Shown here: in pieces, positions 1 to 64,000 of the stretch | How the letters are laid out: the number at the start of each line of letters is the position of its first letter | How positions within the stretch are numbered: the stretch's first letter is position 1 | IMG/VR virus record: IMGVR_UViG_3300042923_000474 | Coordinates: 1 to 64,000 of that record | Length of the DNA stretch: 64,000 bases | Strand: one strand, 5' to 3' | Translations under genes and position numbers: made by a program | Notes under the pieces: generated by a model | Seen by the model: the letters and a program-made list of their open reading frames with translations, nothing else | The model's database searches: none | Told to the model about the DNA's origin: nothing

Positions 1-488
1 ACCACGTCAAACCCTAGCCCGATGAGGTCTTCGCTTTCAGCGTTGCTTCCCAAGGTGAGGTTGGTAGAGTCGTGGCTCAGGTAACGAACCGGAACCATGT
101 TGGAGTAGGGCGTGCTACGGGTCACACCACGGCGAAAGGGCGACTCCCCAATGAGGTAGATGGTTTTGTTACCCGAGTCACCAATGTGCATTCGACCATG
201 GTTGGATTGTGCGGTGAAGCCAAACGTCATGGCAATCTCATTAGAGAGAAAGCCACAGCGTCGGTAGATATCTTCCACAGTCCGAGAAAGGTCGTAGCCA
301 ACTTTCTGAGCCAGGGCAGTCAACATGCTTACCAGCCAATGGTCTGCTGCAACGAAACTAACGTCGTTGTTGCGCCACTGAATGAAAGCTTTGATATCCT
401 GTTCATAGTTGCTAATGAACTGATTGGATGCGCCCACCGGCGAAGGAGCTACGTCTTCCGGCAACGATCCGCCTGTGAGATCAAACAT
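1..488 (-). CDS. Conserved hypothetical protein, divergent from chmA (partial, runs off window)
   Basis: Manually translated and absent from the ORF track. AAGGA SD precedes ATG at 488 (MFDLTGGSLPEDVAPSPVG...); open to base 1. Confidence 0.75.
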   Translation of the reverse strand, partial: MFDLTGGSLPEDVAPSPVGASNQFISNYEQDIKAFIQWRNNDVSFVAADHWLVSMLTALAQKVGYDLSRTVEDIYRRCGFLSNEIAMTFGFTAQSNHGRMHIGDSGNKTIYLIGESPFRRGVTRSTPYSNMVPVRYLSHDSTNLTLGSNAESEDLIGLGFDV

Positions 489-650
489 CGTAGGAGTCCT
501 TATAAAGGGTGTGGGAAAGGTCAAAAGATAGACCAGTGTATTATTTCCGCAAGGGTGTTCCTATGGTATAGCTCACAAGCGATTGGCGCCGGACAGGTGC
601 ATTAACCCTTTGCCGCCGGTTTCTGAAATGGCTGGAAATAAGCTGATCTC

Positions 651-672
651 AGACCTAGACTATCAAGGTGAA
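651..672 (+). promoter_or_regulatory. Putative early (virion RNAP) promoter motif, copy 1, upstream of chmA
   Basis: AGACCTAGACTATCAAGGTGAA; one of five intergenic copies of ARACCTARAYTATYAANKTGAR. Confidence 0.65.
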
Positions 673-726
673 TGGTTCTGGAATTAGCTATTCATAGGCC
701 GAAATAATTCCATCAAGGAGACGGCA

Positions 727-2763
727 ATGCCCGTTGAAAAACGAGGCGACGCATCTTCTGGGAACATCATGGCAGAGGCTTTTAAGAAAGCCAATGTCGC
801 GACCCCGGAACCGTCGCCAAAACAACCCGAGACATCCGCAGCGTCTTCCGCTTCGAGTGCCCAGGTTGAAACTTCTGCGGTCGAAAGACCACAGCCTGCA
901 ATACGACAACGGCAAGCCCAGCAACGCGAAGCAGTTGTCGAACAATCCTCTCACGTGAAAAAGGACAGCATCAACATGTCTCAAACTGACTTCTCCCAAG
1001 GCCGCCGCGACCAGGGCAAAGACGCCAAGAACTTCAACACCCTGAACGACATGGGTGCGAAGCGTCTGCGTCCGCTCAGTCGTTCGGCTGGCTCCGTGCG
1101 CGCCAAAGAACTGGCAACTGCGATCGAGAAAGAGCTGAATGCTGGCCTGAACAAGGACGGCGTATCCAGCTGGGCTGTACAGATCCTGGACGCCGGTCAA
1201 CTGAACCTGCCAACCAGCTCGGTCGTGCTGCTGCAAACGGTCACCGCTGAAAGCATCGACCACATCACCATGTACTCGTTCATGATCGACGGCGCAGACA
1301 TTCGTCTGACTCCACGCGTGGACAAAGTCGATGGCCGTCCGTACGAAACCCCAGTGGTGATCGGCGACATCTACAACAGCCAGGACTACATCACTCGCGC
1401 CGAAGAGCTGATCAAGCAAGCCCGTCCAACCCGCCAGATCAACCTGATCGACGCCGGTGCGACCGTGTTCCCTGCTTCGTTCAACATCGAGCAACATGGC
1501 GTGTGGGACCTGCTGTACAAGGCCACTCTGGCCCTGTTCAACACCATGAACAACCAGGTTGATCTGGGCGAAGAGCCTGCGTACACCCTGGCCGGTCGCA
1601 ATGCCGGTAACGAGCAACTGGTTGGTCGCCTGAACTTCTCCGGCGAGAAGTACATCGACGAAGTCGGTCACCCACAACGTCACGATGTCGTGATCGAAAT
1701 GGACTCCGTGCGTCATCAGCAAGGTCGCGACTTCTCCGGCAACTCCAGCAACGTGACCAAGGTCGCGGGCTACATGGAACCGGTTTACGCTCAGCCTGAT
1801 CCGCAGAACCCAGCGAACAACCAGCCGTTCCTGAACCAGTTCGTTATCACCCAGCTGGCCACCGGTTACGACGCGATCGAAACCGAAATGACCATCCTGG
1901 CTCTGGTTACCTCGACCATGGTTCAAGTACGCAACGGCTGGGCTGACGCCTACCTGCCGCGCTACGCCAACCAGGGCAAAGAGCTGAACTACCGCGACGT
2001 CGGCGCGCTGGGCTTCTGCATGGGCGATGCCAAGCGTATCGACACCAAGGCTGCCAGCTTCAAGGACAACTTCGGCCAGTTCATGCGCGATTACTTCCGC
2101 CTGAACCAAGGCGTGATCTTCTCCATGGACATCCCTGAAGTCGGCCCTGATGCGTTCATCACTGACATCTTCCGCGCTGCGGCTGGTGGCAACCCGAACG
2201 CTGTAGCGGCAATCACCCAGGCGTGCGACAACCTGACCGGCGGTGTTTACAGCCAGAAGGTTGCTCAGTACGGCGGCAACTTCCCGATGTTCATCGACAC
2301 CGGCAACCGTATCCACAACGGTTACTACGTCAACGAAGCGGGCGAGCTGCGTGACATCCGTGACATCGACATGCTGGCAGTGGCCAACGTGCTCGGCAAA
2401 ACCAACCCGCAAGCGCTGGTTGACTACGCTGACTCGTACGTCGCATCCACCGGCCAAGCGGCCGTTCGCATGTCCAAGCGTCTGGCGATCATCGACGACG
2501 TGCTGCAAGGTCGTCAGGTCATCACTGGCTTCTCCGGTCGTTACATCATCGGCCCGAAATGGCTGCAGGTGATCTCCGAAGCTTGCCAAGCGTGCAACCT
2601 GGTTGTTAACCCAGCCAACATGGTTCACGGCCTGGGCTCGGGCGCTGTCCTCGGCGGTTACGACTACGCAGCATTCGCTGCCGGTGGTGCTGGCGGTGGC
2701 GTGTTCAACGGTGGCGGCAACAGCAACCCACAATCGGCTTACGCCGGTCGCGGTCGCTGGTAA
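727..2763 (+). CDS. chmA: Chimallin, phage nuclear shell protein
   Basis: Segment RDVGALGFCMGDAKRIDTKAASF closely resembles the ChmA motif (KDIGALGW...RIDTKAANF). Disordered N-terminus and G-rich C-terminal tail; lies directly upstream of nvRNAP beta'; AAGGAG SD. Second in-frame start with its own SD at 976. Confidence 0.9.
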   Translation: MPVEKRGDASSGNIMAEAFKKANVATPEPSPKQPETSAASSASSAQVETSAVERPQPAIRQRQAQQREAVVEQSSHVKKDSINMSQTDFSQGRRDQGKDAKNFNTLNDMGAKRLRPLSRSAGSVRAKELATAIEKELNAGLNKDGVSSWAVQILDAGQLNLPTSSVVLLQTVTAESIDHITMYSFMIDGADIRLTPRVDKVDGRPYETPVVIGDIYNSQDYITRAEELIKQARPTRQINLIDAGATVFPASFNIEQHGVWDLLYKATLALFNTMNNQVDLGEEPAYTLAGRNAGNEQLVGRLNFSGEKYIDEVGHPQRHDVVIEMDSVRHQQGRDFSGNSSNVTKVAGYMEPVYAQPDPQNPANNQPFLNQFVITQLATGYDAIETEMTILALVTSTMVQVRNGWADAYLPRYANQGKELNYRDVGALGFCMGDAKRIDTKAASFKDNFGQFMRDYFRLNQGVIFSMDIPEVGPDAFITDIFRAAAGGNPNAVAAITQACDNLTGGVYSQKVAQYGGNFPMFIDTGNRIHNGYYVNEAGELRDIRDIDMLAVANVLGKTNPQALVDYADSYVASTGQAAVRMSKRLAIIDDVLQGRQVITGFSGRYIIGPKWLQVISEACQACNLVVNPANMVHGLGSGAVLGGYDYAAFAAGGAGGGVFNGGGNSNPQSAYAGRGRW

Positions 2764-2770
2764 GAAGTTC

Positions 2771-2907
2771 GGCCGGGCGCGTAGTTCCCCTTCGCGCCTG
2801 ACTGTGCTACCGCTGAGTAATCAGCGGACGATAGGACGACTCGAAAGCCACTTGGTCGAAGACCAGGTCAACATAAAGGGTAGGCTGCCCTGTGATCGTC
2901 CGGGTAC
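2771..2907 (+). ncRNA. Candidate structured RNA element in the chmA 3' UTR
   Basis: Five manually identified helices, including CCGCTGA-GTAA-TCAGCGG and the long-range ACGAT/ATCGT pair; followed by a terminator. Confidence 0.5.
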
Positions 2908-2908
2908 T

Positions 2909-2935
2909 AGCCGCCCTCCAGGGGCGGCTTTACTT
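2909..2935 (+). terminator. Intrinsic terminator after chmA
   Basis: AGCCGCCC-TCCA-GGGGCGGCT hairpin followed by TTACTTATGC. Confidence 0.75.
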
Positions 2936-2969
2936 ATGCCCTCAATTCTTTTTTATGGGAGATTTGGCT

Positions 2970-4475
2970 GTGGGGTTAATTGCCTACATCGTTGACCATA
3001 AGCAACTCCTCAATGAACTTGAAGAGCCACCGCTTGTTGTCAATGACCTGAATCTTGACTTCGGGACAAAAGAAGGTAAAGATCAGCTGGCCATGTATCT
3101 GTCGTTTCAATTCGACGGCGACATCATCCCAGCGGTACCAACCTGTCTCGGCGGTCACATCGGCGGGGAAGATAAACTCGGCGATAAGTGTGAGATCTGT
3201 GATACTCGGGTAACCAGTCTCGTAGACCGCGCTGTGGATCAGAGTGTTTGGATTCGCCCACCGGAAGGTGTCAACGGATTTATTCACCCTGAAGTCTGGA
3301 ACGTGCTGTCCCCCAGGCTGACTCCGCTCAAATCGTTCTCGATGCTGAGCTGGGTGTGTGACCCGAACTACGGCGAGACGTTACCGGCATTCGCTGCGGT
3401 GCTCGACGAGTACAAGAAGTTACACAAGCGTAGCCTCAACTACGTGTTGGAAAACTTCGATGACGTGATTCACTTCATCATTACATCGAAGCTGTGCAAC
3501 AAACTGTCGCTACAGGACAAGACCGACATTCAGTTGTTCTTGCTGCAAAACCGTGACAAGGTAATCCAGAAGTATCTGCCGTTACCTAGCTCCATCTTCG
3601 TGGTGTCCGAAAAGACAGCGATGGGTACCTACGCTGACGAGAAGACACCTGCCCTGTTGGATGCGATCTACATGATCACCTCCACCTACGGATCGGCCAT
3701 TGCGCTGAACCAACGGCAACGCGAATCGCACGCTGCTCGTTTCATGGCGGCTATCGGTCCGTGTTATCAGGCAATCTGTACCAAGTTCATCGGCAGTAAG
3801 TATGGTCTGGTTCGTCGTCAATTGATCGGCAGCCGTCTGCACTTTACTGGCCGGGCGGTTATCACTTCCATCAGTGATTCCCACCATTATGAAGAGCTGC
3901 ATGTACCTTGGGCTTTCGCTGTACAAATCCTGGAACCACATCTGCAGAACAAACTGATGCGCCGAGGCTTCTCAGCCAACGATGCACTGGAGTTCCTGGA
4001 AGATCACACGCTGCAATGGCATCCACTGTTGCGTGAACTGTTTGACGAACTGATTGCCGAAGCTCCGCCAATCGATGACTTCCCACCTGGGGTCTTCGAG
4101 GACATCGACAATGATCCATCGCTACTGCGTGGCATTCCGTGCCTGCTGCAGCGTAACCCATCGCTGACCCGCTTGTCGGCTCAGTGCCTGCGTATCACCC
4201 GAATCAAAGACGATGTCGAGGATTACACCATCTCGCTGTCGAACATGATTCTGGTCAGTTACAACGCCGACTATGACGGTGACGAACTGAACCTGTTGCT
4301 GTGCCTGGACAGGAAGATGCTGCAGTGGTTCGAGCGTTTCCGTCCACACCTGGGCATGCGTTCGCTGCGTGAGCCGCGTTCTTTGTCCGACAACCAGAAG
4401 ATCCACGCACCGGTCGCCGCTACATGGGCGCACTACGTGCACCATTCTGAACGTAAATCACCTACTGTTCATTAG
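2970..4475 (+). CDS. rpoC: Non-virion RNA polymerase beta' N-terminal subunit with catalytic Asp motif (phiKZ gp55-like)
   Basis: Contains a Zn-binding CLGGH...CEIC segment, KYGLVRRQLIGSRLHFTGRAVI, LQRNPSL and NADYDGD. Start reassigned to GTG 2970 (GGGAG SD at 2957-2961); the ORF-track start lies inside the RNA element. Confidence 0.93.
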   Translation: MGLIAYIVDHKQLLNELEEPPLVVNDLNLDFGTKEGKDQLAMYLSFQFDGDIIPAVPTCLGGHIGGEDKLGDKCEICDTRVTSLVDRAVDQSVWIRPPEGVNGFIHPEVWNVLSPRLTPLKSFSMLSWVCDPNYGETLPAFAAVLDEYKKLHKRSLNYVLENFDDVIHFIITSKLCNKLSLQDKTDIQLFLLQNRDKVIQKYLPLPSSIFVVSEKTAMGTYADEKTPALLDAIYMITSTYGSAIALNQRQRESHAARFMAAIGPCYQAICTKFIGSKYGLVRRQLIGSRLHFTGRAVITSISDSHHYEELHVPWAFAVQILEPHLQNKLMRRGFSANDALEFLEDHTLQWHPLLRELFDELIAEAPPIDDFPPGVFEDIDNDPSLLRGIPCLLQRNPSLTRLSAQCLRITRIKDDVEDYTISLSNMILVSYNADYDGDELNLLLCLDRKMLQWFERFRPHLGMRSLREPRSLSDNQKIHAPVAATWAHYVHHSERKSPTVH

Positions 4476-4483
4476 GAGCAAGC

Positions 4484-4867
4484 ATGAATCAATTGGGCCC
4501 CAACCTAACCAAGATTCTGCAAGAGCAACAAGCAGATATCGATCCGCTGCTCAAGGGCATGATCGATGATCAGGGAGCCACCAATGCGGTGGTCGATGGC
4601 GTTGCTCAAGTCATCCTGGAAAAGATTGCCATGGCACAAGTCGTGGCAGTTACCAGCGCCGCCACACAGAACAAACCTGTGGACGTGAGTAAGATCCAAC
4701 AGGGGCGGGTTAAGCTTGTAGAGGGTCTGCTGATGATGTTGGAAGGTCAAGATGCTTTGATCGACTTCATCGGCGAAGACGAGATCCTGGGCGATGTCGA
4801 CTTACTGGAAGTTCTCCGTGAGTTCATCGCCTACAACCAGCCCCCAAGCGAGGAATCCGCACAATGA
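4484..4867 (+). CDS. Hypothetical protein
   Basis: AGGAG SD; operon spacing; ATGA overlap with the next gene. Confidence 0.8.
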   Translation: MNQLGPNLTKILQEQQADIDPLLKGMIDDQGATNAVVDGVAQVILEKIAMAQVVAVTSAATQNKPVDVSKIQQGRVKLVEGLLMMLEGQDALIDFIGEDEILGDVDLLEVLREFIAYNQPPSEESAQ

Positions 4868-5286
4868 GCCGTCTGCAAAAGTACGCTGAACTGCACCGCT
4901 ACGCTACCCGTCTGGCCGAAGACGATCTGACTGAAGATCAGGACGAAGCCGCGACCGTGGCCTACTCCGTGGGTCAAATCGCTCAGGCTGTGGGTACCAC
5001 CATCCAGGGCGTGGCGCTGCGCATCCACAAGACTGACGACCAAGCGGCCAAGGACATGTTCTACTCTGGTCTCTCGGAAGTTACCGAGCAGCTCAACGCC
5101 ATGTGTGAAAACGTCGGCGTCATGGCTGCACCGTTCTCCGGGCTGCGTGAAGAAGCTGATAGCGAGCTGTCGCCTCAGCTGCGTGACTCGGTGGCGATGT
5201 TCTCCGACGATGCTCACAGCAAAGTCCTGTTCCAGGCTCAGGAGTTCATCGCTGAGCATTTGAAAGAGGGCCGCGTCAGTGAGTAA
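4864..5286 (+). CDS. Hypothetical acidic helical protein (paralog of 5279-5689)
   Basis: Coupled start and biased codons; N-terminus MSRLQKYAELHR. Confidence 0.8.
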   Translation: MSRLQKYAELHRYATRLAEDDLTEDQDEAATVAYSVGQIAQAVGTTIQGVALRIHKTDDQAAKDMFYSGLSEVTEQLNAMCENVGVMAAPFSGLREEADSELSPQLRDSVAMFSDDAHSKVLFQAQEFIAEHLKEGRVSE

Positions 5287-5689
5287 TCTTTCGCGCTACA
5301 CCAACCTGCACCGCATGACCACCGACCTGAACGTGGATGCTCAGATCGACGTGGTTGAAGGCGACATCGCCAGCGAAGACCGTCAGGTAATCGCAGCAGT
5401 CGGTGCCAGCGTCATGGCGCTCGGCATGGGTATGGTTGAAGCCGCCGGTGGCGACTATCCCGAAGCGATGGACAACGCAGTGGCCAACCTGCTGGATCTG
5501 TCGGCAACACTGGCACCGGTTACCGCCAATGGTTTGGAAGCGCTGCGCGCTAACGTACCGGAAGCACTGGACGGTGATGATGTAGCCATGCTGAGCATCA
5601 TGGGCATGGGTCTGCGCGAGGTGGCAGCTTATCAGGCTGACCGCCGCGAACAAGAGTCACCGGTAGATGAAGAAGAGCCAATTGATTGA
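5279..5689 (+). CDS. Hypothetical acidic helical protein (paralog of 4864-5286)
   Basis: GTG start overlapping the previous gene; N-terminus MSNLSRYTNLHR. Confidence 0.8.
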   Translation: MSNLSRYTNLHRMTTDLNVDAQIDVVEGDIASEDRQVIAAVGASVMALGMGMVEAAGGDYPEAMDNAVANLLDLSATLAPVTANGLEALRANVPEALDGDDVAMLSIMGMGLREVAAYQADRREQESPVDEEEPID

Positions 5690-5698
5690 AGGTGAAAA

Positions 5699-6337
5699 AT
5701 GAACCAGGTCATTTACGGCGGAGAGAGTGTCATCAACGAGCTGGTGTACGGTGCTCGTTCTGATGCTCTGATTCAGGAGCTGAAGAATCACATCAGCGTC
5801 CAGAATCCAATGCTCACCGAACAAGGCCGGTTGTACGCACAGCAGGCCACTCAGGTGTTCGAGGAGGTATCTGGCTGGGATGCGGTGCGTGCTGCACGTA
5901 AAGCTGTATCGGCAGTCGATGGCTACGTTCGTAGTAATCAGATTTCCCCACTGACCACGGTAGAAGAATTGCAGGTCGCACCTCCACGCATGCAGCGTTG
6001 GGTTATGTGTGAGCCGGCAACTCGGTTGCTCTATCAGGAAGGTCGGATTGATGGTTACTCCGAATCGTATGTGGACATTCAACCTAATGCAGTCGGCAAA
6101 GATCATTACGATCATCGCTTGGCTATCAGCGGGTTGGTACGTGGCTACGAGTACGTCGAAGACGATGTTGAACAAGTCCGTTATGAGTTGACTCAAACTC
6201 ATGCCGAACTCGCATCGTGGGACGAACCGCTCACGCCACGTAACGTGGTAGACATCGGTCGGATGCACCAAGTGCAACGTCGCAGTCTCTTTGATGGGGC
6301 TGATGACTTTACCAGTCGTTTTGGTGGCAAGATCTGA
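5699..6337 (+). CDS. Conserved hypothetical jumbo-phage protein
   Basis: GAAGGTG SD; MQRWVMCEP...IDGYSESY...HYDHR block recalled as typical of phiKZ-like core hypotheticals. Confidence 0.8.
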   Translation: MNQVIYGGESVINELVYGARSDALIQELKNHISVQNPMLTEQGRLYAQQATQVFEEVSGWDAVRAARKAVSAVDGYVRSNQISPLTTVEELQVAPPRMQRWVMCEPATRLLYQEGRIDGYSESYVDIQPNAVGKDHYDHRLAISGLVRGYEYVEDDVEQVRYELTQTHAELASWDEPLTPRNVVDIGRMHQVQRRSLFDGADDFTSRFGGKI

Positions 6338-6344
6338 AGTAATG

Positions 6345-6379
6345 ATGAGGGTGGCCTTCGGGTCGCCCTCATTTTTATG
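6345..6379 (+). terminator. Intrinsic terminator
   Basis: 12-bp stem with TTCG loop (ATGAGGGTGGCC-TTCG-GGTCGCCCTCAT) followed by TTTTATG. Confidence 0.85.
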
Positions 6380-6408
6380 ACACTATTTTTTTTTTGCCGG
6401 AGATTGAC

Positions 6409-6834
6409 ATGGCGAACAATGCTTATCCATCGCTCGGTGGCTGGATCACGACTGTAGATAAAAAGTGTGATCTCATACTGGTTGATGCCTTTGCCAGTGA
6501 TCATGCTCAGTCCGACATCTTCTTGGGCAGCGTCACCAGCATCCAGTACATCATCTTCTCCAATGGACAAGACATCCTTGGGGCGGGTAATGAGATTGCC
6601 AACGCTTTGCAAAAGCTCTACATGCGTTACTTCGATGCCGCGATCTTCTCAGCCAAGGTAACAGAGTTCGCTGACAAGTCTGGTCGCCACGACATTGCCA
6701 TTACAGGCTCGGTGGTGCAAGAAGGTCGCAAGTACGATTTCGGTCGCCAGCTGGAATACTCCAATGGCATGTTCGTAAAACTCATGACTACATCTGGGGC
6801 TGTGCTATGGACACCGAATCAGGCGATGGGGTAA
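6409..6834 (+). CDS. Probable virion protein, tentatively gp25-like baseplate wedge
   Basis: GGAG SD, start moved to ATG 6409; size and ...LQKLYMRYF pattern. Function is inferred. Confidence 0.5.
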   Translation: MANNAYPSLGGWITTVDKKCDLILVDAFASDHAQSDIFLGSVTSIQYIIFSNGQDILGAGNEIANALQKLYMRYFDAAIFSAKVTEFADKSGRHDIAITGSVVQEGRKYDFGRQLEYSNGMFVKLMTTSGAVLWTPNQAMG

Positions 6835-7142
6835 AGACAATAAAGGTTGGGGTCATTGCTCACGTCCACGACAGCATGAGCGGCAGAACGGCCCTGATCA
6901 TTTCAGCCCTGCGTCGCATGCGGGATGTTGAAGTGGTGGAGCTGTCGGAGAAAGACGTACTCCTTGTTGAAGACGACATCCGTCCTAGGTTGATTGATCA
7001 ACTCAAAGACTACCCAGAGTCCACCCTCTATGGGAATGAGATGATCTCACCCTATGCGGGAATGGGTCGTCGTGGCAAGGGTGAACGCAAACGTGAGCGT
7101 GCGATGCAACGCAGGTTCTATGGCAAGAGGAATTCATTTTGA
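6807..7142 (+). CDS. Hypothetical protein with Arg/Lys-rich C-terminus
   Basis: Overlaps both neighbours; ends GRRGKGERKRERAMQRRFYGKRNSF. Confidence 0.7.
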   Translation: MDTESGDGVKTIKVGVIAHVHDSMSGRTALIISALRRMRDVEVVELSEKDVLLVEDDIRPRLIDQLKDYPESTLYGNEMISPYAGMGRRGKGERKRERAMQRRFYGKRNSF

Positions 7143-7831
7143 ACAGTGACGAACTGCAACAACTGAACGAGCGTAATAACGCTGTCGCTGCATTGGCCGA
7201 CAAGATCCCGTCTGGTATCCCCTACGGCGTCCGTGAAGCCATCGCTGAACTGAAACTCACTGGACTGGGTGAGTTGGTGCGGGTAGGCGAAGCAACCTTC
7301 GTACAGGAGATCCTACCAGCCTTGACGGGCGAAGAAGGAACGCTGGTTGACTTCAAGTGGTGGGGCTTTCGTTTCGGCAGTCCTTTCCGTGGCTTCTACA
7401 TCGTGGAAGACAATGACGCTTCCAAGGTCATCTTCGAAGTTCCACCCCTGCTCGACAGCAACTTCAAACTGAAGCCCGCTAAGTCCGCACGAGACACGGT
7501 ACGAGAAGCCGCTGCCAACTATGCCAACCGTGCCTACAATCGCCCTGCGCAGGCTAAGAGAGAGTTTAACGACGCACTGCGCGAGCGTATCGACTTCTCT
7601 GAAACCGGGCGACCACTTAAGCACATGGTGATGTTGGATCGGATCTTCATCCACTACGGAAAACCCTCTATCTTTGAGAAGGTTACCGACCCAGAAGTCT
7701 TAAAGGCGGTGGCTGAACTCAAAGCCGAACAGGGTGATACCGCTGCGACCCCAACGTCAGCAGCCTCAGCGACCCCTGCCCAACAAGTCTTCAGTGAAAT
7801 GGACTACTCCGATGAGGGGATGCTCGATTAA
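7139..7831 (+). CDS. Conserved hypothetical protein
   Basis: TTG start with GAGG SD; biased codon usage. Confidence 0.75.
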   Translation: MNSDELQQLNERNNAVAALADKIPSGIPYGVREAIAELKLTGLGELVRVGEATFVQEILPALTGEEGTLVDFKWWGFRFGSPFRGFYIVEDNDASKVIFEVPPLLDSNFKLKPAKSARDTVREAAANYANRAYNRPAQAKREFNDALRERIDFSETGRPLKHMVMLDRIFIHYGKPSIFEKVTDPEVLKAVAELKAEQGDTAATPTSAASATPAQQVFSEMDYSDEGMLD

Positions 7832-9014
7832 GATTGGCAGTACGAGCGATGTCCACATGGGGCACTTGCGTACGCCCTCCGAACTGATCTCGGAAAACTT
7901 CCAGAAGTATGTGTTGCCGGATAACGCAGTCACCGCAGAGCTGGATCTATTTACCATCTGTGGTGACTTCTGGGACCGCCTTCTGAACCTGCCGGACAAA
8001 GATGCTTACACGGGTCGTATGTTATTGGTCTACATCCTGTTGGTGTGTGCCAAGTACAACATCATCCTACGCATCCTGGAAGGCACGCCCCGTCACGACC
8101 GTAAGCAGTCGCGGATGGTGCAAGAGCTGATTGAACTCATGAAGCTCGATGTTGATTACAAGTACATGGATGGCTGTCAGATCGAGTACATTGAAAAGCT
8201 CGATATTCATGTGCTGTACATTCAGGACGAATACGGTACACCTGACTCTGCATTGGCCGAGTTCAAACGCTTGTTGCATGAGCGGAATTTGGAGAAGGTG
8301 GATATCGCAGTAATGCACGGACAGTTTGAGCATCAACTACCCGACGTGGAAGGTGCCAGACACAAGTGTCACATTGCTCGCGAATATCTGGCGCTGGTGC
8401 GCTACCTGATCCTGATTGGACACGACCACAGGTTCAGCGAGTTTCGTCTCCCTGAGTTTCCTGGCGTCATTATCTCTCATGGTTCTCCCGACCGTTTGAT
8501 TCACGGTGAGGAAGAGCCTAAGGGATCGGTGCGTGTGGTGATCGATGAGAAGGAGAACGTGAATGTTACCTTCGTCGAGAACAAGGGGGCAATGGATTAC
8601 CGTACACTGGATGTACAAGGGCTGTCGACCGACCAAGTGATGGACATGATTACCCAGCTCAAGTTACGAGAGGGGAGTCACATCCGGCTCAAGGGTGACA
8701 TTTTCGATAAAGGACTGCGGATGATTCGTCATCTGCGCAAAGACTTCCCGCAGTACCGTCTGGAACCTTTCCCGATAAAAGAGAAGAAGAGAGAGTTGGA
8801 GGCTGTCAAAACATCCTCGTCTACTTACTCCCCTATCCAAATCGGTGAGACCAACGTTGTGGAGATGACCCGCGTGTGGCTGTTGAACAACGGGCACTCT
8901 GAGACGGAGGTGAAGGACTGTGAGGACTACCTGAATGAGCAAATCAACGCAAGCGCTGGCAGCCAGAGAGCAAGGCCAGTTTCCGATTTCCAAGGGGACC
9001 AGCTTAGCCATTGA
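7812..9014 (+). CDS. sbcD: SbcD/Mre11-like metallophosphoesterase nuclease
   Basis: Motifs SDVH, GDFWD, GTPRHD, MHG and GHDH. Start is ATG 7812 or ATT 7827, not 7734. Confidence 0.85.
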   Translation: MRGCSIKIGSTSDVHMGHLRTPSELISENFQKYVLPDNAVTAELDLFTICGDFWDRLLNLPDKDAYTGRMLLVYILLVCAKYNIILRILEGTPRHDRKQSRMVQELIELMKLDVDYKYMDGCQIEYIEKLDIHVLYIQDEYGTPDSALAEFKRLLHERNLEKVDIAVMHGQFEHQLPDVEGARHKCHIAREYLALVRYLILIGHDHRFSEFRLPEFPGVIISHGSPDRLIHGEEEPKGSVRVVIDEKENVNVTFVENKGAMDYRTLDVQGLSTDQVMDMITQLKLREGSHIRLKGDIFDKGLRMIRHLRKDFPQYRLEPFPIKEKKRELEAVKTSSSTYSPIQIGETNVVEMTRVWLLNNGHSETEVKDCEDYLNEQINASAGSQRARPVSDFQGDQLSH

Positions 9015-9798
9015 GTCGTTGGCTAACATGATCCCCGACCGAGATCACATCAAGCCTACCCCGATCGGACAGATCGACGTGTTGCTGGTAAACATCCGTA
9101 CCATTTACCGCAACATGTTGGGTGGGCTGAAAGCTGCTGCAAAAGAACTGGTGGCTGCTGAGGATCTGCCGGACTACATCTTTCAAGAGATGCAGCAGAT
9201 TCGTACAGCGGTCAGCAAGATCAGCAACAACAAAGTGGAAGCGTACTTCTATCTGTGTACTTACCCGGACTTGAAGAAGCGTTTCCCTAAGGCGATGCTG
9301 ATCGAACCGAATACCCTGAAACAGAAAGCTGCCAAAGCCATGGAAGACCAGGTGATGGCAGCGATGGCTGCAAGCCCTCAACTGTACGGGTATCCAAAGA
9401 TCTTCGAGTATTTTGTAGAAGGCGGTAAACTTGAGAACGAACGGGTGGCTGTTCTGACCCACCTCCCCCTGGACTTGGTAAATCGCTACCAGTTCAAGGA
9501 GATGTATTTGCTAGAGAGCAACACTGGCGCATTCAAAAAGCCCAGCGAGTTCAACAGCAAGTTCAAGGTGAAACCAGAAGGCACTCACCTGCCGTTCTCT
9601 CTGTTTACGCTTCAGATCTTTGGTGACGGAGGCAAGATGTTCATGCCGATGTTGTCTGAGGTCACAAGCTTTGTGGCGGACGTGGCCAAGTCTAATCGCT
9701 GGACCCCACTTACCACAGCGGAGAAGATCAAGTACAACTTGGACAATGCACCGCACAACAAGTTTTCAGTGTTCCTGAAGACATTACTACGCGATTAA
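8935..9798 (+). CDS. Conserved core protein (phiKZ gp66-like); possible degenerate PIN/FEN fold
   Basis: GAGG SD; synteny between SbcD and ChmC; VLLVNIRTIYRN and VLTHLPLDL patterns. Confidence 0.6.
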   Translation: MSKSTQALAAREQGQFPISKGTSLAIESLANMIPDRDHIKPTPIGQIDVLLVNIRTIYRNMLGGLKAAAKELVAAEDLPDYIFQEMQQIRTAVSKISNNKVEAYFYLCTYPDLKKRFPKAMLIEPNTLKQKAAKAMEDQVMAAMAASPQLYGYPKIFEYFVEGGKLENERVAVLTHLPLDLVNRYQFKEMYLLESNTGAFKKPSEFNSKFKVKPEGTHLPFSLFTLQIFGDGGKMFMPMLSEVTSFVADVAKSNRWTPLTTAEKIKYNLDNAPHNKFSVFLKTLLRD

Positions 9799-9861
9799 AC
9801 CACAACCGATCCTGGCTATTGTTTGTGACCCAACACCCCAATTTTTTCAAGGAGCATCGCC

Positions 9862-10590
9862 ATGTCCGGCGGTAACGCAGCCCGTACCAACCTCCCCACC
9901 GCGCTGATTGAATTCCGTCTGCGTTTGACTGCTGACAAATTGCCAGAAGGTCGTAAAAACCCGAACCTGGAAGTGAGCGTCAACAAGAAGAACGAAGTCC
10001 AGATCGGTTGCAACACCGGCATCTTCGGTGCCGACAATGCCATGGTTCGTATCCAGGGTACCATGGGCGCATTGGAGTTCAGCCTCCTGCACATGTACGC
10101 TGAAGACATCCACGCCAAAGAACCCGGCTTCAAGTTCCCGCTGCTCCGCCTGTATGGCCCACGCAAGAAGCGCACTCCGCAAGACGCCGGCAAAGGTCTC
10201 GATGCCGTGGTTCTGGTCGGCAAAGACGCGAATGGCGCTTGTTTCATCTCGGTCATGCGCAAAGATGCTCCGCAGGTCAAGTTCATCTTCCAACCTGGCC
10301 GCTGGACTGAAATGGTTGATGCAACCACCCAGCAACCACTGTCGCAAGCTGAGCTGTCCAACTGGTACTCCCAGGCCTGGGCCCGCACCTTTGCACCGCT
10401 GGTTTCCTACGCCCTGAACGTCAAGGTGTACGACTTCCGCGAAGACAACGACCAGAACGGCGGTGGCCAGAACAACAACGGTCAGCAGAACAATTACCAA
10501 CAGCGCAACAACCAGCAGCAGGCGCCGGCTCAAGCAGCTGCTCCAGCTGGCGGCGACTTCGGCGGCTTCGACGACGACATCCCGCTGTAA
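9862..10590 (+). CDS. chmC: Probable ChmC, nucleus-associated nucleic-acid-binding protein
   Basis: Immediately upstream of the sigma-like nvRNAP subunit; N/Q/G-rich disordered tail ending DDDIPL; AAGGAG SD; strong codon bias. Confidence 0.6.
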   Translation: MSGGNAARTNLPTALIEFRLRLTADKLPEGRKNPNLEVSVNKKNEVQIGCNTGIFGADNAMVRIQGTMGALEFSLLHMYAEDIHAKEPGFKFPLLRLYGPRKKRTPQDAGKGLDAVVLVGKDANGACFISVMRKDAPQVKFIFQPGRWTEMVDATTQQPLSQAELSNWYSQAWARTFAPLVSYALNVKVYDFREDNDQNGGGQNNNGQQNNYQQRNNQQQAPAQAAAPAGGDFGGFDDDIPL

Positions 10591-10601
10591 GAAAGCTTTA
10601 C

Positions 10602-10633
10602 AAATGGTGGGCCCAACGGCCTACCATTTATGC
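10602..10633 (+). terminator. Intrinsic terminator
   Basis: AAATGGTGGGCC-CAAC-GGCCTACCATTT followed by ATGC. Confidence 0.8.
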
Positions 10634-10673
10634 TCCCGAGTTGAAAAGTTGGCATAACGAACAACCAGATTTG

Positions 10674-10695
10674 AAACCTAAATTATCAACGTGAG
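10674..10695 (+). promoter_or_regulatory. Putative early promoter motif, copy 2
   Basis: AAACCTAAATTATCAACGTGAG, 43 nt upstream of the nvRNAP specificity-subunit gene. Confidence 0.65.
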
Positions 10696-10738
10696 CATCC
10701 CCCAAGATGTTCGTAACTGACCAAGGAGCCCACGAACG

Positions 10739-12262
10739 ATGGAGATCTTAATTGAAGGTTATTCTCCTACGGGAGCCTTCAAACGGGTTGCCGTGGTACA
10801 TGACGGCAAAACGATCTCGTGGAACACGCAGACTTATTCCAAGCTGAAGTTCCACAATGCGGCAGTGATCTTTAAAGAGATCAACGAACTCTGGGCTAAG
10901 AAGTCGCCTGAGGTTCAGAAGAAGATCTTCGCAGCTTTTGAGGAGATTCATCAACATCTCACAGAGCCCGAGGATAACCAACAGCAGGTCGAAAGACTGG
11001 GCGTGTTGGTGGCAATTATCTACAAGCACTTTACAGCCAAGGATGCCGAAGATATCGTCAACAGTTTGAACTTGACGTATCCAAGCTCCATGGTGGAAGA
11101 CTACACCAGCATCCCCGACAACGGTCGAACCCATACACGGGCAGACTACCACAGACTGGTTCAGCTGGCGATTCGCCTGCGTCCCATGTTGCCGGTGTTC
11201 GGGCAGTACATCCACACGTTCTTGGATCAGCCGGGCTCCCAGTATCGGGAAACCAGCGCGGTCAAGATCCTGAACGATACAGATGTGCTCAGGATGCCTG
11301 CGGTAGAAAAGCTGGTTGGTTTCATGGAGGCAACTCTCAAGAACTTCCAGCACCAGGACTCAGCTATCTTGGGTGGGAAACTGGGTTCTGCGGAAATGCC
11401 TTACTGGCTGGTCGCCAAGGCTATCTTCCGAAGAATTGCGCCGGGTGAAGTACACAGCGTGGACGATGTTTCTTCGATCATCACCAACGTGTACAACTTT
11501 GTGGTGAAGTCGACGCTCGACTCCATCCCAAGGAACTTTGGCGGCACCAAGAACAAGACCCGCACAACCGAAGGCTCGGGTAAGGATGAAAACGTTTCGT
11601 TGTTGGAGGCGATCCGTATCCGTGAGCAGGTATCGGGTGGTCGTCGGAAGATTGTTGACATCTACTCGCGGAACATCTTGTTCACTGCGCGTCGTGTTGA
11701 TCCGACTGTACCAGAAGACCTCGTGCACGAATGCTGCCGCCCTGACATGGCTCGCATCAGTCGTTCCGTACATCCAGTACAAAAGGTCTTGGCCTGCTGG
11801 GTGATGTCTCGTGGTCAGCCACCGAGCCACTACGACCTGCTCAAACGCGAACCTGTGTACCGCTTCATCGGAGCTGCCCAAGCTCTGCTGTGGCATTGGG
11901 GTTACATGGAACTCGCTGCGCTGATGGAAGCTGCACCTGTGCAGGATCTGACCATGGCTCCCGCTGCTGCTCTCTGGGCACGCGAAGAGCTGAGCAAAGA
12001 AAGACTGGAGCGGTTGCGTGAGCGTTATCCGTACACCACCCAGTTGACCCGTGGTAGCCAAAACCCCGATGAGGCTGTCAAGGGTGTCGTGGAGAATGCT
12101 GAGCTAGCTCGGATGATCCACAGTGAAGAATGGGTCCTGGACAAAGACTCGCGGTTCTACAACATCGTGAACCACAACGAGCATGGACACATCATCCTGT
12201 CCCCAGGTTTCCGCAACACAATCGCTGACCTACAACTCGATGTGTCCTCGGGTACTTGGTAA
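10739..12262 (+). CDS. nvRNAP sigma-like promoter-specificity subunit (phiKZ gp68-like)
   Basis: About 500 aa, positioned between ChmC and PicA upstream of the beta/beta' genes; AAGGAG SD. Assigned mainly by synteny. Confidence 0.7.
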   Translation: MEILIEGYSPTGAFKRVAVVHDGKTISWNTQTYSKLKFHNAAVIFKEINELWAKKSPEVQKKIFAAFEEIHQHLTEPEDNQQQVERLGVLVAIIYKHFTAKDAEDIVNSLNLTYPSSMVEDYTSIPDNGRTHTRADYHRLVQLAIRLRPMLPVFGQYIHTFLDQPGSQYRETSAVKILNDTDVLRMPAVEKLVGFMEATLKNFQHQDSAILGGKLGSAEMPYWLVAKAIFRRIAPGEVHSVDDVSSIITNVYNFVVKSTLDSIPRNFGGTKNKTRTTEGSGKDENVSLLEAIRIREQVSGGRRKIVDIYSRNILFTARRVDPTVPEDLVHECCRPDMARISRSVHPVQKVLACWVMSRGQPPSHYDLLKREPVYRFIGAAQALLWHWGYMELAALMEAAPVQDLTMAPAAALWAREELSKERLERLRERYPYTTQLTRGSQNPDEAVKGVVENAELARMIHSEEWVLDKDSRFYNIVNHNEHGHIILSPGFRNTIADLQLDVSSGTW

Positions 12263-12288
12263 GCAAACATTTTTAAAGGAAAAGTGCT

Positions 12289-13902
12289 ATGAACAAAGGC
12301 GTAAAGATTCTGAGCATTCTGCTGGCCGAAGCCCCACCTTCGCCGCAACTGTACGTTCGCCCATGGGAAGTTAACTGGCGCGATGGCTACACCGATCAGC
12401 TGCTGGAAGCAACCAATGACGGGGCTAACCTGTCGTCTGGTGCAATCCGTCAAGTGGCGACCGAGATGCTGGTACCTGCGGCTGCTCATGGCGGGGCGGT
12501 AAACATCGCCAACGGTTTCGGCTTTACTCGTAGCACCGTCACTCTGGTTGTTGAAACCGAAGACGTCGGTGGTCGCAAGACTCAGGAGATCATCTCCGGC
12601 TACACAGACCACATGGGCATTGGTGGTACCGACACCAACCCAACCTACAACCGTGAAATGCGTTTCTTCTTCAACCACATGGGCACGCTGCAGATCACCA
12701 GCGGTTCTGGCCATGAAGGTTACGGCATGTACCAATTCGGCAATGCCACCGAGATCCTGACGCCGATGACTGGCTGGGATTCCAATGGCGACATCCCGAT
12801 CGTCAACCGTAAGGCAACCACCATGCGTCCGAAAGACGTAATGGCCAGCCTGGGTGAAGGTGCATTCGCCGGCATGGGCGTGCACGATGACAATGGTAGC
12901 AAGTTGAATGGTGCGCCTGTACTGGGTAACACCAGCTATCAGTTCGGTAGCCGCGCCAAGCGCTCCAGCTTCGACAACAACGTATCCTCTGAATTCCTGT
13001 CTCGGGTGTTCACTGGTGTGCGCGACACCATGCTGGACAATGCCACTGATCAACGTCAGTACGGCAACGCCCTGCAAAAGGCAAGCGAGTCGAAGTACAT
13101 CAACGAACCGATGACCTCCAACTCGGCGATGCTGCTGCTGCTGCAACGTCGTAGTCAGTTCCAACAGGAATGGTCGGTCACGTTGGGCGAGCTGCTGAAC
13201 ATCGACCACACGATCACGTCTCGCATCCAGCCGATCAAGATGCGCGTGCAGGATCGTCAGACCGCTGCTGCAATCATGACCAACACTGATGGTTGGGAAT
13301 CGACCAGCTTTGAAGGTCAGGTGGCTCAGCTGGCTACATTGATCATGCCGAATGCAATGTCCAAGTTCGCACTGGGGCATCTGCACTTCATCGCTCACAC
13401 CGAAACCCTCGACGGCTCGGTGGATGTGCGGGTGGTCAACATGGCCGGTATCGCTCAAGGTATCGATCCACGTTCGATCATCAACATGATCAAACAACAC
13501 ATCGCGTTCGAGATCTTCCCGGCGCTGACCATGGGCCGCTTCAAGATCCACATCGAGGCTAACGTCTCGCTGAACCGGATCTCGACCATCACCGTTGGCA
13601 TCAACGGCGGTATCAAGAAGCCGTTCCCAATCGCCAGCTACTGCTCGGCACTGTACAGCCCATGCTTGGCTCCGAACCCGACTGTCTTGGAAAAGGTAGC
13701 AGGGGATTTGAGTGGTGTGGCTTCTCAGTTGACAGCGGCTGCGATGAACCTCGGCCCTGGTCTGATTCACAGTCAGCCACCGGCACAAGTAATGGACTAT
13801 GGAAGTGGCAGCATTGCCTCCACCCCGTTGTCCAATGTTCAATTTACTAACCCAAATGCCGCAGGTCAGATGCCTGGCGGTGGCACTAGCCGCGGGTTCT
13901 GA
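12289..13902 (+). CDS. picA: Probable nuclear-shell protein import factor PicA/Imp1 (phiKZ gp69-like)
   Basis: Directly follows the gp68-like gene in the conserved core block; 537 aa; AAAGGA SD. Confidence 0.6.
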   Translation: MNKGVKILSILLAEAPPSPQLYVRPWEVNWRDGYTDQLLEATNDGANLSSGAIRQVATEMLVPAAAHGGAVNIANGFGFTRSTVTLVVETEDVGGRKTQEIISGYTDHMGIGGTDTNPTYNREMRFFFNHMGTLQITSGSGHEGYGMYQFGNATEILTPMTGWDSNGDIPIVNRKATTMRPKDVMASLGEGAFAGMGVHDDNGSKLNGAPVLGNTSYQFGSRAKRSSFDNNVSSEFLSRVFTGVRDTMLDNATDQRQYGNALQKASESKYINEPMTSNSAMLLLLQRRSQFQQEWSVTLGELLNIDHTITSRIQPIKMRVQDRQTAAAIMTNTDGWESTSFEGQVAQLATLIMPNAMSKFALGHLHFIAHTETLDGSVDVRVVNMAGIAQGIDPRSIINMIKQHIAFEIFPALTMGRFKIHIEANVSLNRISTITVGINGGIKKPFPIASYCSALYSPCLAPNPTVLEKVAGDLSGVASQLTAAAMNLGPGLIHSQPPAQVMDYGSGSIASTPLSNVQFTNPNAAGQMPGGGTSRGF

Positions 13903-13913
13903 TAGGAAGTACC

Positions 13914-15284
13914 ATGGAAAATACATTGGAAAAGACGCTCAACTTCCTGACCGAAATCCTGCAGTCTTTGGGGATGACGGTCAAAGGGCGCTCCATTCTC
14001 ATCGAGGGTGAGGATGGGGAATACGAAATCGAGGTGGATGGCAAGACCTTGGTTCTGCCTACCGAGGAAACGCTCAAGCTGTCGAAGTGGGATAAGGAGA
14101 TTGCCTTCTTCCCGCTCTGCGAAAGCACACTGCGCGGTGAATCGGAAGTGCAGCACGAGCTGCTGTCCATGGTCAAGGGTGCGGTCAACGTGCGTTTGGC
14201 CAGTCTGTTGTGGGAGCTGTTCAAGGTAGCGAACAGCGAGGAATGTAAAGCAAACAAACTCTCGCCAGAACAGGCTGAGTTCCTGCCGCACATTCCAGGG
14301 TTCGACGCCAACATGGTGAAGAACATGGGCAAGCTTGTATTGGGTGTTGATCCCACCGAGTACAAGACCAGCCTGATCCACATGAACCTCAAGCGTCGTA
14401 CCAAGATCAACGGTCAGCCGTTCGATCGTGCGTGCCTGGTTCGTTTCCCATTGGCTGAGATGGAACGCAAGGAGAAGCCATTCGGCGTCGAACTGCGCGT
14501 CAAGGACATGGATGCTCTGCTGAGTCTGCTGGACTACGTGCTGCCTGATTGGCAAATCGAGAACAGCTACAGTCGTGGTACCGACAGCAAGGTTGCTCCG
14601 TATTTCGTGGCGACCCTGATGGCGTACCAGAACATCAATGCTCGCATCACGCTGCTGGCGAAACGCTTCGTGCCAACCTTCCCCAAGTTCGGGGCACTGG
14701 TCAACGAAGACAACTGGGTCGAGTGCATGGATGACCTGCACCGCATGCGTGATTGCATGCCTAACCTGCCGGGTAACGACGGCGCCGTAGTTCGCGGGGG
14801 TGGTAATGGTGGGGATGCTCCTATCATTACCAACGAACCCAAGGTGGCTCGCTCAGCACCCATGCCGACGAAGACGCAGCCGAACCTCCCGTGGGAAGAA
14901 CAGTCGCAGGCTCAATCCGCGCCAGCTCAACCTACGCACCGTGCTCCAGCAGCTGATGACGATGTCGTTGAATACGTTCCTCGTCAGGCTGTCCATCCGC
15001 AGGCGGGACAGATCCCAGTAGGTCATGAACAAACCTACGCAACACCGGGCACTGTCCCAGCAGGCTATGGCAGTACAAACGGCCCAAGCTTTGCCGAGAT
15101 CCAGCGTTCACGTATGCAGGGTCCGGCTTACGCAGCGGTCAACCAACCACCACCTGTCGGCGGCAGCTCCTTTAGCTCCGACTATCGCGGCGCAGATACA
15201 ACCGGCAATGTAAACGGTTACAACGTCGGCTACGTCACACCAGCAGCTAACCAGTACGCTCAGCCAACCGGCCGGGGCTACTGA
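13914..15284 (+). CDS. Conserved core protein (phiKZ gp70-like) with long Pro/Gln/Gly-rich disordered C-terminus
   Basis: Synteny; AGGAAG SD; low-complexity tail. Confidence 0.7.
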   Translation: MENTLEKTLNFLTEILQSLGMTVKGRSILIEGEDGEYEIEVDGKTLVLPTEETLKLSKWDKEIAFFPLCESTLRGESEVQHELLSMVKGAVNVRLASLLWELFKVANSEECKANKLSPEQAEFLPHIPGFDANMVKNMGKLVLGVDPTEYKTSLIHMNLKRRTKINGQPFDRACLVRFPLAEMERKEKPFGVELRVKDMDALLSLLDYVLPDWQIENSYSRGTDSKVAPYFVATLMAYQNINARITLLAKRFVPTFPKFGALVNEDNWVECMDDLHRMRDCMPNLPGNDGAVVRGGGNGGDAPIITNEPKVARSAPMPTKTQPNLPWEEQSQAQSAPAQPTHRAPAADDDVVEYVPRQAVHPQAGQIPVGHEQTYATPGTVPAGYGSTNGPSFAEIQRSRMQGPAYAAVNQPPPVGGSSFSSDYRGADTTGNVNGYNVGYVTPAANQYAQPTGRGY

Positions 15285-15285
15285 C

Positions 15286-15322
15286 GGCATAGCCCCTCCT
15301 CCCGCAAGGGAGGAGGGGAACT
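15286..15322. terminator. Bidirectional terminator between convergent genes
   Basis: GGCATAG followed by CCCCTCCTCCC-GCAA-GGGAGGAGGGG. Confidence 0.8.
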
Positions 15323-15335
15323 ATCACGGCGGTTA

Positions 15336-15686
15336 TTATTTTACCACCTTGCTGCGAGATGTAACGTACAGTCCCTTAAGTCGACTATAAGAGTCGCGTG
15401 TTGGGATGTACAGAACGGTTGTGTCTGGCGAGAAATCGGTTGGACTCTCAATGTCACTCAGTCGCATGATCGCAAAGTGAAACTCAGGATGGAGGTTCTG
15501 AGACGACAGATACCCGTAGAGGTCGTACCGGTATTTGAAGGCTTCGTGTGAATCGACGGCATGCACTTCAAAGCGACCGTCTTGACGGAAGAACGCCCGA
15601 TGAGTTTCGATCATCAGCCGGAAACCGTCTTCGTTTGTAAAGGAGTCTGGCACTGGGGTTGCCAGTTTACGCAAAGGCGATCCCAT
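15336..15686 (-). CDS. Small protein, tentatively tail-X/T4 gp53-like (LysM-like) baseplate component
   Basis: CAGGA SD; YRYDLYGYL...FAIMRLSDIESPTDF...LYIP resembles the gpX/gp53 pattern. Confidence 0.5.
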   Translation of the reverse strand: MGSPLRKLATPVPDSFTNEDGFRLMIETHRAFFRQDGRFEVHAVDSHEAFKYRYDLYGYLSSQNLHPEFHFAIMRLSDIESPTDFSPDTTVLYIPTRDSYSRLKGLYVTSRSKVVK

Positions 15687-15714
15687 GAGTGAGTTCCTGA
15701 GGTAAGGGAATTTG

Positions 15715-15736
15715 AGACCTAGATTATTAAGTTGAA
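15715..15736 (+). promoter_or_regulatory. Putative early promoter motif, copy 3
   Basis: AGACCTAGATTATTAAGTTGAA, upstream of the nvRNAP beta gene. Confidence 0.65.
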
Positions 15737-15815
15737 GGTCGTTTGGCTTTCATAAGTTAGGCTTTGATTACAGCGAGCACTTCAGTCGCCGTGGTCAAAA
15801 GGAGATAGGAACAAT

Positions 15816-17921
15816 ATGCCCCGTTCAAAGGCCAATCAACTGCATCCTGAGTTTCTCTCGACGCAGAACCTGAATCCTTTTGTGGGCAATGACTCGGCTT
15901 CGCGTAAACAGATGATGGCGGGCAACATGCCCCAAGCGTTGTCTCTGCTTAATCCAACTCGTCGGATACTGATGACGGGTATGGAACCTGAGTACGCGAA
16001 ATACGTGTTCAAGATTGAAATGCCGTGCGATGCGTACGTCATTGATGTCATTGACCGAGTCACTGCCAGTAATGTCAAAGGAGCCCTCAAACGCAACCCT
16101 GAGACCGTGGTGGTCTACGAGGATATTCAGAGCGGTGAAGTTGGGGTGATGTACATCCCAGAGTACCTGTCGTTCCATAAGCGGTTCGGCTTCGAGTTGG
16201 TCAAGGTTCCAGAAGCCATGGCGTTACTCGTGCCAGGGAACGGCGTCCCTAAAGGTACTGTGTTTGCACAACCTGCTACTGTAACACCGGAAGGTGAGTA
16301 CATGTACGGGCGGGAGCTGTCCTGCGTTTGGGCTACACTGCCAGGCGTAATTGAAGACGGCGGCATTATCGGTGAGACCGCTGCACGCAACATGTCCACT
16401 TACATGTACGAAGAACGTTCTGCGTCCTTCGGTAAGTCTGAGTATCCGCTCAACTTGTTCGGTGACGACGAGACGTATCGGATGTGCCCAGACGTAGGCG
16501 GGATTGTCGGGGACGATGGTGTCCTCATGGCATTCCGTCGCAAGCGCGAGATGATGGGATCGGTTGAAATGACCCCAGAGCGCCTGCGCAAGATCGACCG
16601 TATCTCTGATCGTCAGATCAAGGTACCGCCAGGATCTGAGGTTGTGAACATCACAGTCCAACACGATTCTGAAGCACGGGTGAACAACACGCCATTCGGC
16701 ATGGAATACACACCGAGCCGTTATGACGACGCTCAGCGCCGTTACTATCAGCGGATCATCGCCAAGTATCGTGAGCTGGAAAACTCCCGTCCAGGAGAAC
16801 AGCTGGTACTGTCGCGTGAGTTCCACCGTCTGGTAGTGGAAGCACTGGTTTACATCAACCCGTATCACAAGGGCGGTCGTAAGCTGTGCTACCGGAAAGT
16901 TGAACTGGATGATTGGCGCATCACTGTTACGGTACGCAAAGAAATCCGTGCGGGCATGGGTATTAAAATCACCTGTACTCACGGCGGTAAGGGCGTAATC
17001 GTTAAGGTGATGAAAGACGAAGATATGCCACGCGATAAGCATGGTCGTATCATCGATCTGGTCATGGACCCGATGTCACTCACCAAACGGATGAACATGG
17101 GTCGAGTAATCGAACCACGGATCAGTTCGGTGTGCATGGAGTACACACGCTTGTTGCGTGAAGCTCTGGGTCTGCGCGATGAGTTCACCCAGTACAACGT
17201 GGCCGAAGCGATTGTGCGTAAGCGTGGTGAGCTGCACACGGAGTTCTTCGATAAGTTCATGAGCTTCTATGAGCTGATCTCTCCGCGCATGGCTAAAGGT
17301 ATCCGCGACTACGAAGGCTTCAGTATTGAAGGCCATCTGGCCACAGTAGCTGCACACGGTATGCAACTCTGGCTACCTACCGATAACCCGGTGGTGTACT
17401 CGGACATCCTGCCACGTCTGCGTGCAGAGCATCCGTGCAACTATAGTCAGATCACGTGGCGCACTGGCAAAGGTAAAGTGGTCACCAGCCGCAAAGAAAT
17501 GGTTGTGGGTTCCATTTACACGATCATGCTGGAGAAGATTGCCCGAGACATGGCTGCCGTATCCTCGGCGAAGCTACAGATCAACGGCGTGCCTTCCCGG
17601 ATTGCGAACAACGATCGCTACAGCAGCCACATCCGCATGCAGCCAATGCGTTTTGCGGGTGAGACTGAAGTGCGGTTGATGCTGATGGCTATCGGTGGGA
17701 TGGCGACACGGGATCTGTTGGAACAAACCAACAACCCAGACTCGCATGCAATCGTGTACGAGAGTATCGTGCTGGCTGACTTCCCAACCAACCTGCCAGA
17801 AGCCATTCCGCGGGATAAGTTCCCTGCTAACGGCCACCGGATTGCCAAGCAGATCAAAGACCTTCACATGTGTGCGGGGATTGGATTTAAGCTGGTACCT
17901 GATAACATTCCAACTGAGTGA
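15816..17921 (+). CDS. rpoB: Non-virion RNA polymerase beta C-terminal subunit (phiKZ gp71-73-like), uninterrupted
   Basis: RpoB-type motifs DSASRKQMMAGNMPQA, THGGKGVIVKVMKDEDMP, DPMSLTKRMNMG and QPMRFAGETE. Confidence 0.93.
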   Translation: MPRSKANQLHPEFLSTQNLNPFVGNDSASRKQMMAGNMPQALSLLNPTRRILMTGMEPEYAKYVFKIEMPCDAYVIDVIDRVTASNVKGALKRNPETVVVYEDIQSGEVGVMYIPEYLSFHKRFGFELVKVPEAMALLVPGNGVPKGTVFAQPATVTPEGEYMYGRELSCVWATLPGVIEDGGIIGETAARNMSTYMYEERSASFGKSEYPLNLFGDDETYRMCPDVGGIVGDDGVLMAFRRKREMMGSVEMTPERLRKIDRISDRQIKVPPGSEVVNITVQHDSEARVNNTPFGMEYTPSRYDDAQRRYYQRIIAKYRELENSRPGEQLVLSREFHRLVVEALVYINPYHKGGRKLCYRKVELDDWRITVTVRKEIRAGMGIKITCTHGGKGVIVKVMKDEDMPRDKHGRIIDLVMDPMSLTKRMNMGRVIEPRISSVCMEYTRLLREALGLRDEFTQYNVAEAIVRKRGELHTEFFDKFMSFYELISPRMAKGIRDYEGFSIEGHLATVAAHGMQLWLPTDNPVVYSDILPRLRAEHPCNYSQITWRTGKGKVVTSRKEMVVGSIYTIMLEKIARDMAAVSSAKLQINGVPSRIANNDRYSSHIRMQPMRFAGETEVRLMLMAIGGMATRDLLEQTNNPDSHAIVYESIVLADFPTNLPEAIPRDKFPANGHRIAKQIKDLHMCAGIGFKLVPDNIPTE

Positions 17922-19918
17922 GCCCCATGTCACTGATCGTTATCAATGGACGCGAGCTGCTTGGCATGCGTCCCGAACGTGTCAATGAATGGCTCATGGC
18001 TAAAGGCCTGGCAGAAGACGCAAAAGTTCTGCTGGAGCTGGACGACGGCCAACATGAGTCATCGGTTCAGCGGGTGGTTTATTCAACCTTCTGCTGGAAC
18101 TTTCAACGCATCTGGAAGAAGACTGCGCTCTGCGCCCGTCATGCGTTACTTCCACCTGCGCGCATTACCAGCAACAGCCATCTGCGGCTGATGGAGCACA
18201 GCTACTGGGATACCTTCGACACCTACCTTGAGGCGGGCGAAGAGCTGGACCTGGAATACCTGGACCTCATCGGCTGTAAGTCCGCCAACGCCATCTACAA
18301 CTACGCGGTCGATGAACTGCAAGAGTGGGTCGAAACGCTGTCGCTCGACGACTACTCCGACGTTGTAGAGTCTCCAGAGATCAAACACGCTCTGGATACC
18401 GTAGAGCCCAACCGTCGTTCCGTGGCAGAGTGTCACGACAACATCGGTCGCCTACTGATGACGTCGCCGGACCTGGAAAAGAATACGCTGTCGGAGTTCT
18501 GCCGATCGCGATTCATCATGAACGGTCAGGTGTTGCAGTGCATCGGTCCAAAGGGTTATCCCACAGAGATCAGTTCGGGTTACTTCCGTCATCCGATTCT
18601 GAACTCATTCTTGACGGGTCTGAACACGCTGTACGAAAGTGCGGCCGAGTCTCGCTCTGCTACTAAGGCGATGTACTACTCGAAAGACCACGTTGAGAAG
18701 GGTGAATACTTCCAGCGTAAGATGCAGCTGGGCGCGTTCCCTGTGGCACGGTTGTTCAAGGGTGACTGCGGTTCTACCAAGTACCTGCAGATCACGATGA
18801 GCGAAGAGCTGCTTTATGCGTTTGCCGGTAAGTACCGACTGACGAAAGAAGGCAAGCTTGTAGCCATCTGGAAGAACAGCCGTGAATTGATCGGTGAAAC
18901 GATTCTGCTGCGCTCCTCCATCCACTGTCAGCGCTTCCATGAGCACGGCGTGTGTCAGACCTGCTTCGGCTATCTGGGACATTCTATTGTTCGTGGTTCC
19001 AACCTCGGCCATGTATCCTCGTCTGAGCTTTGCAAGGACGCCTCTCAGGCGCTTCTGGCAGTTAAGCATAGCGATGCTACCGTGGACATCGCAGACATCG
19101 CCCTGGGCGATCTGGAGCAGCTCTACCTCACACCATCGGCAGACGAAGAGGCTGCAGACCTACGGTTGTTGTATAACTCGGGTCTGAAGGATCTCCGGCT
19201 GGCTGTCGATGAACGCTACGTGCGTAACTTGCACGACGTGAAGGTAGTGGACGATCTGTCCAAGCTGACCCTGTCGAACACCACCAGCCTGTATTCGCTA
19301 CAGCTGTGGTACACCGATGAGGATGGCTTTGAGCAGGTGCAGCGTTTGACGGTAGCCAACGGTTCTCGTCAGGCGTCGTTTACTCTGCCCATGCTGGAGT
19401 ACATCCGCAAAGCGGGTTGGACCATCGTCGAGGGGATGGTGGTAATTGACATGAAAGAATGGGAATACGATGACAGCCTGTTGTCGCTCCCAGTGCAGCA
19501 TGCCAACATGTTGGAGTACATCAACGACGTAGAAACCTTCACGCGCTCCAGTGGTAAAGGTAGCGGTGACGGCGCACGCGATCGTCTGGTGAACTACGAG
19601 ACTCTCGATGAGGGTCTACTGATGATGAACAAGATGGTGTCGTCGAAACTCAACGTCAACATCGCTCACCAGGAAATCGTTATCTCCTGCATGACCGCCA
19701 TCAGTGAAACTGACGCGCGCTTCCCGCGCATGCCGTCTGAAGGTACGATCCGTCCGTATGAGGATCTGATTCGTGATCGATCCCTAGCCGGGACTCTTTC
19801 TTACGAACATTTGGAGCGTATCTATGGAAACCCACGCACCTATTTGAATATGAACAGGTGCTATCATCCGATGGATGCGCTGCATGCCGATCTTCCAGAA
19901 GGCGTGACGGTGCTGTAA
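17918..19918 (+). CDS. rpoC: Non-virion RNA polymerase beta' C-terminal subunit (phiKZ gp74-like)
   Basis: QCIGPKG, bridge-helix-like ESRSATKAM...GEYFQRKM, DCGS and LRSSIHC...GVCQTCFG; coupled to the beta gene. Confidence 0.92.
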   Translation: MSPMSLIVINGRELLGMRPERVNEWLMAKGLAEDAKVLLELDDGQHESSVQRVVYSTFCWNFQRIWKKTALCARHALLPPARITSNSHLRLMEHSYWDTFDTYLEAGEELDLEYLDLIGCKSANAIYNYAVDELQEWVETLSLDDYSDVVESPEIKHALDTVEPNRRSVAECHDNIGRLLMTSPDLEKNTLSEFCRSRFIMNGQVLQCIGPKGYPTEISSGYFRHPILNSFLTGLNTLYESAAESRSATKAMYYSKDHVEKGEYFQRKMQLGAFPVARLFKGDCGSTKYLQITMSEELLYAFAGKYRLTKEGKLVAIWKNSRELIGETILLRSSIHCQRFHEHGVCQTCFGYLGHSIVRGSNLGHVSSSELCKDASQALLAVKHSDATVDIADIALGDLEQLYLTPSADEEAADLRLLYNSGLKDLRLAVDERYVRNLHDVKVVDDLSKLTLSNTTSLYSLQLWYTDEDGFEQVQRLTVANGSRQASFTLPMLEYIRKAGWTIVEGMVVIDMKEWEYDDSLLSLPVQHANMLEYINDVETFTRSSGKGSGDGARDRLVNYETLDEGLLMMNKMVSSKLNVNIAHQEIVISCMTAISETDARFPRMPSEGTIRPYEDLIRDRSLAGTLSYEHLERIYGNPRTYLNMNRCYHPMDALHADLPEGVTVL

Positions 19919-19928
19919 CAGGTAAAGG

Positions 19929-19950
19929 CTGCCCCTCTTCGGAGGGGTAG
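19929..19950 (+). terminator. Hairpin/terminator
   Basis: CTGCCCCTC-TTCG-GAGGGGTAG. Confidence 0.65.
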
Positions 19951-19983
19951 TGCTCCCTGTAATTTTTTGTATGGGGGAGTCCG

Positions 19984-21504
19984 ATGCGGATTGACGTTTA
20001 CTCGCACGGGTACACAGTAAGTAAGTTGACACGCGCAGCCCTTACTGGCATCTCAAGGCTTTGCCGCTTCCTCGGACATTTTGAACTGCAGCCCAACGAA
20101 GTCGGTCGCTATGAGCAAAAGCAAACAGCGACTTACGCCGGTGGTTATGCAAACAGGGAGCTGTTCTGTTTTCACAAAGGCACGCTTGATCGCTTTCTGG
20201 CAATCATCCGTGACATTGATGCAAGCATTAAGCCTGAGATTGTCACCCACGAGTTGTGGGATTCTGTACCTGTAGAGATGAAGCTTAAAGACCTTCGAGA
20301 TCCTCGTTGGGGTCAGCCTGGTGCAATTCGCCATGCGATCGCTGAAGGGGAAATCAAGGCAGTCTGCCTAGGCCCTGGCCGCGGTAAGACGTTTGTGTTC
20401 AACCGAGTTACCCACCACTTCCAACGACGTGTGTGTATGGTCATTCGGGCGAACTATGTAGACAAATGGGAAGAGGATATCGGGGAAGCCCACGAGTGCG
20501 AGGATGGTGACATTCTCAAAGTCAAAGGTGGCAAGGACCTTATGGCCCTGATGCATGCGGCACTAGCGGGAACGCTGACAGCCAAGTACATCCTGATCTC
20601 TAACTCTACCTACCGCAATTACCTCAAGTTGTGGGAGATGGCGAGTGGTGACCTGAAAGACAAAGGGTTCCCTCTAAGTCCTCATGAAGTGATGGGTGCG
20701 TTGGGCGTAGAGATTCTGGGCATCGACGAGGTGCACCAGGACTTCCACTTCAACCACCGCCTGATCATCTACAGCCACGTTCCAAAGATCTTGACGCTGT
20801 CGGGTACACTGGACCCAGATAACTCGTTCAAGAACGATGTGACGAAGCTGACGTTCCCGTTAGAAACCCGCTTCATTGAGCCACCGCCTCCACCTTATCT
20901 GCGCTGCAAGGCTCTCCAGTTCTCGCTGGCCAGTCCGCATCTGATCAAGTGGAAGCACCGTGGTCGTTCCGAGTATTCGCAGGCCGCTTTGGAAAAGAGC
21001 ATCCTGCATTACAAGAAGACTCTGGACAACTACAAGAACATGATCCTGGACATCGCGTCCATCAGCTTTATGCCCTTGTGGAAACCCGGCAGGAAACTGT
21101 TGGTCTTCGCAGGCACGAAGAAGATGTGTACGGTGTTGGCAGATGCGTTCGCCAAGAAATACCCGGACATGCAAGTTCGGCGATACATTGGTGAGGACCC
21201 GTATGTTCATTTGCGTGAGGGTGACATCATTGTCTCCACCACCAAGTCGTGCGGTACGGCTGTCGACATTCCAGGCTTGGCCATCTCTTTGATGACCGAG
21301 GCGGTCAACGATACACAGGCGAACTTGCAGCACATTAAACGTCTGCGAGAACCGCCACCAGGACCGGATTACTTTACGCCCGAGTTTCTGTATTTCTTGT
21401 GCGTGAACATTCCACAACACATGAATTACCACAAACGCAAGACAGAGATCTTTGCGAAAGAGGTGATTTCCCATGAACTCTTATTAACGGATTACGTGAT
21501 ATGA
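19984..21504 (+). CDS. Superfamily 2 (DExH) helicase (phiKZ gp75-like)
   Basis: Walker A GPGRGKT, DEVH, TLSGT, and motifs V/VI (GTAVDIPG, QHIKRLR). Confidence 0.9.
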   Translation: MRIDVYSHGYTVSKLTRAALTGISRLCRFLGHFELQPNEVGRYEQKQTATYAGGYANRELFCFHKGTLDRFLAIIRDIDASIKPEIVTHELWDSVPVEMKLKDLRDPRWGQPGAIRHAIAEGEIKAVCLGPGRGKTFVFNRVTHHFQRRVCMVIRANYVDKWEEDIGEAHECEDGDILKVKGGKDLMALMHAALAGTLTAKYILISNSTYRNYLKLWEMASGDLKDKGFPLSPHEVMGALGVEILGIDEVHQDFHFNHRLIIYSHVPKILTLSGTLDPDNSFKNDVTKLTFPLETRFIEPPPPPYLRCKALQFSLASPHLIKWKHRGRSEYSQAALEKSILHYKKTLDNYKNMILDIASISFMPLWKPGRKLLVFAGTKKMCTVLADAFAKKYPDMQVRRYIGEDPYVHLREGDIIVSTTKSCGTAVDIPGLAISLMTEAVNDTQANLQHIKRLREPPPGPDYFTPEFLYFLCVNIPQHMNYHKRKTEIFAKEVISHELLLTDYVI

Positions 21505-21860
21505 GCCGTGCAGTGATAACTCACAAAGGACCTGCCAAGGCCCACGACATCATGGCGTTGTTCATTCAGGACAACCCAGCCTTACTGCACTCGCACCTTG
21601 AGGGCATGACGGTAACCCTGCTGTCGGTGAACGGTAAACCTAACACCTTGGATGCTAAGATGGAGCCTCTGCCATCCTACCCACCCAAGACTGGCCAGGA
21701 AGACCGTACGGTTCATCATTACAACGGCGAAGGCCGACTGGTGCTGGCTGTAAAGCAAAGCCCTCAACGGGGCTCTGTCGCAGTTCACCCCATCGGCTCG
21801 GAGCTGGAATCCTCTGACCTTGAGTTCGAGGTGGTCGCACGTATCCGTCAGGCAAACTAG
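21501..21860 (+). CDS. Hypothetical protein
   Basis: ATGA coupling to the helicase gene. Confidence 0.7.
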   Translation: MSRAVITHKGPAKAHDIMALFIQDNPALLHSHLEGMTVTLLSVNGKPNTLDAKMEPLPSYPPKTGQEDRTVHHYNGEGRLVLAVKQSPQRGSVAVHPIGSELESSDLEFEVVARIRQAN

Positions 21861-21862
21861 TC

Positions 21863-22141
21863 ATGACGATCTTTGTAAAACCCGCCTCTCTGTATGAGGT
21901 GGGCAGCAGTGGTGACCGGGTGTATACACCCGGCATTGCCTTTGAATTCGAGCAGTACAATGGAGTTGAAGAGATTCAGTTTGGTATCCACCACCGCCAC
22001 TGCAAGGTAGGCACCTGGGCTTATAACTCCCGGACTGGTGTCACCACCCTGACCTTCATCGAAGACTTCCTCAAGCGTGACTGGTTGGTTGAAACCAATT
22101 CAACCTTTCACACCGACACAGTAAGGAACTACACCCTGTGA
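21863..22141 (+). CDS. Hypothetical protein
   Basis: Tight operon spacing. Confidence 0.7.
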   Translation: MTIFVKPASLYEVGSSGDRVYTPGIAFEFEQYNGVEEIQFGIHHRHCKVGTWAYNSRTGVTTLTFIEDFLKRDWLVETNSTFHTDTVRNYTL

Positions 22142-22941
22142 ACAAGCCTTATCAATCCGCTCCCCTTTCCGAATCCCACCTGCGCCTCGGCCTGTTGCTG
22201 GACTTCGCGAACAACGTGAACCGTGGCCTGGACCGCAAAGAGATGAACCCAATGGGTAGCCTCTATGTGTTCGACGACCACAGCGAAATCCGCACCCCAA
22301 CCGTCGTGCCTGAAAACTGGCCACATGGTTTGATCCGCGTATATCGTGAGCAGAAGACCCAAGGCTTCGAGCCAGAATTCGTGTTGCACCAGTTCGACCC
22401 TGCCATGCAAACCGTCGCCTTCGACGCCAAGCGTTCCGGTGGTCTGGACCAGCAAGGCATTCGCTTCATCACCCAGACTGGTTGGCACGGCCTGGACGCT
22501 CACTATCTGGTCATGCCAGAATTCGAGCAGCTCTCCTTCATTCCCCTGATCGGCACTCACACCGACTCCGTGGAATCCATCCTGGACCAATCGAAGCTCG
22601 GCGGCTATGATCGCAAGATCGTACGCATGACTTACGAAGAAGCCATGATCAAGGAAGCGTACGACAGCGAAGACGATCTGGAACTGTATCGCGGCGTACC
22701 GCATACCTACCACAACTGGATCATGCTCAACGCACTGATCGTGGCGAAGATCGTTACCCTGCGTGCCATTGCACTGGCTGAAGCTGGTGAGAATGCGTTC
22801 CGTGAAACAGTCGAGCGCGACAGTGTTACCGGTGCACCACTGCCGGTCGACGTATCGGGTGAAGCCGATCTGGTCGACCCAGAGCCGATCGTGATCGAGC
22901 AGCCTTTCATCCCTGAAGCAGTCGAAGACGAAAAGCCGTAA
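22138..22941 (+). CDS. Hypothetical protein with acidic C-tail
   Basis: AAGGA SD and GTG start; strong codon bias; followed by a terminator. Confidence 0.8.
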   Translation: MNKPYQSAPLSESHLRLGLLLDFANNVNRGLDRKEMNPMGSLYVFDDHSEIRTPTVVPENWPHGLIRVYREQKTQGFEPEFVLHQFDPAMQTVAFDAKRSGGLDQQGIRFITQTGWHGLDAHYLVMPEFEQLSFIPLIGTHTDSVESILDQSKLGGYDRKIVRMTYEEAMIKEAYDSEDDLELYRGVPHTYHNWIMLNALIVAKIVTLRAIALAEAGENAFRETVERDSVTGAPLPVDVSGEADLVDPEPIVIEQPFIPEAVEDEKP

Positions 22942-22999
22942 CGGCATAGCCCCCTCTCCCTCACGGGAGAGGGGGTTTGACTCTATGCTCTTTTTTTTT
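22942..22999. terminator. Bidirectional terminator
   Basis: CGGCATA + GCCCCCTCTCCC-TCAC-GGGAGAGGGGGT + CTATGC + T9. Confidence 0.85.
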
Positions 23000-23002
23000 G
23001 TT

Positions 23003-23488
23003 TCAAGGCGCGTGGTAAAAGCCCTTGAGACGTTCAACTTGCATCTCGTCGTTCACGCAGCGGTGGATGCGGTTCCAGTCGTAACGGGACACAGCCACCG
23101 AGCGCGATTGCGGGTCGCAGGTTTGGGCCATCATGTGCAGAACGCGTTCGAGGAAGTTGCGGTCCATGACAGCCACAGCCTTCATCTTGTCCTGCCAGCG
23201 GTTACGGAAACGCATGTGCATGCAACCGTCGCGGTTCTTGTACACCCACTGCAGCAGCGAATCCCAGGCCGTGTTGAAGTCCTGGCCTTCCAGACGCATG
23301 ACCATCTTGATGTGACGCAGCAGTTTGGTTTGCTGTTCCACACCTTCTTCTTCGCTGGTCGCACGCTTGGGGCTCATGATCTCTTCGTACTGCTTGAGAA
23401 TCCCCGAGACCGTTTCCATCGTGATGGTCAGTTTGGATTTGATCGGTACAACAGCGGCGGCTTGTTTAGCCAATACTTCTTCGCCCAT
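23003..23488 (-). CDS. Conserved hypothetical protein downstream of vRNAP beta'
   Basis: AGGAG SD before ATG 23488 (MGEEVLAKQ...). Confidence 0.75.
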   Translation of the reverse strand: MGEEVLAKQAAAVVPIKSKLTITMETVSGILKQYEEIMSPKRATSEEEGVEQQTKLLRHIKMVMRLEGQDFNTAWDSLLQWVYKNRDGCMHMRFRNRWQDKMKAVAVMDRNFLERVLHMMAQTCDPQSRSVAVSRYDWNRIHRCVNDEMQVERLKGFYHAP

Positions 23489-23501
23489 TGCAAGGCTCCT
23501 T

Positions 23502-24785
23502 TTAAGTGAAGTGACGCGATGGTTCAAAACGGGTGGTCTTCAAGGCAGTGCCGTGAGCCTTACCCATGAAGATGTAGAGCATCATCGATCCCATGTCCGA
23601 CGCCTGCCCACCCAGAGAGTTCGGGAAGCGTGCGTTCATGTCACCCATGCAGCGAGCACAGTAACCAGCACCTTCAGTGCGGCAACGTTGAGGGCTACGC
23701 AACAGGACAACCTTGTTCACGTACCGAGAGATGTTCTCCTTGGTCAGCGCAACGGTCTTGCCTTGTTCGATGATGTAGTAGCCAACATAACGATCTGCTT
23801 TGTTGGCATTGATCAGGCGACGAATACCGAGGATAGCTCCGCAGTCTTCTTCGGTGATCGCATGGTTCTGGAATACCCGGATCAGGTACTGTACAGCCTC
23901 ACCCCCGAGTGCAGTCTGTGCACCCCGGTTAAAGGAACCCTCACGCAGACTGTTGGCATAGTCAGGGAGGTTCTGAAGGTTGAGGCCTTCATCCAGAGAC
24001 GTGGGGATCAGGGTTACAGATGTACCGTCACCGAAAGCCGACTCCTCACCGTGCATGAGCAATGTCTTCATGCGAACGATGTCAAAGTTCTTCTTACCGA
24101 TGAGGTAGTCTTCCGAGTCATCCCCCTTGATCCATTCACGGTCAAGTTTGGACAGCTCACCCTTGATGATCGAAATCGTGGCCGGGTCGTGCAGACGATC
24201 CTTGTACTGCTCCAGCAACTTGGCGCGCAGCTCACGGATCTTCGGATCAGTCACCAGAGACTTACGTGTGGTCCCCGGTGTAAAGATCTGAGTCATACCC
24301 GACAGAATGCAGGCACAGGCCTCGGTGTACTTGAGGTACTCCCAGACGTAGATCTTGGCTGGATCGTTCTGACTACGGTCGGCGGGATTACTCGTCAACC
24401 TCGCGGCAATGATCTTTTCGACGTTGCTGATGCGGATGGCTTCCGGGTTGAACGGGATCTTGCCGTTGAACGCGTAGACCACAACGACATGGTGCCATAG
24501 AACCCAAGCGTAAGGGGCTTGGCAATCTGCTTCGCAGCCAATGAAGTCACCTTTCTTCAAGTCCACCAGTTCACGCTTCTGGTAGAGAGGTTTGGTTGCG
24601 TCCGCTTCAAAGCGCAGCTTGGATTCGCCGATCTTGACAACCCACTGCTTATCTTCGATGTACGGCTCGAACTCACCACCCTCGCCACGGGTGACAGTAA
24701 AGGCACGGATGGACCAAGACAATCGCTTGTACAGGCCCAGCTCCATGCACTTGAGGAAGAACAGCTTCTTGTCAAGCGTTTCCAT
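23502..24785 (-). CDS. rpoC: Virion RNA polymerase beta' fragment (phiKZ gp80-like)
   Basis: REGSFNRGAQTALGGEAVQY, EDCG and the LRSPQRC...YCARCMG Zn motif; a second set of beta' C-region motifs in the window. Confidence 0.88.
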   Translation of the reverse strand: METLDKKLFFLKCMELGLYKRLSWSIRAFTVTRGEGGEFEPYIEDKQWVVKIGESKLRFEADATKPLYQKRELVDLKKGDFIGCEADCQAPYAWVLWHHVVVVYAFNGKIPFNPEAIRISNVEKIIAARLTSNPADRSQNDPAKIYVWEYLKYTEACACILSGMTQIFTPGTTRKSLVTDPKIRELRAKLLEQYKDRLHDPATISIIKGELSKLDREWIKGDDSEDYLIGKKNFDIVRMKTLLMHGEESAFGDGTSVTLIPTSLDEGLNLQNLPDYANSLREGSFNRGAQTALGGEAVQYLIRVFQNHAITEEDCGAILGIRRLINANKADRYVGYYIIEQGKTVALTKENISRYVNKVVLLRSPQRCRTEGAGYCARCMGDMNARFPNSLGGQASDMGSMMLYIFMGKAHGTALKTTRFEPSRHFT

Positions 24786-25614
24786 GACCCAGTACCTTTG
24801 TCAGAATCTTGGTGATCACACCCATGATGCGTTGACCCGCCAGACTGGAACCCAGCACCGGTTCAATCAAGTGGGCGGTTTCCTGAATCAGGTCATTGCG
24901 AGGCAGATCAGAGATCAATGCCATGCCCGCCACCTCAACGGCCATCTCCTCAGGCGGGATGCCTTGGAACCATGCGTCGTTGTTCAGGATCAGGGTGTTC
25001 ATTGACTGACCCAGTGCGGCACCATCACGGACGTAGGCCACCACCTTGGCGTCTGGGTACAGGGCGGCAAAGACGCGGAAGTCGCTCAGCGCACCCGAAG
25101 CCACCTTAGGCTCATCGAGGGTCAGCACAGGCTCAGACTTGAACGTACCATCCAGTTTGTTGATCAGGCTGTCCGATACGCTGACGATCCAGTCGATCAT
25201 GTGACCGTCATGGTTCTTACCGGCAGACTCAAACAACTCGATCAGGATGTCTTCATTACTGGCACCCATCTCCCGTACGTCTGTGCCTTCTGGATAGTCA
25301 GCAGGCGACACACCTTCAGGCGTATCCCACATGACCAAGAACTCCAAGAGGTCAGCGGTAACGCTCAAGGCTGAGGGTTCGAACTCGATCTCTACACCGA
25401 ACTGAGCATAAGCGGCAAGGATACCCTCGATCATCATGTTCTCGGCATTGCCAGCGATGACCTCAGGTTCAATGCCCTGTTCACCCAGGACGATGTGTTC
25501 GATGCGATCGGTATGACCGTTCATGCCAAACCGGTAAAGTAGGTTGATTGCATGCATCAATTCTACTACCCGATTGGGGTGGTAAACGGCGTTGAAGAAT
25601 TTCTCAAGGTCCAT
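24772..25614 (-). CDS. Conserved hypothetical protein
   Basis: Likely start ATG 25614 (MDLEKFFNAVY); overlaps the vRNAP gene start. Confidence 0.75.
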   Translation of the reverse strand: MDLEKFFNAVYHPNRVVELMHAINLLYRFGMNGHTDRIEHIVLGEQGIEPEVIAGNAENMMIEGILAAYAQFGVEIEFEPSALSVTADLLEFLVMWDTPEGVSPADYPEGTDVREMGASNEDILIELFESAGKNHDGHMIDWIVSVSDSLINKLDGTFKSEPVLTLDEPKVASGALSDFRVFAALYPDAKVVAYVRDGAALGQSMNTLILNNDAWFQGIPPEEMAVEVAGMALISDLPRNDLIQETAHLIEPVLGSSLAGQRIMGVITKILTKVLGHGNA

Positions 25615-25721
25615 GGGGCACCTGGAATGTGTTATATAGGAAGGGCGTCTACTAAGATATAGCGGCTGTAATGTTAACTTAATGAGCCCTATACGCACTC
25701 CATCAAAAGGAACAGTTCCAC

Positions 25722-26678
25722 ATGGCAAAAAACAAAGGCGGTTCTTTCGGCAGCCGCAAAGGCGTCCGCACTCCACCGGTGATGGTGCAAGGTAACACCA
25801 TGCGTTTCAGCAAAGATCCATCGCCATGGTTTGCCGACTTCGACTCTCTGGCGGCGCAGTGCACCTCACTGACCACCTCCCCCGGCATCCTGTTGAACTT
25901 CATCAACGATGCCGAACTGATGGCCAAGGTTGACCGCGACGCGCTCAACACCAGCATCCAGTCAATGAACGAGCTGATCCTCAAGGAAAAGACTCGTCTC
26001 AAGGGCCTGAAAGAAGAAACCCGTATCCTGCGTGAAGGTGCTCCGGCCGACGGCGATAAGCCTGCCCGTGAAGCAATCACCCGCATCACCCAGGACAACA
26101 CCATTCCACTGCTGGACCACGGCGAGCAGTTCCAACTGTTCATGAACGACTGGGTCAACGTGATCTACTTCGCTCTGGACGAATGCCTGCAACACTTCCG
26201 TGCCGCCGGCGCCGAGATCCCTGTCCTGTGCCCACGCAGCCCAGGCTTCTTCAAGACCGAAGGCACCATGACTGCCGACGAGTTGAAGAAGGCTCAAGAG
26301 ATCAGCCTCACCGAACTGCAACGCGACGAGCGTGATGCGCAGGAAGTGGTTGAGATCGTTCAGGCAATGGCCGGGCGCTTCAAGCGTAAGCACTACCGTC
26401 ACGTGGCCAAAGGTCTGGGCATCCCTGAAACGCACTTCGAAGCACTGGTCCAGGGCAATCACGCCCTGCTGACTTCCGCGCAGTTGAAAGACGTGCGTGC
26501 GAAGCTGGACGCGGCCATTGCCTCCGTGCCGAAAGATGATCTGCCAGTCGATGAGAAGGAGGCTGAAATCTCCGCGCGTCTGGCTCAGCCCAACCCAATC
26601 GACTCCAACGGTTACGCACGCGGCCAGCGTCCTGAAATCGTGCACATCGACGAAGCCCCCTTCATCAAAAGCGAGTAA
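25722..26678 (+). CDS. Hypothetical protein, probably highly expressed
   Basis: AAAGGA SD; strong codon bias. Confidence 0.8.
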   Translation: MAKNKGGSFGSRKGVRTPPVMVQGNTMRFSKDPSPWFADFDSLAAQCTSLTTSPGILLNFINDAELMAKVDRDALNTSIQSMNELILKEKTRLKGLKEETRILREGAPADGDKPAREAITRITQDNTIPLLDHGEQFQLFMNDWVNVIYFALDECLQHFRAAGAEIPVLCPRSPGFFKTEGTMTADELKKAQEISLTELQRDERDAQEVVEIVQAMAGRFKRKHYRHVAKGLGIPETHFEALVQGNHALLTSAQLKDVRAKLDAAIASVPKDDLPVDEKEAEISARLAQPNPIDSNGYARGQRPEIVHIDEAPFIKSE

Positions 26679-26680
26679 TC

Positions 26681-28318
26681 ATGAAAGACGATTCTGATCT
26701 GCCCCAAGAGCAACCTCTGGGCGGCGACGAGGGTGAGTTCCCGGTTGACAACACTCCGGTGGTGCCAGCGGCTGCTCGCCCTGCCGAAGAGGCTGAGCCT
26801 ACCCCACGTACCGAACTGGACTTCAACGAAGACAGCGACCTGTTGTCCGAAGCAGAAGCCTCCGGTGGTGCAGCTGAACCTGAAAAGCCGTTCTACGGCG
26901 AACGTCACTGGACCAACGAACACGTGTTCGGTCATGACGAGATGGTTAAAGAGCGTCCGGCGAACTACGCGCCTCGCTTCACCCTGATCGTGCCTACGAT
27001 GTCCATGACCGACACTGAAAAGGTCGGCAATGCCTTGGCCCCGGTTATGAAGCATCTGGCGCCTGCGGCCCGTACATGGGTCGAGAAGGTACTGTCCAGT
27101 CAGCTGATGGTGATGGCAGACGACCAGTTCACCGATGCGCTGGAACGTGATGGTTCCATGTGGATTCAGCGTCCTGAATACGACGGCACTAAGCTGGTTG
27201 CCCAAGTACCCGGCGTTGTGCAGCCTGCAGCGGGTGCAATCCTGTCTGGTCAGGATGCCGAAATCCACATGGCGCAACAGACTGGTAAGTACGCCCGTCT
27301 GATGTTCCCGCTGGTGCACACCGGTATCTGGCTGAACGTGCAGGTACCAGAAGGCGATGAGCTGCATACGCTCGAAGAGCATATCGCGGCTGCCAAGTAT
27401 GAATTGGGCTGGCTGTCCAAAGGCCTGGTTTACTCCAACACCTCGGTCATGCAGAACATCATCCTGGCCAACTTCATTCTGGAGCGTGCTGTTGCGTCTT
27501 CGGCTGAAGTCACCTCGCTGGAGTTCCTGAAGAAGGTCATTCGCATCACCGACCTGAACCTCATGGCAGCTCACATGGCGTCGGCGATCTACCCATCGGG
27601 CTTCCCGCTGGAGCGTCCTTGCTCTGCTTCCCCGCAGACCTGCCACGAGATCACCAAAGGCATTCTGCGCCTGTCGAAGATCATCTGGGTTGACAGCAAT
27701 GGCCTGTCGATTGACCAGAAGAAATTCATGGCCACTCGCCTGACCGGTCGCAAGAAGACTGAGGCTGACTTCAAGAAGTATCAGGAGCAGTTCCCAGGCG
27801 TCACTCAGCGCGTTGAACAGATCGCCCCGAACATCTGGGTGCGTTTCATGCCTCCGACGCTGGAGCAGTACGAGCAGTCCGGCTACGACTGGATCGACTC
27901 GATCGAGCGCGATGCCAACCAGGTTCTCTCCACGCCGAGCGGTCAGCAGCTCAACAGCTACATGCAAAAGCAATACCAGCTGACCTCGATGCGTCAGTAC
28001 GCTCACTGGGTGGATGCCATCATCTATCCAAACGACGTGCAGACCACTGGCCGTGAAGACATCAACAACCTGCTGGCGAAGAACTCGTCCAACACGGAGA
28101 TGGTGGAAAAGTTCATGAAGGCTGTCAAACGCTTCATCGACGACTGCACTGTTGGTCTGGTCGGTATCAACAACTACGACTGCCCGAAATGCGGTAACTC
28201 GCAGACTGCGGAAGCCGTGCGCAATCCGAAGTTGATCCCACTCGATCCAATGCACACTTTTTTCACCCTCAGCGGCCTGAAGACTCAAACTATTCAATCA
28301 GCAAATATGGCGTACTAG
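26681..28318 (+). CDS. Cys-motif protein, tentatively baseplate-hub/tail assembly chaperone-like; 0-frame product of a frameshift locus
   Basis: CSASPQTC and CPKCG motifs; acidic disordered N-terminus; slippery site near the 3' end. Confidence 0.7.
   Translation: MKDDSDLPQEQPLGGDEGEFPVDNTPVVPAAARPAEEAEPTPRTELDFNEDSDLLSEAEASGGAAEPEKPFYGERHWTNEHVFGHDEMVKERPANYAPRFTLIVPTMSMTDTEKVGNALAPVMKHLAPAARTWVEKVLSSQLMVMADDQFTDALERDGSMWIQRPEYDGTKLVAQVPGVVQPAAGAILSGQDAEIHMAQQTGKYARLMFPLVHTGIWLNVQVPEGDELHTLEEHIAAAKYELGWLSKGLVYSNTSVMQNIILANFILERAVASSAEVTSLEFLKKVIRITDLNLMAAHMASAIYPSGFPLERPCSASPQTCHEITKGILRLSKIIWVDSNGLSIDQKKFMATRLTGRKKTEADFKKYQEQFPGVTQRVEQIAPNIWVRFMPPTLEQYEQSGYDWIDSIERDANQVLSTPSGQQLNSYMQKQYQLTSMRQYAHWVDAIIYPNDVQTTGREDINNLLAKNSSNTEMVEKFMKAVKRFIDDCTVGLVGINNYDCPKCGNSQTAEAVRNPKLIPLDPMHTFFTLSGLKTQTIQSANMAY
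28258..28264 (+). other. Putative programmed -1 ribosomal frameshift site T TTT TTC
   Basis: In-frame X XXY YYZ heptamer; the -1 frame is open from here to stop 28803. Confidence 0.7.
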
Positions 28319-28803
28319 AATCCCCCGTTATTCGGTCCAATGGGCAATTGGTTGCTAACACTCAGCGACACGTTAACGACCCGCACTTTGGACTGGACAC
28401 CGAGGTATTCGACCGAGAGCTGGATCGGATTAAAACCGATACCCAAGCTCTCGGTGAACGCCCTGACTATGTGGATTCTGAAATGATGATGCGGGCTCTG
28501 TACGAGACTGCATTTGGCATTCACAACCACTACGGTGGGAAGCAGCATCCTTTTGCTCCGGTCGCGGCATATCCCAAGGAAGACTTCGCTCCGTACTCCA
28601 GTCGCTTTCGCGATTATGCTCGTTACATGGACGAACGTATTTTCGAGGCTACTGGGATTCCATTGGACAGTTTCTTCAAACGCCCTCGGGCAGAGATTGA
28701 AACGATCTTTGGTTTGGTCAGATTGCGCAACAAGAAACAATCAGCTAGCGCAGAAGAAATCGCTGCCGCTGCTGCCAAGAAAATGAAAGAGGGCAAGGGC
28801 TAA
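28261..28803 (+). CDS. -1 frame extension (ORF-track 28348-28803), likely expressed as a fusion with 26681
   Basis: No ATG/GTG between the upstream in-frame stop (28195-28197) and the SD-less TTG at 28348. Confidence 0.65.
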   Translation, partial: FHPQRPEDSNYSISKYGVLESPVIRSNGQLVANTQRHVNDPHFGLDTEVFDRELDRIKTDTQALGERPDYVDSEMMMRALYETAFGIHNHYGGKQHPFAPVAAYPKEDFAPYSSRFRDYARYMDERIFEATGIPLDSFFKRPRAEIETIFGLVRLRNKKQSASAEEIAAAAAKKMKEGKG

Positions 28804-29120
28804 TGAAAGACACCCTACGTCAAGGTCAGCACGATGTTCAGTTGGAGGCAGGTAAAACTACTCCCAACTCTATCGCTGATCTGGGTATGATCTTTGACCG
28901 TCACACGAGGCAGCTGATTAACTACCGTGACCTCATGTCTGAGGCAGATGTGTGTCGCTGGTTCAACATCCGCAAGGGTGAGCTGCGCAAGGCTGTAGCA
29001 CGTGGTGAGTTCCCTAAAGCCACGACGCTTAAAGCAGGTAACACTCCGTTCTGGGCAGATAGCATCATTGCTCGGGTACGGCGGGTAGACAACGAAGAAG
29101 AAGACTACGTTGGTGCCTGA
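28803..29120 (+). CDS. Small AlpA/excisionase-like helix-turn-helix DNA-binding protein
   Basis: MSEADVCRWFNIRKGELRKAVARGEFPKA...PFW pattern; TAATG coupling; GAGGG SD. Confidence 0.6.
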   Translation: MKDTLRQGQHDVQLEAGKTTPNSIADLGMIFDRHTRQLINYRDLMSEADVCRWFNIRKGELRKAVARGEFPKATTLKAGNTPFWADSIIARVRRVDNEEEDYVGA

Positions 29121-29162
29121 CGGCATAGCCGCCTGCCCCTAGGGGCAGGCGGTGCTTTATGC
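29121..29162. terminator. Bidirectional terminator
   Basis: CGGCATA + perfect palindrome CCGCCTGCCCCTAGGGGCAGGCGG + TTTATGC. Confidence 0.85.
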
Positions 29163-30914
29163 GCTCTCTTTGTGGTCTTCGTCGTACCAAGCCAGCAGGT
29201 CGTTAGACGATGGCAGGCCCAGCAGTTGTTGTGCAATCATGTTACCGTTGACATGTCCACCCGTAAGGTCAATGCCGATCCACCTCCACTGATCCTCTTC
29301 CATGTCATCCACTGACGACAACTCAGTCTGAGTCGTGAACTTGTCAATGTTGAGCATGTCTTGCAGCTTCGGATAAGTAGAGACCACGTCAATGTCAGAC
29401 ACGTGAGTGTGCAACAGTGTTCTGTGGCCGAACATGTCTCGAACAAGGTCTTTGTCTGAGTCAGGTCCCATGTACGCAGGTAGGGTGATGATCCAATTCC
29501 CTAATCCGGGACTGGCCTGGTCCACCTCCGTCAGCATCTCATCGCTGGTGGTACCGGCTACCAAGCCTCGGCCCAACAGGAAGAAGTGTAAGTCGTCAGC
29601 GATCATCCGTGGCTGAGAGTCGTAGTTACGATACTCAGAGCACTTCAGCAAAGCAGGCAGACACATGGAGATGTCTTTGGTCACCTCGTCCAGCATCTCT
29701 ACGCCGATATCGTCGTAAAGGTTGTATACGCAGTATTCCACTGGGTAATACTTCTGCATGAACGCATGCCACTCACCCTTGACGTAACCATCGGCCTGAG
29801 TGAACTTGAGCTTACCGGCTAACTTGTGCTTACGCAGCAGGTAGTCCAGGTTGTACTCAGGGTCGTTCGCAGACGCTGTACGGATACGCTTGTACAACAG
29901 CATCGAGTCACAGATCTGGAAGGAGGCCTGCAGACTAACGGTGTGCCATTGGTCAATTGGGTTGATTGGAACCTTGGTATCCTTACCACCATCCTTTTTG
30001 ATCTTGTGTGCAGCGCCTTGGTTCCACTTGAAGTTACGGAACTTCTTGGGGATACGTTGATCGCAGAACACATCGGACGGGTCGTAACCAGAGTCCAGCA
30101 GAGCTTGTTCAGATTTGGGGATATCGAACGCCATGTTGAAGATGGTCACGTAGTCTGGTTGCCACTGGTGGGCGGCCTCAAAGGACTTCTGCACCAGATG
30201 CGCTGGCAAGTCTAGGATGTTGATCTCCAGACTCTTAGGATCGAAAGGATCAATCCCTCGCTGCTTAAGAATGGACCCGAGCAGCTCCTCACTCTTTTCC
30301 CGCACCAGTTGTTCAAAGCGTGCAGGCTCTTTATCTGCCTCTGGGATGGCCGATTCAGCGATCCAGTTGGACAGGATGTTTTGACAAGCCTTTTCCTTTA
30401 ATGTCATAGACGCAATGATGATCTCCTTTTCTTCGGAGTTCATGTTGGTCTCGATATCGTAGACGGCCACACTGCTTGGGGTCGGTGTACCGCCGTACTT
30501 ATCCCGATAGCCACGCTTAATCAACACAGGCGTCTGGATGTCGGCACCGTATAAGTAAGCTGAACGTGCAAGCTGTCGTAATCCCCCACGAGCAGCCGGG
30601 TTGCCCAGTGCCCGAGCGACCTTATTATGTAGTTCATGCTGACTGCAAGTGAACTTTCGAAGGTGCTTCAGAGGCGCCCATGGGCGCTTGTCCTTATGGG
30701 TCCGATACTTATCCAGCGTGACGTAAAAGTCGCGTTGGTAGTTGTGTATCAGCCGCACGTTCGGAATGATTCTTCCGTCCTTGCAGTGAATCAGTTCCTT
30801 GACGACCACCACATCGTTAGGCGAGTAGTCATTCGCTTTTGAATAGGTGGCATGCACGCATTCGTAGCGGTCGATCTCATCTCGTGTGGGCAGTTCCGGG
30901 TATGCGAATGCCAT
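29157..30914 (-). CDS. Family B DNA polymerase, split subunit with 3'-5' exonuclease and motif A (phiKZ gp82-like)
   Basis: Exo I YDIET, Exo II FNMAFDI, Exo III YNLYD and motif A DIDVVSTYP; ends without motifs B/C. Confidence 0.88.
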   Translation of the reverse strand: MAFAYPELPTRDEIDRYECVHATYSKANDYSPNDVVVVKELIHCKDGRIIPNVRLIHNYQRDFYVTLDKYRTHKDKRPWAPLKHLRKFTCSQHELHNKVARALGNPAARGGLRQLARSAYLYGADIQTPVLIKRGYRDKYGGTPTPSSVAVYDIETNMNSEEKEIIIASMTLKEKACQNILSNWIAESAIPEADKEPARFEQLVREKSEELLGSILKQRGIDPFDPKSLEINILDLPAHLVQKSFEAAHQWQPDYVTIFNMAFDIPKSEQALLDSGYDPSDVFCDQRIPKKFRNFKWNQGAAHKIKKDGGKDTKVPINPIDQWHTVSLQASFQICDSMLLYKRIRTASANDPEYNLDYLLRKHKLAGKLKFTQADGYVKGEWHAFMQKYYPVEYCVYNLYDDIGVEMLDEVTKDISMCLPALLKCSEYRNYDSQPRMIADDLHFFLLGRGLVAGTTSDEMLTEVDQASPGLGNWIITLPAYMGPDSDKDLVRDMFGHRTLLHTHVSDIDVVSTYPKLQDMLNIDKFTTQTELSSVDDMEEDQWRWIGIDLTGGHVNGNMIAQQLLGLPSSNDLLAWYDEDHKESA

Positions 30915-30975
30915 GACTGTCTCCAGCGTGAATCAAAATTCTCTAAACAGTATCTCCCCTCGGTAGGACTTCAAC

Positions 30976-32277
30976 ATGACTCGCAATCTCAAGCCCCATG
31001 CCGCGATGGTGCAGGAGGCTATTGCCCATCAGGGCCGTAGTCAGCTCTTCCGGGACATTTGCCTGATCTTTCGTGAGATCAAGGAACTGCCCTACAATGC
31101 CCTGACCAAGGACCTGCTCACAAAGAAGGGCTTGGATAAGGTCATCGAGAAGCACACGGGCCTCAACGTCCCTGTGAAGATCAGCCGTGAACCCTACATC
31201 AACGCCTGGGTTTATCCGCCGTACATCGATGCCAACCACGCGGTGTTCGCCGGTAACAAATACGAGCGCGACAATCCGTGGATTCTGGATTACATCAAGA
31301 AGCAGTCCGACAAGGCCTTCGGCAAGTCCGAGTCCATCTTCGGCACTGTTGACCGCGAGAAGTCTCGCGTCTCGGGTGACTTCACCAAGATCGAATGCCC
31401 GATGTTCATCACCGCGCTTTTGATCAACCGTCCAGATATCACGCCAGAAATGGCTACCTCGGTGATTCTGCACGAGCTGGGTCATGTCTTCACCTACTTC
31501 GAGTTCATGGGCCGCGTGACCACCTTCAACGGTGCTCTGCAGGCAGCCTCGGAAATGTTCTTCAAGTGCGACACCCGTGAAGACCGTCTGAAGATCATCC
31601 GCGATGTGGGTGACAAGTTCGGCGTGGACACGGACGATCGTGATGCATTGATGAATGCCCGTAACAAGGATTCGTTCATCACTGTTCTGGCTCGCGGCTA
31701 TGTCATTGACCGCAAGTCGAGCATGGGTTCTTCGATCTATGACATCACCCTCTGGGAATCGCTGTCTGACCAGTTCAGCATGCGCCATGGTTCCGGCGTG
31801 GACGGCGTCAAGATGATGGACATCCTGTACAAGAACAGCGGCGCCTCGGCGTACTCCAGCACCCTGGGCCACGTCATCTTCACCCTGTTCAAAGTGTTGA
31901 TGTTCATCATCTTCACCTTCTTCACCTTCGGCTTGCCGCTGTTGATCTTGTTCATCAACCCGGCAGAGAAGATTTATGACGAGCCTGAGGCTCGCATGAA
32001 GCGCATGCGCAACGACTTCGTGATGGGTCTCAAGTCCCCGAACATCTCTGATGAAGAGAAGAAGAAGATTGCGCAAGACGTCAAGGACATCGATGACATC
32101 ATCCGTGACCTCAATGACAAGCGCGGTCTGATCGAACTGTTCTACACCTCCTGCACACCAGAGGGTCGCCGTCAGTTCAGCCAAATGCGTTTCCAGCAAG
32201 ATGTTGAGCGCCTGATGGCCAACGACCTCTTGGTATCGTCTACCCGTCTGCAGAGTCTTGCTGACCGTCTTTCCTAA
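30976..32277 (+). CDS. Putative membrane-associated Zn metalloprotease-like virion protein
   Basis: ILHELGH (HExxH), downstream ESLSDQF (ExxAD-like) and a long hydrophobic stretch; AGGA SD. Confidence 0.65.
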   Translation: MTRNLKPHAAMVQEAIAHQGRSQLFRDICLIFREIKELPYNALTKDLLTKKGLDKVIEKHTGLNVPVKISREPYINAWVYPPYIDANHAVFAGNKYERDNPWILDYIKKQSDKAFGKSESIFGTVDREKSRVSGDFTKIECPMFITALLINRPDITPEMATSVILHELGHVFTYFEFMGRVTTFNGALQAASEMFFKCDTREDRLKIIRDVGDKFGVDTDDRDALMNARNKDSFITVLARGYVIDRKSSMGSSIYDITLWESLSDQFSMRHGSGVDGVKMMDILYKNSGASAYSSTLGHVIFTLFKVLMFIIFTFFTFGLPLLILFINPAEKIYDEPEARMKRMRNDFVMGLKSPNISDEEKKKIAQDVKDIDDIIRDLNDKRGLIELFYTSCTPEGRRQFSQMRFQQDVERLMANDLLVSSTRLQSLADRLS

Positions 32278-32288
32278 GGAGCCCTGAC

Positions 32289-32735
32289 ATGGCCGAACTC
32301 AAGATTACCCGCAAGAAGTCGGGCTCGATCATTTCCAACATCAACCAAATGCTGACCAGCACCAAAGTTGATGCCATGGACCGTACCCCGGTTACCGAAC
32401 TGGCTTTCGCTGAGCTGATCGCTGCCACCCTGCCGTTGGCCCCACAAGGTCAAGACGTGGCGGACTTCTACCGCACCAACTGCATCGAGGGCGTCAAGGC
32501 TTTCCTCGACCAGGCCGTAGAGCTGGTGTCCATCAGCCAAGAGCAGTGCCTGCTCGCGGTGTACGGTGTGTACGCTTACCGCGTGTCGATGATCCAGCCA
32601 GAGAACCTGACTGACGTGCGCCCATGCATTGGCCGCTACATCCGTCGCCTGCCGCAGCGTCATGCTGACATGGTCATGAAGTACCCGACCCTGAACGACA
32701 ACTACTGGGCTCTGGCCGACAGCATCTACGTGTGA
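32289..32735 (+). CDS. Hypothetical, probable virion protein
   Basis: AAGGAG SD; biased codons; lies in the head cluster. Confidence 0.75.
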   Translation: MAELKITRKKSGSIISNINQMLTSTKVDAMDRTPVTELAFAELIAATLPLAPQGQDVADFYRTNCIEGVKAFLDQAVELVSISQEQCLLAVYGVYAYRVSMIQPENLTDVRPCIGRYIRRLPQRHADMVMKYPTLNDNYWALADSIYV

Positions 32736-32745
32736 GGCGCTGACC

Positions 32746-34083
32746 ATGAAGATGATCACTGAAGACCTGACAGAGGAGTTGTTTACCGACGACCCTCTGA
32801 TTCCTCAGGGGATCATCTCCACTTATCAAGCGATCAAGAAAAATCGCATGGTGAGCCAAGAGATGGTCAGTCCGTACATCCAGAACTTCCCGATGAACAT
32901 CTCGCTGAGCAACTTCAGTGAGCTGCCTTCGGAGAAAGGGTTGGACATCGCGCTGGAAGGCTTTGCAGTGCTGTTTAAGGTGGCTGCCGGTGTATTGCTG
33001 GTGTCTGCCTTGGGTGTGTGCATCTTTAACTTCGTGCGCTCTCGTAAGGCAGCTGAGGCAACCACTGCCAATGCGTCTAGCGGTGCCATGCTGCATAGGG
33101 AGATTACCAAGCTGTTGACGGGTATCCGTGCAGCCGGTGGCTACCATGACCGCACGATCAAGATCAAGTCCAGCGACATCCCAACTGGGGTGACTCGCCG
33201 GGCGTTGAACCTGCATGGTGAGATCACCTACACGGATTGGGCCAATAGCTTCTATGCTTACGGCCACGATCAACACTTCGTGAATGCAATCGCCTCCAAG
33301 GTTGCCACCAACCAGTTCCCCAGCGTGACCGAACACCTGATGACACCGATGGCCGATTACCTGTCGGACTTGGGTGGTCGTGTGAAACAGCTTGCCCTCA
33401 TTATTCAGGACCTGCCTGCAGCTCTGAATGCTGGTCGTCTCCCGGAGATGGTCAGGAGTATTGAGAACCTCAATATTCAAGAGGTCCGTGCCACGTTCTT
33501 GGGTCACCTGGAACGCGTCTACGGCAAAGAGCTGTCAGCCCCACGCACCATCCTGCCTGCCAACAGTGCTCTGCTGTTGGACAGTCGTGTCACCTCCCTC
33601 AAAGAGTTCTACGACAACACCCGCGAAGACAAGCACTTCGTGCGTGACCACTACCAGAACAACCTGGACCGTTGGCGCAATGGCGACGTGGAAGGGATGT
33701 TGGGTCGAATCCCTGAGATCTGTACACAGGCTTCCAAGCTGGGTGCTGCTCCATCGCTCTCTACTGGCAAGAACATTGTCGATGAGTGTGAGAAGCTGCG
33801 TCAGAAGGTGTCTGCTCAGGAAGTCCCGGAAGTGGTTGAGGATGCTCTGAAAAAGATCCTTGAAGATATTCGTCTGGACTCGGTGGCCTCGGTCAACCTG
33901 TTTGAAATGGTGATCAACGAACAACGTCAGTTCACCATCTACATTCAGGACATCCTGAACCAGACCATCGAGTGGGGTGGTGCCGTAGCAGCCTTTACCA
34001 AGCCTGTTGATCCATCAGGTGCGAGGAAGCTGTTGCGTGACGTCCAGGAAGCTACCGCGTCGACGCGCAAGGTCAAACTTTAA
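32746..34083 (+). CDS. Probable head/ejection protein with propeptide, ALE site and hydrophobic helix
   Basis: IALE|GFAVLFKVAAGVLLVSALGVCIF. Confidence 0.7.
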   Translation: MKMITEDLTEELFTDDPLIPQGIISTYQAIKKNRMVSQEMVSPYIQNFPMNISLSNFSELPSEKGLDIALEGFAVLFKVAAGVLLVSALGVCIFNFVRSRKAAEATTANASSGAMLHREITKLLTGIRAAGGYHDRTIKIKSSDIPTGVTRRALNLHGEITYTDWANSFYAYGHDQHFVNAIASKVATNQFPSVTEHLMTPMADYLSDLGGRVKQLALIIQDLPAALNAGRLPEMVRSIENLNIQEVRATFLGHLERVYGKELSAPRTILPANSALLLDSRVTSLKEFYDNTREDKHFVRDHYQNNLDRWRNGDVEGMLGRIPEICTQASKLGAAPSLSTGKNIVDECEKLRQKVSAQEVPEVVEDALKKILEDIRLDSVASVNLFEMVINEQRQFTIYIQDILNQTIEWGGAVAAFTKPVDPSGARKLLRDVQEATASTRKVKL

Positions 34084-34091
34084 TGCCAACC

Positions 34092-34127
34092 ACCCCCTAC
34101 AGGGCAATCGCTCTTGTAGGGGGTTTC
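34092..34127 (+). terminator. Hairpin/terminator within the head-protein cluster
   Basis: ACCCCCTACAGGGC-AATC-GCTCTTGTAGGGGGT followed by TT. Confidence 0.6.
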
Positions 34128-34138
34128 AGGAGCTTTTT

Positions 34139-37100
34139 ATGAAGAAGTACGATTTGGCCGCACTGGCGCAGGCGCCGGGTAAGGATCTGGTCGAATTCAT
34201 CGGTCAGAACGACAAGGTCATTGCTGAGGTCACCACCCATGTGGCCAACCTTGAACGTCTGCGTGGCACCAGTCAGGCTCACGCCCTGGGCTACATGGAA
34301 TACATGCCCGATGAAGTAACCATGGGCGACTTCGATACCCACCTGTCGAAGAAAGGCCACCAGATGTCCATGGAGGCCTTGCACACCATCCTTCTGGTGG
34401 CAGCCTCTGCTGCCGTGGTAGCTGGCATTGGTTTCATTGCGTACAAGCTGTTCAAAGCAGCTCAGTCCAAAGAACCCAAGTCGGCGAACTACGTCGAGAA
34501 GGCCGAGCAAGTTCAGCGCATGGCTGAGAAGCTCAAAGAGTTCCGTATCAAGTTTGCCGAGTCTGCCCCGGCTACCCAAGAAGCCCTCAAGCAGCGCTTC
34601 TTGGCAGACAGCGTCAAGGAAGCCATCGTTGGTATGTCCGATGCTGAACTGCTGAACGATACGTTTGTGGCCTATGTTCGCAGCGAGATGCACCGCGAGC
34701 AGCCATCGTACTTGACTGCTGTGGCCCGTTACCGTGGTGAGCAGTCCCTGTTCCTCAATGCGGCCCTCATCTATCTGGACGGCGTCAAGGAATCGCTCGA
34801 AGCATTCCGTCGCGAGTTCCTCGATGTGGTGGCCAAAGCTCCAGACATCACCGACTACCAAATGGTCAACCTGGTCAACGGCCTCAAGTGGGACCGTATC
34901 GACAACGGTAACCATGCGGGCGTTCAGGCGGTGTTCGCTTGGGCTCAGGCGATGGGGACTCCGGTCACCAACCGTGTTGAAGAAACCCTCAAGGTGGCTC
35001 ACGACACATTGGTTGCACCGATCACCACTGAACAGGTGCGCGAGTACAACCCAGACATCGTTGCAGCGACCATCCCTAAAGGTGGCTACCACAAACTGTG
35101 GGCACTGCTCAAAGGCCTCAAGGACACTGGCAAGTACATTGAAGGTGCCAAGGGTGGTTTCACTCAGGGCGAGAAGCGTTCGCAGCAAGTCGCTGACCTG
35201 TACAAGGCTCAGATCGATCGTGCCAGTCAGTTGGCCGACAGCGTGGGCATCATCGAACAGATGGCTCGTGCTGAGAGCGATGCGATTGTTCGCAACATGA
35301 AGATCTCCACCAACGCCACCAAAGCCCTGCTTAACGCCATTGAAGAAGTGGCCGATAAGCTGGAAGACAAGGAACAGGCCAAAGAGATCAAGAACGCACT
35401 GGACGCGATCACTCGCGCTACTGCCTCTGGTCTGTCCATGAAGACTGAAGGTCTCCTGGATAACGGTCTGATGCCAATCAGCTTTGGCGCTGTCATGGCA
35501 TTGGAAGGCCGTAACCAGTGGGTTGAGTTCCTGAAGTCTGTTGCGGTTGTAGCTGCCATTGGTTTGGCGATCTATGCCCTGCAAGCGCTGGTTCTCTCCA
35601 TGCTGGGTCTGCAGTCGATGGCCGCTACCTTCTCCGGTGGTGTCGTCTACATGCAGAAGAACGGCAAGCGCATCACTCCGGGCGAAGCCGCTGACATCGT
35701 GGCAGAAGCTGCCAAGGACAAACGTCTGGGCAACTACGGCGTGTTCATGTTGGCCAAGAACCAAAGCCTGCCGTTCAAGTTGACTGAGCGCCATCTGGGC
35801 TCGGGCTTCCATGACGTGTCTCAAGGCGTGGTTGAATCGCTGCGTGGCTTTGCTGGCAAGCTGCATGGCAAGCCGAAGGATCAGGACGTTATCAATGCGT
35901 CCAAAGAAGGTTCGCGTTTGGTTAAGCGCACCATCGAGATCCTCAAAGGTCGTCTCAAGGACATGAGCTTCAACGTCCCGAACGGTGACCCGCACATCCC
36001 GGCTACTACCCACCAACTGCGTGATGCCATGGAAGCATTCATGGATCAGTGGTTCAACCCAGAAAAGGCCGACTACGGTCTGATCAAGCGCGGCATTGAT
36101 ACCACCTGGTTCGGTGTACTGGACGCCAAGGCCGAGCAGCATGTGGATCAGAATGCCAAGATCCTGACCGACGGCATCACCAGCTTCTCCAAATCCATCC
36201 CTGACGTCAAGAAGGAAGACCTCAAGGAAATGGGCGAAGAGGCTCAGGAAGCCCATGCCAACTTTACTCAGGAACTGGCCTACATGGCAGCACTGGGTCA
36301 TGTGGTGACCGAGGTGACCAAGAAGGCGATCCGTGACGGCGCAATGTCGATGCAGGCTGTTCGCAGTCAGCTGAAGATGCGCGGTGAAGGTATCGAGGGC
36401 CTGGACGAGGCCGACGAAGACATGGACGACTTCCAGCCTTACGAAGAACCACTCGATCCGTTGGTGGATATGGCTGAGGCCATGGGCGACCTGTACGTGG
36501 ACGAACAGTCTGACGTGGTGATGGCAACCGAGAACCGCAAGGTCATGATCACTCGTCTGTTGATGACTGCTGGCATCGTCATCATTCTGGGCGCTGGTGC
36601 CTACATGCTGCTCTCCATGTCGCAGAATCGCCGCAAGCCTAACTCGTTTGCAACCGACAAGATGTTCAAGGACATCAAGCGCGACCTGGATGCATCGCTC
36701 AAGTCGGAAGAGTTCTCGGCCCGCATGAAAGCGAGCACTGAGCGCTTTGCCGATGATCTGCAGGAAGACCTCAAGCGGTTCAAGGCTCGTATGGATGCGG
36801 CTCGTCAGCCAGCTGGTGGCAAACAGACTGAGAAGGAAGTCAATGGTCAGCGCGTAGACAGCGGCGCTGCTCAGTCGGCAGACGTGCGTCCTCGCATTGG
36901 TGAGACCGGATCTCCAGTCAGCGGCAGCAACAATGCTTCTTCGGTCACCCCGGAAGGCAACGTCAAGTCGATCTACGAGCTGGAAAACGCCGACCTGATG
37001 CAGATCGCCAAGGACGCAGACAAGCTGGTTGAAAACATCAGCAAGTTTGACTACAAAGGTCCTCTGCGTGAGCGTTTGATCGAACGTGTGCCGGGCATGC

Positions 37101-37879
37101 TGTCATTGAACATGGCATGTGGTTCCTTCGATCAGGTTACTCGCAACATCAGCACTGACCGCGAAAAGCGTATTCATGCGTTGAGCGAGCTGACCAAGCA
37201 CATCATGGACAACGTTGTTGATCCAGTGTTTGATGTGTTGAATGCCAAGGGCGATCACGAAGCGTTGGCTGAGAAGAACTACGACGGTGTAGTGTCTGCC
37301 ATTGCCAAGGCCATTGAGGACGCGACCAAAGAAGGCCTGCTGGACGAAATCCGCATGGATGAACACCAGAAGACCTTGGACGCCTTCAAGCGCCAAAGCA
37401 CTGAAGCTGAAGTGGACGATGCAATGAAGTCGTTCAACCCAAGCTGCATTCAGACAGCTGAGCGTGTGTACCTGGGTGAGGCGAAAGCGTATCACAACCT
37501 GACCCAAGAGCTAGACACCATGATGGTCGAGAACAAAGACTTCATGAATGTCGACTCCGGTGCACGCTTCAACGAACTGAAGGGCAACCGCGACATGGCC
37601 TCCAAACTCATCCGTCGTCTGGAAGAGTTCAAGCCAACCTTCAACATCATTGCCCGTGCTGTTCGGGCCCACGTCAACCTGAGCGATGTCATCTTTGAAG
37701 CCGCGGAGTTCACCTTGCGTGTTCACCGTAGCGTTCAGCGCGAGCTGATCAAGTCGGTTGAATTCCAGGCCATGAAAGCTGCTGAACTCAAAGCCCGTCT
37801 GGGTGGCGAATCGGCTACGCTGGATGAGCTGGAGAAAGCCATCGATGACCTGCGCAATGACTTTGGCAGTGGCAAGTAA
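34139..37879 (+). CDS. Large head/ejection protein with three repeated protease-site + hydrophobic-helix modules
   Basis: AGGAG SD before ATG 34139; SME, ALE and ATE sites each followed by a ~25-aa apolar helix. Confidence 0.75.
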   Translation: MKKYDLAALAQAPGKDLVEFIGQNDKVIAEVTTHVANLERLRGTSQAHALGYMEYMPDEVTMGDFDTHLSKKGHQMSMEALHTILLVAASAAVVAGIGFIAYKLFKAAQSKEPKSANYVEKAEQVQRMAEKLKEFRIKFAESAPATQEALKQRFLADSVKEAIVGMSDAELLNDTFVAYVRSEMHREQPSYLTAVARYRGEQSLFLNAALIYLDGVKESLEAFRREFLDVVAKAPDITDYQMVNLVNGLKWDRIDNGNHAGVQAVFAWAQAMGTPVTNRVEETLKVAHDTLVAPITTEQVREYNPDIVAATIPKGGYHKLWALLKGLKDTGKYIEGAKGGFTQGEKRSQQVADLYKAQIDRASQLADSVGIIEQMARAESDAIVRNMKISTNATKALLNAIEEVADKLEDKEQAKEIKNALDAITRATASGLSMKTEGLLDNGLMPISFGAVMALEGRNQWVEFLKSVAVVAAIGLAIYALQALVLSMLGLQSMAATFSGGVVYMQKNGKRITPGEAADIVAEAAKDKRLGNYGVFMLAKNQSLPFKLTERHLGSGFHDVSQGVVESLRGFAGKLHGKPKDQDVINASKEGSRLVKRTIEILKGRLKDMSFNVPNGDPHIPATTHQLRDAMEAFMDQWFNPEKADYGLIKRGIDTTWFGVLDAKAEQHVDQNAKILTDGITSFSKSIPDVKKEDLKEMGEEAQEAHANFTQELAYMAALGHVVTEVTKKAIRDGAMSMQAVRSQLKMRGEGIEGLDEADEDMDDFQPYEEPLDPLVDMAEAMGDLYVDEQSDVVMATENRKVMITRLLMTAGIVIILGAGAYMLLSMSQNRRKPNSFATDKMFKDIKRDLDASLKSEEFSARMKASTERFADDLQEDLKRFKARMDAARQPAGGKQTEKEVNGQRVDSGAAQSADVRPRIGETGSPVSGSNNASSVTPEGNVKSIYELENADLMQIAKDADKLVENISKFDYKGPLRERLIERVPGMLSLNMACGSFDQVTRNISTDREKRIHALSELTKHIMDNVVDPVFDVLNAKGDHEALAEKNYDGVVSAIAKAIEDATKEGLLDEIRMDEHQKTLDAFKRQSTEAEVDDAMKSFNPSCIQTAERVYLGEAKAYHNLTQELDTMMVENKDFMNVDSGARFNELKGNRDMASKLIRRLEEFKPTFNIIARAVRAHVNLSDVIFEAAEFTLRVHRSVQRELIKSVEFQAMKAAELKARLGGESATLDELEKAIDDLRNDFGSGK

Positions 37880-37891
37880 AGGAGAGCGTCT

Positions 37892-39238
37892 GTGAGCGAC
37901 TATTCCATGAAGATGGAAGAGCTGTTCGAGGACCTCACGGGAGAGGAGCCGACTCCTTTGGCCGAGCTGATGCAGCGCGAAGCCGAGGAGCAGCTCCCCA
38001 CCTATGGGGAAGACGAGGGCTCGGATCTGGATGATCAGATCCATGTGGCACAGGTTCGTGAGGATGAGTTGGTCAACATCATGGAGATGCTCCAGTCCAC
38101 TGGCGGTGTCTCCCGTGAAATGGCCAGCGGGTTCAAGGACGTCTTGCCGGAACACATGGCAATGGAATCCTTCACGTCCCAAGTGACCAAGACCAACCAC
38201 GTCATGTGTCTGGAGTTCGTGGGTACTGCGATTAAGTTGGCCGCTGCTGCTGGATTGGTAGCGGTCATCGGGGCCATTGGTTATGCGATCTATCGTATCA
38301 CCAAAACCCAAAAGCGCATGCCCAAGAACAAGTTGGATAAGGCTGTGTCTGCAGCGTTCTCCTCTGCCGAAGAGAAACTCAAGGTAGTGGTGGAAGGCCT
38401 CAAGCACGAGTACCCCAACATCGAGCACAAGGACCTCAACTGGAACAAGCAAGAGGCGTTGGTACAGGCGGCCATTCAAGCCCAGATTCAGGAGTTGGAC
38501 CTGCGCATGATGTCAGGCACCTACTCCTCTCTGATCGAGAAGGCTGCCCCCGATGCCTTGACTCAGGCCAACGAGGTCAAGACGTTCTTCGAAACCAGTA
38601 TCTTCAAAGAACTGGAGAAGATGACTCGTGGCGGTACCGGGAAAGATCTGGAAGCTGTGACCCAGAAGATCCAAGAGTTCAAGTTCGAGGACCGTGTGTC
38701 CAAACACTTGGATCGTTTCGGTCATGACATGCAGGTTAACTTCGAGCGTCCCGATCAGGTCTGTGAGAAGTTCCGTGCCAAGTACCAACGTGGTGTCAGT
38801 GCCGAGGAAGTTGCCAGTCAGCTGAAGAATGCCAAAGCTGGTGTGGCCAACATTCCAGAGCAATCGGCTACCACGATGTACAAAGCGCAGGATGTCATGA
38901 CGAGCCTGCTGTCTCGCATCAAAGCCTACGAAAAGAAGATGGACAAGACGAAAGAGCTTCCAGCTGATTACGTGGCCCAGATGAAAGGCGTGTTGCAAAA
39001 GTGCAAGGAGCCGATCAGTTCCCTAGGTGACATCTTCGCCATCTTGGAAATTGAGATCTCCTCGCAAACCCGCTGTGCCAAGATCAAAGGCATGGCAGTG
39101 GCCGATGGTTACAAGTCGGTCGCCAATCATTACAAAGAGAAAACCCTTACGGACAAGGAACACCGTAACGAGTACCGTGCTTGCGTCAAAGTGCTGGACA
39201 AGGCTTTTGACGACATTCGCGCTTCTCTGAAGTTGTGA
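37892..39238 (+). CDS. Probable head/ejection protein, paralog of 32746-34083
   Basis: AAGGAG SD with GTG start; acidic propeptide, then VMCLE|FVGTAIKLAAAAGLVAVIGAIGYAIY. Confidence 0.7.
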   Translation: MSDYSMKMEELFEDLTGEEPTPLAELMQREAEEQLPTYGEDEGSDLDDQIHVAQVREDELVNIMEMLQSTGGVSREMASGFKDVLPEHMAMESFTSQVTKTNHVMCLEFVGTAIKLAAAAGLVAVIGAIGYAIYRITKTQKRMPKNKLDKAVSAAFSSAEEKLKVVVEGLKHEYPNIEHKDLNWNKQEALVQAAIQAQIQELDLRMMSGTYSSLIEKAAPDALTQANEVKTFFETSIFKELEKMTRGGTGKDLEAVTQKIQEFKFEDRVSKHLDRFGHDMQVNFERPDQVCEKFRAKYQRGVSAEEVASQLKNAKAGVANIPEQSATTMYKAQDVMTSLLSRIKAYEKKMDKTKELPADYVAQMKGVLQKCKEPISSLGDIFAILEIEISSQTRCAKIKGMAVADGYKSVANHYKEKTLTDKEHRNEYRACVKVLDKAFDDIRASLKL

Positions 39239-39277
39239 CATACGCCCCCGGCCCGTTGCGGGCCGGGGGCTATGCCG
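39239..39277. terminator. Bidirectional terminator
   Basis: CATAC + GCCCCCGGCCCG-TTG-CGGGCCGGGGGC + TATGCCG. Confidence 0.85.
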
Positions 39278-42211
39278 TTACTCCATGCCTCGACCAGGCA
39301 GGTGTCTTACAAACGAGAAGTCCACGTCTTCCTCAACGGTGTAAGTACCGTCCGGCAGCGCAGTCAGCTTCTTGGCAATAGACATGCGTCCACTGTCGTC
39401 AGCCATCGTTACCAACGGATAGTTCTTGTCACCGCCCAGCCCTTGAATGCGGATCGCAATGATACTGCCGCCAGAGTTTTCCTTAGCCGCGTTACCAATG
39501 TCTTGCACCACAGTCGTAGCCAGGTTGAGACCTTCTGCCAGATAGCCAATGATAGCCACTCGCAGTTTCTCTTTGAGTTCCTCGTTCTTCCAATCGTTCT
39601 CGTTCATGTACACCGTCACCTTGAACGCCTGTTCGGCTTGCAGGGTAACCGATGCACCACCTTCCACAATCGCCTTGAGCATGCCAGTGGTGGCCATTGG
39701 CTTGAGGTAGAGTGTGGTCTTTTCCAACGCGCGCTTGTTGGTCTCCGTCATGTCAGAGCCGGCCCATTGCAACAGCTTATCGCAGATGGTGGTCATGTAG
39801 TTGATGGTGGACTGATCATTGGCGAAGTAGTAGCGCCCGTCGAACAGAGTCAAGTCAATCTGGCGAGCCAGCTGACGCCCTGTCTTCAGAACCTTATCAC
39901 CGTTGACATCACGGACGAAGTCACCTGCGTACTTGTCGTACTTAGGCGTGCCGTCTGGCATCAGAACAGGATCACCTGCCTTGTTGACAATCTCCGTCAC
40001 CAGTTTCCCATCCACCAACTCAATCTTGAGACTGCCGTCTGGATTGGTGGCCAACTCGTTCTCTTTGTAGAACGCCGGCACGTTGTAATCGTAGACCTCG
40101 TAGTCGGCTTCGGTGGTGACCGTACGGCTACCCGACCACAGATACTTCAACGGACTGCCCAACTTGACCCGCACACGTTCCTGCAAGATACCAATGGCAT
40201 CGTACGGCAACATGTTGCGGTTCTTGTCTTGATCGATCGTGGTTTCTTTCATGTCCAAGACTTTGTAGTCCGAGACGGTGTAGATGAGATTGAACTCCAC
40301 GGTCAAATCAATCTGATGCGGCAGAGGACCATCCCCGAACATGGAGAAGTTCTTGAGCGTCAGCGTATCGGCAGCATCAATGGCGTAGGTCGTTTCCAGC
40401 AGGAAGCCGTACACACGGTCCTTACCATCTTTGGCGATCAGCGTACCGTTGAGGTAAGCCATGCTGCTCTCACCTGGTGGCGTGTAAGCCAACTGCACCT
40501 GAACCTGAGTGTCATCCAGATCCTGATACAGTTCACCGCTCTGAGTCAGCACGTAGATCTGGTAACCCGCTTCCACACGCTCCACAATGATCGTCTTGGC
40601 CGTCTTCAGGTCAAGTTGCAGCGTAGGGTTCTCCAGCGTGTAACGACGCGAGAGGATCTCTGGGGCGTCCAGGTAGTAGCAGCGCACAGCAAAGCTTTCG
40701 TTAGCCGCATCCAGCACCCAATGGAAAGGGCTGAAACGGTAACCCGCTGAACTGATCTGTCTGGCCATGGCTTCTGGCTTGAGCTGACGCAGGTCATCGA
40801 TCTCACCTTGACGCACAAACGAGATAGCACCGTCTTGATGTTTGAACAACACCGAGGGATGCAGCGTCACAGAGTCACCGTTGTGGGTAACACCTGGAAT
40901 GCCATTAAGCTCTGCCATGCGCACCACGATGTTTTCTACGGCTGCCGAGATCGGAGTGACCGTATACTTGTCAAGTGGCGTAGCGAGCGCTCGGGTGGCG
41001 TTCAGGGTACGTTTTGTGATAGCGTCGACGTCCTTGACCGAGTTGTACTCAGAATCGCTCAGCACTTGGGCCAAGTTAACCTGGGTGATCGGCAGGTTGA
41101 TCGCACCGGTGTTGTGTTGCATCACACGGTCACGCAACTGTTCCAGCGTCAGCGCTTTACTGCCACCCGACGTGTAGCCATCGCAGTAAACCGAATACGT
41201 GGACACCTTCGCCCAGTTCGCGGTGTACTTGCCATTGTCCTCGTTGTCAAGGTCAATCCATTCCTCGGACCACTCGTTAGGCGTGTAGCCATCCCAACGG
41301 GTATCGTTCTCGGCACGGGTGGTATAAACGTCAAGCCGCAGTTCACCTGTGATCAAGCCGCTGGTCTGATAGACCAATGGGATACGGGCTTCCATCACGC
41401 CACTGTAAACCTTGACCAACACCGTCGGGACGTACGGGTCGAAGGTCTGATCCGTGTAACTCACACGAATCTCTTTCCAACCGAGCGTACCATCGTCATT
41501 ACGGACACGGCTGTAGGCACGGGTGTAGTGATAAAGGTTGCGGAACGTCATGCGAGTGTTCCACACCACCGCTTGGTTCAGCTGGTAGACCTCACTCATG
41601 ATCTCCATCTGACTGACGCTGGCTTTAACCATCAGCATCGGTGTACCGTCAGTGCTGGTATCCTGCACGGTTTCCAACAGGTTACCGTTGGACTCATGTA
41701 GCACGCCATTGACAGGGACGCCATAAACAACGCTCGGTTCACCCACTGGTGGGATACGGAACTCGATTGGGTATTCCAATGTGAAAGGAACACCGGCACA
41801 GGTGAACACCGAGTTCTTCGGCATCACCAACTTACGCATCCCACCGGGTGTTACTTCCACCGCGTAACGCAGAATCTCGTCACGGCTAACCAGAATGGTG
41901 AAAGGTGCGCTAGGCGGCTTGGAGAAGATGTTCAGGAAATCCCGGTCGGTCATGTGCAGATAAAGGTCTTCTGCAGTCAGGGCCAACCCAGGGAAACGCT
42001 TACGGTGCAGGACGTCAATGGCATTGAGCACATGAGCACCAGACGCCGCAGCCATTTCCCACAGCAACATAAAAGGAGTGGAGGGGTCAACCAAGCGGTA
42101 GTTACCCGCTAGGTTATCGTCCACCGCATCCAGAACACTGAGCGCTTTACCGGCAGGATCAAAGCGCGCGTCGTCCATGGCCTTCATCAGATCTTCGCTG
42201 GTCATGGTCAT
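39278..42211 (-). CDS. Large virion structural protein, probable baseplate wedge (phiKZ gp87-like)
   Basis: 977 aa, beta-rich; GGSKALTLEQLRDRV resembles a baseplate-J/gp6 segment; synteny. Confidence 0.6.
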   Translation of the reverse strand: MTMTSEDLMKAMDDARFDPAGKALSVLDAVDDNLAGNYRLVDPSTPFMLLWEMAAASGAHVLNAIDVLHRKRFPGLALTAEDLYLHMTDRDFLNIFSKPPSAPFTILVSRDEILRYAVEVTPGGMRKLVMPKNSVFTCAGVPFTLEYPIEFRIPPVGEPSVVYGVPVNGVLHESNGNLLETVQDTSTDGTPMLMVKASVSQMEIMSEVYQLNQAVVWNTRMTFRNLYHYTRAYSRVRNDDGTLGWKEIRVSYTDQTFDPYVPTVLVKVYSGVMEARIPLVYQTSGLITGELRLDVYTTRAENDTRWDGYTPNEWSEEWIDLDNEDNGKYTANWAKVSTYSVYCDGYTSGGSKALTLEQLRDRVMQHNTGAINLPITQVNLAQVLSDSEYNSVKDVDAITKRTLNATRALATPLDKYTVTPISAAVENIVVRMAELNGIPGVTHNGDSVTLHPSVLFKHQDGAISFVRQGEIDDLRQLKPEAMARQISSAGYRFSPFHWVLDAANESFAVRCYYLDAPEILSRRYTLENPTLQLDLKTAKTIIVERVEAGYQIYVLTQSGELYQDLDDTQVQVQLAYTPPGESSMAYLNGTLIAKDGKDRVYGFLLETTYAIDAADTLTLKNFSMFGDGPLPHQIDLTVEFNLIYTVSDYKVLDMKETTIDQDKNRNMLPYDAIGILQERVRVKLGSPLKYLWSGSRTVTTEADYEVYDYNVPAFYKENELATNPDGSLKIELVDGKLVTEIVNKAGDPVLMPDGTPKYDKYAGDFVRDVNGDKVLKTGRQLARQIDLTLFDGRYYFANDQSTINYMTTICDKLLQWAGSDMTETNKRALEKTTLYLKPMATTGMLKAIVEGGASVTLQAEQAFKVTVYMNENDWKNEELKEKLRVAIIGYLAEGLNLATTVVQDIGNAAKENSGGSIIAIRIQGLGGDKNYPLVTMADDSGRMSIAKKLTALPDGTYTVEEDVDFSFVRHLPGRGME

Positions 42212-43359
42212 ACGACAGCACCTGTTGTGTTAGGGGTGAGAGACTGAACGATCGCTTGGGCAGATTGGCTATCGAGCTTGCCACCGTAACCAATGGGCAT
42301 CAATGCACCTTTAGGTACACGAGTGTTCCACGCCACTTGTCGATCATTCATCCGTGCAGCATACACTTCCTTAGAAACCCAGCGTTCCAAGATTTGTTCC
42401 TCTGGGTCAATCCAGAAAAACGTGTCGTAAGTAAAGAGGTGGAAGGTGTCTTCATTCAACTGAACCATCGCCGTGTTCCGAAGAGCTGGGTGCATGTTCG
42501 GGTTAAAGTATGCGACGATGTTATTGAACTCTGTGAAGACGATCGGGTCGAAGGTATCGCACCCGTGACACTTCCAGTTCACGCCCACCTGTTGACCGTC
42601 CGTGTTGAACGGGTTGTCGATGGACATGTTGGCACCTGTAGCAGAAGGCGCAACGTACGGATAAGCAATTGTGGACCACCAGCTCGTAATACGCTTTTTG
42701 TTTGCGTCCAGAGCGAAGCGGTAGATCCGCGTGTGATAGTCGATACGGTGCTGCATGATCGAGTCCGGCAACGGTACCAAATCGCCCTCGTAAATGAGGG
42801 AGCCGTAGCACACCCACGCGAAAAGCAACATTACTATGACGTTACCCGACCCGTTACGCAGTGTCGTATTCAGATCCCACACCCTGAAGTTCTTGATCGT
42901 ATCGTCGATCATGCTCCAGGACTCATGGTGGTTACCCTCAACAGAGGAGAACGTACCCGGTGAGATCTCTGGCCAACCGGACTGAGACATCAGACCGTTG
43001 GACAGCCAAGGAATGAACGCTTGCTCATGGTTTGTCAGGGGGGAGCCTCTGCCGTTACGCCAAACGCCGACTGGGTCCAACATGGCCCGGACAGCACGAG
43101 GCAGGCTTATCCCGTCATTGCCCCCGATCATGCTAAAGAATGGTCGGAAGGCACGTAGGTTGCCGTCGGTAAAGTTCAGCCGCGGTCTGGTGAAGAAAGT
43201 CAGGCCAAACTGTTCCCGCACAGGCGGCATCGAGGGATGTGTCCCAAGGCTGTTGATGCCCCGCAATTGCTCGTAAATCGATGATACGGAACTACCCTTA
43301 CCACCGATTCGCGAGATGTAGTCAAAAATCTTTTCGTATTGTTCGCTGCTTAAACTCAT
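42208..43359 (-). CDS. Virion structural protein, probable baseplate/tube-initiator (phiKZ gp88-like)
   Basis: GGAGGG SD before ATG 43359 (MSLSSEQ...); coupled to 39278-42211; synteny. Confidence 0.55.
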   Translation of the reverse strand: MSLSSEQYEKIFDYISRIGGKGSSVSSIYEQLRGINSLGTHPSMPPVREQFGLTFFTRPRLNFTDGNLRAFRPFFSMIGGNDGISLPRAVRAMLDPVGVWRNGRGSPLTNHEQAFIPWLSNGLMSQSGWPEISPGTFSSVEGNHHESWSMIDDTIKNFRVWDLNTTLRNGSGNVIVMLLFAWVCYGSLIYEGDLVPLPDSIMQHRIDYHTRIYRFALDANKKRITSWWSTIAYPYVAPSATGANMSIDNPFNTDGQQVGVNWKCHGCDTFDPIVFTEFNNIVAYFNPNMHPALRNTAMVQLNEDTFHLFTYDTFFWIDPEEQILERWVSKEVYAARMNDRQVAWNTRVPKGALMPIGYGGKLDSQSAQAIVQSLTPNTTGAVV

Positions 43360-43391
43360 ATTCCCTCCAGACCGGTCAGGAGCACCCCCCA

Positions 43392-44690
43392 ATGAACATC
43401 AACATTCTGCCAGACCTCAGCCTGGCAGCAGCCCCGTTCACCACGGTTCTAGGCAATGCACTCAAGGTGGCTGCGACCACTAATAGCGACAGCATCATAC
43501 AGTATTCCGCTCCAGCCCGTGTGGAGCCGATCTGTCTGGTGGATGCTGCCTTGGCCCAGTATGAACATCTGTACCCAATCCTGCAGACGACCAACAGCAT
43601 CTTTGCTGCGTACTACATGCAGGCCGCTGCCTCGATGATCAACGTGTCGGCCATGCGTCTGCTCCGCGACATCGACCCGCTCAAGCCTGACCGCAACATG
43701 AACGCGGCTATCTTTGACTTCGTTGAACGTTCGGGCCAACAGGTCTACGGCGACAACAAGTCTCTGCCGTCGCGTGTCGAAGGCAAGGTACTGGAGATCG
43801 TGACTGAATCGATGTCCCTGCCTCGCCCTGGCGCTGCAGAGCCTCACATGACCTTCATGATCACTGAAGCTGCCGATGGCAAGCCTGTGTTCAAGGTAGC
43901 GTCCCCTGAAGAGGTCAAGCGCTACAAGGAAGCCTCCGCCAAGGCTGCCACCGATCTGGCCAAGAAGGAATACGAGAAGAATCTCGCTGACCTCAAGTCT
44001 GCCGGTAACATGGCCAAGTCCAGCGGCGTAGGCATGAGCAATGCCGTGATGGATACTCCGAACCTTGCAGTGGGCAAGATCTTCGAAGTCTCTGCTGACT
44101 ACGGTCAAGGCGTTGTGACCATTCAGGTTATCGTCGCCCTGAAGACCATGATCACCAGCTCGCAGAACCTGCAAGACATCTATGCCACCGGTGGTGAGCT
44201 GCGTAGCGCCAGTGAGCGCTGGCACGGCTGGCGTTCGGGCCAACTCCGTTTTGTCGAAGACATCATGTTCTGCTCCGACATCATCGAGAACCATCGCCGC
44301 ACTGCAATCCGCGACAACACTGGCGTCTACCTGCTCAACCGTGAGCGCGACACCAAGAACCGCGTGACTGCACTGCTGACTGGCAAGGCGTCTATCGGCA
44401 CTGCCTCGGGCATCGCCGTGTTCGACTCCGTCACTGCCAAGCGTCTGGAAGCTGCCGTGGGTGGCAAGCTCTCCGACTTCAACACCCGCGAGAAGATCTT
44501 CAAGCGTACCTACGCGATGAACATTATCGTGGTTGACCGCGAGTGGGAAGACGTCACTGTCTACAACCGCGGTATCCCGAAAGCGGTTGAAATGCCGATC
44601 GCCGAATACACCCGCTCCAAGAGCAAGGGTGGCTCCGACGTGGCTGACATCGTCAAACTGTTCCTGTCTGGCTCTGCCCCTACTCTCTGA
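43392..44690 (+). CDS. Head/inner-body protein (phiKZ gp89-like)
   Basis: AGGAG SD before ATG 43392 (MNINILPD...); synteny; strong codon bias. Confidence 0.65.
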   Translation: MNINILPDLSLAAAPFTTVLGNALKVAATTNSDSIIQYSAPARVEPICLVDAALAQYEHLYPILQTTNSIFAAYYMQAAASMINVSAMRLLRDIDPLKPDRNMNAAIFDFVERSGQQVYGDNKSLPSRVEGKVLEIVTESMSLPRPGAAEPHMTFMITEAADGKPVFKVASPEEVKRYKEASAKAATDLAKKEYEKNLADLKSAGNMAKSSGVGMSNAVMDTPNLAVGKIFEVSADYGQGVVTIQVIVALKTMITSSQNLQDIYATGGELRSASERWHGWRSGQLRFVEDIMFCSDIIENHRRTAIRDNTGVYLLNRERDTKNRVTALLTGKASIGTASGIAVFDSVTAKRLEAAVGGKLSDFNTREKIFKRTYAMNIIVVDREWEDVTVYNRGIPKAVEMPIAEYTRSKSKGGSDVADIVKLFLSGSAPTL

Positions 44691-44720
44691 GTAGGGCAAC
44701 CCCTTTAAAGGATTGTATCC

Positions 44721-45629
44721 ATGAAGATCACCGCATTCGTCGACAAGATCGTCGACGGTTTCAGTCGCAATGCTACGGTCAACGTACACGCGGCAGTTGT
44801 AAAAGAGATGAACGATACCACGATCCCGGTGTTGGAAACTTTCATCGAGTACGTGGAAAGCGATTCCCGTGCCAAGAAAGTCATCTCGGGTTTTGGCAAA
44901 GACTTCGTGACCCGCCTCGGTCGCGGTGGTAAGGGTGAGTTCTACGATCGCATCCTCGCTGCCATGAACGCCAACGTGGCACAAGCCGGTGACGTGGAAG
45001 ACCTGATCGCTAAGCTGATCCCGAAAGACGCGGACGCTCAGTCGCTTGATGGTCGTGCTGCCAACCTCGTGCAGTATGTCGAGATCATGGGCTTCACCAA
45101 CCGCTACCTGCGCCACCTGTTGCTGTCCTTCACCCAGGACATCACCAAGGCTATCAAAGGGCCCGACTTCAAACAAGGCCTGACCGACAGCCAACTCAAA
45201 GGCCTGCAGGCCAACATGAGTGCATTCGCTACCGCGATCTCCGTGTTGGAAACTGCTGCGTCTGGTGTGGACCGTGCGATCAAGAACATCCCTGAGTTCA
45301 ACGTCGCCCTGACCGACATCGACGCCATGACGGCTGCGAACGGTGCTGCGAAGATGGACCCATTGGGCACCAGCGGTTTCTTCTCTGCCGACTGGAACCC
45401 GATCCTGGCTGTTCGCATGTTGTACGAAGATCGCATCATCGCGAACTACCAAGGCGCCAAGGAAGACCGTCAGGCTCTGGAATATCGCATCCAGGCTTTG
45501 AAGGACTCCAAAGATGGCACCACCAACCCACGGTTGGAAGAAACCATCAACTACCACACCGGTCGCCTCAAAGAGGTGAACAAGAAGATCGAGAAGTACG
45601 AAGCCTCGGTCAAGGAGCCCTCCAAATGA
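44721..45629 (+). CDS. Head/inner-body protein (phiKZ gp90-like)
   Basis: AAGGA SD; very strong codon bias; synteny. Confidence 0.65.
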   Translation: MKITAFVDKIVDGFSRNATVNVHAAVVKEMNDTTIPVLETFIEYVESDSRAKKVISGFGKDFVTRLGRGGKGEFYDRILAAMNANVAQAGDVEDLIAKLIPKDADAQSLDGRAANLVQYVEIMGFTNRYLRHLLLSFTQDITKAIKGPDFKQGLTDSQLKGLQANMSAFATAISVLETAASGVDRAIKNIPEFNVALTDIDAMTAANGAAKMDPLGTSGFFSADWNPILAVRMLYEDRIIANYQGAKEDRQALEYRIQALKDSKDGTTNPRLEETINYHTGRLKEVNKKIEKYEASVKEPSK

Positions 45630-46180
45630 ATGACCGCGGGTTCGACGTCTACAGCAGCGGGTTTGCACGCCTGAACCCGCTCCAGGCCGGTACGGGCTAC
45701 AAAGAGCCTGATACTATGGCAGTTACTCACTATGATGGTATGGTTAAAGGCCAGCTTGCCGTCGTGGATGCAAAACACTTCGACAGCGTCATGCGTAATG
45801 CTTTGGCATTGCTCGGCACGGGGCCTGACTGGATTCAAATCCAGACCATGAATCCCAACCTCTCCCGCTACCAAGTAGACTTTATGGTTGACACTGTCAA
45901 TTATATAGCCACTGGGAAACGCCGCTATTATCTAGCGACGTGGCGTGAGTTGCACGCTGATGCGAACAACAACGGTTCGGTAAAGCCTATTGTTATGGGT
46001 GGCCGTATCGTGAACCCCGAAATCAAAGTGCCCCCTGAGCTACTCAAGGGACACCCCACGGAAATCATATCCCGCTGGATCTCCCGAGAGGGCGGTGTAG
46101 TGGATTTGATAGAGTCGCTGCACTTGATGTTCGGTGGAGACATCGAAGTCGGTGAGATCGGCTCGCTAGTAGCTAGCTAG
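45626..46180 (+). CDS. Hypothetical, probable virion protein
   Basis: ATGA coupling; AAGGAG SD. Confidence 0.7.
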   Translation: MNDRGFDVYSSGFARLNPLQAGTGYKEPDTMAVTHYDGMVKGQLAVVDAKHFDSVMRNALALLGTGPDWIQIQTMNPNLSRYQVDFMVDTVNYIATGKRRYYLATWRELHADANNNGSVKPIVMGGRIVNPEIKVPPELLKGHPTEIISRWISREGGVVDLIESLHLMFGGDIEVGEIGSLVAS

Positions 46181-46216
46181 CGCTAACGCAATCAACAACT
46201 CTGGAGTTACAACCTC

Positions 46217-47473
46217 ATGCGTAAATTTGGCAATCGCCGCCCGTCCGTCGGCGGCATGGCGCTGGAAAACATTGAAGGCGCCGATCAAACTGCAGCCGAA
46301 ATCGATCTGGACACCGACAGCCAACACGGCGACGGCGCTGACCAGGCTCTGTTGGAGCTGAAAGACGTTCAGAACGATCAAGACGGCAACGAAGCCGCCG
46401 TGGGCGACCTGGAAAACACCGTCGCTGCTCTGGAATCCCTGCTGGAAACCGCAGAAGCTGCCACCGAAACCGGCGGTCTGGACCCAGTTGCTGCTGACCT
46501 GCTGCAAAAAGCGGTCGAGAACGAAACTGCTCCACTGGGCACCCCAGCTGAAGAAGTCGTTCCTGCCCTGGAAAACTTCCAGTCGCCGTCCAACCGTCGT
46601 CAAGCCACCGTCATGGCGTGCGAAGGCATCCGCGAGTGGATCGACAAAGTCTGGGCCAAGATCAAAGAGCTGATCCAGAAAGGTCGTGACCTGGCCAAGA
46701 AAGCCTACGTCGCGGTCAAGCAGTTCATCCAGCGTATCGAGCCGCGCATCAAGGCGCTGCAAGCTGACCTGGGTAACCGCAACTTCTCGATGCCGAAATC
46801 CGGCAACGTCAGCGTCAGCGGCGAATGGGCTCTGAGCGAAGTGGGCAAGCTGGAAAAGCTGGCCGACTCGATCCTGACCAAATACACCGCCGGCGCAATC
46901 GCGCACGCCAAGTCGATCGCTTCCGCTCTGTCGGCCGGCGATGCTGCCAAGGCTGCCGAAGGCGAAGAGAAGAAAGAGCAAGCCGCTCCAGAATTCACCG
47001 TTCCTGCTGACCTGGCGCGCGCCGTCAAGCCTGCTCTGGACGCTGACTTCTTCTCCGGCCTGCCTGGCGGTCGTGTCATGGCTTCGGCCGGTGACGTCCT
47101 GACCATCCGCACCAAAACTGCGGGTGCCAAAGGCGGCGCTGAAGGTTCGAAAGCAGCCGGCGAAGCTGACATCAAGTCGGCTCTGGACAGCCTGGCCAAC
47201 GTGGCCAAAGTTGTTATCGGCTACGAGAAGAACTTCCAGGAGAAGGACCGTGCGCAGGAAGAAGTTATCCGCGCTGGTGACACCTTCGCCAAGAAGGCCA
47301 AGGCGAACGACAAAGGCGACGACGCTCAGGCTCGCGCTGCTGTCAACGCTGCCAAGGATGCCGGTCGTTACCTCGACCAGCCTGCCAAGGACACCCTGAA
47401 CTACCTGGTCACCGCGATCAACGGCTACTGCACCACGATCGCCGGCCACCTGAAGCACTACGACAAGAAGTAA
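46217..47473 (+). CDS. Abundant inner-head/ejection protein of the phiKZ gp93 paralog family
   Basis: Acidic propeptide with repeated ALE sites, then VMACE|GIREWIDKVWAKIKELI amphipathic helix; extreme codon bias. Confidence 0.75.
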   Translation: MRKFGNRRPSVGGMALENIEGADQTAAEIDLDTDSQHGDGADQALLELKDVQNDQDGNEAAVGDLENTVAALESLLETAEAATETGGLDPVAADLLQKAVENETAPLGTPAEEVVPALENFQSPSNRRQATVMACEGIREWIDKVWAKIKELIQKGRDLAKKAYVAVKQFIQRIEPRIKALQADLGNRNFSMPKSGNVSVSGEWALSEVGKLEKLADSILTKYTAGAIAHAKSIASALSAGDAAKAAEGEEKKEQAAPEFTVPADLARAVKPALDADFFSGLPGGRVMASAGDVLTIRTKTAGAKGGAEGSKAAGEADIKSALDSLANVAKVVIGYEKNFQEKDRAQEEVIRAGDTFAKKAKANDKGDDAQARAAVNAAKDAGRYLDQPAKDTLNYLVTAINGYCTTIAGHLKHYDKK

Positions 47474-47501
47474 TTCGCGTCTAGCGCCGATGGCGTTGTA
47501 A

Positions 47502-47540
47502 ATAAAAGCCGGGCCTTAGGGTCCGGCTTTTATGCTGTCG
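47502..47540 (+). terminator. Intrinsic terminator
   Basis: ATAAAAGCCGGGCC-TTAG-GGTCCGGCTTTTAT followed by GCTGTC. Confidence 0.85.
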
Positions 47541-47581
47541 TTTGAACATGCTATGAACGCTTCCCTCTAAGGACTACCAAC

Positions 47582-49162
47582 ATGCCCAACGGTAACTTTG
47601 CCATCGGGAACACCTACGAGACGACAACCCGCCCCGTGGCTTGGGCCGTGGCAAAAGATTGCCTTGCTCGTTTAGGGTTCGCCGAGGGTGCCTTCTTGAA
47701 CTTTGTCGGGCACTATGAAAAGACCCAGACAAAAGACACCGCCATTGACGACTATCAGAACAAGAACTGGTTCGGTACTAACACCGAAGCGATTCTGCAA
47801 GTCGAAGAAGATCCGATCATTGAAAGGATCTACGAGGCGTCCGTCATCCGACTGGATAACGTCCCTGTGTTCAAAGACGCAGAGACCCACACTTACATCC
47901 GCCCCATCTACCAACCCGTCAAGATGACCTTGCGCTTTCGCTTGCGTTGTAAAGATGAGGTGGAGGCTAACCGCTACCGCGACGACACATGGGCACGATC
48001 CCATCTGTTACGCCATGAGGGGCTGCATGAGCTTACTTACCACTGGCAACTGCCTAAGGTCTACCTTGTCATCTTGCAGGAGATCTGGAAGCTCCAGGAG
48101 GCTCACGACAAGACAGGGACTTCATTCGGTAAATACTTGCGTGATCGCTTCGATCCTCGCATTGACACCGTGACCAACTTGGCTGGTAAAGAGGCTACGT
48201 TGGTTGTACCGGAAGATCAAGTCCGTGCGTTGGGTTGGTTTGACTTTGCTGGGGTGATGGAAAAACCTACCTTCAACAAAGACAACGGTACGTGGGATCT
48301 GGAATGGTCGTACAGTCTGGTCTATGACAAACCTGTCGAAGCTGCCATGACTTATCCGCTGGTGGTTCGCCAGAAGATGATCGGGCCAGACTTCCGTCCA
48401 ACCAAGGGCATGTACAAACTCGACGACAAAGATCCAAGTCTGTCGAACGTGCAGCGCTCGCTGTTCAGCTTCTTCAACGTGTGGGTGCCGCCCAAGGGGA
48501 TTCTGGATCGTCGTTATCCAGACTTCGACACGTGGGAGCCAGAGGCGCCTACCTACGGCTGCATGGATCTGTGGATTGGCATGCTCGGGCTTAAGCTTGA
48601 GAACCGCCGTGATCTCGTGTCCGTTAACCGCCTAGGTGAGCATAAGCTCTCCGACGCTGCCCTCACCCTGTTGATGGATGAGCGTGAGTACGTCTGTAAC
48701 CCCCGTCAGAGCATTTTCGAGATTGGGGTGTACTCTGACAACGAAAGAGCCTTCCCTGATCAGGTGACGCTCGGTGAGGACGGCATTGTGCGGGCCAACT
48801 TTGACCTGTCAATGATTCCGATCTATCACGTCGTGGTTTCGTTCCGTACGGATCTGCGCACCCTCGACCCTGAGAACATCCCTCGCATTACCAAGAACGC
48901 CTGCAAGGTCTACGGCGTATTGGCAGAGATGTATCCTCGTGCTGTTGAGTTGGGCCTACTCCCATTACCCAGCAAGCGCTGTCAGTGGACATGGGATCAG
49001 TGGCAACAGATCGTTGAGGTCGTCAGCCCCCCACCACGTCGCCCTAATCCCAACCCTGGAGTGGGAGGCGGAACCTCTGTCTCAGCTAACCAACGTCGTC
49101 TAGCCATGCAGACGGTAGGCACATACACCATCATTACCCGGAGAGACAAAAATGTTGATTGA
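47582..49162 (+). CDS. Virion structural protein (possible neck/tail-terminator)
   Basis: AAGGA SD; position in the structural block. Function is inferred. Confidence 0.55.
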   Translation: MPNGNFAIGNTYETTTRPVAWAVAKDCLARLGFAEGAFLNFVGHYEKTQTKDTAIDDYQNKNWFGTNTEAILQVEEDPIIERIYEASVIRLDNVPVFKDAETHTYIRPIYQPVKMTLRFRLRCKDEVEANRYRDDTWARSHLLRHEGLHELTYHWQLPKVYLVILQEIWKLQEAHDKTGTSFGKYLRDRFDPRIDTVTNLAGKEATLVVPEDQVRALGWFDFAGVMEKPTFNKDNGTWDLEWSYSLVYDKPVEAAMTYPLVVRQKMIGPDFRPTKGMYKLDDKDPSLSNVQRSLFSFFNVWVPPKGILDRRYPDFDTWEPEAPTYGCMDLWIGMLGLKLENRRDLVSVNRLGEHKLSDAALTLLMDEREYVCNPRQSIFEIGVYSDNERAFPDQVTLGEDGIVRANFDLSMIPIYHVVVSFRTDLRTLDPENIPRITKNACKVYGVLAEMYPRAVELGLLPLPSKRCQWTWDQWQQIVEVVSPPPRRPNPNPGVGGGTSVSANQRRLAMQTVGTYTIITRRDKNVD

Positions 49163-50528
49163 AGTTGACCCGGCCAAGCCAAAAAAAGAAGCCAGTGGTC
49201 GTGTAGTCCCGATGGACATGAGCACGGCTCTGGTGCAGTCCCGCTTCCAGCCTCGTGAGTCGTTGATCACGATGATGGCGGGTTCCATCTTCTCCACCAC
49301 GTGGTTCTTCCAAGTGGGTGGCACTGCCGATGCCCCTAAGCCTCAGCAATTGGAACAGGACGCACCGTGGCAACAATATGAACGTGTCAACAATTACGAG
49401 ACACGTTTGCAGGGCGACCTCTCTTTCTCCTACGTGGAAGAATCGGGAGATCGCACGGTTACTGGCACTCTGCAGACTTACCCCGGTAGGCAGCCAAATG
49501 TTGGCGACCCGTTCCTGGCCGATGCTGGCGACGGGCGTGTGGGGCACTTTGAGGTGACCAACGTTGAACCACTGACCTGGATGAATCAGGCGTGCTACAG
49601 CGTGCAGTTTGTCCTCAAGGCTCGCAATGATCCGATTCGCTTGGCTGACCTTGAAAAGAAAACCGTCGAGACGTTTCAGTTCGTCACCGACTTTATCCGC
49701 TTTGGCAAGAACCCCGTTCTGATCGACTCGCTGTACCAAGACTACCGCACGCTGTTTCGCACCAGCGAGACAATGATCGGTGAGTACATGCGTTTGTTCT
49801 TCAGTGAGGTTAGCCAAACCCTCATGATTCCTGGACAGGCTACAAACTGCTATGATCCCTTTCTGGTTTCTGCTGTGCTCGGCGTTCTTGAAACTACCGA
49901 ACACCCACTACTGCGCAAAGTCTCGGCCCACAACACCGACGCCCAGTACGCTTTTCGAACCACCACGATCTGGGATGCCCTCCTGCAAATGGAGCCCAGT
50001 CACATCCACCTCTCGTGCCAGCGCCTTGGTCTAGCCACCAAAGCCGTTGTCCGTACCCGCGCTAACTACGGCGGGGCCTATTGGGCGCAGATCGACCACA
50101 TCATGTTTCCTATGGAAGCGCGTGAAGATGTGGACGCCATGCGCACTGGGCCAACCTACACCGCTACCCATCGTCTGGACCCAGGGCCTGCACCTGTCCG
50201 TGACTTCAACCGACTGATCCGTGAGAAAGACACCACCAGTGTTCGTATCGTGGAGAAGTTGGAAGAGCGTGACCGCGTGGTTAACATTCACGATGTCACG
50301 GTCGACGATTACTACGTGTTCAGCAAGGCCTTCTATGAAGAAGACGCGGCTGGCATGAGTCATTTGGAGAAACTTGTCTGGGCTGTCCTCAATCAGGGCG
50401 AACTGGATGTCCCTAAACTGGCTCAGTTGGTCCGCCAGTCGAAGTATTGGGATAAGCTCGAACGTTTCTACTACGTGCCAGTGCTGATGATTCTTTGCAT
50501 CTTGGCAATGCGAGGACCTTCGATATGA
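49152..50528 (+). CDS. Virion structural protein (possible T4 gp14-like neck protein)
   Basis: PNVGDPFLADAGDGRVGHFEVTNV resembles the head-closure pattern; GGAG SD. Confidence 0.55.
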   Translation: MLIEVDPAKPKKEASGRVVPMDMSTALVQSRFQPRESLITMMAGSIFSTTWFFQVGGTADAPKPQQLEQDAPWQQYERVNNYETRLQGDLSFSYVEESGDRTVTGTLQTYPGRQPNVGDPFLADAGDGRVGHFEVTNVEPLTWMNQACYSVQFVLKARNDPIRLADLEKKTVETFQFVTDFIRFGKNPVLIDSLYQDYRTLFRTSETMIGEYMRLFFSEVSQTLMIPGQATNCYDPFLVSAVLGVLETTEHPLLRKVSAHNTDAQYAFRTTTIWDALLQMEPSHIHLSCQRLGLATKAVVRTRANYGGAYWAQIDHIMFPMEAREDVDAMRTGPTYTATHRLDPGPAPVRDFNRLIREKDTTSVRIVEKLEERDRVVNIHDVTVDDYYVFSKAFYEEDAAGMSHLEKLVWAVLNQGELDVPKLAQLVRQSKYWDKLERFYYVPVLMILCILAMRGPSI

Positions 50529-51148
50529 ACAACGGTCGAACCAAGCTTAAGCCTGACCGTCCCAGTAGCCTGAGTGCTGCTGAGAAAATCTCGGTCAGGT
50601 TGTATGAGGTCTTCGTACCTCGGTTGTTTCTGCAGGACGCAGAGGCAGCTGCCTTCTACGGCAGTATGGCTCAAGACAACCCGATGGCGCAGAAGGAGCA
50701 GGAACAAGGCGACATGCGCGTCAACCTGCCCGGCATCAAAATGGCTGACCTGTTTGTTAAGGGCTGCAAGCCATGGTTCTTGAAGCCTGAAACCAGCCGG
50801 GTCCTGTATCTGGATTTGGTGGAGTATCTCAAGGAAGCAGAACACCACTTCAACAACTCGCCGAACTCCAACCGCTGGACGCCAGAGTTTCTGGACAACC
50901 TGCTCAAGATCGAGAACTTCGCTCAATGGCTCTTGGGCATCGCCAAGCCTTACCTCACCGAAGTGGACACCGGCCCTACCCGCGATCAGTTGGCAGGCTA
51001 CCGTCGTATCACTCCGTTGGCGCGTAAGACGGTTACGCAGTTGGAAGAGGAAAGCAAGCAACGCGAACACTTCGCCCAAGATCACACCCGTGTTGTTGAC
51101 GAGATGATCGAACGGCATGTGGCTCGTAGTCGCAGAGGGTGGCATTGA
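50525..51148 (+). CDS. Conserved hypothetical protein
   Basis: ATGA coupling at 50525; GAGG SD. Confidence 0.75.
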   Translation: MNNGRTKLKPDRPSSLSAAEKISVRLYEVFVPRLFLQDAEAAAFYGSMAQDNPMAQKEQEQGDMRVNLPGIKMADLFVKGCKPWFLKPETSRVLYLDLVEYLKEAEHHFNNSPNSNRWTPEFLDNLLKIENFAQWLLGIAKPYLTEVDTGPTRDQLAGYRRITPLARKTVTQLEEESKQREHFAQDHTRVVDEMIERHVARSRRGWH

Positions 51149-52518
51149 TGGAGACGCGCAAGTCAACGGTGCTGGAGGAGATCCATGCGATCTTCCAGGA
51201 CGGGTCCAAGCCCGTTCACTTTGTGTGGAAGTGTACGTTGGAAGTCAACGGTGAAGTCATCGAACCTCACCGCACCTTCAACATCGACATCCATCGCCAC
51301 TACGGCGAGGACTATGCTGAGCAGATCATGGCCGAACTGCAGATCGCACCCTCGCAGTACGTGGACAAGGTCTACCCCAACCGCCAGAACATCACAGCCA
51401 CCCTGTACCAGATTCCGTTAAACGAAGATGGTTCAGAGAACTGGGACGAGAAGCGCTACTTGCAGATCTACCGGGGCATGATCAAAGGCGGTAAGGACAT
51501 GAAGCTGAACCCCGGCCGAGAGCAGGGGACCAGTGAAGACCTTGACATGGGCGGGCACGTGGTGGTGGAGTTCCAGCTGGTGTCTCGTGCACTGGAGCAG
51601 CTGCGTCTCAAATTGCCGGGAGGCATCTATCGGGATACCACAGCGGGTCGTGTGCTCAAGTCGATCTTTGACCAAGAGCGTACCCGTATCAAGGTGGACA
51701 GCATTGAAGCGATCACCGGTGTTGACATGGTGCCACCCGATAACAAGGTGACCCGTGAACACATCGTGGTTGACCATGGTCTGCAATTGATCCAGTTGCC
51801 GCGGTTCCTGCAAGACAGCTGTGGCGGTGTGTACAACGCTGACATTGGTTTCTTCTTGCAAGGCGACAAGTGGTACATCTGGCCCAAGTACGGGTTGGAA
51901 CGCAAGGAACGAGAGAAGAAGGTCCTCACCATCTTTGACGTCCCGGCTAACCAGTTCCCAGGCGTGGAGCGTACCTACCGTGAAACACTGGGTCAGGTGA
52001 TCATCCTCTGTACCGGTAAGTCTTCCAACTCTGATGTCAGTGAAGTGCTGGACTTGAACCAAGGTAACGGCATTCGGTTTACTGACGCCATGCAGATGTT
52101 GGACGGCATTGTCAAGATGGATAACGGAGTACCGATCGCCCGTCGTGGCGCTTCGGCTTCTGAGTTCGTCGACTCTGTCCGAGAAACTGGTTTGAACTTC
52201 GCACCCATCGCTGCAGAGCGTATCACTTCCAACGCCATGCAGATGGCTAGCCGTCTGGCACCTCGTAAGGGGATGACCATGCAGCTGGAGTGGGAGAACG
52301 CAAACCCTTTCGTGATCTATCCGGGCATGCCTGTGATCATGTACACCCCTCGCAACGGTGTGCTGGAAGAACGTAAGGGTGTAGTGGCGGATGCTCAGTT
52401 CTTTATCGCCCCAAGAGCCAAGACAGCCAAGAACTCCCAGCAAGCATGTGTGGGACACCTCGCAGTCTTCGTTTCCAGAGCGACAACAGAAGATCAGCTA
52501 CCTGACATACCAACGTAA
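51148..52518 (+). CDS. Conserved protein, tentatively baseplate-hub-like
   Basis: TGATG coupling; beta-rich; hub function is inference only. Confidence 0.5.
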   Translation: METRKSTVLEEIHAIFQDGSKPVHFVWKCTLEVNGEVIEPHRTFNIDIHRHYGEDYAEQIMAELQIAPSQYVDKVYPNRQNITATLYQIPLNEDGSENWDEKRYLQIYRGMIKGGKDMKLNPGREQGTSEDLDMGGHVVVEFQLVSRALEQLRLKLPGGIYRDTTAGRVLKSIFDQERTRIKVDSIEAITGVDMVPPDNKVTREHIVVDHGLQLIQLPRFLQDSCGGVYNADIGFFLQGDKWYIWPKYGLERKEREKKVLTIFDVPANQFPGVERTYRETLGQVIILCTGKSSNSDVSEVLDLNQGNGIRFTDAMQMLDGIVKMDNGVPIARRGASASEFVDSVRETGLNFAPIAAERITSNAMQMASRLAPRKGMTMQLEWENANPFVIYPGMPVIMYTPRNGVLEERKGVVADAQFFIAPRAKTAKNSQQACVGHLAVFVSRATTEDQLPDIPT

Positions 52519-52525
52519 GCTTATC

Positions 52526-52571
52526 GCTCTCTACGGGCCTTACAGAGGCTCGTAGGGGGCTTTATGCTGTC
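52526..52571 (+). terminator. Intrinsic terminator
   Basis: GCTCTCTACGGGCCT-TACAG-AGGCTCGTAGGGGGC followed by TTTATGCTGTC. Confidence 0.85.
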
Positions 52572-52588
52572 GGATATTAAAGTATCTC

Positions 52589-52610
52589 AGACCTAGACTA
52601 TCAATTTGAA
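52589..52610 (+). promoter_or_regulatory. Putative early promoter motif, copy 4
   Basis: AGACCTAGACTATCAATTTGAA, immediately after a terminator. Confidence 0.65.
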
Positions 52611-52636
52611 CACTATCCCGTTAAAAGGAATTCAAA

Positions 52637-52663
52637 ATGAATCGTTTGGAAGTTGTCGTATGA
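52637..52663 (+). CDS. 8-aa leader peptide MNRLEVVV coupled to the next gene
   Basis: AAAGGA SD; its TGA overlaps ATG 52660 (ATGA). Confidence 0.4.
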   Translation: MNRLEVVV

Positions 52664-53118
52664 GCGTGACGTACTTCGTAGTTGCAAAGCCCGGTCAGAT
52701 CAAGAAGGCCCCCAACCTGCAGTATGCGGCCTACGTCGGAACGCTTGCAGGCTTCAAAGCTGAAACCGGTGACACCCTCAAAGAGTTCCAGATCACTACC
52801 CTCAGCGAACACGCGTCCAAGCATGTCTCGGTGATGGTGGCTACGCTGAACTCCGCTAACTTCCACAGCGATAAGGTGTACTTCATTGTAGACCTCGGCT
52901 ATGAGAAGTTGGATGATTTGGTGGATGACATCAACGCAGACCTCTGCTCAATGAAGTGGCGTTGGGTGGCATCGTGGTTGGCCGAGTGGACGCTAGAGGT
53001 TGGCGTTCACGATTATCAGGTGGCAGGCTTCAGAGACACTGCTGTTCAGGCACTGATCTTTGACCACGGCGCTGCCAAGGTACGCAAGAACTTCATCACT
53101 GACCTGGCTGCGGTCTAG
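52660..53118 (+). CDS. Hypothetical accessory (early) protein
   Basis: Start moved to ATG 52660 because the ORF-track start lies in the promoter motif. Confidence 0.7.
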   Translation: MSVTYFVVAKPGQIKKAPNLQYAAYVGTLAGFKAETGDTLKEFQITTLSEHASKHVSVMVATLNSANFHSDKVYFIVDLGYEKLDDLVDDINADLCSMKWRWVASWLAEWTLEVGVHDYQVAGFRDTAVQALIFDHGAAKVRKNFITDLAAV

Positions 53119-53127
53119 GAGAAACAC

Positions 53128-53577
53128 ATGAGCTTTACATTTGTTCACCACGCTCCATTGGGTCGTGGCGTTGATCCAAACAGCGAAGGCGACGTTCGCT
53201 ATCTGTACAGCTATCTGGATTTCTTGGATGGCGTTGATACCGGTGGTTCTTACATCGGTGGTGGTGTTGTGTTCCCGGACGTGGAAGACCCTGAGTTTGA
53301 GATTCAGATCTATCGCATCCTGGACCAGAACGTCCACAACGAAAAGCTGTACCTGATCTTTGAAATAAACATGGACCTCAAAGTCATGCTGACCGATAAG
53401 GGCCCTCTCTGGGATCGAGTTATGCGTCAGGTTAAATGGCACACCACCGAAGGCGGCGGCGGGCAGTGTGTAAATATCTATCAGGCAGGCAACGCAGCGG
53501 TGTTCGTCCTTGAATCCAATAAAGGAATGGACAGCGTCATTACCCAACAGTCCCGCTCGCAGTTTAAGGCGGTCTAA
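53128..53577 (+). CDS. Hypothetical accessory protein
   Basis: AGGAG SD. Confidence 0.75.
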   Translation: MSFTFVHHAPLGRGVDPNSEGDVRYLYSYLDFLDGVDTGGSYIGGGVVFPDVEDPEFEIQIYRILDQNVHNEKLYLIFEINMDLKVMLTDKGPLWDRVMRQVKWHTTEGGGGQCVNIYQAGNAAVFVLESNKGMDSVITQQSRSQFKAV

Positions 53578-53589
53578 CAGGAGAATGCA

Positions 53590-53946
53590 ATGTACGGTAA
53601 TAACAAGTTCGGTGAGGAGATAATCCCAGCTGATCCTGAAATGCACATCCACCACACTGAATTCTACAAACGGAATCCACTGGCTCGACGGCTGGCAGAT
53701 TCTCCTTTAAAGAAGATTGGCCTCTTGCATGTATTGGTACTACTCTTCTTCATTGGCCTTGGAGCTACTTATGCATTACAAGAACTGGTCGGCACTGGAC
53801 TTGGCACTGATCCTGGAGTTGACACTCCAAAAGGATGGGGACAAGCAAGAGAATATCCGCTCAACCTTAACCAGCCTGTCGAGCCCCGACAAGGTGTGGA
53901 AACACGGGGACGAGTCTCTGCCTCTGTACTGCCGGAGTCTGCTTGA
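53590..53946 (+). CDS. Small predicted membrane protein
   Basis: AGGAG SD; hydrophobic IGLLHVLVLLFFIGLGATYAL; 3' half overlaps the next gene. Confidence 0.5.
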   Translation: MYGNNKFGEEIIPADPEMHIHHTEFYKRNPLARRLADSPLKKIGLLHVLVLLFFIGLGATYALQELVGTGLGTDPGVDTPKGWGQAREYPLNLNQPVEPRQGVETRGRVSASVLPESA

Positions 53947-54187
53947 CTTACCCGACCCTGTGAAGGCCACACGCGATGTGGTCAACAACTTCTACGAGCT
54001 GTTCACACAGTCGGACGAGTTTGAAGAACAGGTCAGCGTCAGCGAGACGGTAGAAGCAAAGCTTACTGATGCATTGCTCGATACAGTGGCTTCGGTTTAC
54101 CACGAACTGGTGGCGGACGACCTCACCCAACGTCTCCGCGATATCGGTACTGGAAAGATTCCTTTGGATCAGGTACACGTAGTCTGA
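53771..54187 (+). CDS. Hypothetical protein
   Basis: GGAG SD before ATG 53771; genome-typical codon usage. Confidence 0.65.
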   Translation: MHYKNWSALDLALILELTLQKDGDKQENIRSTLTSLSSPDKVWKHGDESLPLYCRSLLDLPDPVKATRDVVNNFYELFTQSDEFEEQVSVSETVEAKLTDALLDTVASVYHELVADDLTQRLRDIGTGKIPLDQVHVV

Positions 54188-54189
54188 CT

Positions 54190-54253
54190 GCGGCATAAAG
54201 CCTCCCTCCCACCTACGGGTGGGAGGGAGTTATGCTGTCACTGTTTTTTTTTT
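54190..54253. terminator. Bidirectional terminator
   Basis: GCGGCATAAA + CTCCCTCCCACC-TACG-GGTGGGAGGGAG + TTATGCTGTC + T10. Confidence 0.85.
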
Positions 54254-54256
54254 GTC

Positions 54257-55807
54257 TTAGAAGTCAGTCATGAAGTTGGTCATGTCAGCCTGATCTTCAC
54301 CGACCTTACGCATGGAGCGATCTGGACCATTGACGTCATCAGGGAAACCAGGCGCCAGGTTCTCCGAGAACTTGTACACCCAGTACAGGTCACGACTTGG
54401 GGTGATGGAACTGATACGGTGCTTACCGCGTCGGTTAGTCAGGTAGGCATTCCCGCCGAACTCAACGATGTGGCAGTAGATCTCCATGTCCAGTTCCTGG
54501 TGTAGGGTACGGCAACCGTCGTAGTAACCACGACCAGCCACTTCGTTAACCAGCTGCTCAGTCACACCCATCTTGGTCAGGTTCAACGCCTCAGACGACA
54601 TCTGGTGCGCTGTGATCAAACCAATCTTCTTCTTGTTGAAGAAGTTACGCACTCGGGAGTACAGGTTCTTGACGTCAGCCCCTGTCATGCCCTGAGTACA
54701 GCCTTCCTTGTTCAACTTCGCCAGGTAGTCGATCACACACAGCTGGATCTCGTAACCGAGCTTCTCGTAGTATTCGATCAGGGCGAACAGTTTACGGAAG
54801 TTGGAGTTGTCAGGGTCAACCCGGATGAACTCAACCTTCCAACCATTCTTCTCCAAACGATCCTTAACAACCGCCGACACCTCTTCAATCGACATGTTGA
54901 TGGTTTTAGGATCGACACGAATACCTTGCTCATTGAGCATGATCTGTGCGTAGACGCCTTTGTAGTTGTCCTCCACCGACTGCTCGTAAGAGATGTGCAG
55001 CAGTAGAGGAATCCTGCCGGGCGTGACCAGCGGGAAGTTGTACTGCGCTGCCTGCCGGAAATAGTTCAGCACCTTACCGGATTTGAAGTTGTGAGACAGA
55101 GCCGAGACGCAGAGCACGTCCACACGACGCAGGCCTTCCGCATCACCGAATGCACGGTTGTCACCCTGCCAGCCAAACTTGAAGACATAGTCAGCGATTG
55201 GGTCGTCTTCACCTTCTTCTGACTTGAACTGATCTTTGATGTTATCGAGTTCGCCAACAGCGATACGCTCCATCACACCCAGATCTTCTAGGCCACCTAC
55301 GCCGCCCACGCGGTGATAAGGTTCGAGTTCCAGAACCAGATCACGAACGAATGTGGACCAGTCAATCTTGGCCCCTTCGAACATGAGCTTACGGCGAGCC
55401 TTCGCAATGATTTGATCTACAGCCAACTTAGCCTGATAGCTTTGGATGTCGTAGATGGTGCGATCGCGGTACTGGGCCATCTTCTCATTGTCGTCTGAGA
55501 TGTCCAAGAACCCGATGAACGCTTCAACAATAAACGACTCGCCCTGTGCGTTCATCGTTATTCTTTGAAGTAGGTCCTCACGGCCGACTGGTGTGCCTTC
55601 GCCGACACACTGCACCAACCACCCGGCCGTGCTAAGCAGGCCTTCAAGGATTTCTCGCCCGTAGTCGTTCTCTGCACCGGCGTTGGGTAACTCCGTGGTG
55701 TTGATAATCTCACGAGCCAAAGTGAGTATGTCATCACTGCGAGTCCCGAGCAGGCCTTCGACGTGCAGCAACGAAATGACTTTGATCAGCAGGAGTTTGT
55801 TATCCAT
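54257..55807 (-). CDS. dnaB: DnaB-like replicative helicase (phiKZ gp118-like)
   Basis: Variant P-loop SALSHNFKSG, Walker B CVIDYL, TAHQ and RGKHR; lies just before the capsid gene. Confidence 0.85.
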   Translation of the reverse strand: MDNKLLLIKVISLLHVEGLLGTRSDDILTLAREIINTTELPNAGAENDYGREILEGLLSTAGWLVQCVGEGTPVGREDLLQRITMNAQGESFIVEAFIGFLDISDDNEKMAQYRDRTIYDIQSYQAKLAVDQIIAKARRKLMFEGAKIDWSTFVRDLVLELEPYHRVGGVGGLEDLGVMERIAVGELDNIKDQFKSEEGEDDPIADYVFKFGWQGDNRAFGDAEGLRRVDVLCVSALSHNFKSGKVLNYFRQAAQYNFPLVTPGRIPLLLHISYEQSVEDNYKGVYAQIMLNEQGIRVDPKTINMSIEEVSAVVKDRLEKNGWKVEFIRVDPDNSNFRKLFALIEYYEKLGYEIQLCVIDYLAKLNKEGCTQGMTGADVKNLYSRVRNFFNKKKIGLITAHQMSSEALNLTKMGVTEQLVNEVAGRGYYDGCRTLHQELDMEIYCHIVEFGGNAYLTNRRGKHRISSITPSRDLYWVYKFSENLAPGFPDDVNGPDRSMRKVGEDQADMTNFMTDF

Positions 55808-55820
55808 GTACCGGTCCTAT

Positions 55821-56345
55821 ATGTTCGGAGGTCGAGACTACCAACCGGGGGCGATTAACCTTATCGCTGTACCTCGGTGGCTCGACTTGGCTTTTAAATC
55901 GAAGGGAGTGACGGTCGAGCAAGCCATCGGGCTCGATCCTCAACTGGGATTCACTGACTGTCGCAGTACGCAGTTCGTTGCGCCTATAGTGTCATCCCAA
56001 GAGGTTGACTTTCACAACACTGTCACGTGGGGATTGGCCGATTACCTATTCCCTGAGCCTAAGCAACGAGGCAACCGTGACGAACTATATGCGAAACTTG
56101 TGCGCGATTGGCACGGGGTTCCTCTTGTAAAAGGGCTGAAGGTTAACCTCCACCCTATTATCTTGGGGAGCAATCTCATTGGTCTGTACCACGTCGAGGA
56201 AGAACCCGGTGTGACCGATACAGATTTATATGGGCGTATTCTGCGATGCGCACATACCTTGGCTTATAGCAAAATCGGTGTCGGTGCTTTCGGCTGCGAC
56301 TTGATTAAGGATGTGTTGTACGAGATTTCGCTGGGTCAGCAATGA
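55821..56345 (+). CDS. Conserved hypothetical protein upstream of the MCP gene (phiKZ gp119 position)
   Basis: Open frame from ATG 55821; exact start is uncertain (no upstream SD). Confidence 0.65.
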   Translation: MFGGRDYQPGAINLIAVPRWLDLAFKSKGVTVEQAIGLDPQLGFTDCRSTQFVAPIVSSQEVDFHNTVTWGLADYLFPEPKQRGNRDELYAKLVRDWHGVPLVKGLKVNLHPIILGSNLIGLYHVEEEPGVTDTDLYGRILRCAHTLAYSKIGVGAFGCDLIKDVLYEISLGQQ

Positions 56346-56472
56346 TCTGGCACAAGGATCTGTAACGACGGCTCGCCCGTAGTAACAGGTATCATATAGC
56401 GAACGTATTTCAACGGGTCGCTTCGTTAGTCGACTAACACAAACGCAGCATCCAGTAACTGGAGAGTCATAC

Positions 56473-58794
56473 ATGAACGTGTTTTCTTTGGCAGGTGGTG
56501 CTCAGGCTCCCCTGGACACCTTGGTGGCGAGCCTCAACGCAAGCTTCAAGAACCGCAAGTCCGAGTTCGGCGACCACATGATCAAAGGTATGGTCATGGC
56601 TGTCGAAGGCCTTGACGATACCACTCAGGCCAACCTGCGCGCGTCGCTGGGCAGCCTGAAAACCATGATCGTTGAATCGTTCTCCGAAGTCGAGAACAAC
56701 CTCAACCTCGGCCACCTGGGCGACGTTGAAGCGAAAGATGCCAACGGCACCACCATCAAGTCGGATACCGCCGGCCTGAACGAAAACCAACTGCGCGCTG
56801 CTACCGCCGTCGCAATGGCTTTCAGCGATCCTGAAGCTTACGCTTTGGCCGCGACCAACACCGCTACTCCAAGCGGCGCTCAAGCTGTTACCATGGCCTC
56901 TGAAGGCCTGGGTGGTCAGCTGCAGCACTTCAGCAAATCCGTCATGGCCCAGGAAGCGTTCTCTGAACAACCTCTGCGCCAAATGATGGGCTGGTCCGTG
57001 ACCCTCGCTGCTGCCAACGCCCGTCAAGACGCGTTCGCCGAAGCCTGGTTCCCGACCACCGTTCTGACTCCGGCCGACGCCGGTCTGACTCTGTCCATCG
57101 CCCGCTCCATGATCGTCAACACTCCGATCCACGAGCTGAACGGTGCACCGAACAACCTGAACCGCGTCAACCTGATCGATGCTGCTCGTAACCCAGAAAT
57201 CCTGGAAGACGAAAGCACCCGCATCATCCCGGTTGTTCCTCAGGACACCAACAGCCCGATCCGTGACTTCCTGATCGCCGACTTCGGCATCCAGAACGTC
57301 GACATCGATGGCTTCAAGGTTCCAACCGCTCCGCTGAAGTTCGGCGCTGTTGGCTTGATCAACGTCTCCACTCCTTCGCACCTGGCTCAGGCTGGCGTGA
57401 TGGATCTGACCGACGCCATCGGCCAGGGCGCTCGTCTGGAATACCTCGTTGGTAAACTGGGCGACGACTACCTGCGTATCAACGTGCGCAACCTGGCGAC
57501 CTCGGGCTTCCTGCCTGCTCAAGAAGGTGAAGCGCCTCGTCAAGTCCTGAGCTTCGTTGCTCAAGATCTGCCGATCCACGCTGGCACCCGCACCGTTTCC
57601 GGCGCCGTCATCGACTGGCCGGAAGTTGTGAACAACGAACTGACCATCCGCTACGCGGTTGACGTCACTGGTTCGTTGGACCTGCAAACCACCGAAGCTC
57701 GTGTCAACGGTGCCATCATCGGCATCAGCGCTGTCCTGGACAAGGATGGTAACGAGATCTCGCTGGAAGACGGCATCGGCAAAACCGTTGCTGACAAGTT
57801 CAAGGCGGACTTCAAGCTGGAAGGCTGGTACCCATTCGCCGTGCGTACCAACGAAAACCGTCGTCAGCTCGGCAAACTGCTGGACGTGCTGGAACAGCGC
57901 TACTGCTACGGCATCCCGCTGACCGCACCGATCTCGGTTCCGGCTCCTGTTGGCTCCAACAAGCCAGCTCAGAACCTGGAAGCTCTGATCTCCGCTCAGC
58001 GCCGCCGTTGCTCGAACGCTGCGATCACCACCCTGATCAACCACGCTGGTCTGCTCGCAGACTACATGGCTGGTAAGCGCCGTAAAGGCACCATGCCTCA
58101 GCTGGGTTCGATCGGTCGTCTGGTCGTGCATCCGTTCTACGAGAAGCGTGTTATCGACGCCGCCGCTGCCGTGCAAACCCTGCGCGACAACGACAAAGCG
58201 CTCGACATCGCTGCGCTGCTCACCAACACCATCAAGGATCTGGCAGCCGACATGCTGATCCAGTCGGCATACCCTGCCGCGCTGGAAGCTTCGCTGACTG
58301 GTTCCAAGTCGGTGAAACTGCTGGTTGGTACCGACATCAAAATCGGTCAGCACCTGCAAGTGGTTGGTGATCTGCGTACCTTCGGTCCGATGTTCAGCAA
58401 CATGACCGTTGTGACCACCCTGAACAAGAAGATGGACAACCGCGTCTTCCTGACGCTGACCCGCGACAGCGAGTCGAATGTCCCTGACGTACTTCAGTTC
58501 GGCTGGCACGCGTTCATGCCTGAGCTGGTTTCCGTTGTTCAGGTTACCCGTCACGGCAACACCCGTCAGGAAGCAACTGTGCAATCGCGTTACCTGCACA
58601 TTTGCAACCTGCCAATCCTGGCCGAAATCGAAGTGAAGAACCTGTCTCAGGCTCTCTACAACAAATCGGCCATGCGCGTCGAGCTTACTCAGGAGTCGGA
58701 GTTTCCCGTTGTCCCTGGCGACGGTACTGACCCAGACGCAGGTGGTACTGCCGGCGGTGCTGGTACTGGCAGCGGCACCCAACCAGGCGCCTAA
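56473..58794 (+). CDS. Major capsid protein (phiKZ gp120-like)
   Basis: 773 aa with extreme codon bias; propeptide ending near ASE/AQE|AFSEQ; synteny DnaB - small gene - MCP - nvRNAP beta. Confidence 0.9.
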   Translation: MNVFSLAGGAQAPLDTLVASLNASFKNRKSEFGDHMIKGMVMAVEGLDDTTQANLRASLGSLKTMIVESFSEVENNLNLGHLGDVEAKDANGTTIKSDTAGLNENQLRAATAVAMAFSDPEAYALAATNTATPSGAQAVTMASEGLGGQLQHFSKSVMAQEAFSEQPLRQMMGWSVTLAAANARQDAFAEAWFPTTVLTPADAGLTLSIARSMIVNTPIHELNGAPNNLNRVNLIDAARNPEILEDESTRIIPVVPQDTNSPIRDFLIADFGIQNVDIDGFKVPTAPLKFGAVGLINVSTPSHLAQAGVMDLTDAIGQGARLEYLVGKLGDDYLRINVRNLATSGFLPAQEGEAPRQVLSFVAQDLPIHAGTRTVSGAVIDWPEVVNNELTIRYAVDVTGSLDLQTTEARVNGAIIGISAVLDKDGNEISLEDGIGKTVADKFKADFKLEGWYPFAVRTNENRRQLGKLLDVLEQRYCYGIPLTAPISVPAPVGSNKPAQNLEALISAQRRRCSNAAITTLINHAGLLADYMAGKRRKGTMPQLGSIGRLVVHPFYEKRVIDAAAAVQTLRDNDKALDIAALLTNTIKDLAADMLIQSAYPAALEASLTGSKSVKLLVGTDIKIGQHLQVVGDLRTFGPMFSNMTVVTTLNKKMDNRVFLTLTRDSESNVPDVLQFGWHAFMPELVSVVQVTRHGNTRQEATVQSRYLHICNLPILAEIEVKNLSQALYNKSAMRVELTQESEFPVVPGDGTDPDAGGTAGGAGTGSGTQPGA

Positions 58795-58820
58795 TCCGTA
58801 AGGGTTGGTAACTGGCTAAA

Positions 58821-58858
58821 CATAGAGGCCAGCCTTCGGGCTGGCTTTTATGCCGTCG
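58821..58858. terminator. Bidirectional terminator after MCP
   Basis: CATAGAGGCCAGCC-TTCG-GGCTGGCTTTTATG followed by CCGTC. Confidence 0.88.
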
Positions 58859-58860
58859 TT

Positions 58861-58989
58861 TCATTTCTGCTTGACCTTACCTTCCACAGCTTCCTTGAGC
58901 AGAACCTTATCCAGCGAGTAGTTAGTGGCAGCACGACGCTGTTGCTTGTAGATTGCCATGCAGTCGATTTGATGAAAAGCAGGTTTCAT
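58861..58989 (-). CDS. Unannotated 42-aa protein MKPAFHQIDCMAIYKQQRRAATNYSLDKVLLKEAVEGKVKQK
   Basis: Perfect AGGAGG SD; stop abuts the bidirectional terminator; below the ORF-track size cutoff. Confidence 0.7.
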   Translation of the reverse strand: MKPAFHQIDCMAIYKQQRRAATNYSLDKVLLKEAVEGKVKQK

Positions 58990-59016
58990 AATAGCCTCCT
59001 AGTTTAAACGAAATAC

Positions 59017-59038
59017 AAACCTAAATTATCAATGTGAG
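59017..59038 (+). promoter_or_regulatory. Putative early promoter motif, copy 5
   Basis: AAACCTAAATTATCAATGTGAG, upstream of the operon containing nvRNAP beta-N. Confidence 0.65.
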
Positions 59039-59192
59039 CCTACTGTCAATAGCGGCCCTATTGAAAGTCTGTTCAAGCGGTATGCGTAACCCCCGACGCC
59101 ATATCTGACCCATTGACTGGGAGTAGTGCAAATGGAAGTTGGTTTAAAGGCCAGCTCGATCCGATACCATCTGCCGGCACCGGAGCAGTTCA

Positions 59193-60338
59193 ATGACACT
59201 AACCATCAGTGTCCCGGACAGGATTATCGAGGAGATCCCAATTGCAGAGATGGAATGGTTTAACGATCAGTCCATCATGTTTGATCACATGCCGACCATG
59301 GAAACAACCGTGACGTGCATGAACTACACACACCGAGATGTGTGGGTTGCGGAACGCTCTGGAGCGGTGAGCAAGACCAGCCCCAAGAGTAACTCAGGAT
59401 CTAACTGTTTCTGCATCAAGATATCTCGAAGACGGTCGGCTTCTACACAGACAGAGTTTGAACTCTACGACATGGTAGAAGACGGGACTGGGAAAATAAA
59501 GACAAGCAGTGGCCTGTCTGCGATGTCGAGGTCCTATCAGATCTCGAATAATCGCATGCACGGAATGCATACGTGTCACGAAATAATCTTCACTATCCCC
59601 ATGCAAAAGATTCAATCGCATGGTGGATCTGTTTATCATCCCGAGACCGACATGGTGCTAGCGCTTAGCCGGGACCATGCTGTACATCCAGGCTCGCCAC
59701 AATCGAGACTGAGATCCCTGCATCGATCTAGAGGGGATGACTTCACTGTATTGCCAGATGACGGTCCTGAGCTTAAGGAACTCAAGACGATACTGGGAAT
59801 GCGCCGAGGGTCCGATATGGCGAGAGTCATGATCGGGATAATTGATAGCGAGCGCAAGTACGGAGATAAGTATGTCAACCTCCTAGGGACGCCTCACTTA
59901 GTGAAGGCGACGGTGAGTGACAAACTACTCGATGGTGTGTACGTTGTACGGGACGAGAAGGTCAATGAGGCAGGCCGTTCTTCAAAGGCAACTATCACGC
60001 ACTATTCATTCGAGGACGTTGGCACTTCTGGCATTAAGCTTTTTAACTCCAGCAATGACGCCCTTACCTACGGTGACCCTGAGAGAGCAGCTGAGAGAAA
60101 GGCTGAAGAACTCAAGGCCCAAAACTTGGTTCTGAAACAACAGCTGGATCATCAGCAAACTCAGAGCAAGCTGACCATTACCCAGGTCTCCGACAAGATT
60201 GACAAGGAGGCCGTGGCTCGCAAAGACTACTATGAGGAACGATCCCACAGGCGGAAAGATTCTTCGGAGGATATGAAATACGTCTATGCGGGGCTGGCTG
60301 GGTTCCTAGGTTTGATCGCCTTATTCCTTAAGAAGTAA
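59193..60338 (+). CDS. Conserved protein with coiled coil and C-terminal membrane anchor
   Basis: GGAG SD; ERKAEELKAQNLVLKQQL coiled coil; ends YVYAGLAGFLGLIALFLKK. Confidence 0.75.
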   Translation: MTLTISVPDRIIEEIPIAEMEWFNDQSIMFDHMPTMETTVTCMNYTHRDVWVAERSGAVSKTSPKSNSGSNCFCIKISRRRSASTQTEFELYDMVEDGTGKIKTSSGLSAMSRSYQISNNRMHGMHTCHEIIFTIPMQKIQSHGGSVYHPETDMVLALSRDHAVHPGSPQSRLRSLHRSRGDDFTVLPDDGPELKELKTILGMRRGSDMARVMIGIIDSERKYGDKYVNLLGTPHLVKATVSDKLLDGVYVVRDEKVNEAGRSSKATITHYSFEDVGTSGIKLFNSSNDALTYGDPERAAERKAEELKAQNLVLKQQLDHQQTQSKLTITQVSDKIDKEAVARKDYYEERSHRRKDSSEDMKYVYAGLAGFLGLIALFLKK

Positions 60339-60356
60339 CACAGGGGAGTTGTCTGG

Positions 60357-61976
60357 ATGAACGCACAAATGTTGGCAATCATGGCGAAGGAGACTCCGCC
60401 GATCAACCCCGACATTGCCAATGGCATCGCAACAGTTCAAGTCAAGACGGCTGAGTCGTACATTGACCGAGACCTGCGTGCTTGTTCGGAGCAGTTACCG
60501 GAAGGTATCAGCTACGATGGTTATCGCCGCTGCACCCCGATGGAAGAGTACAAGACTCTCCATCAGAAGAAAGAAAAGAACTATGTCGAACTCTCCCGCA
60601 CGAGCATGTATCTGATTGATACACTGTTCAGTCTGCACGGCAGACCGCTGGAGAATCGTCCCATGTATATGCCGTTTGTAGGCGACGCTGGCATTATGTG
60701 GATCAGGGGCACGCCGTATGTGGTGAACCCTGTGATTGGCGATGTGGCTGTGAGCGTCACTCGTGGTGGTCTGTTCGCATGGCTGGGCCTGACCAAGGTT
60801 CAGTTCTACCGGATGAACTACCACTTCTACGCCGATGGGAAAACTCAAGGTGCGTCCGTGGCGCACTCTAACCTGTATCACCGCAGTACCAAGTCCAAAG
60901 CGACCAAGGTTGGCAAGAACAGCCTGCGCTCCACGCTTGCGCATTACATGCTGTGCCGGATGGGGTTAACTGAACTGCTCGTCAAACACTTCAAGTGTGC
61001 TGACGTACGGATTGGTGACAAAGACCTCATCAACCACGATCACCTCGATCCTGATGAATGGCTGATCTGCTCCAGTGGCGGCCAAGGTGGTCACATGCGT
61101 CGTCCTGCGGACTATGTCCCTAGCCGACTGGCGATTGCGATTCCTCGCAACGCTGTGACTGCCGATCAGATCGATGCGATCTGCGGGGTGTTCTATGTGG
61201 TGGACACCTACCCTGACCAAGCGACGCCTCAGTATGTGGAGAATCCGCACATGTGGCAGCGCCTGATGGGCCGTATCATCTTCGGTGACACCATGAACGA
61301 AGGTGAGCGAATGATCTTGCTGCGTGAGCACTTGATCTCCATCGACGGTTATGTGAACTACCAATCGCGACGTACCCTCCATCAAGGTGGGATCATGGTG
61401 GAAAACATCCATGACTTCTTTGCCTGGGTTGTGCGTGAGTTGCCAGTGTTGATCGCCAGTGCGCCTACGGAAGTAGCTTCGCTGTACGGTAAACGTCTGA
61501 TGACTGTGCGGTACCTGCTCAAGGACATTAGCCGGTCCATCTACCTGCTCATGTTCCGATTGCGCGCTCAGTACAACAAACGAGGGCGCCTGAGTGAGAA
61601 AGAGATTCGCGACGCCATGCGTAAAGGCTTACTGCGTGACCGCATCACTGTAGTCAACGTAGGACATGCCGAGGTGTCAACGGTTTCCTCACCGGGTGAC
61701 AACAAGATCTTTAAGATCACGAGTACGGCTGTACTTCAGGAAAACACCGACAGTCCTAAAGGCAAGGGCGGTGGCGGTAGTTTGAATGACCCAAGCAAGT
61801 TCATCCACGTCTCGGTCATCGAGTTCTGCTCCTATTGCGCAATGCGTAAGAACGAGCCGACTGGTCGTGGTAACTTGGGCACTCACGCTATCACCAATGA
61901 ACGTGGTGACCTGATTCGCAACCCCAAGTACATCAACCTCATGGAACATACGCAGCATCTTCTGACGCGCATGTAA
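60357..61976 (+). CDS. rpoB: Non-virion RNA polymerase beta N-terminal subunit (phiKZ gp123-like)
   Basis: RPMYMPFV...GIMWIRGTPYVVNP resembles the RpoB IP.MT..G.F.ING region; HVSVIEFCSY...EPTGRG; synteny after MCP. Confidence 0.8.
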   Translation: MNAQMLAIMAKETPPINPDIANGIATVQVKTAESYIDRDLRACSEQLPEGISYDGYRRCTPMEEYKTLHQKKEKNYVELSRTSMYLIDTLFSLHGRPLENRPMYMPFVGDAGIMWIRGTPYVVNPVIGDVAVSVTRGGLFAWLGLTKVQFYRMNYHFYADGKTQGASVAHSNLYHRSTKSKATKVGKNSLRSTLAHYMLCRMGLTELLVKHFKCADVRIGDKDLINHDHLDPDEWLICSSGGQGGHMRRPADYVPSRLAIAIPRNAVTADQIDAICGVFYVVDTYPDQATPQYVENPHMWQRLMGRIIFGDTMNEGERMILLREHLISIDGYVNYQSRRTLHQGGIMVENIHDFFAWVVRELPVLIASAPTEVASLYGKRLMTVRYLLKDISRSIYLLMFRLRAQYNKRGRLSEKEIRDAMRKGLLRDRITVVNVGHAEVSTVSSPGDNKIFKITSTAVLQENTDSPKGKGGGGSLNDPSKFIHVSVIEFCSYCAMRKNEPTGRGNLGTHAITNERGDLIRNPKYINLMEHTQHLLTRM

Positions 61977-62002
61977 CCAACTTCAGTTAAAAGGACACAA
62001 CC

Positions 62003-64000
62003 ATGCATTACAACGGCGGAGGTCTGCCCTTCCCTGCAGATAGCCTGATCAACGGTAACTGGATCAGCGACCCGATGAATGCTCAACTACCTGTTCCCCA
62101 AAAGCAGGTATTCGCCCAATATCCACAAGTTCAGTGGGTGCTGGGATTTACCGCAGCATTGTTGGTTACGGCATTGCAAGACAAATCGCGTGGCGGTCCT
62201 GTGTCGACATTCGCGTACAACCTGTTCTCCAGCAACGGTTACAACAACCAGTTCTGGCTGACCATCGTGGACGAAGCTTCTGACTTCGCGCTGGCTCAGT
62301 TGCAGGCATCACCTCAGCACAATGCTCAGCAGGTGGTGGCGGGTGCAGTGAACTTCTACTCTGACTACGCGGCCGCTGCTTGCGTGCTCAAGTGGCCTGA
62401 TCTGCAACGCTGGCTTCAACCAGACCAGCTGGCACGCTGCCAGCAGGCAATCAACCAGTGGCATGCGGCGAACGGCCATCAGGCTGCAGCGCCCATTCCA
62501 AGCAACACGGCGAACTACGCAACGGCGAACGTGGGTGCAGGTATCACAACCCCGAGCGCCAGTTCCTTTGCGTACAACGTCCAACCCCTCGAAGCTTCTT
62601 CTAAGTACGGTGGTCGTCCGAAAGTAAAACCGGATGCCCGTCGCTTGCAAGGAGAACCTACTGACGATCTGAAGGATCTGGGCGTGACTGAAGTCGATAG
62701 CATCGGTAAGCAGCAACAGCCAACACCTACGCAGTTGCAGCAACCCGCTATGGCCTCGGCTGGCGGTGCAGCACCTGTCGTGCGTCGTCGTCCACGTCCT
62801 ACGCCGCTCGCGGCTGAAGCGATCGTGGTGACTGACAACGCCGGTCAACCTATCCAGCCGAACATTCAGCCTCAACAAGCTGAACGTCCACCGCAGGACA
62901 TCCCTCGTGAAGCTCCGCAGGAATTCCTGCCGATGGATCAGGGCATTCCTTCTCTGGACGTGTTGGGCGTGGATGAAAGCGAGTGGGGCGAAATCCCTGC
63001 CTCGCACACCGGTGGCGCTGCTGCGGTAGTTGACAACGATACCCCGCCGGACGATTACGCGATTCACACCAGTGGTCGTTTCCTGATCCGTCCAAAGCAC
63101 AATGACGTGGTTCTGCCTAGCACCTTGGAAGACGCTCAGCTGGAAGAAGAAGACGACCTGGAAATCATTCAGATCTCTTCCCTGCCAGTCGAAGGCGACT
63201 ACTCGGCGCTGGAACTGGAAGATGGCAACGTTGCCGTTGTGGTTGCTCACGACGACACCGGCCGTACTTGGACGGTTGCTCAACCGCACAACTTCCCGTA
63301 CAGCCCACTCACCCACATCCGCTACCTCGTGCACGTCGACGACGATCTCAAGTACGAGGCATTCATGCCGCGAGACCCAGACGTGGAATACGAAGACCTG
63401 GAATTCGATGCGGCCAAACGCATCTCGGCGCGTCAACTGCGTCTGTCGGACAAGACCATCCTGGCTGACCTGTCGGTCATCACCGAGATCGTCCCTGCGG
63501 GTGCTCCGTACACGCTCATCGGTGCTACCGAAGATCTGGTGCGTGCATCTCAATCGGCCGACCAAGGCGCTGCACTGGAAGCTGTAGAACGTTTCCAAGG
63601 CAAGCTGACGTGGTTCGAAGGTACGCTGGAAGAAACCGCCCTGCACAAGGCGCTGTACCGTGTGGACAGTTTCTTCGATCAGGTCAAGGCGCGCAATGCG
63701 GTTATCGTGGCCTACGCCAGCGACACAGTGTCGTTCGTGGCTCACGGCATGGGTACCAAGATCAAAGAACTCAACACGGCACAACACAATCAGCGGCTGG
63801 CTAAACTGCTGCTGTTCGTTCGTGATCTGGAAACCGTGGTGCCACGAGCATTCGTGTACCTCAATGACTGGATGACGCGTGAAGTCAACCGTGTCCTGCA
63901 ATACGAAACGGGGCTCGCTGAGTACACCGTGACTGACTTCGCCCAGGATTACTTCGAACTCATCGAGATGGTTGAGGCGGAGAAGGGCGAACTGGCGGCC
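62003..64000 (+). CDS. Large conserved protein (partial, runs off window)
   Basis: AAGGA SD before ATG 62003 (MHYNGGGLPFP...). Biased codons; no in-frame stop noticed in the parts I translated; absent from the ORF track, presumably because it lacks a stop. Confidence 0.8.
   Translation, partial: MHYNGGGLPFPADSLINGNWISDPMNAQLPVPQKQVFAQYPQVQWVLGFTAALLVTALQDKSRGGPVSTFAYNLFSSNGYNNQFWLTIVDEASDFALAQLQASPQHNAQQVVAGAVNFYSDYAAAACVLKWPDLQRWLQPDQLARCQQAINQWHAANGHQAAAPIPSNTANYATANVGAGITTPSASSFAYNVQPLEASSKYGGRPKVKPDARRLQGEPTDDLKDLGVTEVDSIGKQQQPTPTQLQQPAMASAGGAAPVVRRRPRPTPLAAEAIVVTDNAGQPIQPNIQPQQAERPPQDIPREAPQEFLPMDQGIPSLDVLGVDESEWGEIPASHTGGAAAVVDNDTPPDDYAIHTSGRFLIRPKHNDVVLPSTLEDAQLEEEDDLEIIQISSLPVEGDYSALELEDGNVAVVVAHDDTGRTWTVAQPHNFPYSPLTHIRYLVHVDDDLKYEAFMPRDPDVEYEDLEFDAAKRISARQLRLSDKTILADLSVITEIVPAGAPYTLIGATEDLVRASQSADQGAALEAVERFQGKLTWFEGTLEETALHKALYRVDSFFDQVKARNAVIVAYASDTVSFVAHGMGTKIKELNTAQHNQRLAKLLLFVRDLETVVPRAFVYLNDWMTREVNRVLQYETGLAEYTVTDFAQDYFELIEMVEAEKGELAA

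What the first reader, a model, noticed from the sequence alone, without database searches (positions are those of the whole stretch)
651..672. Five-copy 22-bp motif marking early/nucleus genes: candidate virion-RNAP promoter
Seen: ARACCTARAYTATYAANKTGAR at 651, 10674, 15715, 52589 and 59017. All copies are intergenic, on the same strand, and upstream of chmA, the sigma-like subunit, nvRNAP beta-C, an accessory cassette and the beta-N operon. I saw no copy before structural genes. Established: phiKZ-like phages use the packaged vRNAP for early genes, with a short AT-rich consensus (TATATTAC in phiKZ). Inference: this is a longer, lineage-specific vRNAP promoter.
Basis: partly seen in the sequence, partly recalled or inferred. 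Interest (0 to 1): 0.6.

Follow-up and report, generated by a model that had tools for sequence, protein, structure and literature searches.

The report
Early promoter of a jumbo phage
The repeated 22-base motif is real and is almost certainly the early promoter read by the RNA polymerase that this nucleus-forming giant phage carries in its particle, but it is the same conserved promoter type already described for phages EL, phiKZ, OBP and AR9, not a new lineage-specific signal.

Summary
The five exact copies sit at the stated coordinates, all on the + strand and all intergenic, where chance predicts none. The window is the first 64 kb of a 231.7-kb, 54% GC chimallivirus genome. That genome holds 19 copies (at least 29.6 bits; nothing between 8 and 29 bits), all on the + strand. 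The conserved block is about 37 bp, not 22.

Copies lie after terminator hairpins. In at least 15 of 19 cases they lie 24-85 nt (157 nt for one copy) before a start codon with a ribosome-binding site. They head the operons for the nuclear shell protein ChmA and for every non-virion RNA polymerase subunit homolog. No copy heads a virion-polymerase, capsid, portal, sheath or terminase gene.

Four related IMG/VR contigs keep the motif at the same syntenic sites, on one strand only.

The motif is not lineage-specific:
- It nearly equals the published phage EL promoter consensus.
- It aligns without gaps with the experimentally mapped phiKZ and AR9 early promoters.
- A matrix built only from this genome finds phiKZ's own early promoters in register.

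By that alignment the start site is the invariant G at motif position 20 (window 670, 10693, 15734, 52608, 59036). No early-infection RNA data exist for this phage. Verdict: a real, new member of a known kind.

The parts
636..672 (+). Predicted start site is G670. It heads ChmA (727-2763) and, by read-through, the gp55-like nvRNAP subunit.
   Evidence: (46.3 bits). In one search, an RNA-library contig from run X20 starts at 680 and nothing in the RNA libraries covers 1-679.
10659..10695 (+). Early-promoter copy 2. Predicted start site is G10693. It heads the gp68-like (sigma-like) nvRNAP subunit (10739-12262) and the gp69 and gp70 homologs.
   Evidence: (48.0 bits). The orthologous copy is kept in G001 and G003.
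15700..15736 (+). Early-promoter copy 3. Predicted start site is G15734. It heads the gp71-73-like (15816-17921) and gp74-like (17918-19918) nvRNAP subunits and the gp75-like helicase.
   Evidence: (42.0 bits). The orthologous copy is kept in G001 and G003.
52574..52610 (+). Early-promoter copy 4. Predicted start site is G52608. It heads three small ORFans (about 52660-54187) that have no family match.
   Evidence: (43.4 bits). Orthologous copies are in G001, G003 and G004.
59002..59038 (+). Early-promoter copy 5. Predicted start site is G59036. It heads 59193-60338, the gp123-like nvRNAP subunit (60357-61976) and the gp124 homolog.
   Evidence: (45.5 bits). Orthologous copies are in G001 and G004.
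10603..10633 (+). Terminator hairpin plus TTTATGC tail, closing the upstream operon 41 nt before the 22-mer of copy 2.
   Evidence: The stem shows compensatory changes in relatives. It has the same form as the conserved phiKZ terminator motif (PMC10914365).
52529..52567 (+). Terminator hairpin plus TTTATGC tail before copy 4.
58826..58854 (+). Terminator hairpin plus TTTTATGCC tail after the major capsid gene (56473-58794). It separates that late gene from promoter copy 5.
2909..2939 (+). Terminator-like hairpin plus TTACTTATGC just after chmA. The gp55-like nvRNAP gene downstream has no promoter copy of its own, so it needs read-through.

Best explanation
The motif is the early-class promoter of this chimallivirus (a nucleus-forming phiKZ-like jumbo phage). 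The multisubunit virion RNA polymerase is injected with the DNA. The genome encodes its gp178, gp180, gp149 and gp80 homologs.

Inferred mechanism: this polymerase binds an element of about 37 bp spanning roughly -34 to +3. The element reads tTTAAc, N5, aTtTs, ARACCTARAYTATYAA, NK, TGAr. Transcription starts at the invariant G of TGA, 6 nt after the TAT of the core.

The transcripts carry 5' leaders of about 24-85 nt that end in a Shine-Dalgarno site. They encode what the phage needs before any phage protein has been made: the nuclear shell protein, all five non-virion RNA polymerase subunits, a helicase, nucleotide-metabolism enzymes, a DNA polymerase operon and many small ORFans.

Each unit is insulated from the operon before it by a hairpin-TTTATGC terminator.

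Shown here: the anatomy, the distribution, the conservation and the homology to mapped promoters. Inferred: which polymerase reads the motif, the timing, and the exact start site.
For: 1. Non-random, discrete class. There are 5 of 5 exact copies in the window against 0 expected. The genome has 19 sites at 29.6-48 bits, all + strand and none on the minus strand. Nothing scores between 8 and 29 bits, and simulated genomes reach at most 14 bits.

2. Promoter anatomy. All copies are intergenic and point the same way as the next gene. A start codon with a ribosome-binding site lies 21-82 nt after the motif in most cases. Terminator hairpins lie just upstream.

3. Genes served (tblastn against phiKZ). 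These are ChmA plus gp55, then gp68, then gp71-73 plus gp74, and gp123, which together are every nvRNAP subunit homolog. They also include thyA and the gp50-like DNA polymerase operon. The nvRNAP cannot transcribe its own genes first. The vRNAP homologs (23502-24785 on the minus strand, 113023-113703, 127944-133942) and the capsid, portal, sheath and terminase genes have no copy.

4. Conservation. Four related IMG/VR contigs (about 70-87% nucleotide identity) carry 14/0, 0/10, 3/0 and 2/0 forward/reverse copies; the reversed-pattern control found 0. All 26 copies examined map to sites orthologous to ours. Motif positions 0-11 are 83-92% identical against about 62-75% in the flanks.

5. Homology to validated promoters. 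The skeleton TNARRNNNANAYTAYNNNNNTG hits 9 of our copies and 12 phiKZ sites, all on the forward strand. Our matrix, scored with phiKZ background, gives 9 plus-strand hits at 8 bits or more, against 1 on the minus strand and 0.7 in simulations. All 9 are in register with phiKZ TATAT[TC]AC, and the best hit is the gp54 promoter. The two consensus strings agree at 21 of 37 positions without gaps.

6. Literature. Every RNAP-encoding jumbo phage has such a motif before its early operons, and it was confirmed wherever transcripts were profiled (PMC7598289). AR9 early promoters read AAATATATATTAT-(6N)-G+1, and phiKZ and phiR1-37 start 6 nt after the element (PMC5312081). The phiKZ gp54 primary start site carries the early motif (PMC8244752). 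The EL consensus WTTTYAAACCTACATTATY is nearly identical to ours (PMC7058600). EL has 6 forward and 0 reverse matches to our pattern, and two of them precede homologs of genes that follow our copies 115691 and 159768.

7. No sigma-70-like site coincides with copies 651, 10674 or 15715. The tool found 7 such sites in 20 kb against 11.5 expected.

8. Weak RNA hint. In a rhizosphere metatranscriptome, a 202-nt contig (depth 6.9) starts at 680, which is 10 nt after the predicted start. Nothing in the RNA libraries covers 1-679.
Against: There is no direct transcript 5'-end, timing or polymerase-dependence data for this phage. The RNA evidence is a single low-depth assembled contig, which cannot define a start and may include DNA carry-over.

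The footprint is biased, because the relatives' loci were chosen for having the motif.

The gp55-like subunit has no copy of its own and lies beyond a terminator-like hairpin after chmA, so it depends on read-through.

Copies 115691 and 137403 are followed by about 0.55 and 1.2 kb with no convincing ORF.

The operon after 115691 includes a homolog of a phiKZ structural protein, gp174.

My gene map is a home-made codon-usage caller, not a curated annotation.
Confidence: 0.85

Rival explanations
1. The motif is a promoter, but it is read by the non-virion RNA polymerase (a middle class), or by both phage polymerases, rather than by the virion enzyme alone.
For: In phiKZ, gp54 has both an early and a middle promoter (PMC8244752). 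Some units served here (the DNA polymerase operon, thyA, the gp174 homolog) could plausibly be needed later.
Against: The motif heads all nvRNAP subunit operons, which must be expressed before nvRNAP exists. It aligns in register with the phiKZ and AR9 early consensus. It does not match the phiKZ middle motif (TACT at -22 after an A-repeat) or the late motif (TATG).
Confidence: 0.05
2. The motif is a promoter read by the host RNA polymerase with sigma-70 or an alternative sigma factor.
For: It contains TA-rich hexamers (TAnAyT, TATCAA) and an upstream T/A-rich block, loosely like -10 and -35 elements.
Against: No sigma-70-type match coincides with the three copies in 1-20000, and such sites are fewer than in shuffles. 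The invariant ACCTA and TGA positions are not explained by a sigma-70 reading. phiKZ-like phages transcribe independently of host RNAP. The same element is kept in phages of very different hosts (Pseudomonas EL and phiKZ, Bacillus AR9).
Confidence: 0.03
3. The motif acts at the RNA level as a 5'-leader element (a processing site, translation signal or localisation signal), transcribed from a start further upstream.
For: It lies at a short distance before ribosome-binding sites. Copies 10674, 137403 and 222332 share about 20 further similar bases downstream.
Against: Terminator hairpins end only about 20-40 nt before the element, leaving no room for another promoter. There is no conserved pairing: the ACCT/AGGT complementarity of copy 651 is absent in other copies. 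The RNA-library contig starts after the motif. In phiKZ and AR9 the homologous element lies upstream of mapped primary 5' ends.
Confidence: 0.03
4. The motif is a DNA site for something other than transcription initiation, such as a regulator operator, a replication or partition site, or a mobile-element or homing target.
For: It is long and highly conserved, and operators can overlap promoters.
Against: Its orientation strictly matches the downstream genes: 19 of 19 here, and one strand only in four relatives and in EL. It has a fixed place between terminator and ribosome-binding site. There is no dyad symmetry, and no flanking repeat or endonuclease gene travels with it.
Confidence: 0.04

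Closest known systems
Predicted early promoter of Pseudomonas phage EL (consensus WTTTYAAACCTACATTATY; PMC7058600 Table 2, citing the EL genome paper)
   Same: The core is almost base-for-base the same: TTTs-AaACCTA-n-AtTATy. EL gives 6 forward and 0 reverse matches to our 22-mer at 3 mismatches or fewer. Two EL copies precede homologs of the genes that follow our copies 115691 and 159768.
   Different: EL has C where ours has R (CTACAT against CTARAY). The published EL consensus stops before the AANKTGAR part, although the EL sites do carry TGA. The phages are only distantly related: our terminase is at most about 46% identical to any cultured phage. EL's motif is also only a prediction.
phiKZ early (vRNAP) promoter, core TATATTAC, mapped by primer extension, dRNA-seq and ONT-cappable-seq
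   Same: The skeleton and spacing are the same: A-rich block, N, TTTnARR, N3, AnAYTAY, N5, TG. Our matrix finds phiKZ early promoters in register. Both sit before gp54, gp68 and gp121-123. Both have about 19-32 sites, on the leading strand, after hairpin-TTAT terminators.
   Different: Ours has ACC-TAgAtTATc where phiKZ has (a/t)(t/c)n-TATATTAC. Our version is less AT-rich, in a 54% GC genome. Ours has not been mapped experimentally.
AR9 early promoter AAATATATATTAT-(6N)-G+1 (PMC5312081)
   Same: It has an ATATTAT-like core followed by six bases and a conserved G start. Ours is ARAYTAT-(6N)-G. AR9 early transcription was shown to be independent of protein synthesis, hence due to vRNAP.
   Different: AR9 is a uracil-DNA Bacillus phage. 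Its upstream part is a plain AT run, without the ACC or TTTs-ARA features.
OBP, N1M2 and 201phi2-1 predicted promoters (PMC7058600 Table 2)
   Same: TTTYARR-YAK-ATATTATY-WWAD-TG aligns without gaps with our TTTs-ARA-CCT-ARAYTATY-AANK-TG. There are about 31 copies per genome, before early operons.
   Different: The three bases before the core differ (YAK against CCT). All of these are predictions only.
Bacterial sigma-70 promoter
   Same: It is a bipartite element upstream of the start site, with a TA-rich segment near -10.
   Different: There is no TTGACA/TATAAT match at the right spacing. Conservation is continuous from -24 to +3, including the start site. The enzyme family has no sigma-70.

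Membership tests
phiKZ-like (chimallivirus) early promoter read by the virion RNAP | An extended, highly conserved A/T-rich element centred near -10, with a conserved start site 6 nt downstream of the core (G) | tested here: met
   The sequence skeleton and spacing align without gaps with the phiKZ, AR9, OBP and EL consensus strings. An invariant TGA lies 6 nt after TAT. The start site itself is inferred, not measured.
phiKZ-like (chimallivirus) early promoter read by the virion RNAP | Tens of copies per genome, intergenic, pointing the same way as the downstream operon | tested here: met
   There are 19 copies, all intergenic, all on the + strand, each followed by + strand genes.
phiKZ-like (chimallivirus) early promoter read by the virion RNAP | It heads early genes, including the nvRNAP subunits and the nuclear shell gene, and does not head virion or late genes | tested here: met
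   the ChmA, gp55, gp68, gp71-73, gp74 and gp123 homologs all lie in motif-headed units. The vRNAP, capsid, portal, sheath and terminase genes do not. The soft exception is the gp174 homolog after copy 115691.
phiKZ-like (chimallivirus) early promoter read by the virion RNAP | The genome encodes a multisubunit virion RNAP | tested here: met
   tblastn against phiKZ finds homologs of gp178 (E=0), gp180 (4e-80), gp80 (3e-60) and gp149 (2e-33). Packaging of these proteins into virions was not tested.
phiKZ-like (chimallivirus) early promoter read by the virion RNAP | Primary transcripts start at the motif within minutes of infection, without new protein synthesis and without host RNAP | not testable with these tools
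   The only data are assembled contigs from environmental RNA libraries. One contig starts at 680, 10 nt after the predicted start. The raw-read run X21 had no reads on the stretch.
phiKZ-like (chimallivirus) early promoter read by the virion RNAP | Kept at orthologous sites in related phages | tested here: met
   all 26 copies examined in four related contigs (29 sites listed) map to our copies. The ortholog of copy 230384 in G001 was found by the matrix in L030.
Sigma-70 host promoter | TTGACA, 16-18 nt spacer, TATAAT | tested here: not met
   no such site at copies 651, 10674 or 15715. There are 7 sites in 20 kb against 11.5 expected.
phiKZ-type intrinsic terminator (hairpin followed by TTAT) | A GC-rich stem-loop followed by a TTAT(G/T)YY tail at the 3' ends of operons, some of them bidirectional | tested here: met
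   One search finds about 35 sites on both strands. These include the bidirectional pairs 54199/54230 and 74433/74462, which lie between convergent genes. The phiKZ consensus is given in PMC10914365.

The most novel reading that the evidence does not exclude
The most novel reading still open is this. The early-promoter grammar (A-rich block, TTTnARR, N3, AnAYTAY, N6 to G+1) is ancestral to all phages with a split virion RNA polymerase. It has been held nearly unchanged from AT-rich Pseudomonas and Bacillus phages to this uncultured 54% GC soil and rhizosphere lineage. One cross-family model could then predict early regulons in any such phage. The invariant ACC and TGA positions would also mark direct contacts of a vRNAP whose promoter-recognition subunit is still unknown.
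Probability: 0.5. Interest if true: 0.4.

Novelty: new member of a known kind. Interest (0 to 1): 0.3.

Why it matters
For this uncultured phage, the motif gives a ready-made map of the early regulon: 19 transcription units, about two thirds of them headed by genes with no known family. It also gives predicted single-base start sites.

The motif adds a GC-rich, deeply branching genome to the set showing that virion-polymerase promoters of nucleus-forming phages share one skeleton. That helps automated annotation of metagenomic jumbo phages. It also helps studies of how the vRNAP, which has no known sigma-like factor, recognises DNA.

It does not reveal a new mechanism.

Tried and rejected
- A near-identity DNA search of the first 20 kb against GenBank phages found nothing. 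The phage has no close cultured relative: terminase is at most about 46% identical and ChmA at most 28%.
- The viral-contig pattern scan gave 20 stretches. Nine lie in four true relatives. The other 11 are single matches in unrelated contigs and were taken as chance.
- Supplementary start-site tables for phiKZ were not held for two papers. The phiKZ start position is therefore taken from the text of PMC5312081 and PMC7598289.
- Reads. Run X21 (raw reads) had nothing on the stretch. X3 covers the whole stretch evenly and is probably DNA. X19 and X20 give only five short contigs, so no start site could be measured.
- An RNA hairpin within the motif (ACCT...AGGT in copy 651) was rejected, because the other copies do not keep the pairing.
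- The TTTATG after hairpins was first considered as a phiKZ-like late TATG promoter. It was rejected because it occurs on both sides of hairpins between convergent genes, and it matches the known phiKZ terminator tail.
- A simple 6-mer enrichment search for a second (middle or late) promoter class returned only ribosome-binding sites, terminator words and a weak GGCTAT signal.
- ARAGORN found no tRNA genes.
- Two search calls failed on term syntax, as did one paper look-up.

Full report
OBSERVATION

The pattern ARACCTARAYTATYAANKTGAR occurs exactly five times in the window, at 651, 10674, 15715, 52589 and 59017. All are on the + strand, and 100 dinucleotide shuffles gave no match. Allowing three mismatches adds no further site in the window.

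The window is bases 1-64000 of a single 231,724-bp contig with 53.9% G+C. A position matrix covering -15 to +21 around the 22-mer finds 19 sites in the whole genome, scoring 29.6-48 bits. All are on the + strand, none on the minus strand, and nothing scores between 8 and 29 bits. Twenty simulated genomes reached at most 14 bits.

There is an invariant A ten bases before it, a TTTAAC-like block, five variable bases, then aTtTs. The element is therefore about 37 bp.

WHAT THE GENOME IS

The ORF at 727-2763 is a nuclear shell protein (phrog_4795, E=8e-73). Its best phage match is only 27.9% identical.

A tblastn of a home-made gene set against phiKZ shows long syntenic blocks (sequence fetched, search). 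It finds homologs of:
- all five non-virion RNA polymerase (nvRNAP) subunits: gp55, gp68, gp71-73 (fused into one ORF here), gp74 and gp123;
- all four virion RNA polymerase (vRNAP) subunits: gp80, gp149, gp178 and gp180;
- the capsid, portal, sheath and terminase proteins.

The terminase is at most about 46% identical to that of any cultured phage, and there is no near DNA match. This is an uncultured, deep-branching chimallivirus.

Public runs that hold it come from soil, leaf litter, plant, rhizosphere and wastewater samples. In a relative, the contig's end joins its start, so the genome is probably complete and circularly permuted (locus L030).

ANATOMY AROUND THE COPIES

Every copy is intergenic and points the same way as the next gene. 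Copies 15715, 59017 and 115691 lie in divergent regions next to minus-strand genes.

In at least 15 of 19 cases, a start codon with an AAGGA/GGAG ribosome-binding site lies 21-82 nt after the 22-mer.

Many copies are preceded within about 20-40 nt by a GC-rich hairpin followed by TTTATGC. In relatives the stems change by compensatory substitutions. The same hairpin-plus-tail occurs on both strands between convergent genes (54199/54230 and 74433/74462). It matches the conserved terminator reported for phiKZ, a stem-loop followed by TTAT (PMC10914365).

So each copy sits between the terminator of one unit and the leader of the next.

GENES SERVED

- Copy 651 heads chmA and, beyond a terminator-like hairpin at 2909-2939, the gp55 homolog.
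- Copy 10674 heads the gp68, gp69 and gp70 homologs.
- Copy 15715 heads the gp71-73, gp74 and gp75 homologs.
- Copy 59017 heads 59193-60338, then the gp123 and gp124 homologs.
- Other copies head a thymidylate synthase unit (191005), the unit ending in the gp50-like DNA polymerase (222332), and many ORFans with no PHROG match.

None of the vRNAP genes is headed by a copy, nor are the capsid, portal, sheath, tube or terminase genes. Because nvRNAP cannot make its own first transcripts, the units carrying its five subunits must be read by something present at injection.

According to the phiKZ structure paper, gp55 and gp74 are beta'-like. gp71-73 (DPBB lysines, flap) and gp123 (Si1-like region) are beta-like, and gp68 is sigma-like (PMC8287921).

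RELATIVES

A pattern scan of IMG/VR found four related contigs: G001 230,984 bp, G002 140,672 bp, G003 47,961 bp and G004 47,029 bp. They are about 70-87% identical in DNA to our genome. They carry 14/0, 0/10, 3/0 and 2/0 forward/reverse copies at three mismatches or fewer, and the reversed-pattern control found none.

All 26 copies examined lie at positions orthologous to copies in our genome. In alignments of these regions, motif positions 0-11 are 83-92% identical against about 62-75% in the flanks. That footprint is biased, because the loci were picked for having the motif. The positional orthology and single-strand rule are not affected by this.

COMPARISON WITH KNOWN PROMOTERS

A review states that every RNAP-encoding jumbo phage has a conserved motif before its presumed early operons. 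The motif was confirmed as the early promoter wherever transcripts were profiled, and it is centred near -10 (PMC7598289).

Table 2 of PMC7058600 lists the predicted consensus strings:
- EL: WTTTYAAACCTACATTATY
- OBP: BSHAWWWWWTTTYARRYAKATATTATYWWADTG
- N1M2: similar to OBP
- 201phi2-1: ...TTTRARR_BTATATTACDWHDGTG
- phiKZ: TATATTAC

The EL string is essentially our motif. The OBP string aligns with ours base for base without gaps.

I checked phiKZ directly. Its TATATTAC sites (29 forward, 8 reverse in 250 kb) sit in an extended context, with an A-rich block, TTTnAGA and a TG(A) six bases after the core. These sites lie before gp54, gp68 and gp121-123, the same syntenic places as our copies 651, 10674 and 59017.

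A shared skeleton, TNARRNNNANAYTAYNNNNNTG, hits 9 of our copies and 12 phiKZ sites, all on the forward strand.

Our matrix was built only from this genome. Scored with phiKZ base composition, it gives 9 forward hits at 8 bits or more in phiKZ, against 1 reverse hit and 0.7 expected in simulations. All nine are in register with TATAT[TC]AC, and the best is the gp54 promoter. The two consensus strings agree at 21 of 37 positions.

EL has six forward and no reverse matches to our 22-mer. Two of them precede homologs of the first genes after our copies 115691 and 159768.

START SITE

AR9 early promoters read AAATATATATTAT-(6N)-G+1. phiKZ and phiR1-37 start 6 nt after their element (PMC5312081). 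In the ungapped alignment this is our invariant G, position 20 of the 22-mer: 670, 10693, 15734, 52608 and 59036 in the window. The element then spans about -34 to +3, which resembles the 'extended -10 box plus T-rich motif upstream of -19' described for phiKZ (PMC8244752).

The only RNA data are assembled contigs. In a rhizosphere metatranscriptome, a 202-nt contig at depth 6.9 covers 680-881, and nothing in the two RNA libraries covers 1-679. This agrees with the prediction but is weak evidence. Contigs cannot define ends, and DNA may be present in the libraries.

RIVALS

- Host sigma-70 promoter. This is disfavoured. No TTGACA/TATAAT-type site coincides with the three copies in 1-20000, and such sites are fewer than in shuffles. 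The same element also serves phages of unrelated hosts.
- nvRNAP (middle-class) promoter. This conflicts with the motif heading the nvRNAP genes. The motif also does not resemble the phiKZ middle or late motifs.
- RNA-level leader element. This is unlikely. Terminators leave no room for an upstream promoter, no pairing is conserved, and the homologous elements in phiKZ and AR9 lie upstream of primary 5' ends.
- Non-transcriptional DNA site. This does not explain the strict orientation with downstream genes in six genomes.

VERDICT

I put it at about 0.85, short of certainty because no transcript mapping exists for this phage.

The claims that the motif is lineage-specific and longer than the phiKZ promoter are not supported. 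It is the family-wide early promoter, closest to the phage EL version, found in a new uncultured lineage.

Novelty: a new member of a known kind. Interest is modest. The practical value is a clean early-regulon map of 19 units and a further data point for the conservation of vRNAP promoter grammar.

Noticed in passing
Genome-wide; in the window at 2909-2939, 10603-10633, 47500-47540, 52529-52567, 54202-54235 (both strands) and 58826-58854: About 35 GC-rich hairpins (often with a TTCG loop) are followed by a conserved T(T)TATGCY tail rather than a long T run. They occur on both strands at operon ends, including bidirectional ones between convergent genes. This is the same form as the conserved phiKZ terminator motif, so the terminator grammar is also shared across distant chimalliviruses.
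   Followed up: partly
G000 137425-138590 and 115713-116266 (outside the window): Promoter copies 137403 and 115691 are followed by about 1.2 kb and 0.55 kb with no convincing ORF by my codon-usage caller. These could be non-coding RNAs, as reported for phiKZ 5' leaders, or missed small genes.
   Followed up: no
window 10696-10716; G000 137425-137445 and 222354-222374: Three promoter copies share about 20 further similar bases just after the start site (GAGCATCCCCCAAGATGTTCG-like). This suggests a common leader element or recent duplication of promoter cassettes.
   Followed up: no
G000 75782-75798 and several other upstream regions of units without the early motif: The word GGCTAT is enriched about 6-fold (9 against 1.5 expected) upstream of non-early units. 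One case is a palindrome, CGGCTATAAAATAGCCG, between divergent genes at 75739-75838 next to the gp131-like tail gene. It is a possible middle or late (nvRNAP) promoter word.
   Followed up: no
window 15816-17921: The gp71-73 homolog is one uninterrupted 701-aa ORF. In phiKZ the corresponding gene is split around gp72.
   Followed up: no
window 58861-58989 (minus strand): A 42-aa minus-strand ORF with a strong AGGAGG ribosome-binding site lies between the capsid-gene terminator and promoter copy 5. The relatives have no counterpart there (alignment).
   Followed up: no
whole genome G000: ARAGORN finds no tRNA or tmRNA gene in 231.7 kb, although phiKZ is reported to encode tRNAs (PMC8244752). 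In relative G001 the contig end joins the start (L030), so the genome appears complete and circularly permuted.
   Followed up: partly
window 2517-2718, 4281-4478, 5610-5777, 680-1101: Short contigs from two rhizosphere metatranscriptome runs match the phage at 99% or more. This hints that the phage or a near-identical strain was active, or at least present, in those samples. DNA carry-over cannot be excluded.
   Followed up: partly
window 688-2733 (minus strand) and many others: Very long 'shadow' ORFs lie opposite real genes, for example 681 aa opposite chmA. They are an ordinary by-product of codon bias in a 54% GC genome, but a trap for ORF-based annotation.
   Followed up: yes

What the first reader, a model, noticed from the sequence alone, without database searches (positions are those of the whole stretch)
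2764..2935. Multi-stem structured RNA directly downstream of chmA
Seen: a long gap in an otherwise tightly packed genome that folds by hand into CGGGCGCG/CGCGCCTG (2774-2800), CCGCTGA-GTAA-TCAGCGG (2810-2827, GNRA loop) and a long-range ACGAT/ATCGT helix (2828-2832/2895-2899). That helix encloses CTTGGTC-GAA-GACCAGG (2851-2867) and CATA-AA-GGGTA-GGC-TGCCC-TGTG (2872-2894). A separate terminator follows. I could not match it to hammerhead, HDV-like, twister, pistol or common riboswitch cores. Inference: a novel ncRNA or 3'-UTR element on the shell-protein mRNA, possibly for stability, localisation, ChmC binding or export, or a processed sRNA.
Basis: partly seen in the sequence, partly recalled or inferred. 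Interest (0 to 1): 0.75.

Follow-up and report, generated by a model that had tools for sequence, protein, structure and literature searches.

The report
Structured RNA tail on shell-protein mRNA
The gap after the nuclear-shell (chimallin) gene of this uncultivated jumbo phage encodes a conserved, densely folded RNA of a family not yet described, most likely a 3' tail that keeps the shell-protein message (or a fragment cut from it) stable and recognisable.

Summary
Window 2764-2935 folds far better than shuffles on the + strand (z -4.65) but not on the - strand. It is the most densely structured of 54 intergenic gaps of at least 120 nt in the 231.7-kb phage genome.

The flanking genes are chimallin (727-2763) and the non-virion RNA polymerase beta' subunit (GTG 2970). 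Fourteen of 16 relatives in this uncultivated clade carry a modular structured RNA at the same place.

The conserved core (2834-2901) is a three-way junction. It has invariant junction and loop bases and a probable pseudoknot (2847-2849 with 2883-2885). It abuts the clade's standard terminator hairpin (2909-2929).

Covariation is strong:
- 96% of cells pair, against 84% in shuffles and 36-47% in slid controls.
- A near-identical phage (chmA 99.3% nt) differs by 17 bases here, 12 of them as six compensatory pairs.

There is no match in Rfam, ARAGORN or deposited phage DNA. The core is single copy per genome.

Function is untested. My best reading is a 3'-UTR domain acting as decay barrier and protein-recognition module. 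phiKZ and PhiPA3 hold an analogous hyper-conserved RNA region at this locus, which gave ChmC eCLIP peaks in PhiPA3.

The parts
727..2763 (+). chmA (chimallin, phage-nucleus shell protein) coding sequence, stop TAA 2761-2763
   Evidence: Pfam PF25677 at E 2e-43 and phrog_4795 'nuclear shell protein' at E 8e-73. Relatives are 55-100% identical.
2766..2808 (+). Module M1: long hairpin starting a few nt after the stop codon. Its inner stem is 2774-2781/2793-2800; an outer helix is formed by the conserved UUCGG and its partner.
   Evidence: MFE fold. Eight relatives keep a hairpin here with the invariant UUCGG 5' flank, and their inner stems differ in sequence while staying complementary. Three other relatives carry a different first hairpin with a conserved 14-nt loop.
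2810..2827 (+). 7-bp hairpin with GUAA (GNRA) tetraloop. It occupies the place where most relatives carry a roughly 65-nt pseudoknot-type module ('motif Y').
   Evidence: The pair 2814/2823 changes U-A to C-G in the near-identical phage L010. Motif Y is absent from this genome.
2834..2901 (+). Conserved core ('motif X'), a three-way junction. Pa is 2834-2839 + 2841-2843 with 2893-2901. Junction a/b is 2844-2849. Pb is 2850-2868. Junction b/c is 2869-2876. Pc is 2877-2891. No base lies between Pc and Pa.
   Evidence: Covariance model R1 scores 117-133 bits in 11 distinct sequences. Six of 8 Pa pairs and 5-6 of 8 Pb pairs show changes on both sides. Pc is nearly invariant. The core is single copy per genome.
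2847..2849 (+). 5' strand (GCC) of the probable pseudoknot; it pairs with the Pc loop GGC at 2883-2885
   Evidence: All 3 pairs form in 11 of 11 sequences. One relative (L021) has GUC with GAC, a compensatory change. Two relatives have G-U wobbles. This is thin support: a single double change.
2883..2885 (+). Pc loop GGC, the 3' strand of the probable pseudoknot
   Evidence: As for 2847-2849.
2902..2941 (+). Terminator module: GC hairpin 2909-2929, flanked by GGGTA (2902-2906) and TGCCC (2937-2941), which can extend the stem. It belongs to a genome-wide hairpin + TTTATGCC signal.
   Evidence: Terminator scan. The stem covaries at 3 pairs. Eleven strong hairpin + TTTATGCC-type sites occur in this genome, most of them 30-60 nt after a gene end. 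The motif is also present in the two relatives that lack the structured element.
2949..2969 (+). T-run (2949-2954) and Shine-Dalgarno GGGAG (2957-2961) ahead of the next gene
   Evidence: Read. The spacing and the GGAG are conserved in relatives.
2970..4475 (+). Non-virion RNA polymerase beta'-like subunit (N-terminal part), start GTG 2970
   Evidence: phrog_2987 at E 5e-128 and Pfam PF00623. The chmA-then-polymerase order is kept in phiKZ, PhiPA3, FLC9, LucasX, Noxifer, Eowyn and others.

Best explanation
Shown: the DNA between the chimallin stop codon and the phage's standard terminator encodes a + strand RNA that is under selection to fold. In this phage the RNA has four parts. First comes a long hairpin, then a GNRA hairpin, then a conserved three-way junction probably locked by a 3-bp pseudoknot, and last the terminator hairpin.

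Inferred: the RNA is transcribed as the 3' untranslated end of the chmA message, or of the chmA segment of an operon transcript. It works in cis as a compact 3' domain with two roles:
(a) It blocks 3'-to-5' decay, so that the shell-protein message, needed in great excess over the polymerase message that follows, outlives the rest of the transcript.
(b) Its invariant junction and loop bases offer a specific surface for an RNA-binding protein. ChmC is the obvious candidate.

A stable 3' fragment would be a natural by-product.
For: Structure and strand:
- z -4.65 on + against -1.74 on -.
- Many G-U pairs would be A-C mismatches on the other strand.
- 96.3% of cells pair, against 84.3 +/- 1.1 in shuffles (0 of 500) and 36-47% when partners are slid. 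16-17 pairs change on both sides.
- Against L010 (chmA 99.3% nt identical), 12 of 17 substitutions in the gap are six compensatory pairs.

Position:
- The RNA always lies between the chmA stop and the terminator, on the same strand, once per genome. It is present in 14 of 16 loci.
- No terminator-like site precedes it.
- It is the densest structure among the genome's gaps.
- The chmA 5' leader also has a conserved covarying hairpin before the Shine-Dalgarno, as stabilised messages often have.

Specific recognition:
- Unpaired bases in both junctions and the Pc hairpin are invariant across chimallins only 55-89% identical.
- ChmC is encoded at 9862-10590.

Analogy:
- PhiPA3 shows high eCLIP coverage between chmA and gp54 (PMC11077065).
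- The phiKZ gap is 394 nt, has no ORF above 31 aa and folds at z -3.47.
- That gap is 85% identical to PS119XW, while the flanking genes are 65-67% identical at DNA level and chimallin 48% at protein level.
- phiKZ chmA is described as part of an operon (PMC8244752).
Against: - There are no transcript data for this phage or its clade. Transcription through the element, 3' ends and half-lives are all inferred.
- A plain decay barrier needs no invariant loops, and the GC-rich terminator alone would serve. The stabiliser role may therefore be secondary to an unknown specific function.
- Two clade members (L026, L027) do without the element, so it is not essential to chimallin expression as such.
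- ChmC showed no sequence motif preference in PhiPA3.
- The pseudoknot rests on one compensatory change.
- Homology with the phiKZ/PhiPA3 RNA is not demonstrable. The best R1 hits fall at the same place but score only 14 bits.
Confidence: 0.45

Rival explanations
1. The functional product is a free, trans-acting small RNA. It would be cut from the chmA 3' end, or made from its own promoter, would end at the terminator, and would act on host or phage targets or as part of a ribonucleoprotein.
For: A structured domain plus terminator hairpin is the usual layout of 3'-UTR-derived sRNAs (established knowledge). The authors read the PhiPA3 eCLIP peaks at the analogous gap as small regulatory RNAs. 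The phiKZ-lineage gap is more conserved than its neighbouring genes.
Against: I found no promoter-like motif inside the gap. The single-stranded stretches are short, and the b/c junction differs between this window and its relatives, which is poor for a seed. The tail after the hairpin is U-poor, so it is not a classic Hfq-type end.
Confidence: 0.2
2. A read-through controller. The folded domain would sense a ligand or protein, or act on the phage polymerase, and set how often transcription passes the terminator into the polymerase gene. This would work like a riboswitch or a put-like antitermination RNA.
For: The element sits immediately 5' of a terminator that separates chmA from the nvRNAP gene, and no separate promoter is evident for that gene. 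In the window, L001 and L018 the Pc 3' strand can pair with the terminator 3' strand at about -20 kcal/mol, z about -4. The core is a junction-plus-pseudoknot fold, as many aptamers are.
Against: The alternative pairing is not conserved in the other seven sequences. The terminator is the ordinary genome-wide type. The upstream modules vary freely in number and kind. No riboswitch family matches.
Confidence: 0.12
3. Mainly a DNA-level or mobile feature. The gap would be a recombination or homing-endonuclease hot spot whose hairpins are passengers, or a cruciform or origin-like site.
For: The gap is a local hot spot of change against L010: 15 of 75 substitutions fall in one 200-nt bin. Modules are gained and lost among relatives. 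Homing-endonuclease genes sit next to chmA or the polymerase gene in several relatives.
Against: G-U pairs and the strand asymmetry of folding point to RNA. The substitutions in the hot spot are compensatory, which means selection on pairing. The core is single copy with no repeats elsewhere.
Confidence: 0.05
4. A self-cleaving ribozyme or tRNA-like processing signal that defines the 3' end of the chmA message.
For: It is a compact junction with a pseudoknot and invariant bases. Pc stacks directly on Pa, as the T arm stacks on the acceptor stem in tRNA, and the junction-to-loop pairing recalls the tRNA elbow. This is my reading, and it is inference.
Against: No hit to the hammerhead, twister, twister-sister, pistol, hatchet or HDV models, or to any other Rfam family. 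ARAGORN finds no tRNA or tmRNA in 12 loci. There is no CCA-like end.
Confidence: 0.04

Closest known systems
Unannotated RNA between chmA (gp53) and gp54 of PhiPA3, and the homologous 394-nt gap after PHIKZ054 of phiKZ
   Same: It lies at the same locus, between chimallin and the nvRNAP beta' subunit, on the same strand. It is long, ORF-free and strongly folded, with z -3.1 to -3.5, and it ends in a hairpin terminator followed by a T-run. It is modular, since PhiPA3 carries an extra insert of about 125 nt. It is also more conserved than the flanking genes. In PhiPA3 the RNA is abundant in ChmC eCLIP.
   Different: No sequence or model-level homology can be shown. R1 gives only 14-bit hits, R2 gives none, and blastn finds nothing. 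Other chimalliviruses have only 84-104 nt here. The trait is therefore lineage-specific, or has arisen more than once.
3' and intercistronic mRNA stabilisers (REP hairpins after malE, the puf operon stem-loops, RNase III-processed hairpins of T7 messages, the B. thuringiensis cry 'positive retroregulator'); named from established knowledge
   Same: Stable stem-loops directly 3' of a highly expressed structural gene, ahead of less needed downstream genes. The expected effect is protection against 3' exonucleases and differential expression within one transcript.
   Different: Those elements are simple hairpins with little sequence constraint. This one is a multi-module fold with a junction, a probable pseudoknot and invariant unpaired bases. 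Its effect on half-life is untested.
Modular 3' UTRs of flaviviruses (xrRNA and dumbbell elements); named from established knowledge
   Same: A viral 3' UTR built from pseudoknotted junction modules whose number and kind vary between related viruses, with stable 3' fragments as products.
   Different: xrRNAs stop a 5'-to-3' exonuclease (Xrn1) with a ring-like fold. No such fold or enzyme is shown here, and there is no sequence relation.
3'-UTR-derived bacterial sRNAs (for example CpxQ, SroC); named from established knowledge
   Same: They share the terminator of the parent message and are released by processing.
   Different: They need a conserved single-stranded seed and usually an Hfq-type U tail. 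Neither is evident here.

Membership tests
Any Rfam 15 family (riboswitches, ribozymes, sRNAs, leaders) | Score at or near the family's gathering threshold with its covariance model | tested here: not met
   In window 2500-3200 the best E-values are 1.5 or worse and all hits fall far below gathering. In eight relatives' loci the only hit is RsmY at 23 bits against a gathering score of 57.
Self-cleaving ribozymes (hammerhead, twister, twister-sister, pistol, hatchet, HDV-like) | Conserved catalytic core recognised by the family model | tested here: not met
   No hit at E up to 10 in the window or up to 1 in relatives.
Self-cleaving ribozymes (hammerhead, twister, twister-sister, pistol, hatchet, HDV-like) | Site-specific self-cleavage | not testable with these tools
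   Needs a cleavage assay.
Transcription-terminating riboswitch | A conserved alternative pairing (antiterminator) between the aptamer and the terminator | tested here: not met
   A strong alternative duplex is seen in only 3 of 10 sequences (window, L001, L018). It is weak or absent in the others.
Transcription-terminating riboswitch | Ligand-dependent structural change | not testable with these tools
   Needs in-line probing or similar.
Intrinsic terminator (the 3'-most hairpin only) | GC-rich hairpin followed by a U-rich tail at the end of a gene, recurring at other gene ends | tested here: met
   The hairpin at 2909-2929 has 9 bp, 7 of them GC. Eleven hairpin + TTTATGCC-type sites occur in the genome, mostly 30-60 nt after gene ends. 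The U tail is interrupted (TTTACTT) and a T6 run follows 20 nt later. Conserved terminator sequence motifs are reported for 201phi2-1 and phiKZ (PMC11512511).
tRNA-like element / tmRNA | Cloverleaf or tRNA-like domain detectable by ARAGORN | tested here: not met
   No genes in 12 loci, including the window's.
CsrB/RsmY-type protein sponge | Several GGA motifs exposed in hairpin loops | tested here: not met
   The element has only two GGA (2826-2828, 2834-2836) and both lie in stems. The hairpin loops read GUAA, GAA and GGC. The RsmY model scores 23 bits against a gathering score of 57.
3' mRNA stabiliser (REP / puf-type) | Stable secondary structure immediately 3' of the protected cistron, on the transcript | tested here: met
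   Position and fold are shown. Being on the transcript is inferred.
3' mRNA stabiliser (REP / puf-type) | Lengthens the half-life of the upstream message | not testable with these tools
   Needs a half-life measurement.
Same RNA family as the phiKZ/PhiPA3 chmA-downstream RNA | Detectable sequence or structure homology | tested here: inconclusive
   blastn finds no match. R2 gives no hit. The best R1 hits in both loci fall at the 3' end of the same gap but score only 14 bits, mostly from the terminator.

The most novel reading that the evidence does not exclude
Nucleus-forming phages may carry, right after the shell gene, a dedicated folded RNA that is more than a stabiliser. It would be a ribonucleoprotein or tertiary-structured RNA, bound by ChmC or another nucleus protein, that directs export, placement or local translation of the shell message, or that acts in trans during nucleus formation. 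The clade studied here and the phiKZ/PhiPA3 lineage would then hold two versions of it, either diverged beyond recognition or independently acquired.
Probability: 0.2. Interest if true: 0.85.

Novelty: new variant of a known kind. Interest (0 to 1): 0.6.

Why it matters
How messages leave the early infection vesicle and the phage nucleus, and how chimallin is made so fast and in such excess, are open questions (PMC12908238). This work gives a concrete, covariation-backed RNA fold attached to the chimallin message, with defined helices and a pseudoknot that can be mutated and restored.

It also points to an equally unexplained, hyper-conserved RNA region at the same locus in the tractable model phages phiKZ and PhiPA3, where published eCLIP data already show signal. 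Both make the question testable with ordinary experiments.

If the element is only a decay barrier, it is still a new RNA family and a compact mRNA-stabilising part for use in Gram-negative hosts.

Tried and rejected
Searches that found nothing:
- Rfam on the window, eight relatives and four deposited phages. Only a weak RsmY hit appeared, and I rejected it on score and for lack of GGA loops.
- blastn against 50,697 phage records.
- ARAGORN.

Searches that added little:
- A DNA pattern scan of IMG/VR for the core found only the four contigs already known.

Ideas tested and dropped:
- TTATGCC as a promoter for the polymerase gene. The motif follows strong hairpins at many gene ends, including sites between converging genes, so I treat it as part of the terminator signal. 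A promoter role is not excluded.
- GGTATAGC, shared between the chmA leader and the 3' element, as a promoter motif. It is not recurrent in the genome.
- A coding explanation. The alternative-frame ORF 2603-2995 is not kept in L002, where its counterpart ends 30 nt into the gap, and modules differ by indels.
- An antiterminator pairing, which is not conserved.
- Extra copies of the core or of motif Y elsewhere in four genomes. None were found.

Technical points:
- The model-based alignment mis-registers the 3' strand of Pa in sequences with a one-base gap. I checked those by hand, and every one forms an 8-9-bp helix, so the 88.6% pairing counted for Pa is an underestimate.

Full report
What is there.

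The window is the first 64 kb of a 231,724-bp IMG/VR phage record with direct terminal repeats. The ORF at 727-2763 is chimallin (Pfam PF25677 at 2e-43; phrog_4795 at 8e-73). The next gene is the N-terminal beta'-like subunit of the non-virion RNA polymerase (phrog_2987 at 5e-128). Its start is GTG 2970 behind GGGAG 2957-2961, as the relatives show. The non-coding gap is therefore 2764-2969.

The phage is far from anything deposited. The best chimallin matches in GenBank phages are 26-28% identical, and no phage record matches the DNA.

Check of the observation.

The + strand of 2764-2935 folds to -80.1 kcal/mol, z -4.65, with 0 of 200 dinucleotide shuffles as good. The - strand gives z -1.74. 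Among 54 gaps of at least 120 nt in the whole genome, this one has the highest folding-energy density (-0.43 kcal/mol/nt) and the second-lowest z. The median gap is 33.5 nt by crude ORF calling.

Two details need correcting.
Relatives show that the conserved, covarying helix uses the second copy: 2834-2839 with 2896-2901, continued by 2841-2843 with 2893-2895.

Relatives.

Chimallin searches gave 13 protein clusters, 55-100% identical. I fetched 16 loci: the window and 15 relatives, which form 14 distinct versions of the gap.

Fourteen of the 16 loci have a 190-380-nt gap between chmA and the polymerase gene. The other two, the most distant chimallins at 55-56% identity, have about 75 nt. That is only a terminator hairpin plus the same downstream motif.

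The long gaps are modular.
- A first hairpin comes right after the stop codon. There are three types; the window's type has an invariant UUCGG flank.
- Inserts follow, and these are optional.
- In most loci a module of about 65 nt comes next. I call it motif Y: a closing stem, an A-rich strand and a hairpin with a CUGGCU-type loop.
- Last comes a core that abuts the terminator.

The window and its near-twin L010 have a simple GNRA hairpin where the others have motif Y. Two relatives (L020, L025) have motif Y in place of the usual core.

The core.

In 11 distinct sequences the core is a three-way junction.
- Pa has about 9 bp.
- A 6-7-nt junction ends in GCC.
- Pb has 8 bp with a GAA or GUA loop.
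- A junction of about 9 nt is A-rich.
- Pc is a nearly invariant 13-nt hairpin.
- No base separates Pc from Pa.

A covariance model scores 117-133 bits on all 11 sequences. It finds exactly one copy per genome, always after chmA, in the window's genome and three relatives' records.

On the model alignment 96.3% of cells form standard pairs. Column shuffles give 84.3 +/- 1.1 (0 of 500 reach the observed value), and slid partners give 36-47%. Between 16 and 17 of 39 pairs show changes on both sides. Pa is under-counted there, because a one-base gap mis-registers its 3' strand. Read by hand, every sequence forms an 8-9-bp Pa with at least eight different stem sequences.

The GCC of the first junction can pair with the GGC of the Pc loop in all 11 sequences. 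One relative has GUC with GAC, and two have G-U wobbles. I call this a probable pseudoknot, but it rests on one double change. That change also argues against the alternative partner for the Pc loop, the invariant AGCC at the terminator base, which does not change in that relative.

Frequent G-U pairs fix the functional strand as +.

A natural experiment.

L010 comes from another metagenome and is 99.3% identical in chmA. It has the same 191-nt gap with no indel but 17 substitutions. Twelve of them are six fully compensatory pairs, one in the GNRA hairpin and five in Pb. One more substitution turns an A-U pair into G-U. Fourteen of the 17 lie in a 26-nt patch (2850-2875). The gap is a local hot spot: 15 of 75 differences over 5.2 kb fall in one 200-nt bin. 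Whether the patch arose by recombination or by stepwise change, pairing has been preserved.

The terminator.

The hairpin at 2909-2929 belongs to a genome-wide signal. Eleven strong GC hairpins are followed at once by TTTATGCC or a close variant, and most lie 30-60 nt after a gene end. Several have an upstream complement (GCATA-type) that lengthens the stem. This explains the invariant GGGTA before the hairpin and TGCCC after it here. The same signal lies between converging genes in a relative. Conserved terminator sequence motifs are known in 201phi2-1 and phiKZ (PMC11512511).

What it is not.
- It matches no Rfam family, and in particular no ribozyme or riboswitch.
- It is not a tRNA or tmRNA.
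- It is not a Csr/Rsm sponge: the RsmY hit scores 23 bits against a gathering score of 57, and no hairpin loop carries GGA.
- It is not coding.
- It is not repeated elsewhere.
- An antiterminator pairing between Pc and the terminator is strong in three sequences but is not conserved.

Context from model phages.

The chmA-then-polymerase gene order is general among nucleus-forming phages. The gap is 84-104 nt in Noxifer, Eowyn, pEa_SNUABM_37 and Xoo-sp14, and 164-250 nt in FLC9 and LucasX. In those two the terminator comes soon after the stop codon. The gap is 394 nt in phiKZ and 515 nt in PhiPA3.

The phiKZ gap has no ORF above 31 aa and folds at z -3.47. It is 85% identical to that of PS119XW, which belongs to another genus. 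Between the same two phages the chimallin proteins are 48% identical and the polymerase gene 67% at DNA level.

[quoted passage not shown] No paper I found describes the RNA itself.

The window encodes a ChmC homologue at 9862-10590, supported by synteny with PhiPA3 gp61, a full-length alignment at 23% identity and the same low-complexity tail. I cannot show homology between the two RNAs.

How it most likely works.

Shown: a selected + strand RNA fold at the 3' end of chmA.

Inferred: it is transcribed with chmA, since nothing terminator-like precedes it and phiKZ chmA is reported as part of an operon. It then forms the 3' domain of the message. The chmA leader also carries a conserved, covarying hairpin before the Shine-Dalgarno, which fits a message built to last.

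I think the most likely role is a 3' decay barrier that lets the shell message outlive the downstream polymerase message, combined with a specific protein-recognition surface. The invariant loops and junctions are more than a barrier would need. My confidence in this mechanism is about 0.45. My confidence that the element is a real, selected RNA structure is about 0.9.

The rivals are a released trans-acting sRNA (0.2), control of read-through into the polymerase gene (0.12), a DNA-level or mobile feature (0.05), and a ribozyme or tRNA-like processing signal (0.04).

Novelty and score.

This is a new RNA family. Its general kind is known: structured 3' or intercistronic elements of highly expressed genes. 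Its architecture is unusual, being modular, junction-based and probably pseudoknotted, and its location is telling. I score interest at 0.6. The structure is solid and the link to the phage nucleus is suggestive, but the function is open and the clade is uncultivated.

Noticed in passing
L028:4001-4394 (phiKZ 47529-47922); L045:2591-2981 (PS119XW); L039:2923-3437 (PhiPA3): The gap after chimallin in the phiKZ lineage is ORF-free and strongly folded. It is 85% identical between genera whose chimallins are 48% identical, so it is more conserved than the flanking genes. No Rfam match. It looks like an undescribed functional RNA in model phages.
   Followed up: partly
window 560-726: The region upstream of chmA is conserved at nucleotide level across the clade. 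It includes a covarying hairpin (about 662-706) just before the Shine-Dalgarno AAGGAG. The 3' end of ORF 72-605 overlaps this conserved block, so that ORF's end may be mis-called.
   Followed up: partly
window 58847, 54199(-); genome 104634(-), 115115(-), 146216, 166981, 178824(-), 192875, 219893, 221798: A recurrent punctuation signal: a GC hairpin, often with a TTCG loop, followed at once by TTTATGCC. Three sites share a longer tail ending in a T-run. Several have an upstream GCATA-type complement.
   Followed up: partly
window 9862-10590 (+): A ChmC homologue: synteny with PhiPA3 gp61 after an SbcD-like gene, 23% identity over the full length, and a Gly/Asn/Gln-rich tail ending in an acidic motif.
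   Followed up: partly
L018:4261-6004, L025:2420-4177, L017:4410-5976; L030:5831-6203: In three relatives the polymerase beta' ORF is about 60 aa shorter and is followed by an HNH endonuclease gene. In LucasX a group I intron (RF00028, 54.7 bits) follows the same gene. This suggests intron or homing-endonuclease insertions in this polymerase gene.
   Followed up: no
L003:2308-2928, L018:1312-1932, L023:66-686: A GIY-YIG homing-endonuclease gene lies directly upstream of chmA in some relatives but not in the window.
   Followed up: no
window 5001-5200: A second substitution hot spot against the near-identical phage L010: 22 differences in 200 nt, inside ORF 4864-5286, which has no known family.
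   Followed up: no
window 2826-2840: A local duplication (GGACGAT then GGACGAC) gives the 3' strand of Pa two possible partners in this phage and in L010 only. The first copy overlaps the base of the GNRA hairpin, so two exclusive folds are possible here.
   Followed up: partly
genome 64328-64455, 89338-89482, 15687-15815, 55808-56225: Other intergenic gaps with strongly negative folding z-scores (-3.4 to -6.2). Some lie between converging genes and are probably two-way terminators. The 418-nt gap at 55808-56225 was not examined.
   Followed up: no

What the first reader, a model, noticed from the sequence alone, without database searches (positions are those of the whole stretch)
26681..28803. 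Probable programmed -1 frameshift producing a short/long protein pair
Seen: codons ACT TTT TTC give the slippery heptamer T TTT TTC (28258-28264), 18 codons before the 0-frame stop. The -1 frame is closed at 28195-28197, then open through the slip site to 28803 (FFHPQRPEDSNYSISKYGVLESPVIRSNGQLVANTQ...). It has no ATG/GTG and only an SD-less TTG before the called ORF. Products would be 545 aa and about 707 aa. Established: tailed phages make G/GT tail-assembly chaperones by -1 slippage. Inference: this is a jumbo-phage equivalent, with a Cys-motif domain and remote from the tail genes. I am not aware of it being described in phiKZ-like phages. No obvious stimulatory structure was seen.
Basis: partly seen in the sequence, partly recalled or inferred. 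Interest (0 to 1): 0.85.

Follow-up and report, generated by a model that had tools for sequence, protein, structure and literature searches.

The report
Conserved frameshift in jumbo-phage core gene
A core gene of unknown function in nucleus-forming (phiKZ-like) jumbo phages carries a run of T's where a −1 reading-frame slip would fuse it to the next "gene", giving a short and a long protein, and this layout is kept in all 44 relatives examined yet is unannotated and, as far as I could find, undescribed.

Summary
ORF 26681-28318 (545 aa) contains ACT TTT TTC (T TTT TTC, 28258-28264). The −1 frame is closed at 28195-28197 and then open to 28803. It has no ATG or GTG before 28471, only an SD-less TTG at 28348.

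The upstream ORF is Chimalliviridae core gene cg18 (phiKZ gp077). The −1 ORF is the phiKZ gp076 / PhiPA3 gp073 homolog.

In 44 of 44 distinct lineages (phiKZ, PhiPA3, Goslar, RAY, SPN3US-like, EL-like, Vibrio, Ralstonia and Xanthomonas phages, and metagenomes, down to about 21% protein identity):
- A T5-T8 run sits at the same Phe-Phe site.
- The downstream ORF is always in the −1 frame.
- There is no −1-frame stop in 880 overlap codons, where 64 are expected.
- The Phe codon is TTT in 30 of 30 lineages, and the preceding codon ends in T in 28 of 31, whatever its amino acid.
- No conserved start codon or SD exists. phiKZ has none for 87 codons.
- No in-frame fusion was seen.

Best explanation: a programmed −1 ribosomal frameshift (U_UUU_UUY, as in P2 E/E+E′) giving 545-aa and 707-aa isoforms. 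Transcriptional slippage is the main rival. The suggested equivalence to G/GT tail chaperones is not supported; function is unknown. I rate this a new member of a known kind. No experiment bears on it yet.

The parts
26681..28318 (+). 0-frame ORF, 545 aa: homolog of Chimalliviridae core gene cg18 (phiKZ gp077, PhiPA3 gp074, Goslar gp081, RAY gp267). This is the short product.
   Evidence: ORF list. PHROG 4585, E 3e-98. tblastn matches in 205-240 phage records. PhiPA3 annotation note. cg18 table in the supplement of PMC10299810. AF2 model pLDDT 77, pTM 0.78, with the 0-frame tail forming helix 523-544.
28258..28264 (+). Slippery heptamer T TTT TTC (U_UUU_UUC) in X_XXY_YYZ phase. This is the proposed -1 shift site.
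   Evidence: Sequence. The homologous run is T5-T8 in 44 of 44 lineages, and 39 of 44 have the full heptamer T_TTT_TT(C/T/G). Codon-usage test.
28253..28283 (+). Block around the shift site that is almost invariant at the nucleotide level. It is identical in 7 of 8 window-clade lineages whose proteins are only 50-81% identical to the window's; L060 alone differs, at 28275. This is the dual-coding region.
   Evidence: Alignments A4 and A6.
28264..28803 (+). -1-frame extension: 179 codons plus a TAA stop. It begins with a Pro/Glu/Ser-rich linker, followed by a conserved helical domain homologous to PhiPA3 gp073 / phiKZ gp076. Joined to residues 1-528 it gives the 707-aa long product.
   Evidence: Translation. 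tblastn matches immediately downstream of the cg18 homolog in 25 records. PHROG 12109, E 9e-21. Alignment A2. AF2 model pLDDT 67, with residues 1-19 disordered.
28195..28197 (+). TAA that closes the -1 frame 60 nt upstream of the run.
   Evidence: In the relatives the last upstream -1 stop lies 12-188 nt 5' of the run and never 3' of it.
28316..28318 (+). 0-frame stop codon TAG, ending the short product.
28319..28368 (+). Variable spacer of the -1 frame between the 0-frame stop and the conserved HVNDP..FGL motif. It is translated only if the frame was shifted upstream.
   Evidence: In 8 clade members the distance from the 0-frame stop to the motif is 53, 44 or 41 nt. The differences are multiples of three, although the sequence is very divergent.
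28801..28805 (+). TAATG: the stop of the -1 ORF overlaps the ATG of the next gene (28803-29120, 105 aa).

Best explanation
This is a programmed -1 ribosomal frameshift that is conserved across nucleus-forming jumbo phages (Chimalliviridae).

Most ribosomes translating core gene cg18 (26681-28318) terminate at TAG 28316 and make a 545-aa protein. That protein ends in a C-terminal helix.

A fraction of ribosomes slip back one base. This happens with tRNA-Phe on the UUU and UUC codons of the heptamer U UUU UUC (28258-28264). They then read CAC CCU CAG... in the -1 frame. This replaces the last 17 residues with a flexible Pro/Glu-rich linker and a ~150-aa helical domain, giving a 707-aa protein that ends at 28803.

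What is shown here: the sequence anatomy, and its conservation under selection at synonymous sites.

What is inferred: that the slip is ribosomal, that the long form is the minor product, and that both forms are functional.

The biochemical role of cg18 is unknown.
For: 1. The geometry is exact in the window.

2. In 44 of 44 distinct lineages (64 loci) the same layout holds:
- Protein identity to the window falls to about 21-26%.
- The loci include phiKZ/KTN4, PhiPA3, Goslar, RAY, SPFM17, CR5, an EL-like phage, VP4B, Miami, RSL2, LucasX and Xoo-sp14.
- A T5-T8 run sits at the same Phe-Phe position, 8-44 codons before the 0-frame stop.
- The downstream homolog is always in the -1 frame and open across the run.

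3. -1-frame stops occur once per 13.8 codons in the gene body (1579 in 21818 codons). There are none in the 880 overlap codons, where 63.7 are expected. The +1 frame has 60 stops there (P~1e-20 on the 31-lineage set).

4. Synonymous sites are constrained:
- The first Phe codon is TTT in 30 of 30 lineages. The product of local TTT usage is 1e-14.6.
- The preceding codon ends in T in 28 of 31, where 9.5 are expected, although its amino acid varies (T, L, I, V, A, S, Y, G).

5. Phase is as expected for ribosomal slippage:
- 39 of 44 lineages have T_TTT_TT(C/T/G) in X_XXY_YYZ phase.
- The other 5 still keep the T_TTT tetramer in phase.

6. U_UU.C and U_UU.U are the next best -1 tetramers after A_AA.G in E. 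coli. U_UU.U_UU.C/U shift without stimulators and are used by some IS elements (PMC4066793). P2 E/E+E' and its relatives use T6G, T7G or T7C (PMC3931495).

7. There is no conserved start for the second ORF:
- The first ATG/GTG/TTG lies 14-87 codons after the run.
- It is at non-homologous positions and mostly without an SD.
- phiKZ has none for 87 codons, RAY none for 70 and L058 none for 75, although conserved residues lie upstream of those points.

8. The spacer after the 0-frame stop changes length only in multiples of three.

9. No fused gene was found:
- The 150 best of 1428 representative hits to the -1 domain are 100-191 aa with ragged N-termini.
- All 12 close cg18 homologs are 525-579 aa.

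10. The AF2 model makes the 0-frame tail a confident C-terminal helix and the start of the -1 part disordered. This fits two real isoforms.
Against: - There is no experimental evidence of any kind: no junction peptide, reporter assay or ribosome-profiling data.
- No conserved 3' stem-loop or pseudoknot, and no 5' SD-like stimulator, was found. Fold z-scores ranged from -1.95 to +1.14, the RNAalifold covariation term was +0.24, and Rfam gave nothing. Efficiency could therefore be low, and the ratio of the two forms is unknown.
- Five of 44 lineages lack the full heptamer: G/A_TTT_TTT in the PhiPA3 and 201phi2-1-like clades, and GTT TTT in L026.
- Run length alone (>=6 in 43 of 44 lineages) would equally fit transcriptional slippage. 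The phase of the run is partly forced by the conserved Phe-Phe.
- A few lineages have an internal start codon with a fair SD. Examples are the L028 ATG (dG -8.0) and the YongMS32 TTG (dG -7.1). Independent initiation may therefore add to, or in places replace, the shift.
Confidence: 0.72

Rival explanations
1. Programmed transcriptional slippage. The RNA polymerase, here one of the phage's own non-canonical multisubunit enzymes, stutters on the A-run of the template. It adds one extra U to a fraction of transcripts. Standard translation of those mRNAs then runs into the -1 ORF and gives the same 707-aa protein.
For: - What is conserved without exception is a homopolymeric T-run, at least 6 long in 43 of 44 lineages and often 7-8.
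- The five lineages without a full X_XXY_YYZ heptamer still have T5-T6.
- No ribosomal stimulatory structure was found.
- UUUUUUU is under-represented in E. coli genes in all three frames, possibly because of transcriptional slippage (PMC4066793).
- T>=6 runs are nearly absent from coding sequence in this window.
Against: - From my own knowledge, not tested here: documented bacterial slippage sites usually need runs of about 8-9 or more. Here 19 of 44 lineages have only T5-T6.
- 20 of 44 lineages use TTC as the second Phe codon. This shortens the run but gives U_UU.C, the best U-type ribosomal tetramer.
- The run is always in the ribosomal phase.
- Nothing is known about slippage by phiKZ-type polymerases.
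Confidence: 0.16
2. These are two ordinary separate genes. The second protein is started independently. This could be a non-canonical or poorly conserved start codon, or termination-reinitiation after the 0-frame stop. On this view the T-run only reflects a conserved Phe-Phe in the first protein.
For: - GenBank records annotate two separate CDSs in every annotated record inspected (22 of the 25 records; 3 carry no annotation), and none carries a joined or slippage feature.
- Some lineages have a plausible start with an SD (L028, YongMS32).
- The gap between the ORFs is short, as in coupled genes.
Against: - It does not explain TTT in 30 of 30 lineages against local codon usage, or the T at the preceding wobble position in 28 of 31.
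- It does not explain the complete lack of -1 stops from the run to the 0-frame stop (0 against 63.7 expected) while the +1 frame has 60.
- It does not explain conserved residues and frame-preserving indels upstream of any start codon.
- It does not explain the invariable -1 relationship in 44 lineages.
- Annotated starts are ragged, and gene callers sometimes skip the ORF entirely.
Confidence: 0.07
3. The T6 run is a sequencing or assembly indel, or a recent inactivating mutation, in what is really one continuous gene.
For: Homopolymer runs are the classic site of sequencing indels. The window itself is a metagenome-derived contig (IMGVR_UViG_3300042923_000474).
Against: - The same two-frame layout is found in 44 independent lineages.
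- These were sequenced by many groups and platforms, and include well-studied isolates such as phiKZ-type KTN4, PhiPA3, Goslar, RAY and RSL2.
- Run lengths of 5, 6, 7 and 8 all give the same -1 offset.
- No in-frame version was found among the 150 best representatives or the 12 close homologs.
Confidence: 0.01

Closest known systems
Phage P2 tail genes E / E+E' (and P2-like Smp131 orf27/27.1)
   Same: A -1 shift on a T-run slippery sequence near the 3' end of the upstream gene. P2 uses T6G and its relatives T7G or T7C (PMC3931495). It produces a short protein and a C-terminally extended one. No start codon is needed for the second frame, and the arrangement is conserved across a phage group that has little sequence similarity.
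   Different: - E is a small tail-assembly chaperone encoded between tail tube and tape measure genes.
- Here the upstream protein is about 545 aa, lies among replication and transcription genes, and has no Pfam match to GpE.
- The only link is a chance-level Atlas hit (score 0.84, rank 75).
Phage lambda G / GT tail-assembly chaperones (Levin, Hendrix & Casjens 1993; Xu, Hendrix & Duda 2004, as cited in PMC3931495)
   Same: The short/long pair is made by a -1 shift close to the end of the first ORF. From my own knowledge, the long form in lambda is the minor species. The frameshift is conserved where protein sequence is not.
   Different: - The slippery sequence differs (G GGA AAG in lambda, from my own knowledge).
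- Gene position, size and fold differ.
- Timing appears to differ: the Churi homolog of cg18 is listed among early-expressed proteins.
- No tape-measure neighbour is present.
E. coli dnaX (tau/gamma) and IS3-family orfA/orfAB -1 frameshifts
   Same: These are -1 shifts on homopolymer-type X_XXY_YYZ heptamers that set a ratio of two protein isoforms. U_UU.U_UU.C is among the heptamers used by IS elements (PMC4066793).
   Different: - From my own knowledge, those sites have defined stimulators: an SD-like element and a stem-loop or pseudoknot. None was detected here.
- In dnaX the shift shortens the protein. Here it lengthens it.
T4 gp26 / gp51 baseplate hub assembly chaperones (Pfam PF12322 T4_baseplate)
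   Same: - Language-model features place cg18 nearest, among named clusters, to clusters carrying PF12322: 86 of 100 named hits, best score 0.92 with 205 shared features.
- Two GenBank records call cg18 homologs 'baseplate' or 'gp26-like'.
- T4 gene 26 also yields two products, annotated as 26 and 26'.
   Different: - There is no HMMER match to PF12322 in the 36 family members scanned.
- Profile-profile probability is only 1.1%.
- gp26 is 208 aa.
- From my own knowledge, its second product comes from internal initiation, not from frameshifting.

Membership tests
Programmed -1 ribosomal frameshift site (X_XXY_YYZ type) | A slippery heptamer, or at least a Z_ZZN tetramer, in the correct phase of the upstream frame. 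| tested here: met
   The window has T_TTT_TTC. The full heptamer is present in 39 of 44 lineages and the T_TTT tetramer is in phase in all 44.
Programmed -1 ribosomal frameshift site (X_XXY_YYZ type) | The -1 ORF is open across the site, extends far beyond the 0-frame stop, and lacks its own conserved initiation signal. | tested here: met
   There are 0 stops in 880 overlap codons, where 63.7 are expected. The extension is 151-181 codons. The first start-type codon lies 14-87 codons after the run, at non-homologous positions and mostly without an SD.
Programmed -1 ribosomal frameshift site (X_XXY_YYZ type) | The site is conserved among homologs beyond what the protein sequence requires. | tested here: met
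   The first Phe codon is TTT in 30 of 30 lineages (1e-14.6 under local codon usage). The preceding wobble base is T in 28 of 31, where 9.5 are expected. An almost invariant ~31-nt block (one substitution in one lineage) is shared by 8 lineages whose proteins are 50-81% identical to the window's.
Programmed -1 ribosomal frameshift site (X_XXY_YYZ type) | A stimulatory element: a 3' stem-loop or pseudoknot 5-9 nt downstream, or a 5' SD-like sequence. This is common but not obligatory. | tested here: not met
   No conserved structure was found. Fold z-scores ranged from -1.95 to +1.14. RNAalifold found only an invariant hairpin overlapping the run, with covariation term +0.24. Rfam gave nothing. 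No conserved upstream SD was seen.
Programmed -1 ribosomal frameshift site (X_XXY_YYZ type) | The trans-frame protein is detected, with the shift occurring on the ribosome rather than in the mRNA. | not testable with these tools
   This needs MS or western blots, a reporter assay, and RNA-level sequencing of the run.
Tail assembly chaperone pair (lambda G/GT, P2 E/E+E') | Encoded between the tail tube gene and the tape measure gene. | tested here: not met
   The neighbours are a helicase, an RNA polymerase beta subunit, cg19-like and gp078-like genes, a small ORF and a DNA polymerase.
Tail assembly chaperone pair (lambda G/GT, P2 E/E+E') | A small upstream protein (~100-150 aa) with sequence or profile membership in a tail-chaperone family. 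| tested here: not met
   The upstream protein is 545 aa. No Pfam or NCBIfam chaperone family matches. The only link is an Atlas lead to PF06528 at 0.84, which is chance level.
Tail assembly chaperone pair (lambda G/GT, P2 E/E+E') | A -1 frameshift near the 3' end giving a C-terminally extended second product. | tested here: met
   This is met by comparative inference only, as set out above.
T4 gp26/gp51 hub assembly chaperones (PF12322) | A match to the Pfam model or to a family profile. | tested here: not met
   No PF12322 hit at E<=1 in the 36 family members scanned. hhalign of A3 against the gp26/gp51 profile A5 gave probability 1.1%. A2 against A5 gave 0.3%.
T4 gp26/gp51 hub assembly chaperones (PF12322) | A shared fold. 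| not tested
The only indirect evidence is from the Atlas: feature score 0.92, and TM 0.45-0.60 between a cg18-like model and a cluster in which 14% of members carry PF12322.
Chimalliviridae core gene cg18 (phiKZ gp077) | Sequence homology to phiKZ gp077, PhiPA3 gp074, Goslar gp081 and RAY gp267. | tested here: met
   PHROG 4585, E 3e-98. tblastn to PhiPA3 gp074, E 1e-46, with 205 records matched. cg18 table.
Chimalliviridae core gene cg18 (phiKZ gp077) | Conserved neighbourhood: a gp078-like gene upstream on the same strand, and cg19/gp079 with a vRNAP subunit nearby. | tested here: met
   Window genes at 25722-26678 (+), 24775-25614 (-) and 23505-24785 (-, RNAP beta). The same order is seen in PhiPA3, KTN4, Goslar and RAY.

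The most novel reading that the evidence does not exclude
The family-wide recoding is not a passive, constant-ratio ribosomal slip. One possibility is that it is produced by the phage's own unusual multisubunit RNA polymerases (programmed transcriptional slippage on T6-T8). Another is that it is tuned during infection by phage factors that bind host ribosomes. Either way the short:long ratio of core protein cg18 would change between early and late infection and act as a developmental switch. A related reading is that cg18 short/long is the long-missing G/GT-type assembly-chaperone pair of phiKZ-like tails or baseplates.
Probability: 0.15. Interest if true: 0.8.

Novelty: new member of a known kind. 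Interest (0 to 1): 0.62.

Why it matters
cg18 is one of the core genes shared by nucleus-forming jumbo phages, and its function is unknown (PMC10299810).

- **Annotation.** If the frameshift is real, two "hypothetical" genes (phiKZ gp077 and gp076, and their equivalents in more than 240 sequenced phages) are one expression unit making two isoforms. The second ORF is currently annotated with arbitrary, truncated or missing starts. That affects core-genome counts, knock-out and Tn-seq interpretation, and any structural or interaction study of either protein.
- **Recoding biology.** From my own knowledge, nearly all known phage -1 frameshifts are in tail-assembly chaperone genes. This would be a deeply conserved example outside them. 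It uses a U-rich heptamer with no detectable stimulator, in phages whose mRNAs are made by non-canonical polymerases and exported from a nucleus-like compartment before translation.
- **Testability.** The prediction is easy to test, because the junction peptide and a single synonymous change are defined.

Tried and rejected
- **DNA search.** Megablast of the region against the phage collection found nothing. The window is a novel phage; its closest cg18 relative is 34% identical.
- **Protein family and structure-by-sequence searches.**
  - Pfam and NCBIfam gave no significant family for either part.
  - PHROGs gave only families of unknown function.
  - PDB sequence and profile searches found nothing for either part. 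cg18 is therefore not in any deposited phiKZ or Goslar structure.
- **T4 gp26/gp51 relationship.** I built a family profile (A5) and ran hhalign. Probabilities were 1.1% and 0.3%, so membership was rejected on sequence grounds and kept only as a lead.
- **Stimulatory RNA.** Single-sequence folds for 10 lineages, RNAalifold on 8 clade members, and Rfam found nothing convincing.
- **Other signals near the site.**
  - No sigma-70 promoter-like site lies in 27800-29300, and the only terminator-like hit (29151) is beyond the pair, so nothing separates the two ORFs.
  - The window has no tRNA, and so no phage tRNA-Phe.
- **Literature.** Ten searches combined phiKZ, Chimalliviridae, nucleus-forming, jumbo phage, gp76/77 and cg18 with frameshift or slippage terms. 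None returned a description of this event. All 'gp77' hits referred to other phages' numbering.
- **SPN3US virion proteome text.** It gave no information on the homologs.
- **In-frame fusion search.** None was found among the best 150 representatives or the 12 close homologs. The remaining ~1280 weaker representative hits could not be listed.
Full report
**Observation**

The window has ORF 26681-28318 (+, 545 aa). Codons 526-528 are ACT TTT TTC, so T TTT TTC occupies 28258-28264 in X_XXY_YYZ phase, and the 0-frame stop TAG (28316-28318) is the 18th codon after TTC. The -1 frame has a TAA at 28195-28197 and is then open to the TAA at 28801-28803. It reads FFHPQRPEDSNYSISK....

After the run, the first start-type codon in that frame is TTG 28348, with no Shine-Dalgarno (dG -2.4). 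Next come GTG 28471 and ATG 28483, which lie inside the conserved part of the domain. The products would be 545 aa and 528+179 = 707 aa.

The genome is 54% GC, and Phe is TTT in only 22% of cases. FF pairs are TTCTTC in 22 of 29. This is the only T>=6 run inside a credible CDS in the 64 kb; the others are intergenic and often follow GC-rich hairpins.

**Identity of the genes**

- Megablast finds no close phage.
- By tblastn the upstream protein matches 205-240 phage records, all jumbo phages of the phiKZ type.
- PhiPA3's own annotation equates its homolog gp074 with phiKZ gp077 and 201phi2-1 gp136. It equates the next gene, gp073, with 201phi2-1 gp135.
- The supplement of Prichard et al. 2023 lists Goslar gp081 / PhiKZ gp077 / RAY gp267 as core gene cg18, 'hypothetical protein'.
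- The -1 ORF matches the gene immediately downstream of the cg18 homolog in 25 records.
- Both parts fall in PHROGs of unknown function.
- Pfam, NCBIfam and PDB give nothing.

**Comparative test**

I collected 64 loci:

- IMG/VR contigs found with the protein and with a family alignment.
- 25 GenBank phage records chosen to span the family.
- Four Logan contigs of the window's own clade.

They reduce to 44 distinct lineages, with protein identity to the window down to about 21-26%. In all 44:

- A T-run (T5 x1, T6 x18, T7 x18, T8 x7) lies at the homologous Phe-Phe of the motif ...P-[LI]-D-x-x-x-x-F-F-T-L..., 8-44 codons before the 0-frame stop.
- The downstream homolog is in the -1 frame.
- That frame is open across the run and continues for 151-181 codons.

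The heptamer as read in frame 0 is distributed as follows:

| Heptamer | Lineages |
|---|---|
| T_TTT_TTC | 20 |
| T_TTT_TTT | 17 |
| T_TTT_TTG | 2 |
| G_TTT_TTT | 3 |
| A_TTT_TTT | 1 |
| C_GTT_TTT | 1 |

All 44 keep at least the T_TTT tetramer in phase.

**Is this more than protein conservation?**

- The first Phe codon is TTT in 30 of 30 lineages. The product of the local TTT frequencies is 1e-14.6.
- The preceding codon ends in T in 28 of 31, where 9.5 are expected, although it encodes T, L, I, V, A, S, Y or G.
- -1-frame stop codons occur once per 13.8 codons in the body of the gene (1579 in 21818 codons). There are none in the 880 codons between the run and the 0-frame stop, where 63.7 are expected. 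The +1 frame has 60 there.
- The last upstream -1 stop lies 12-188 nt 5' of the run, often only 12-13 nt, and never 3' of it.
- In the window's clade, 8 lineages have proteins 50-81% identical to the window's. In them, 28253-28283 is identical at the nucleotide level except for a single substitution in L060, while flanking codons vary freely.
- The very divergent spacer between the 0-frame stop and the conserved HVNDP..FGL motif changes length only by 9 or 12 nt.

**No independent start**

The first ATG/GTG/TTG in the -1 frame lies 14-87 codons after the run. It is at non-homologous positions and mostly has a negligible SD. phiKZ-type KTN4 has none for 87 codons, RAY none for 70 and L058 none for 75, yet conserved residues lie upstream of those codons.

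Annotators have accordingly placed the second gene's start anywhere:

- KTN4_102 is cut to 80 aa.
- RAY gp266 overlaps gp267 by 136 nt.
- RSL2 ORF188 starts at a CTG.

Gene callers skipped the ORF altogether in two Logan contigs. A profile of the -1 domain hits 1428 cluster representatives. The best 150 are 100-191 aa, with N-termini starting anywhere between profile positions 1 and 71, and none is a ~700-aa fusion. Twelve close cg18 homologs are all 525-579 aa. None of the annotated GenBank records inspected (22 of the 25; 3 have no annotation) carries a joined or slippage CDS.

**Mechanism**

The data fit the classical simultaneous-slippage model. tRNA-Phe in the P and A sites on UUU-UUY re-pairs with UUU-UUU one base back.

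- In E. coli the tetramer hierarchy is A_AA.G >> U_UU.C > U_UU.U. H_HH.U_UU.Y heptamers are among the efficient ones. U_UU.U_UU.C/U shift at more than 0.1% without stimulators and occur in IS elements (PMC4066793).
- P2 E/E+E' and its relatives use T6G, T7G or T7C (PMC3931495).
- I found no conserved stimulator. Folds of the 80 nt after the site in 10 lineages have z-scores from -1.95 to +1.14. RNAalifold on 8 clade members gives only an invariant small hairpin overlapping the run, with covariation term +0.24. Rfam has no hit, and no SD-like motif is conserved upstream.
- I therefore expect the long form to be the minor product. This is inference.

Transcriptional slippage giving one extra U would yield the same protein and cannot be excluded. 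It would fit the run-length rule and the five lineages without a full heptamer. However, T5-T6 runs (19 of 44) and the frequent TTC (20 of 44) argue for the ribosome.

**Proteins**

AF2 with a 26-sequence alignment gives a confident α/β model of the 545-aa form (pLDDT 77, pTM 0.78). The 0-frame tail after FF is part of a C-terminal helix (523-544).

The -1 part models as a disordered ~20-residue linker followed by helices, with high confidence only for roughly the last 60 residues (pLDDT 67). The shift would thus swap a terminal helix for a tethered extra domain.

**Function**

Function is unknown.

- The ESM Atlas places cg18, among named clusters, nearest to clusters in which a minority of members carry PF12322 (T4 gp26/gp51 hub-assembly chaperones): 86 of 100 named hits, best score 0.92.
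- Two GenBank records use 'baseplate' or 'gp26' labels.
- HMMER finds no PF12322 in the 36 family members scanned, and hhalign against a gp26/gp51 profile gives 1.1%.
- The structure comparison that could settle this was unavailable.
- The gene lies among helicase, RNA polymerase and DNA polymerase genes.
- Its Churi homolog gp256 is listed among early-expressed proteins (PMC11849849).
- The G/GT-equivalent reading is therefore not supported. It is also not excluded as a distant analogy.

**Literature**

Ten full-text searches found no description of recoding in phiKZ-like phages. Every 'gp77' hit referred to other numbering systems.

**Verdict**

This is a real, deeply conserved recoding signal. 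It is most likely a -1 ribosomal frameshift that joins core gene cg18 to the following ORF. It is a new member of a known kind, not a new mechanism, and it still needs experimental proof.

Noticed in passing
window 2949, 6386, 9842, 19963, 22991, 54244 (+ strand): All other T6-T10 runs of the window are intergenic, or sit at a doubtful ORF start. They lie just upstream of gene starts, and several follow a GC-rich inverted repeat (for example GGGAG...CTCCC before 19963). They look like intrinsic terminators or intergenic punctuation. T>=6 runs seem to be avoided inside coding sequence.
   Followed up: partly
window 28801-28805 and 28803-29120: The stop of the -1 ORF overlaps the ATG of the next small gene (TAATG; 105 aa, no PHROG match). 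This gene could therefore be translationally coupled to the frameshifted reading frame rather than to the 0 frame.
   Followed up: no
L046 (Erwinia phage RAY) 2736-3284; L043 (KTN4) 3321-3563; L001 (RSL2) 2600-2992: GenBank starts for the second ORF are inconsistent. RAY gp266 overlaps gp267 by 136 nt, the phiKZ-type KTN4_102 is truncated to 80 aa, and RSL2 ORF188 begins at a CTG. This is a symptom of an ORF without a real start codon.
   Followed up: yes
L057 (phage T4) 3803-4429 (-) and 4480-5229 (+): T4 gp26 and gp51 both match PF12322 (E 9e-64 and 4e-52), so they are paralogous hub-assembly proteins. Gene 26 is annotated with a second, internal product 26'. cg18 shows a superficially similar P-x-C...C-x-H-V...L motif, but the profile match is not significant.
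   Followed up: partly
window 49181-49187: An A7 run (CCAAAAAAAG) lies 19 nt after the stop of ORF 47582-49162 and inside the start of the overlapping ORF 49152-50528. Being downstream of the first stop, it cannot join the two ORFs. It was not examined further.
   Followed up: no
window 28258-28800 (-1 part), Atlas search: The only named cluster among the 100 nearest language-model hits to the -1 extension is the P2 GpE tail protein family (PF06528), itself a frameshifted chaperone. The score is 0.84 with 103 shared features, which is chance level. Weak structural resemblance to AraC-type helix-turn-helix domains (TM 0.26-0.36 by query) was also listed.
   Followed up: no
window 29160-30914 (-), 23505-24785 (-), 19984-21504 (+): The neighbourhood encodes a 585-aa DNA polymerase piece (PHROG 3011), an RNA polymerase beta-type subunit (PHROG 2962) and a helicase (PHROG 16). 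This is typical of phiKZ-like genomes. The window is the metagenomic contig IMGVR_UViG_3300042923_000474 (231.7 kb), which has no close cultured relative.
   Followed up: partly
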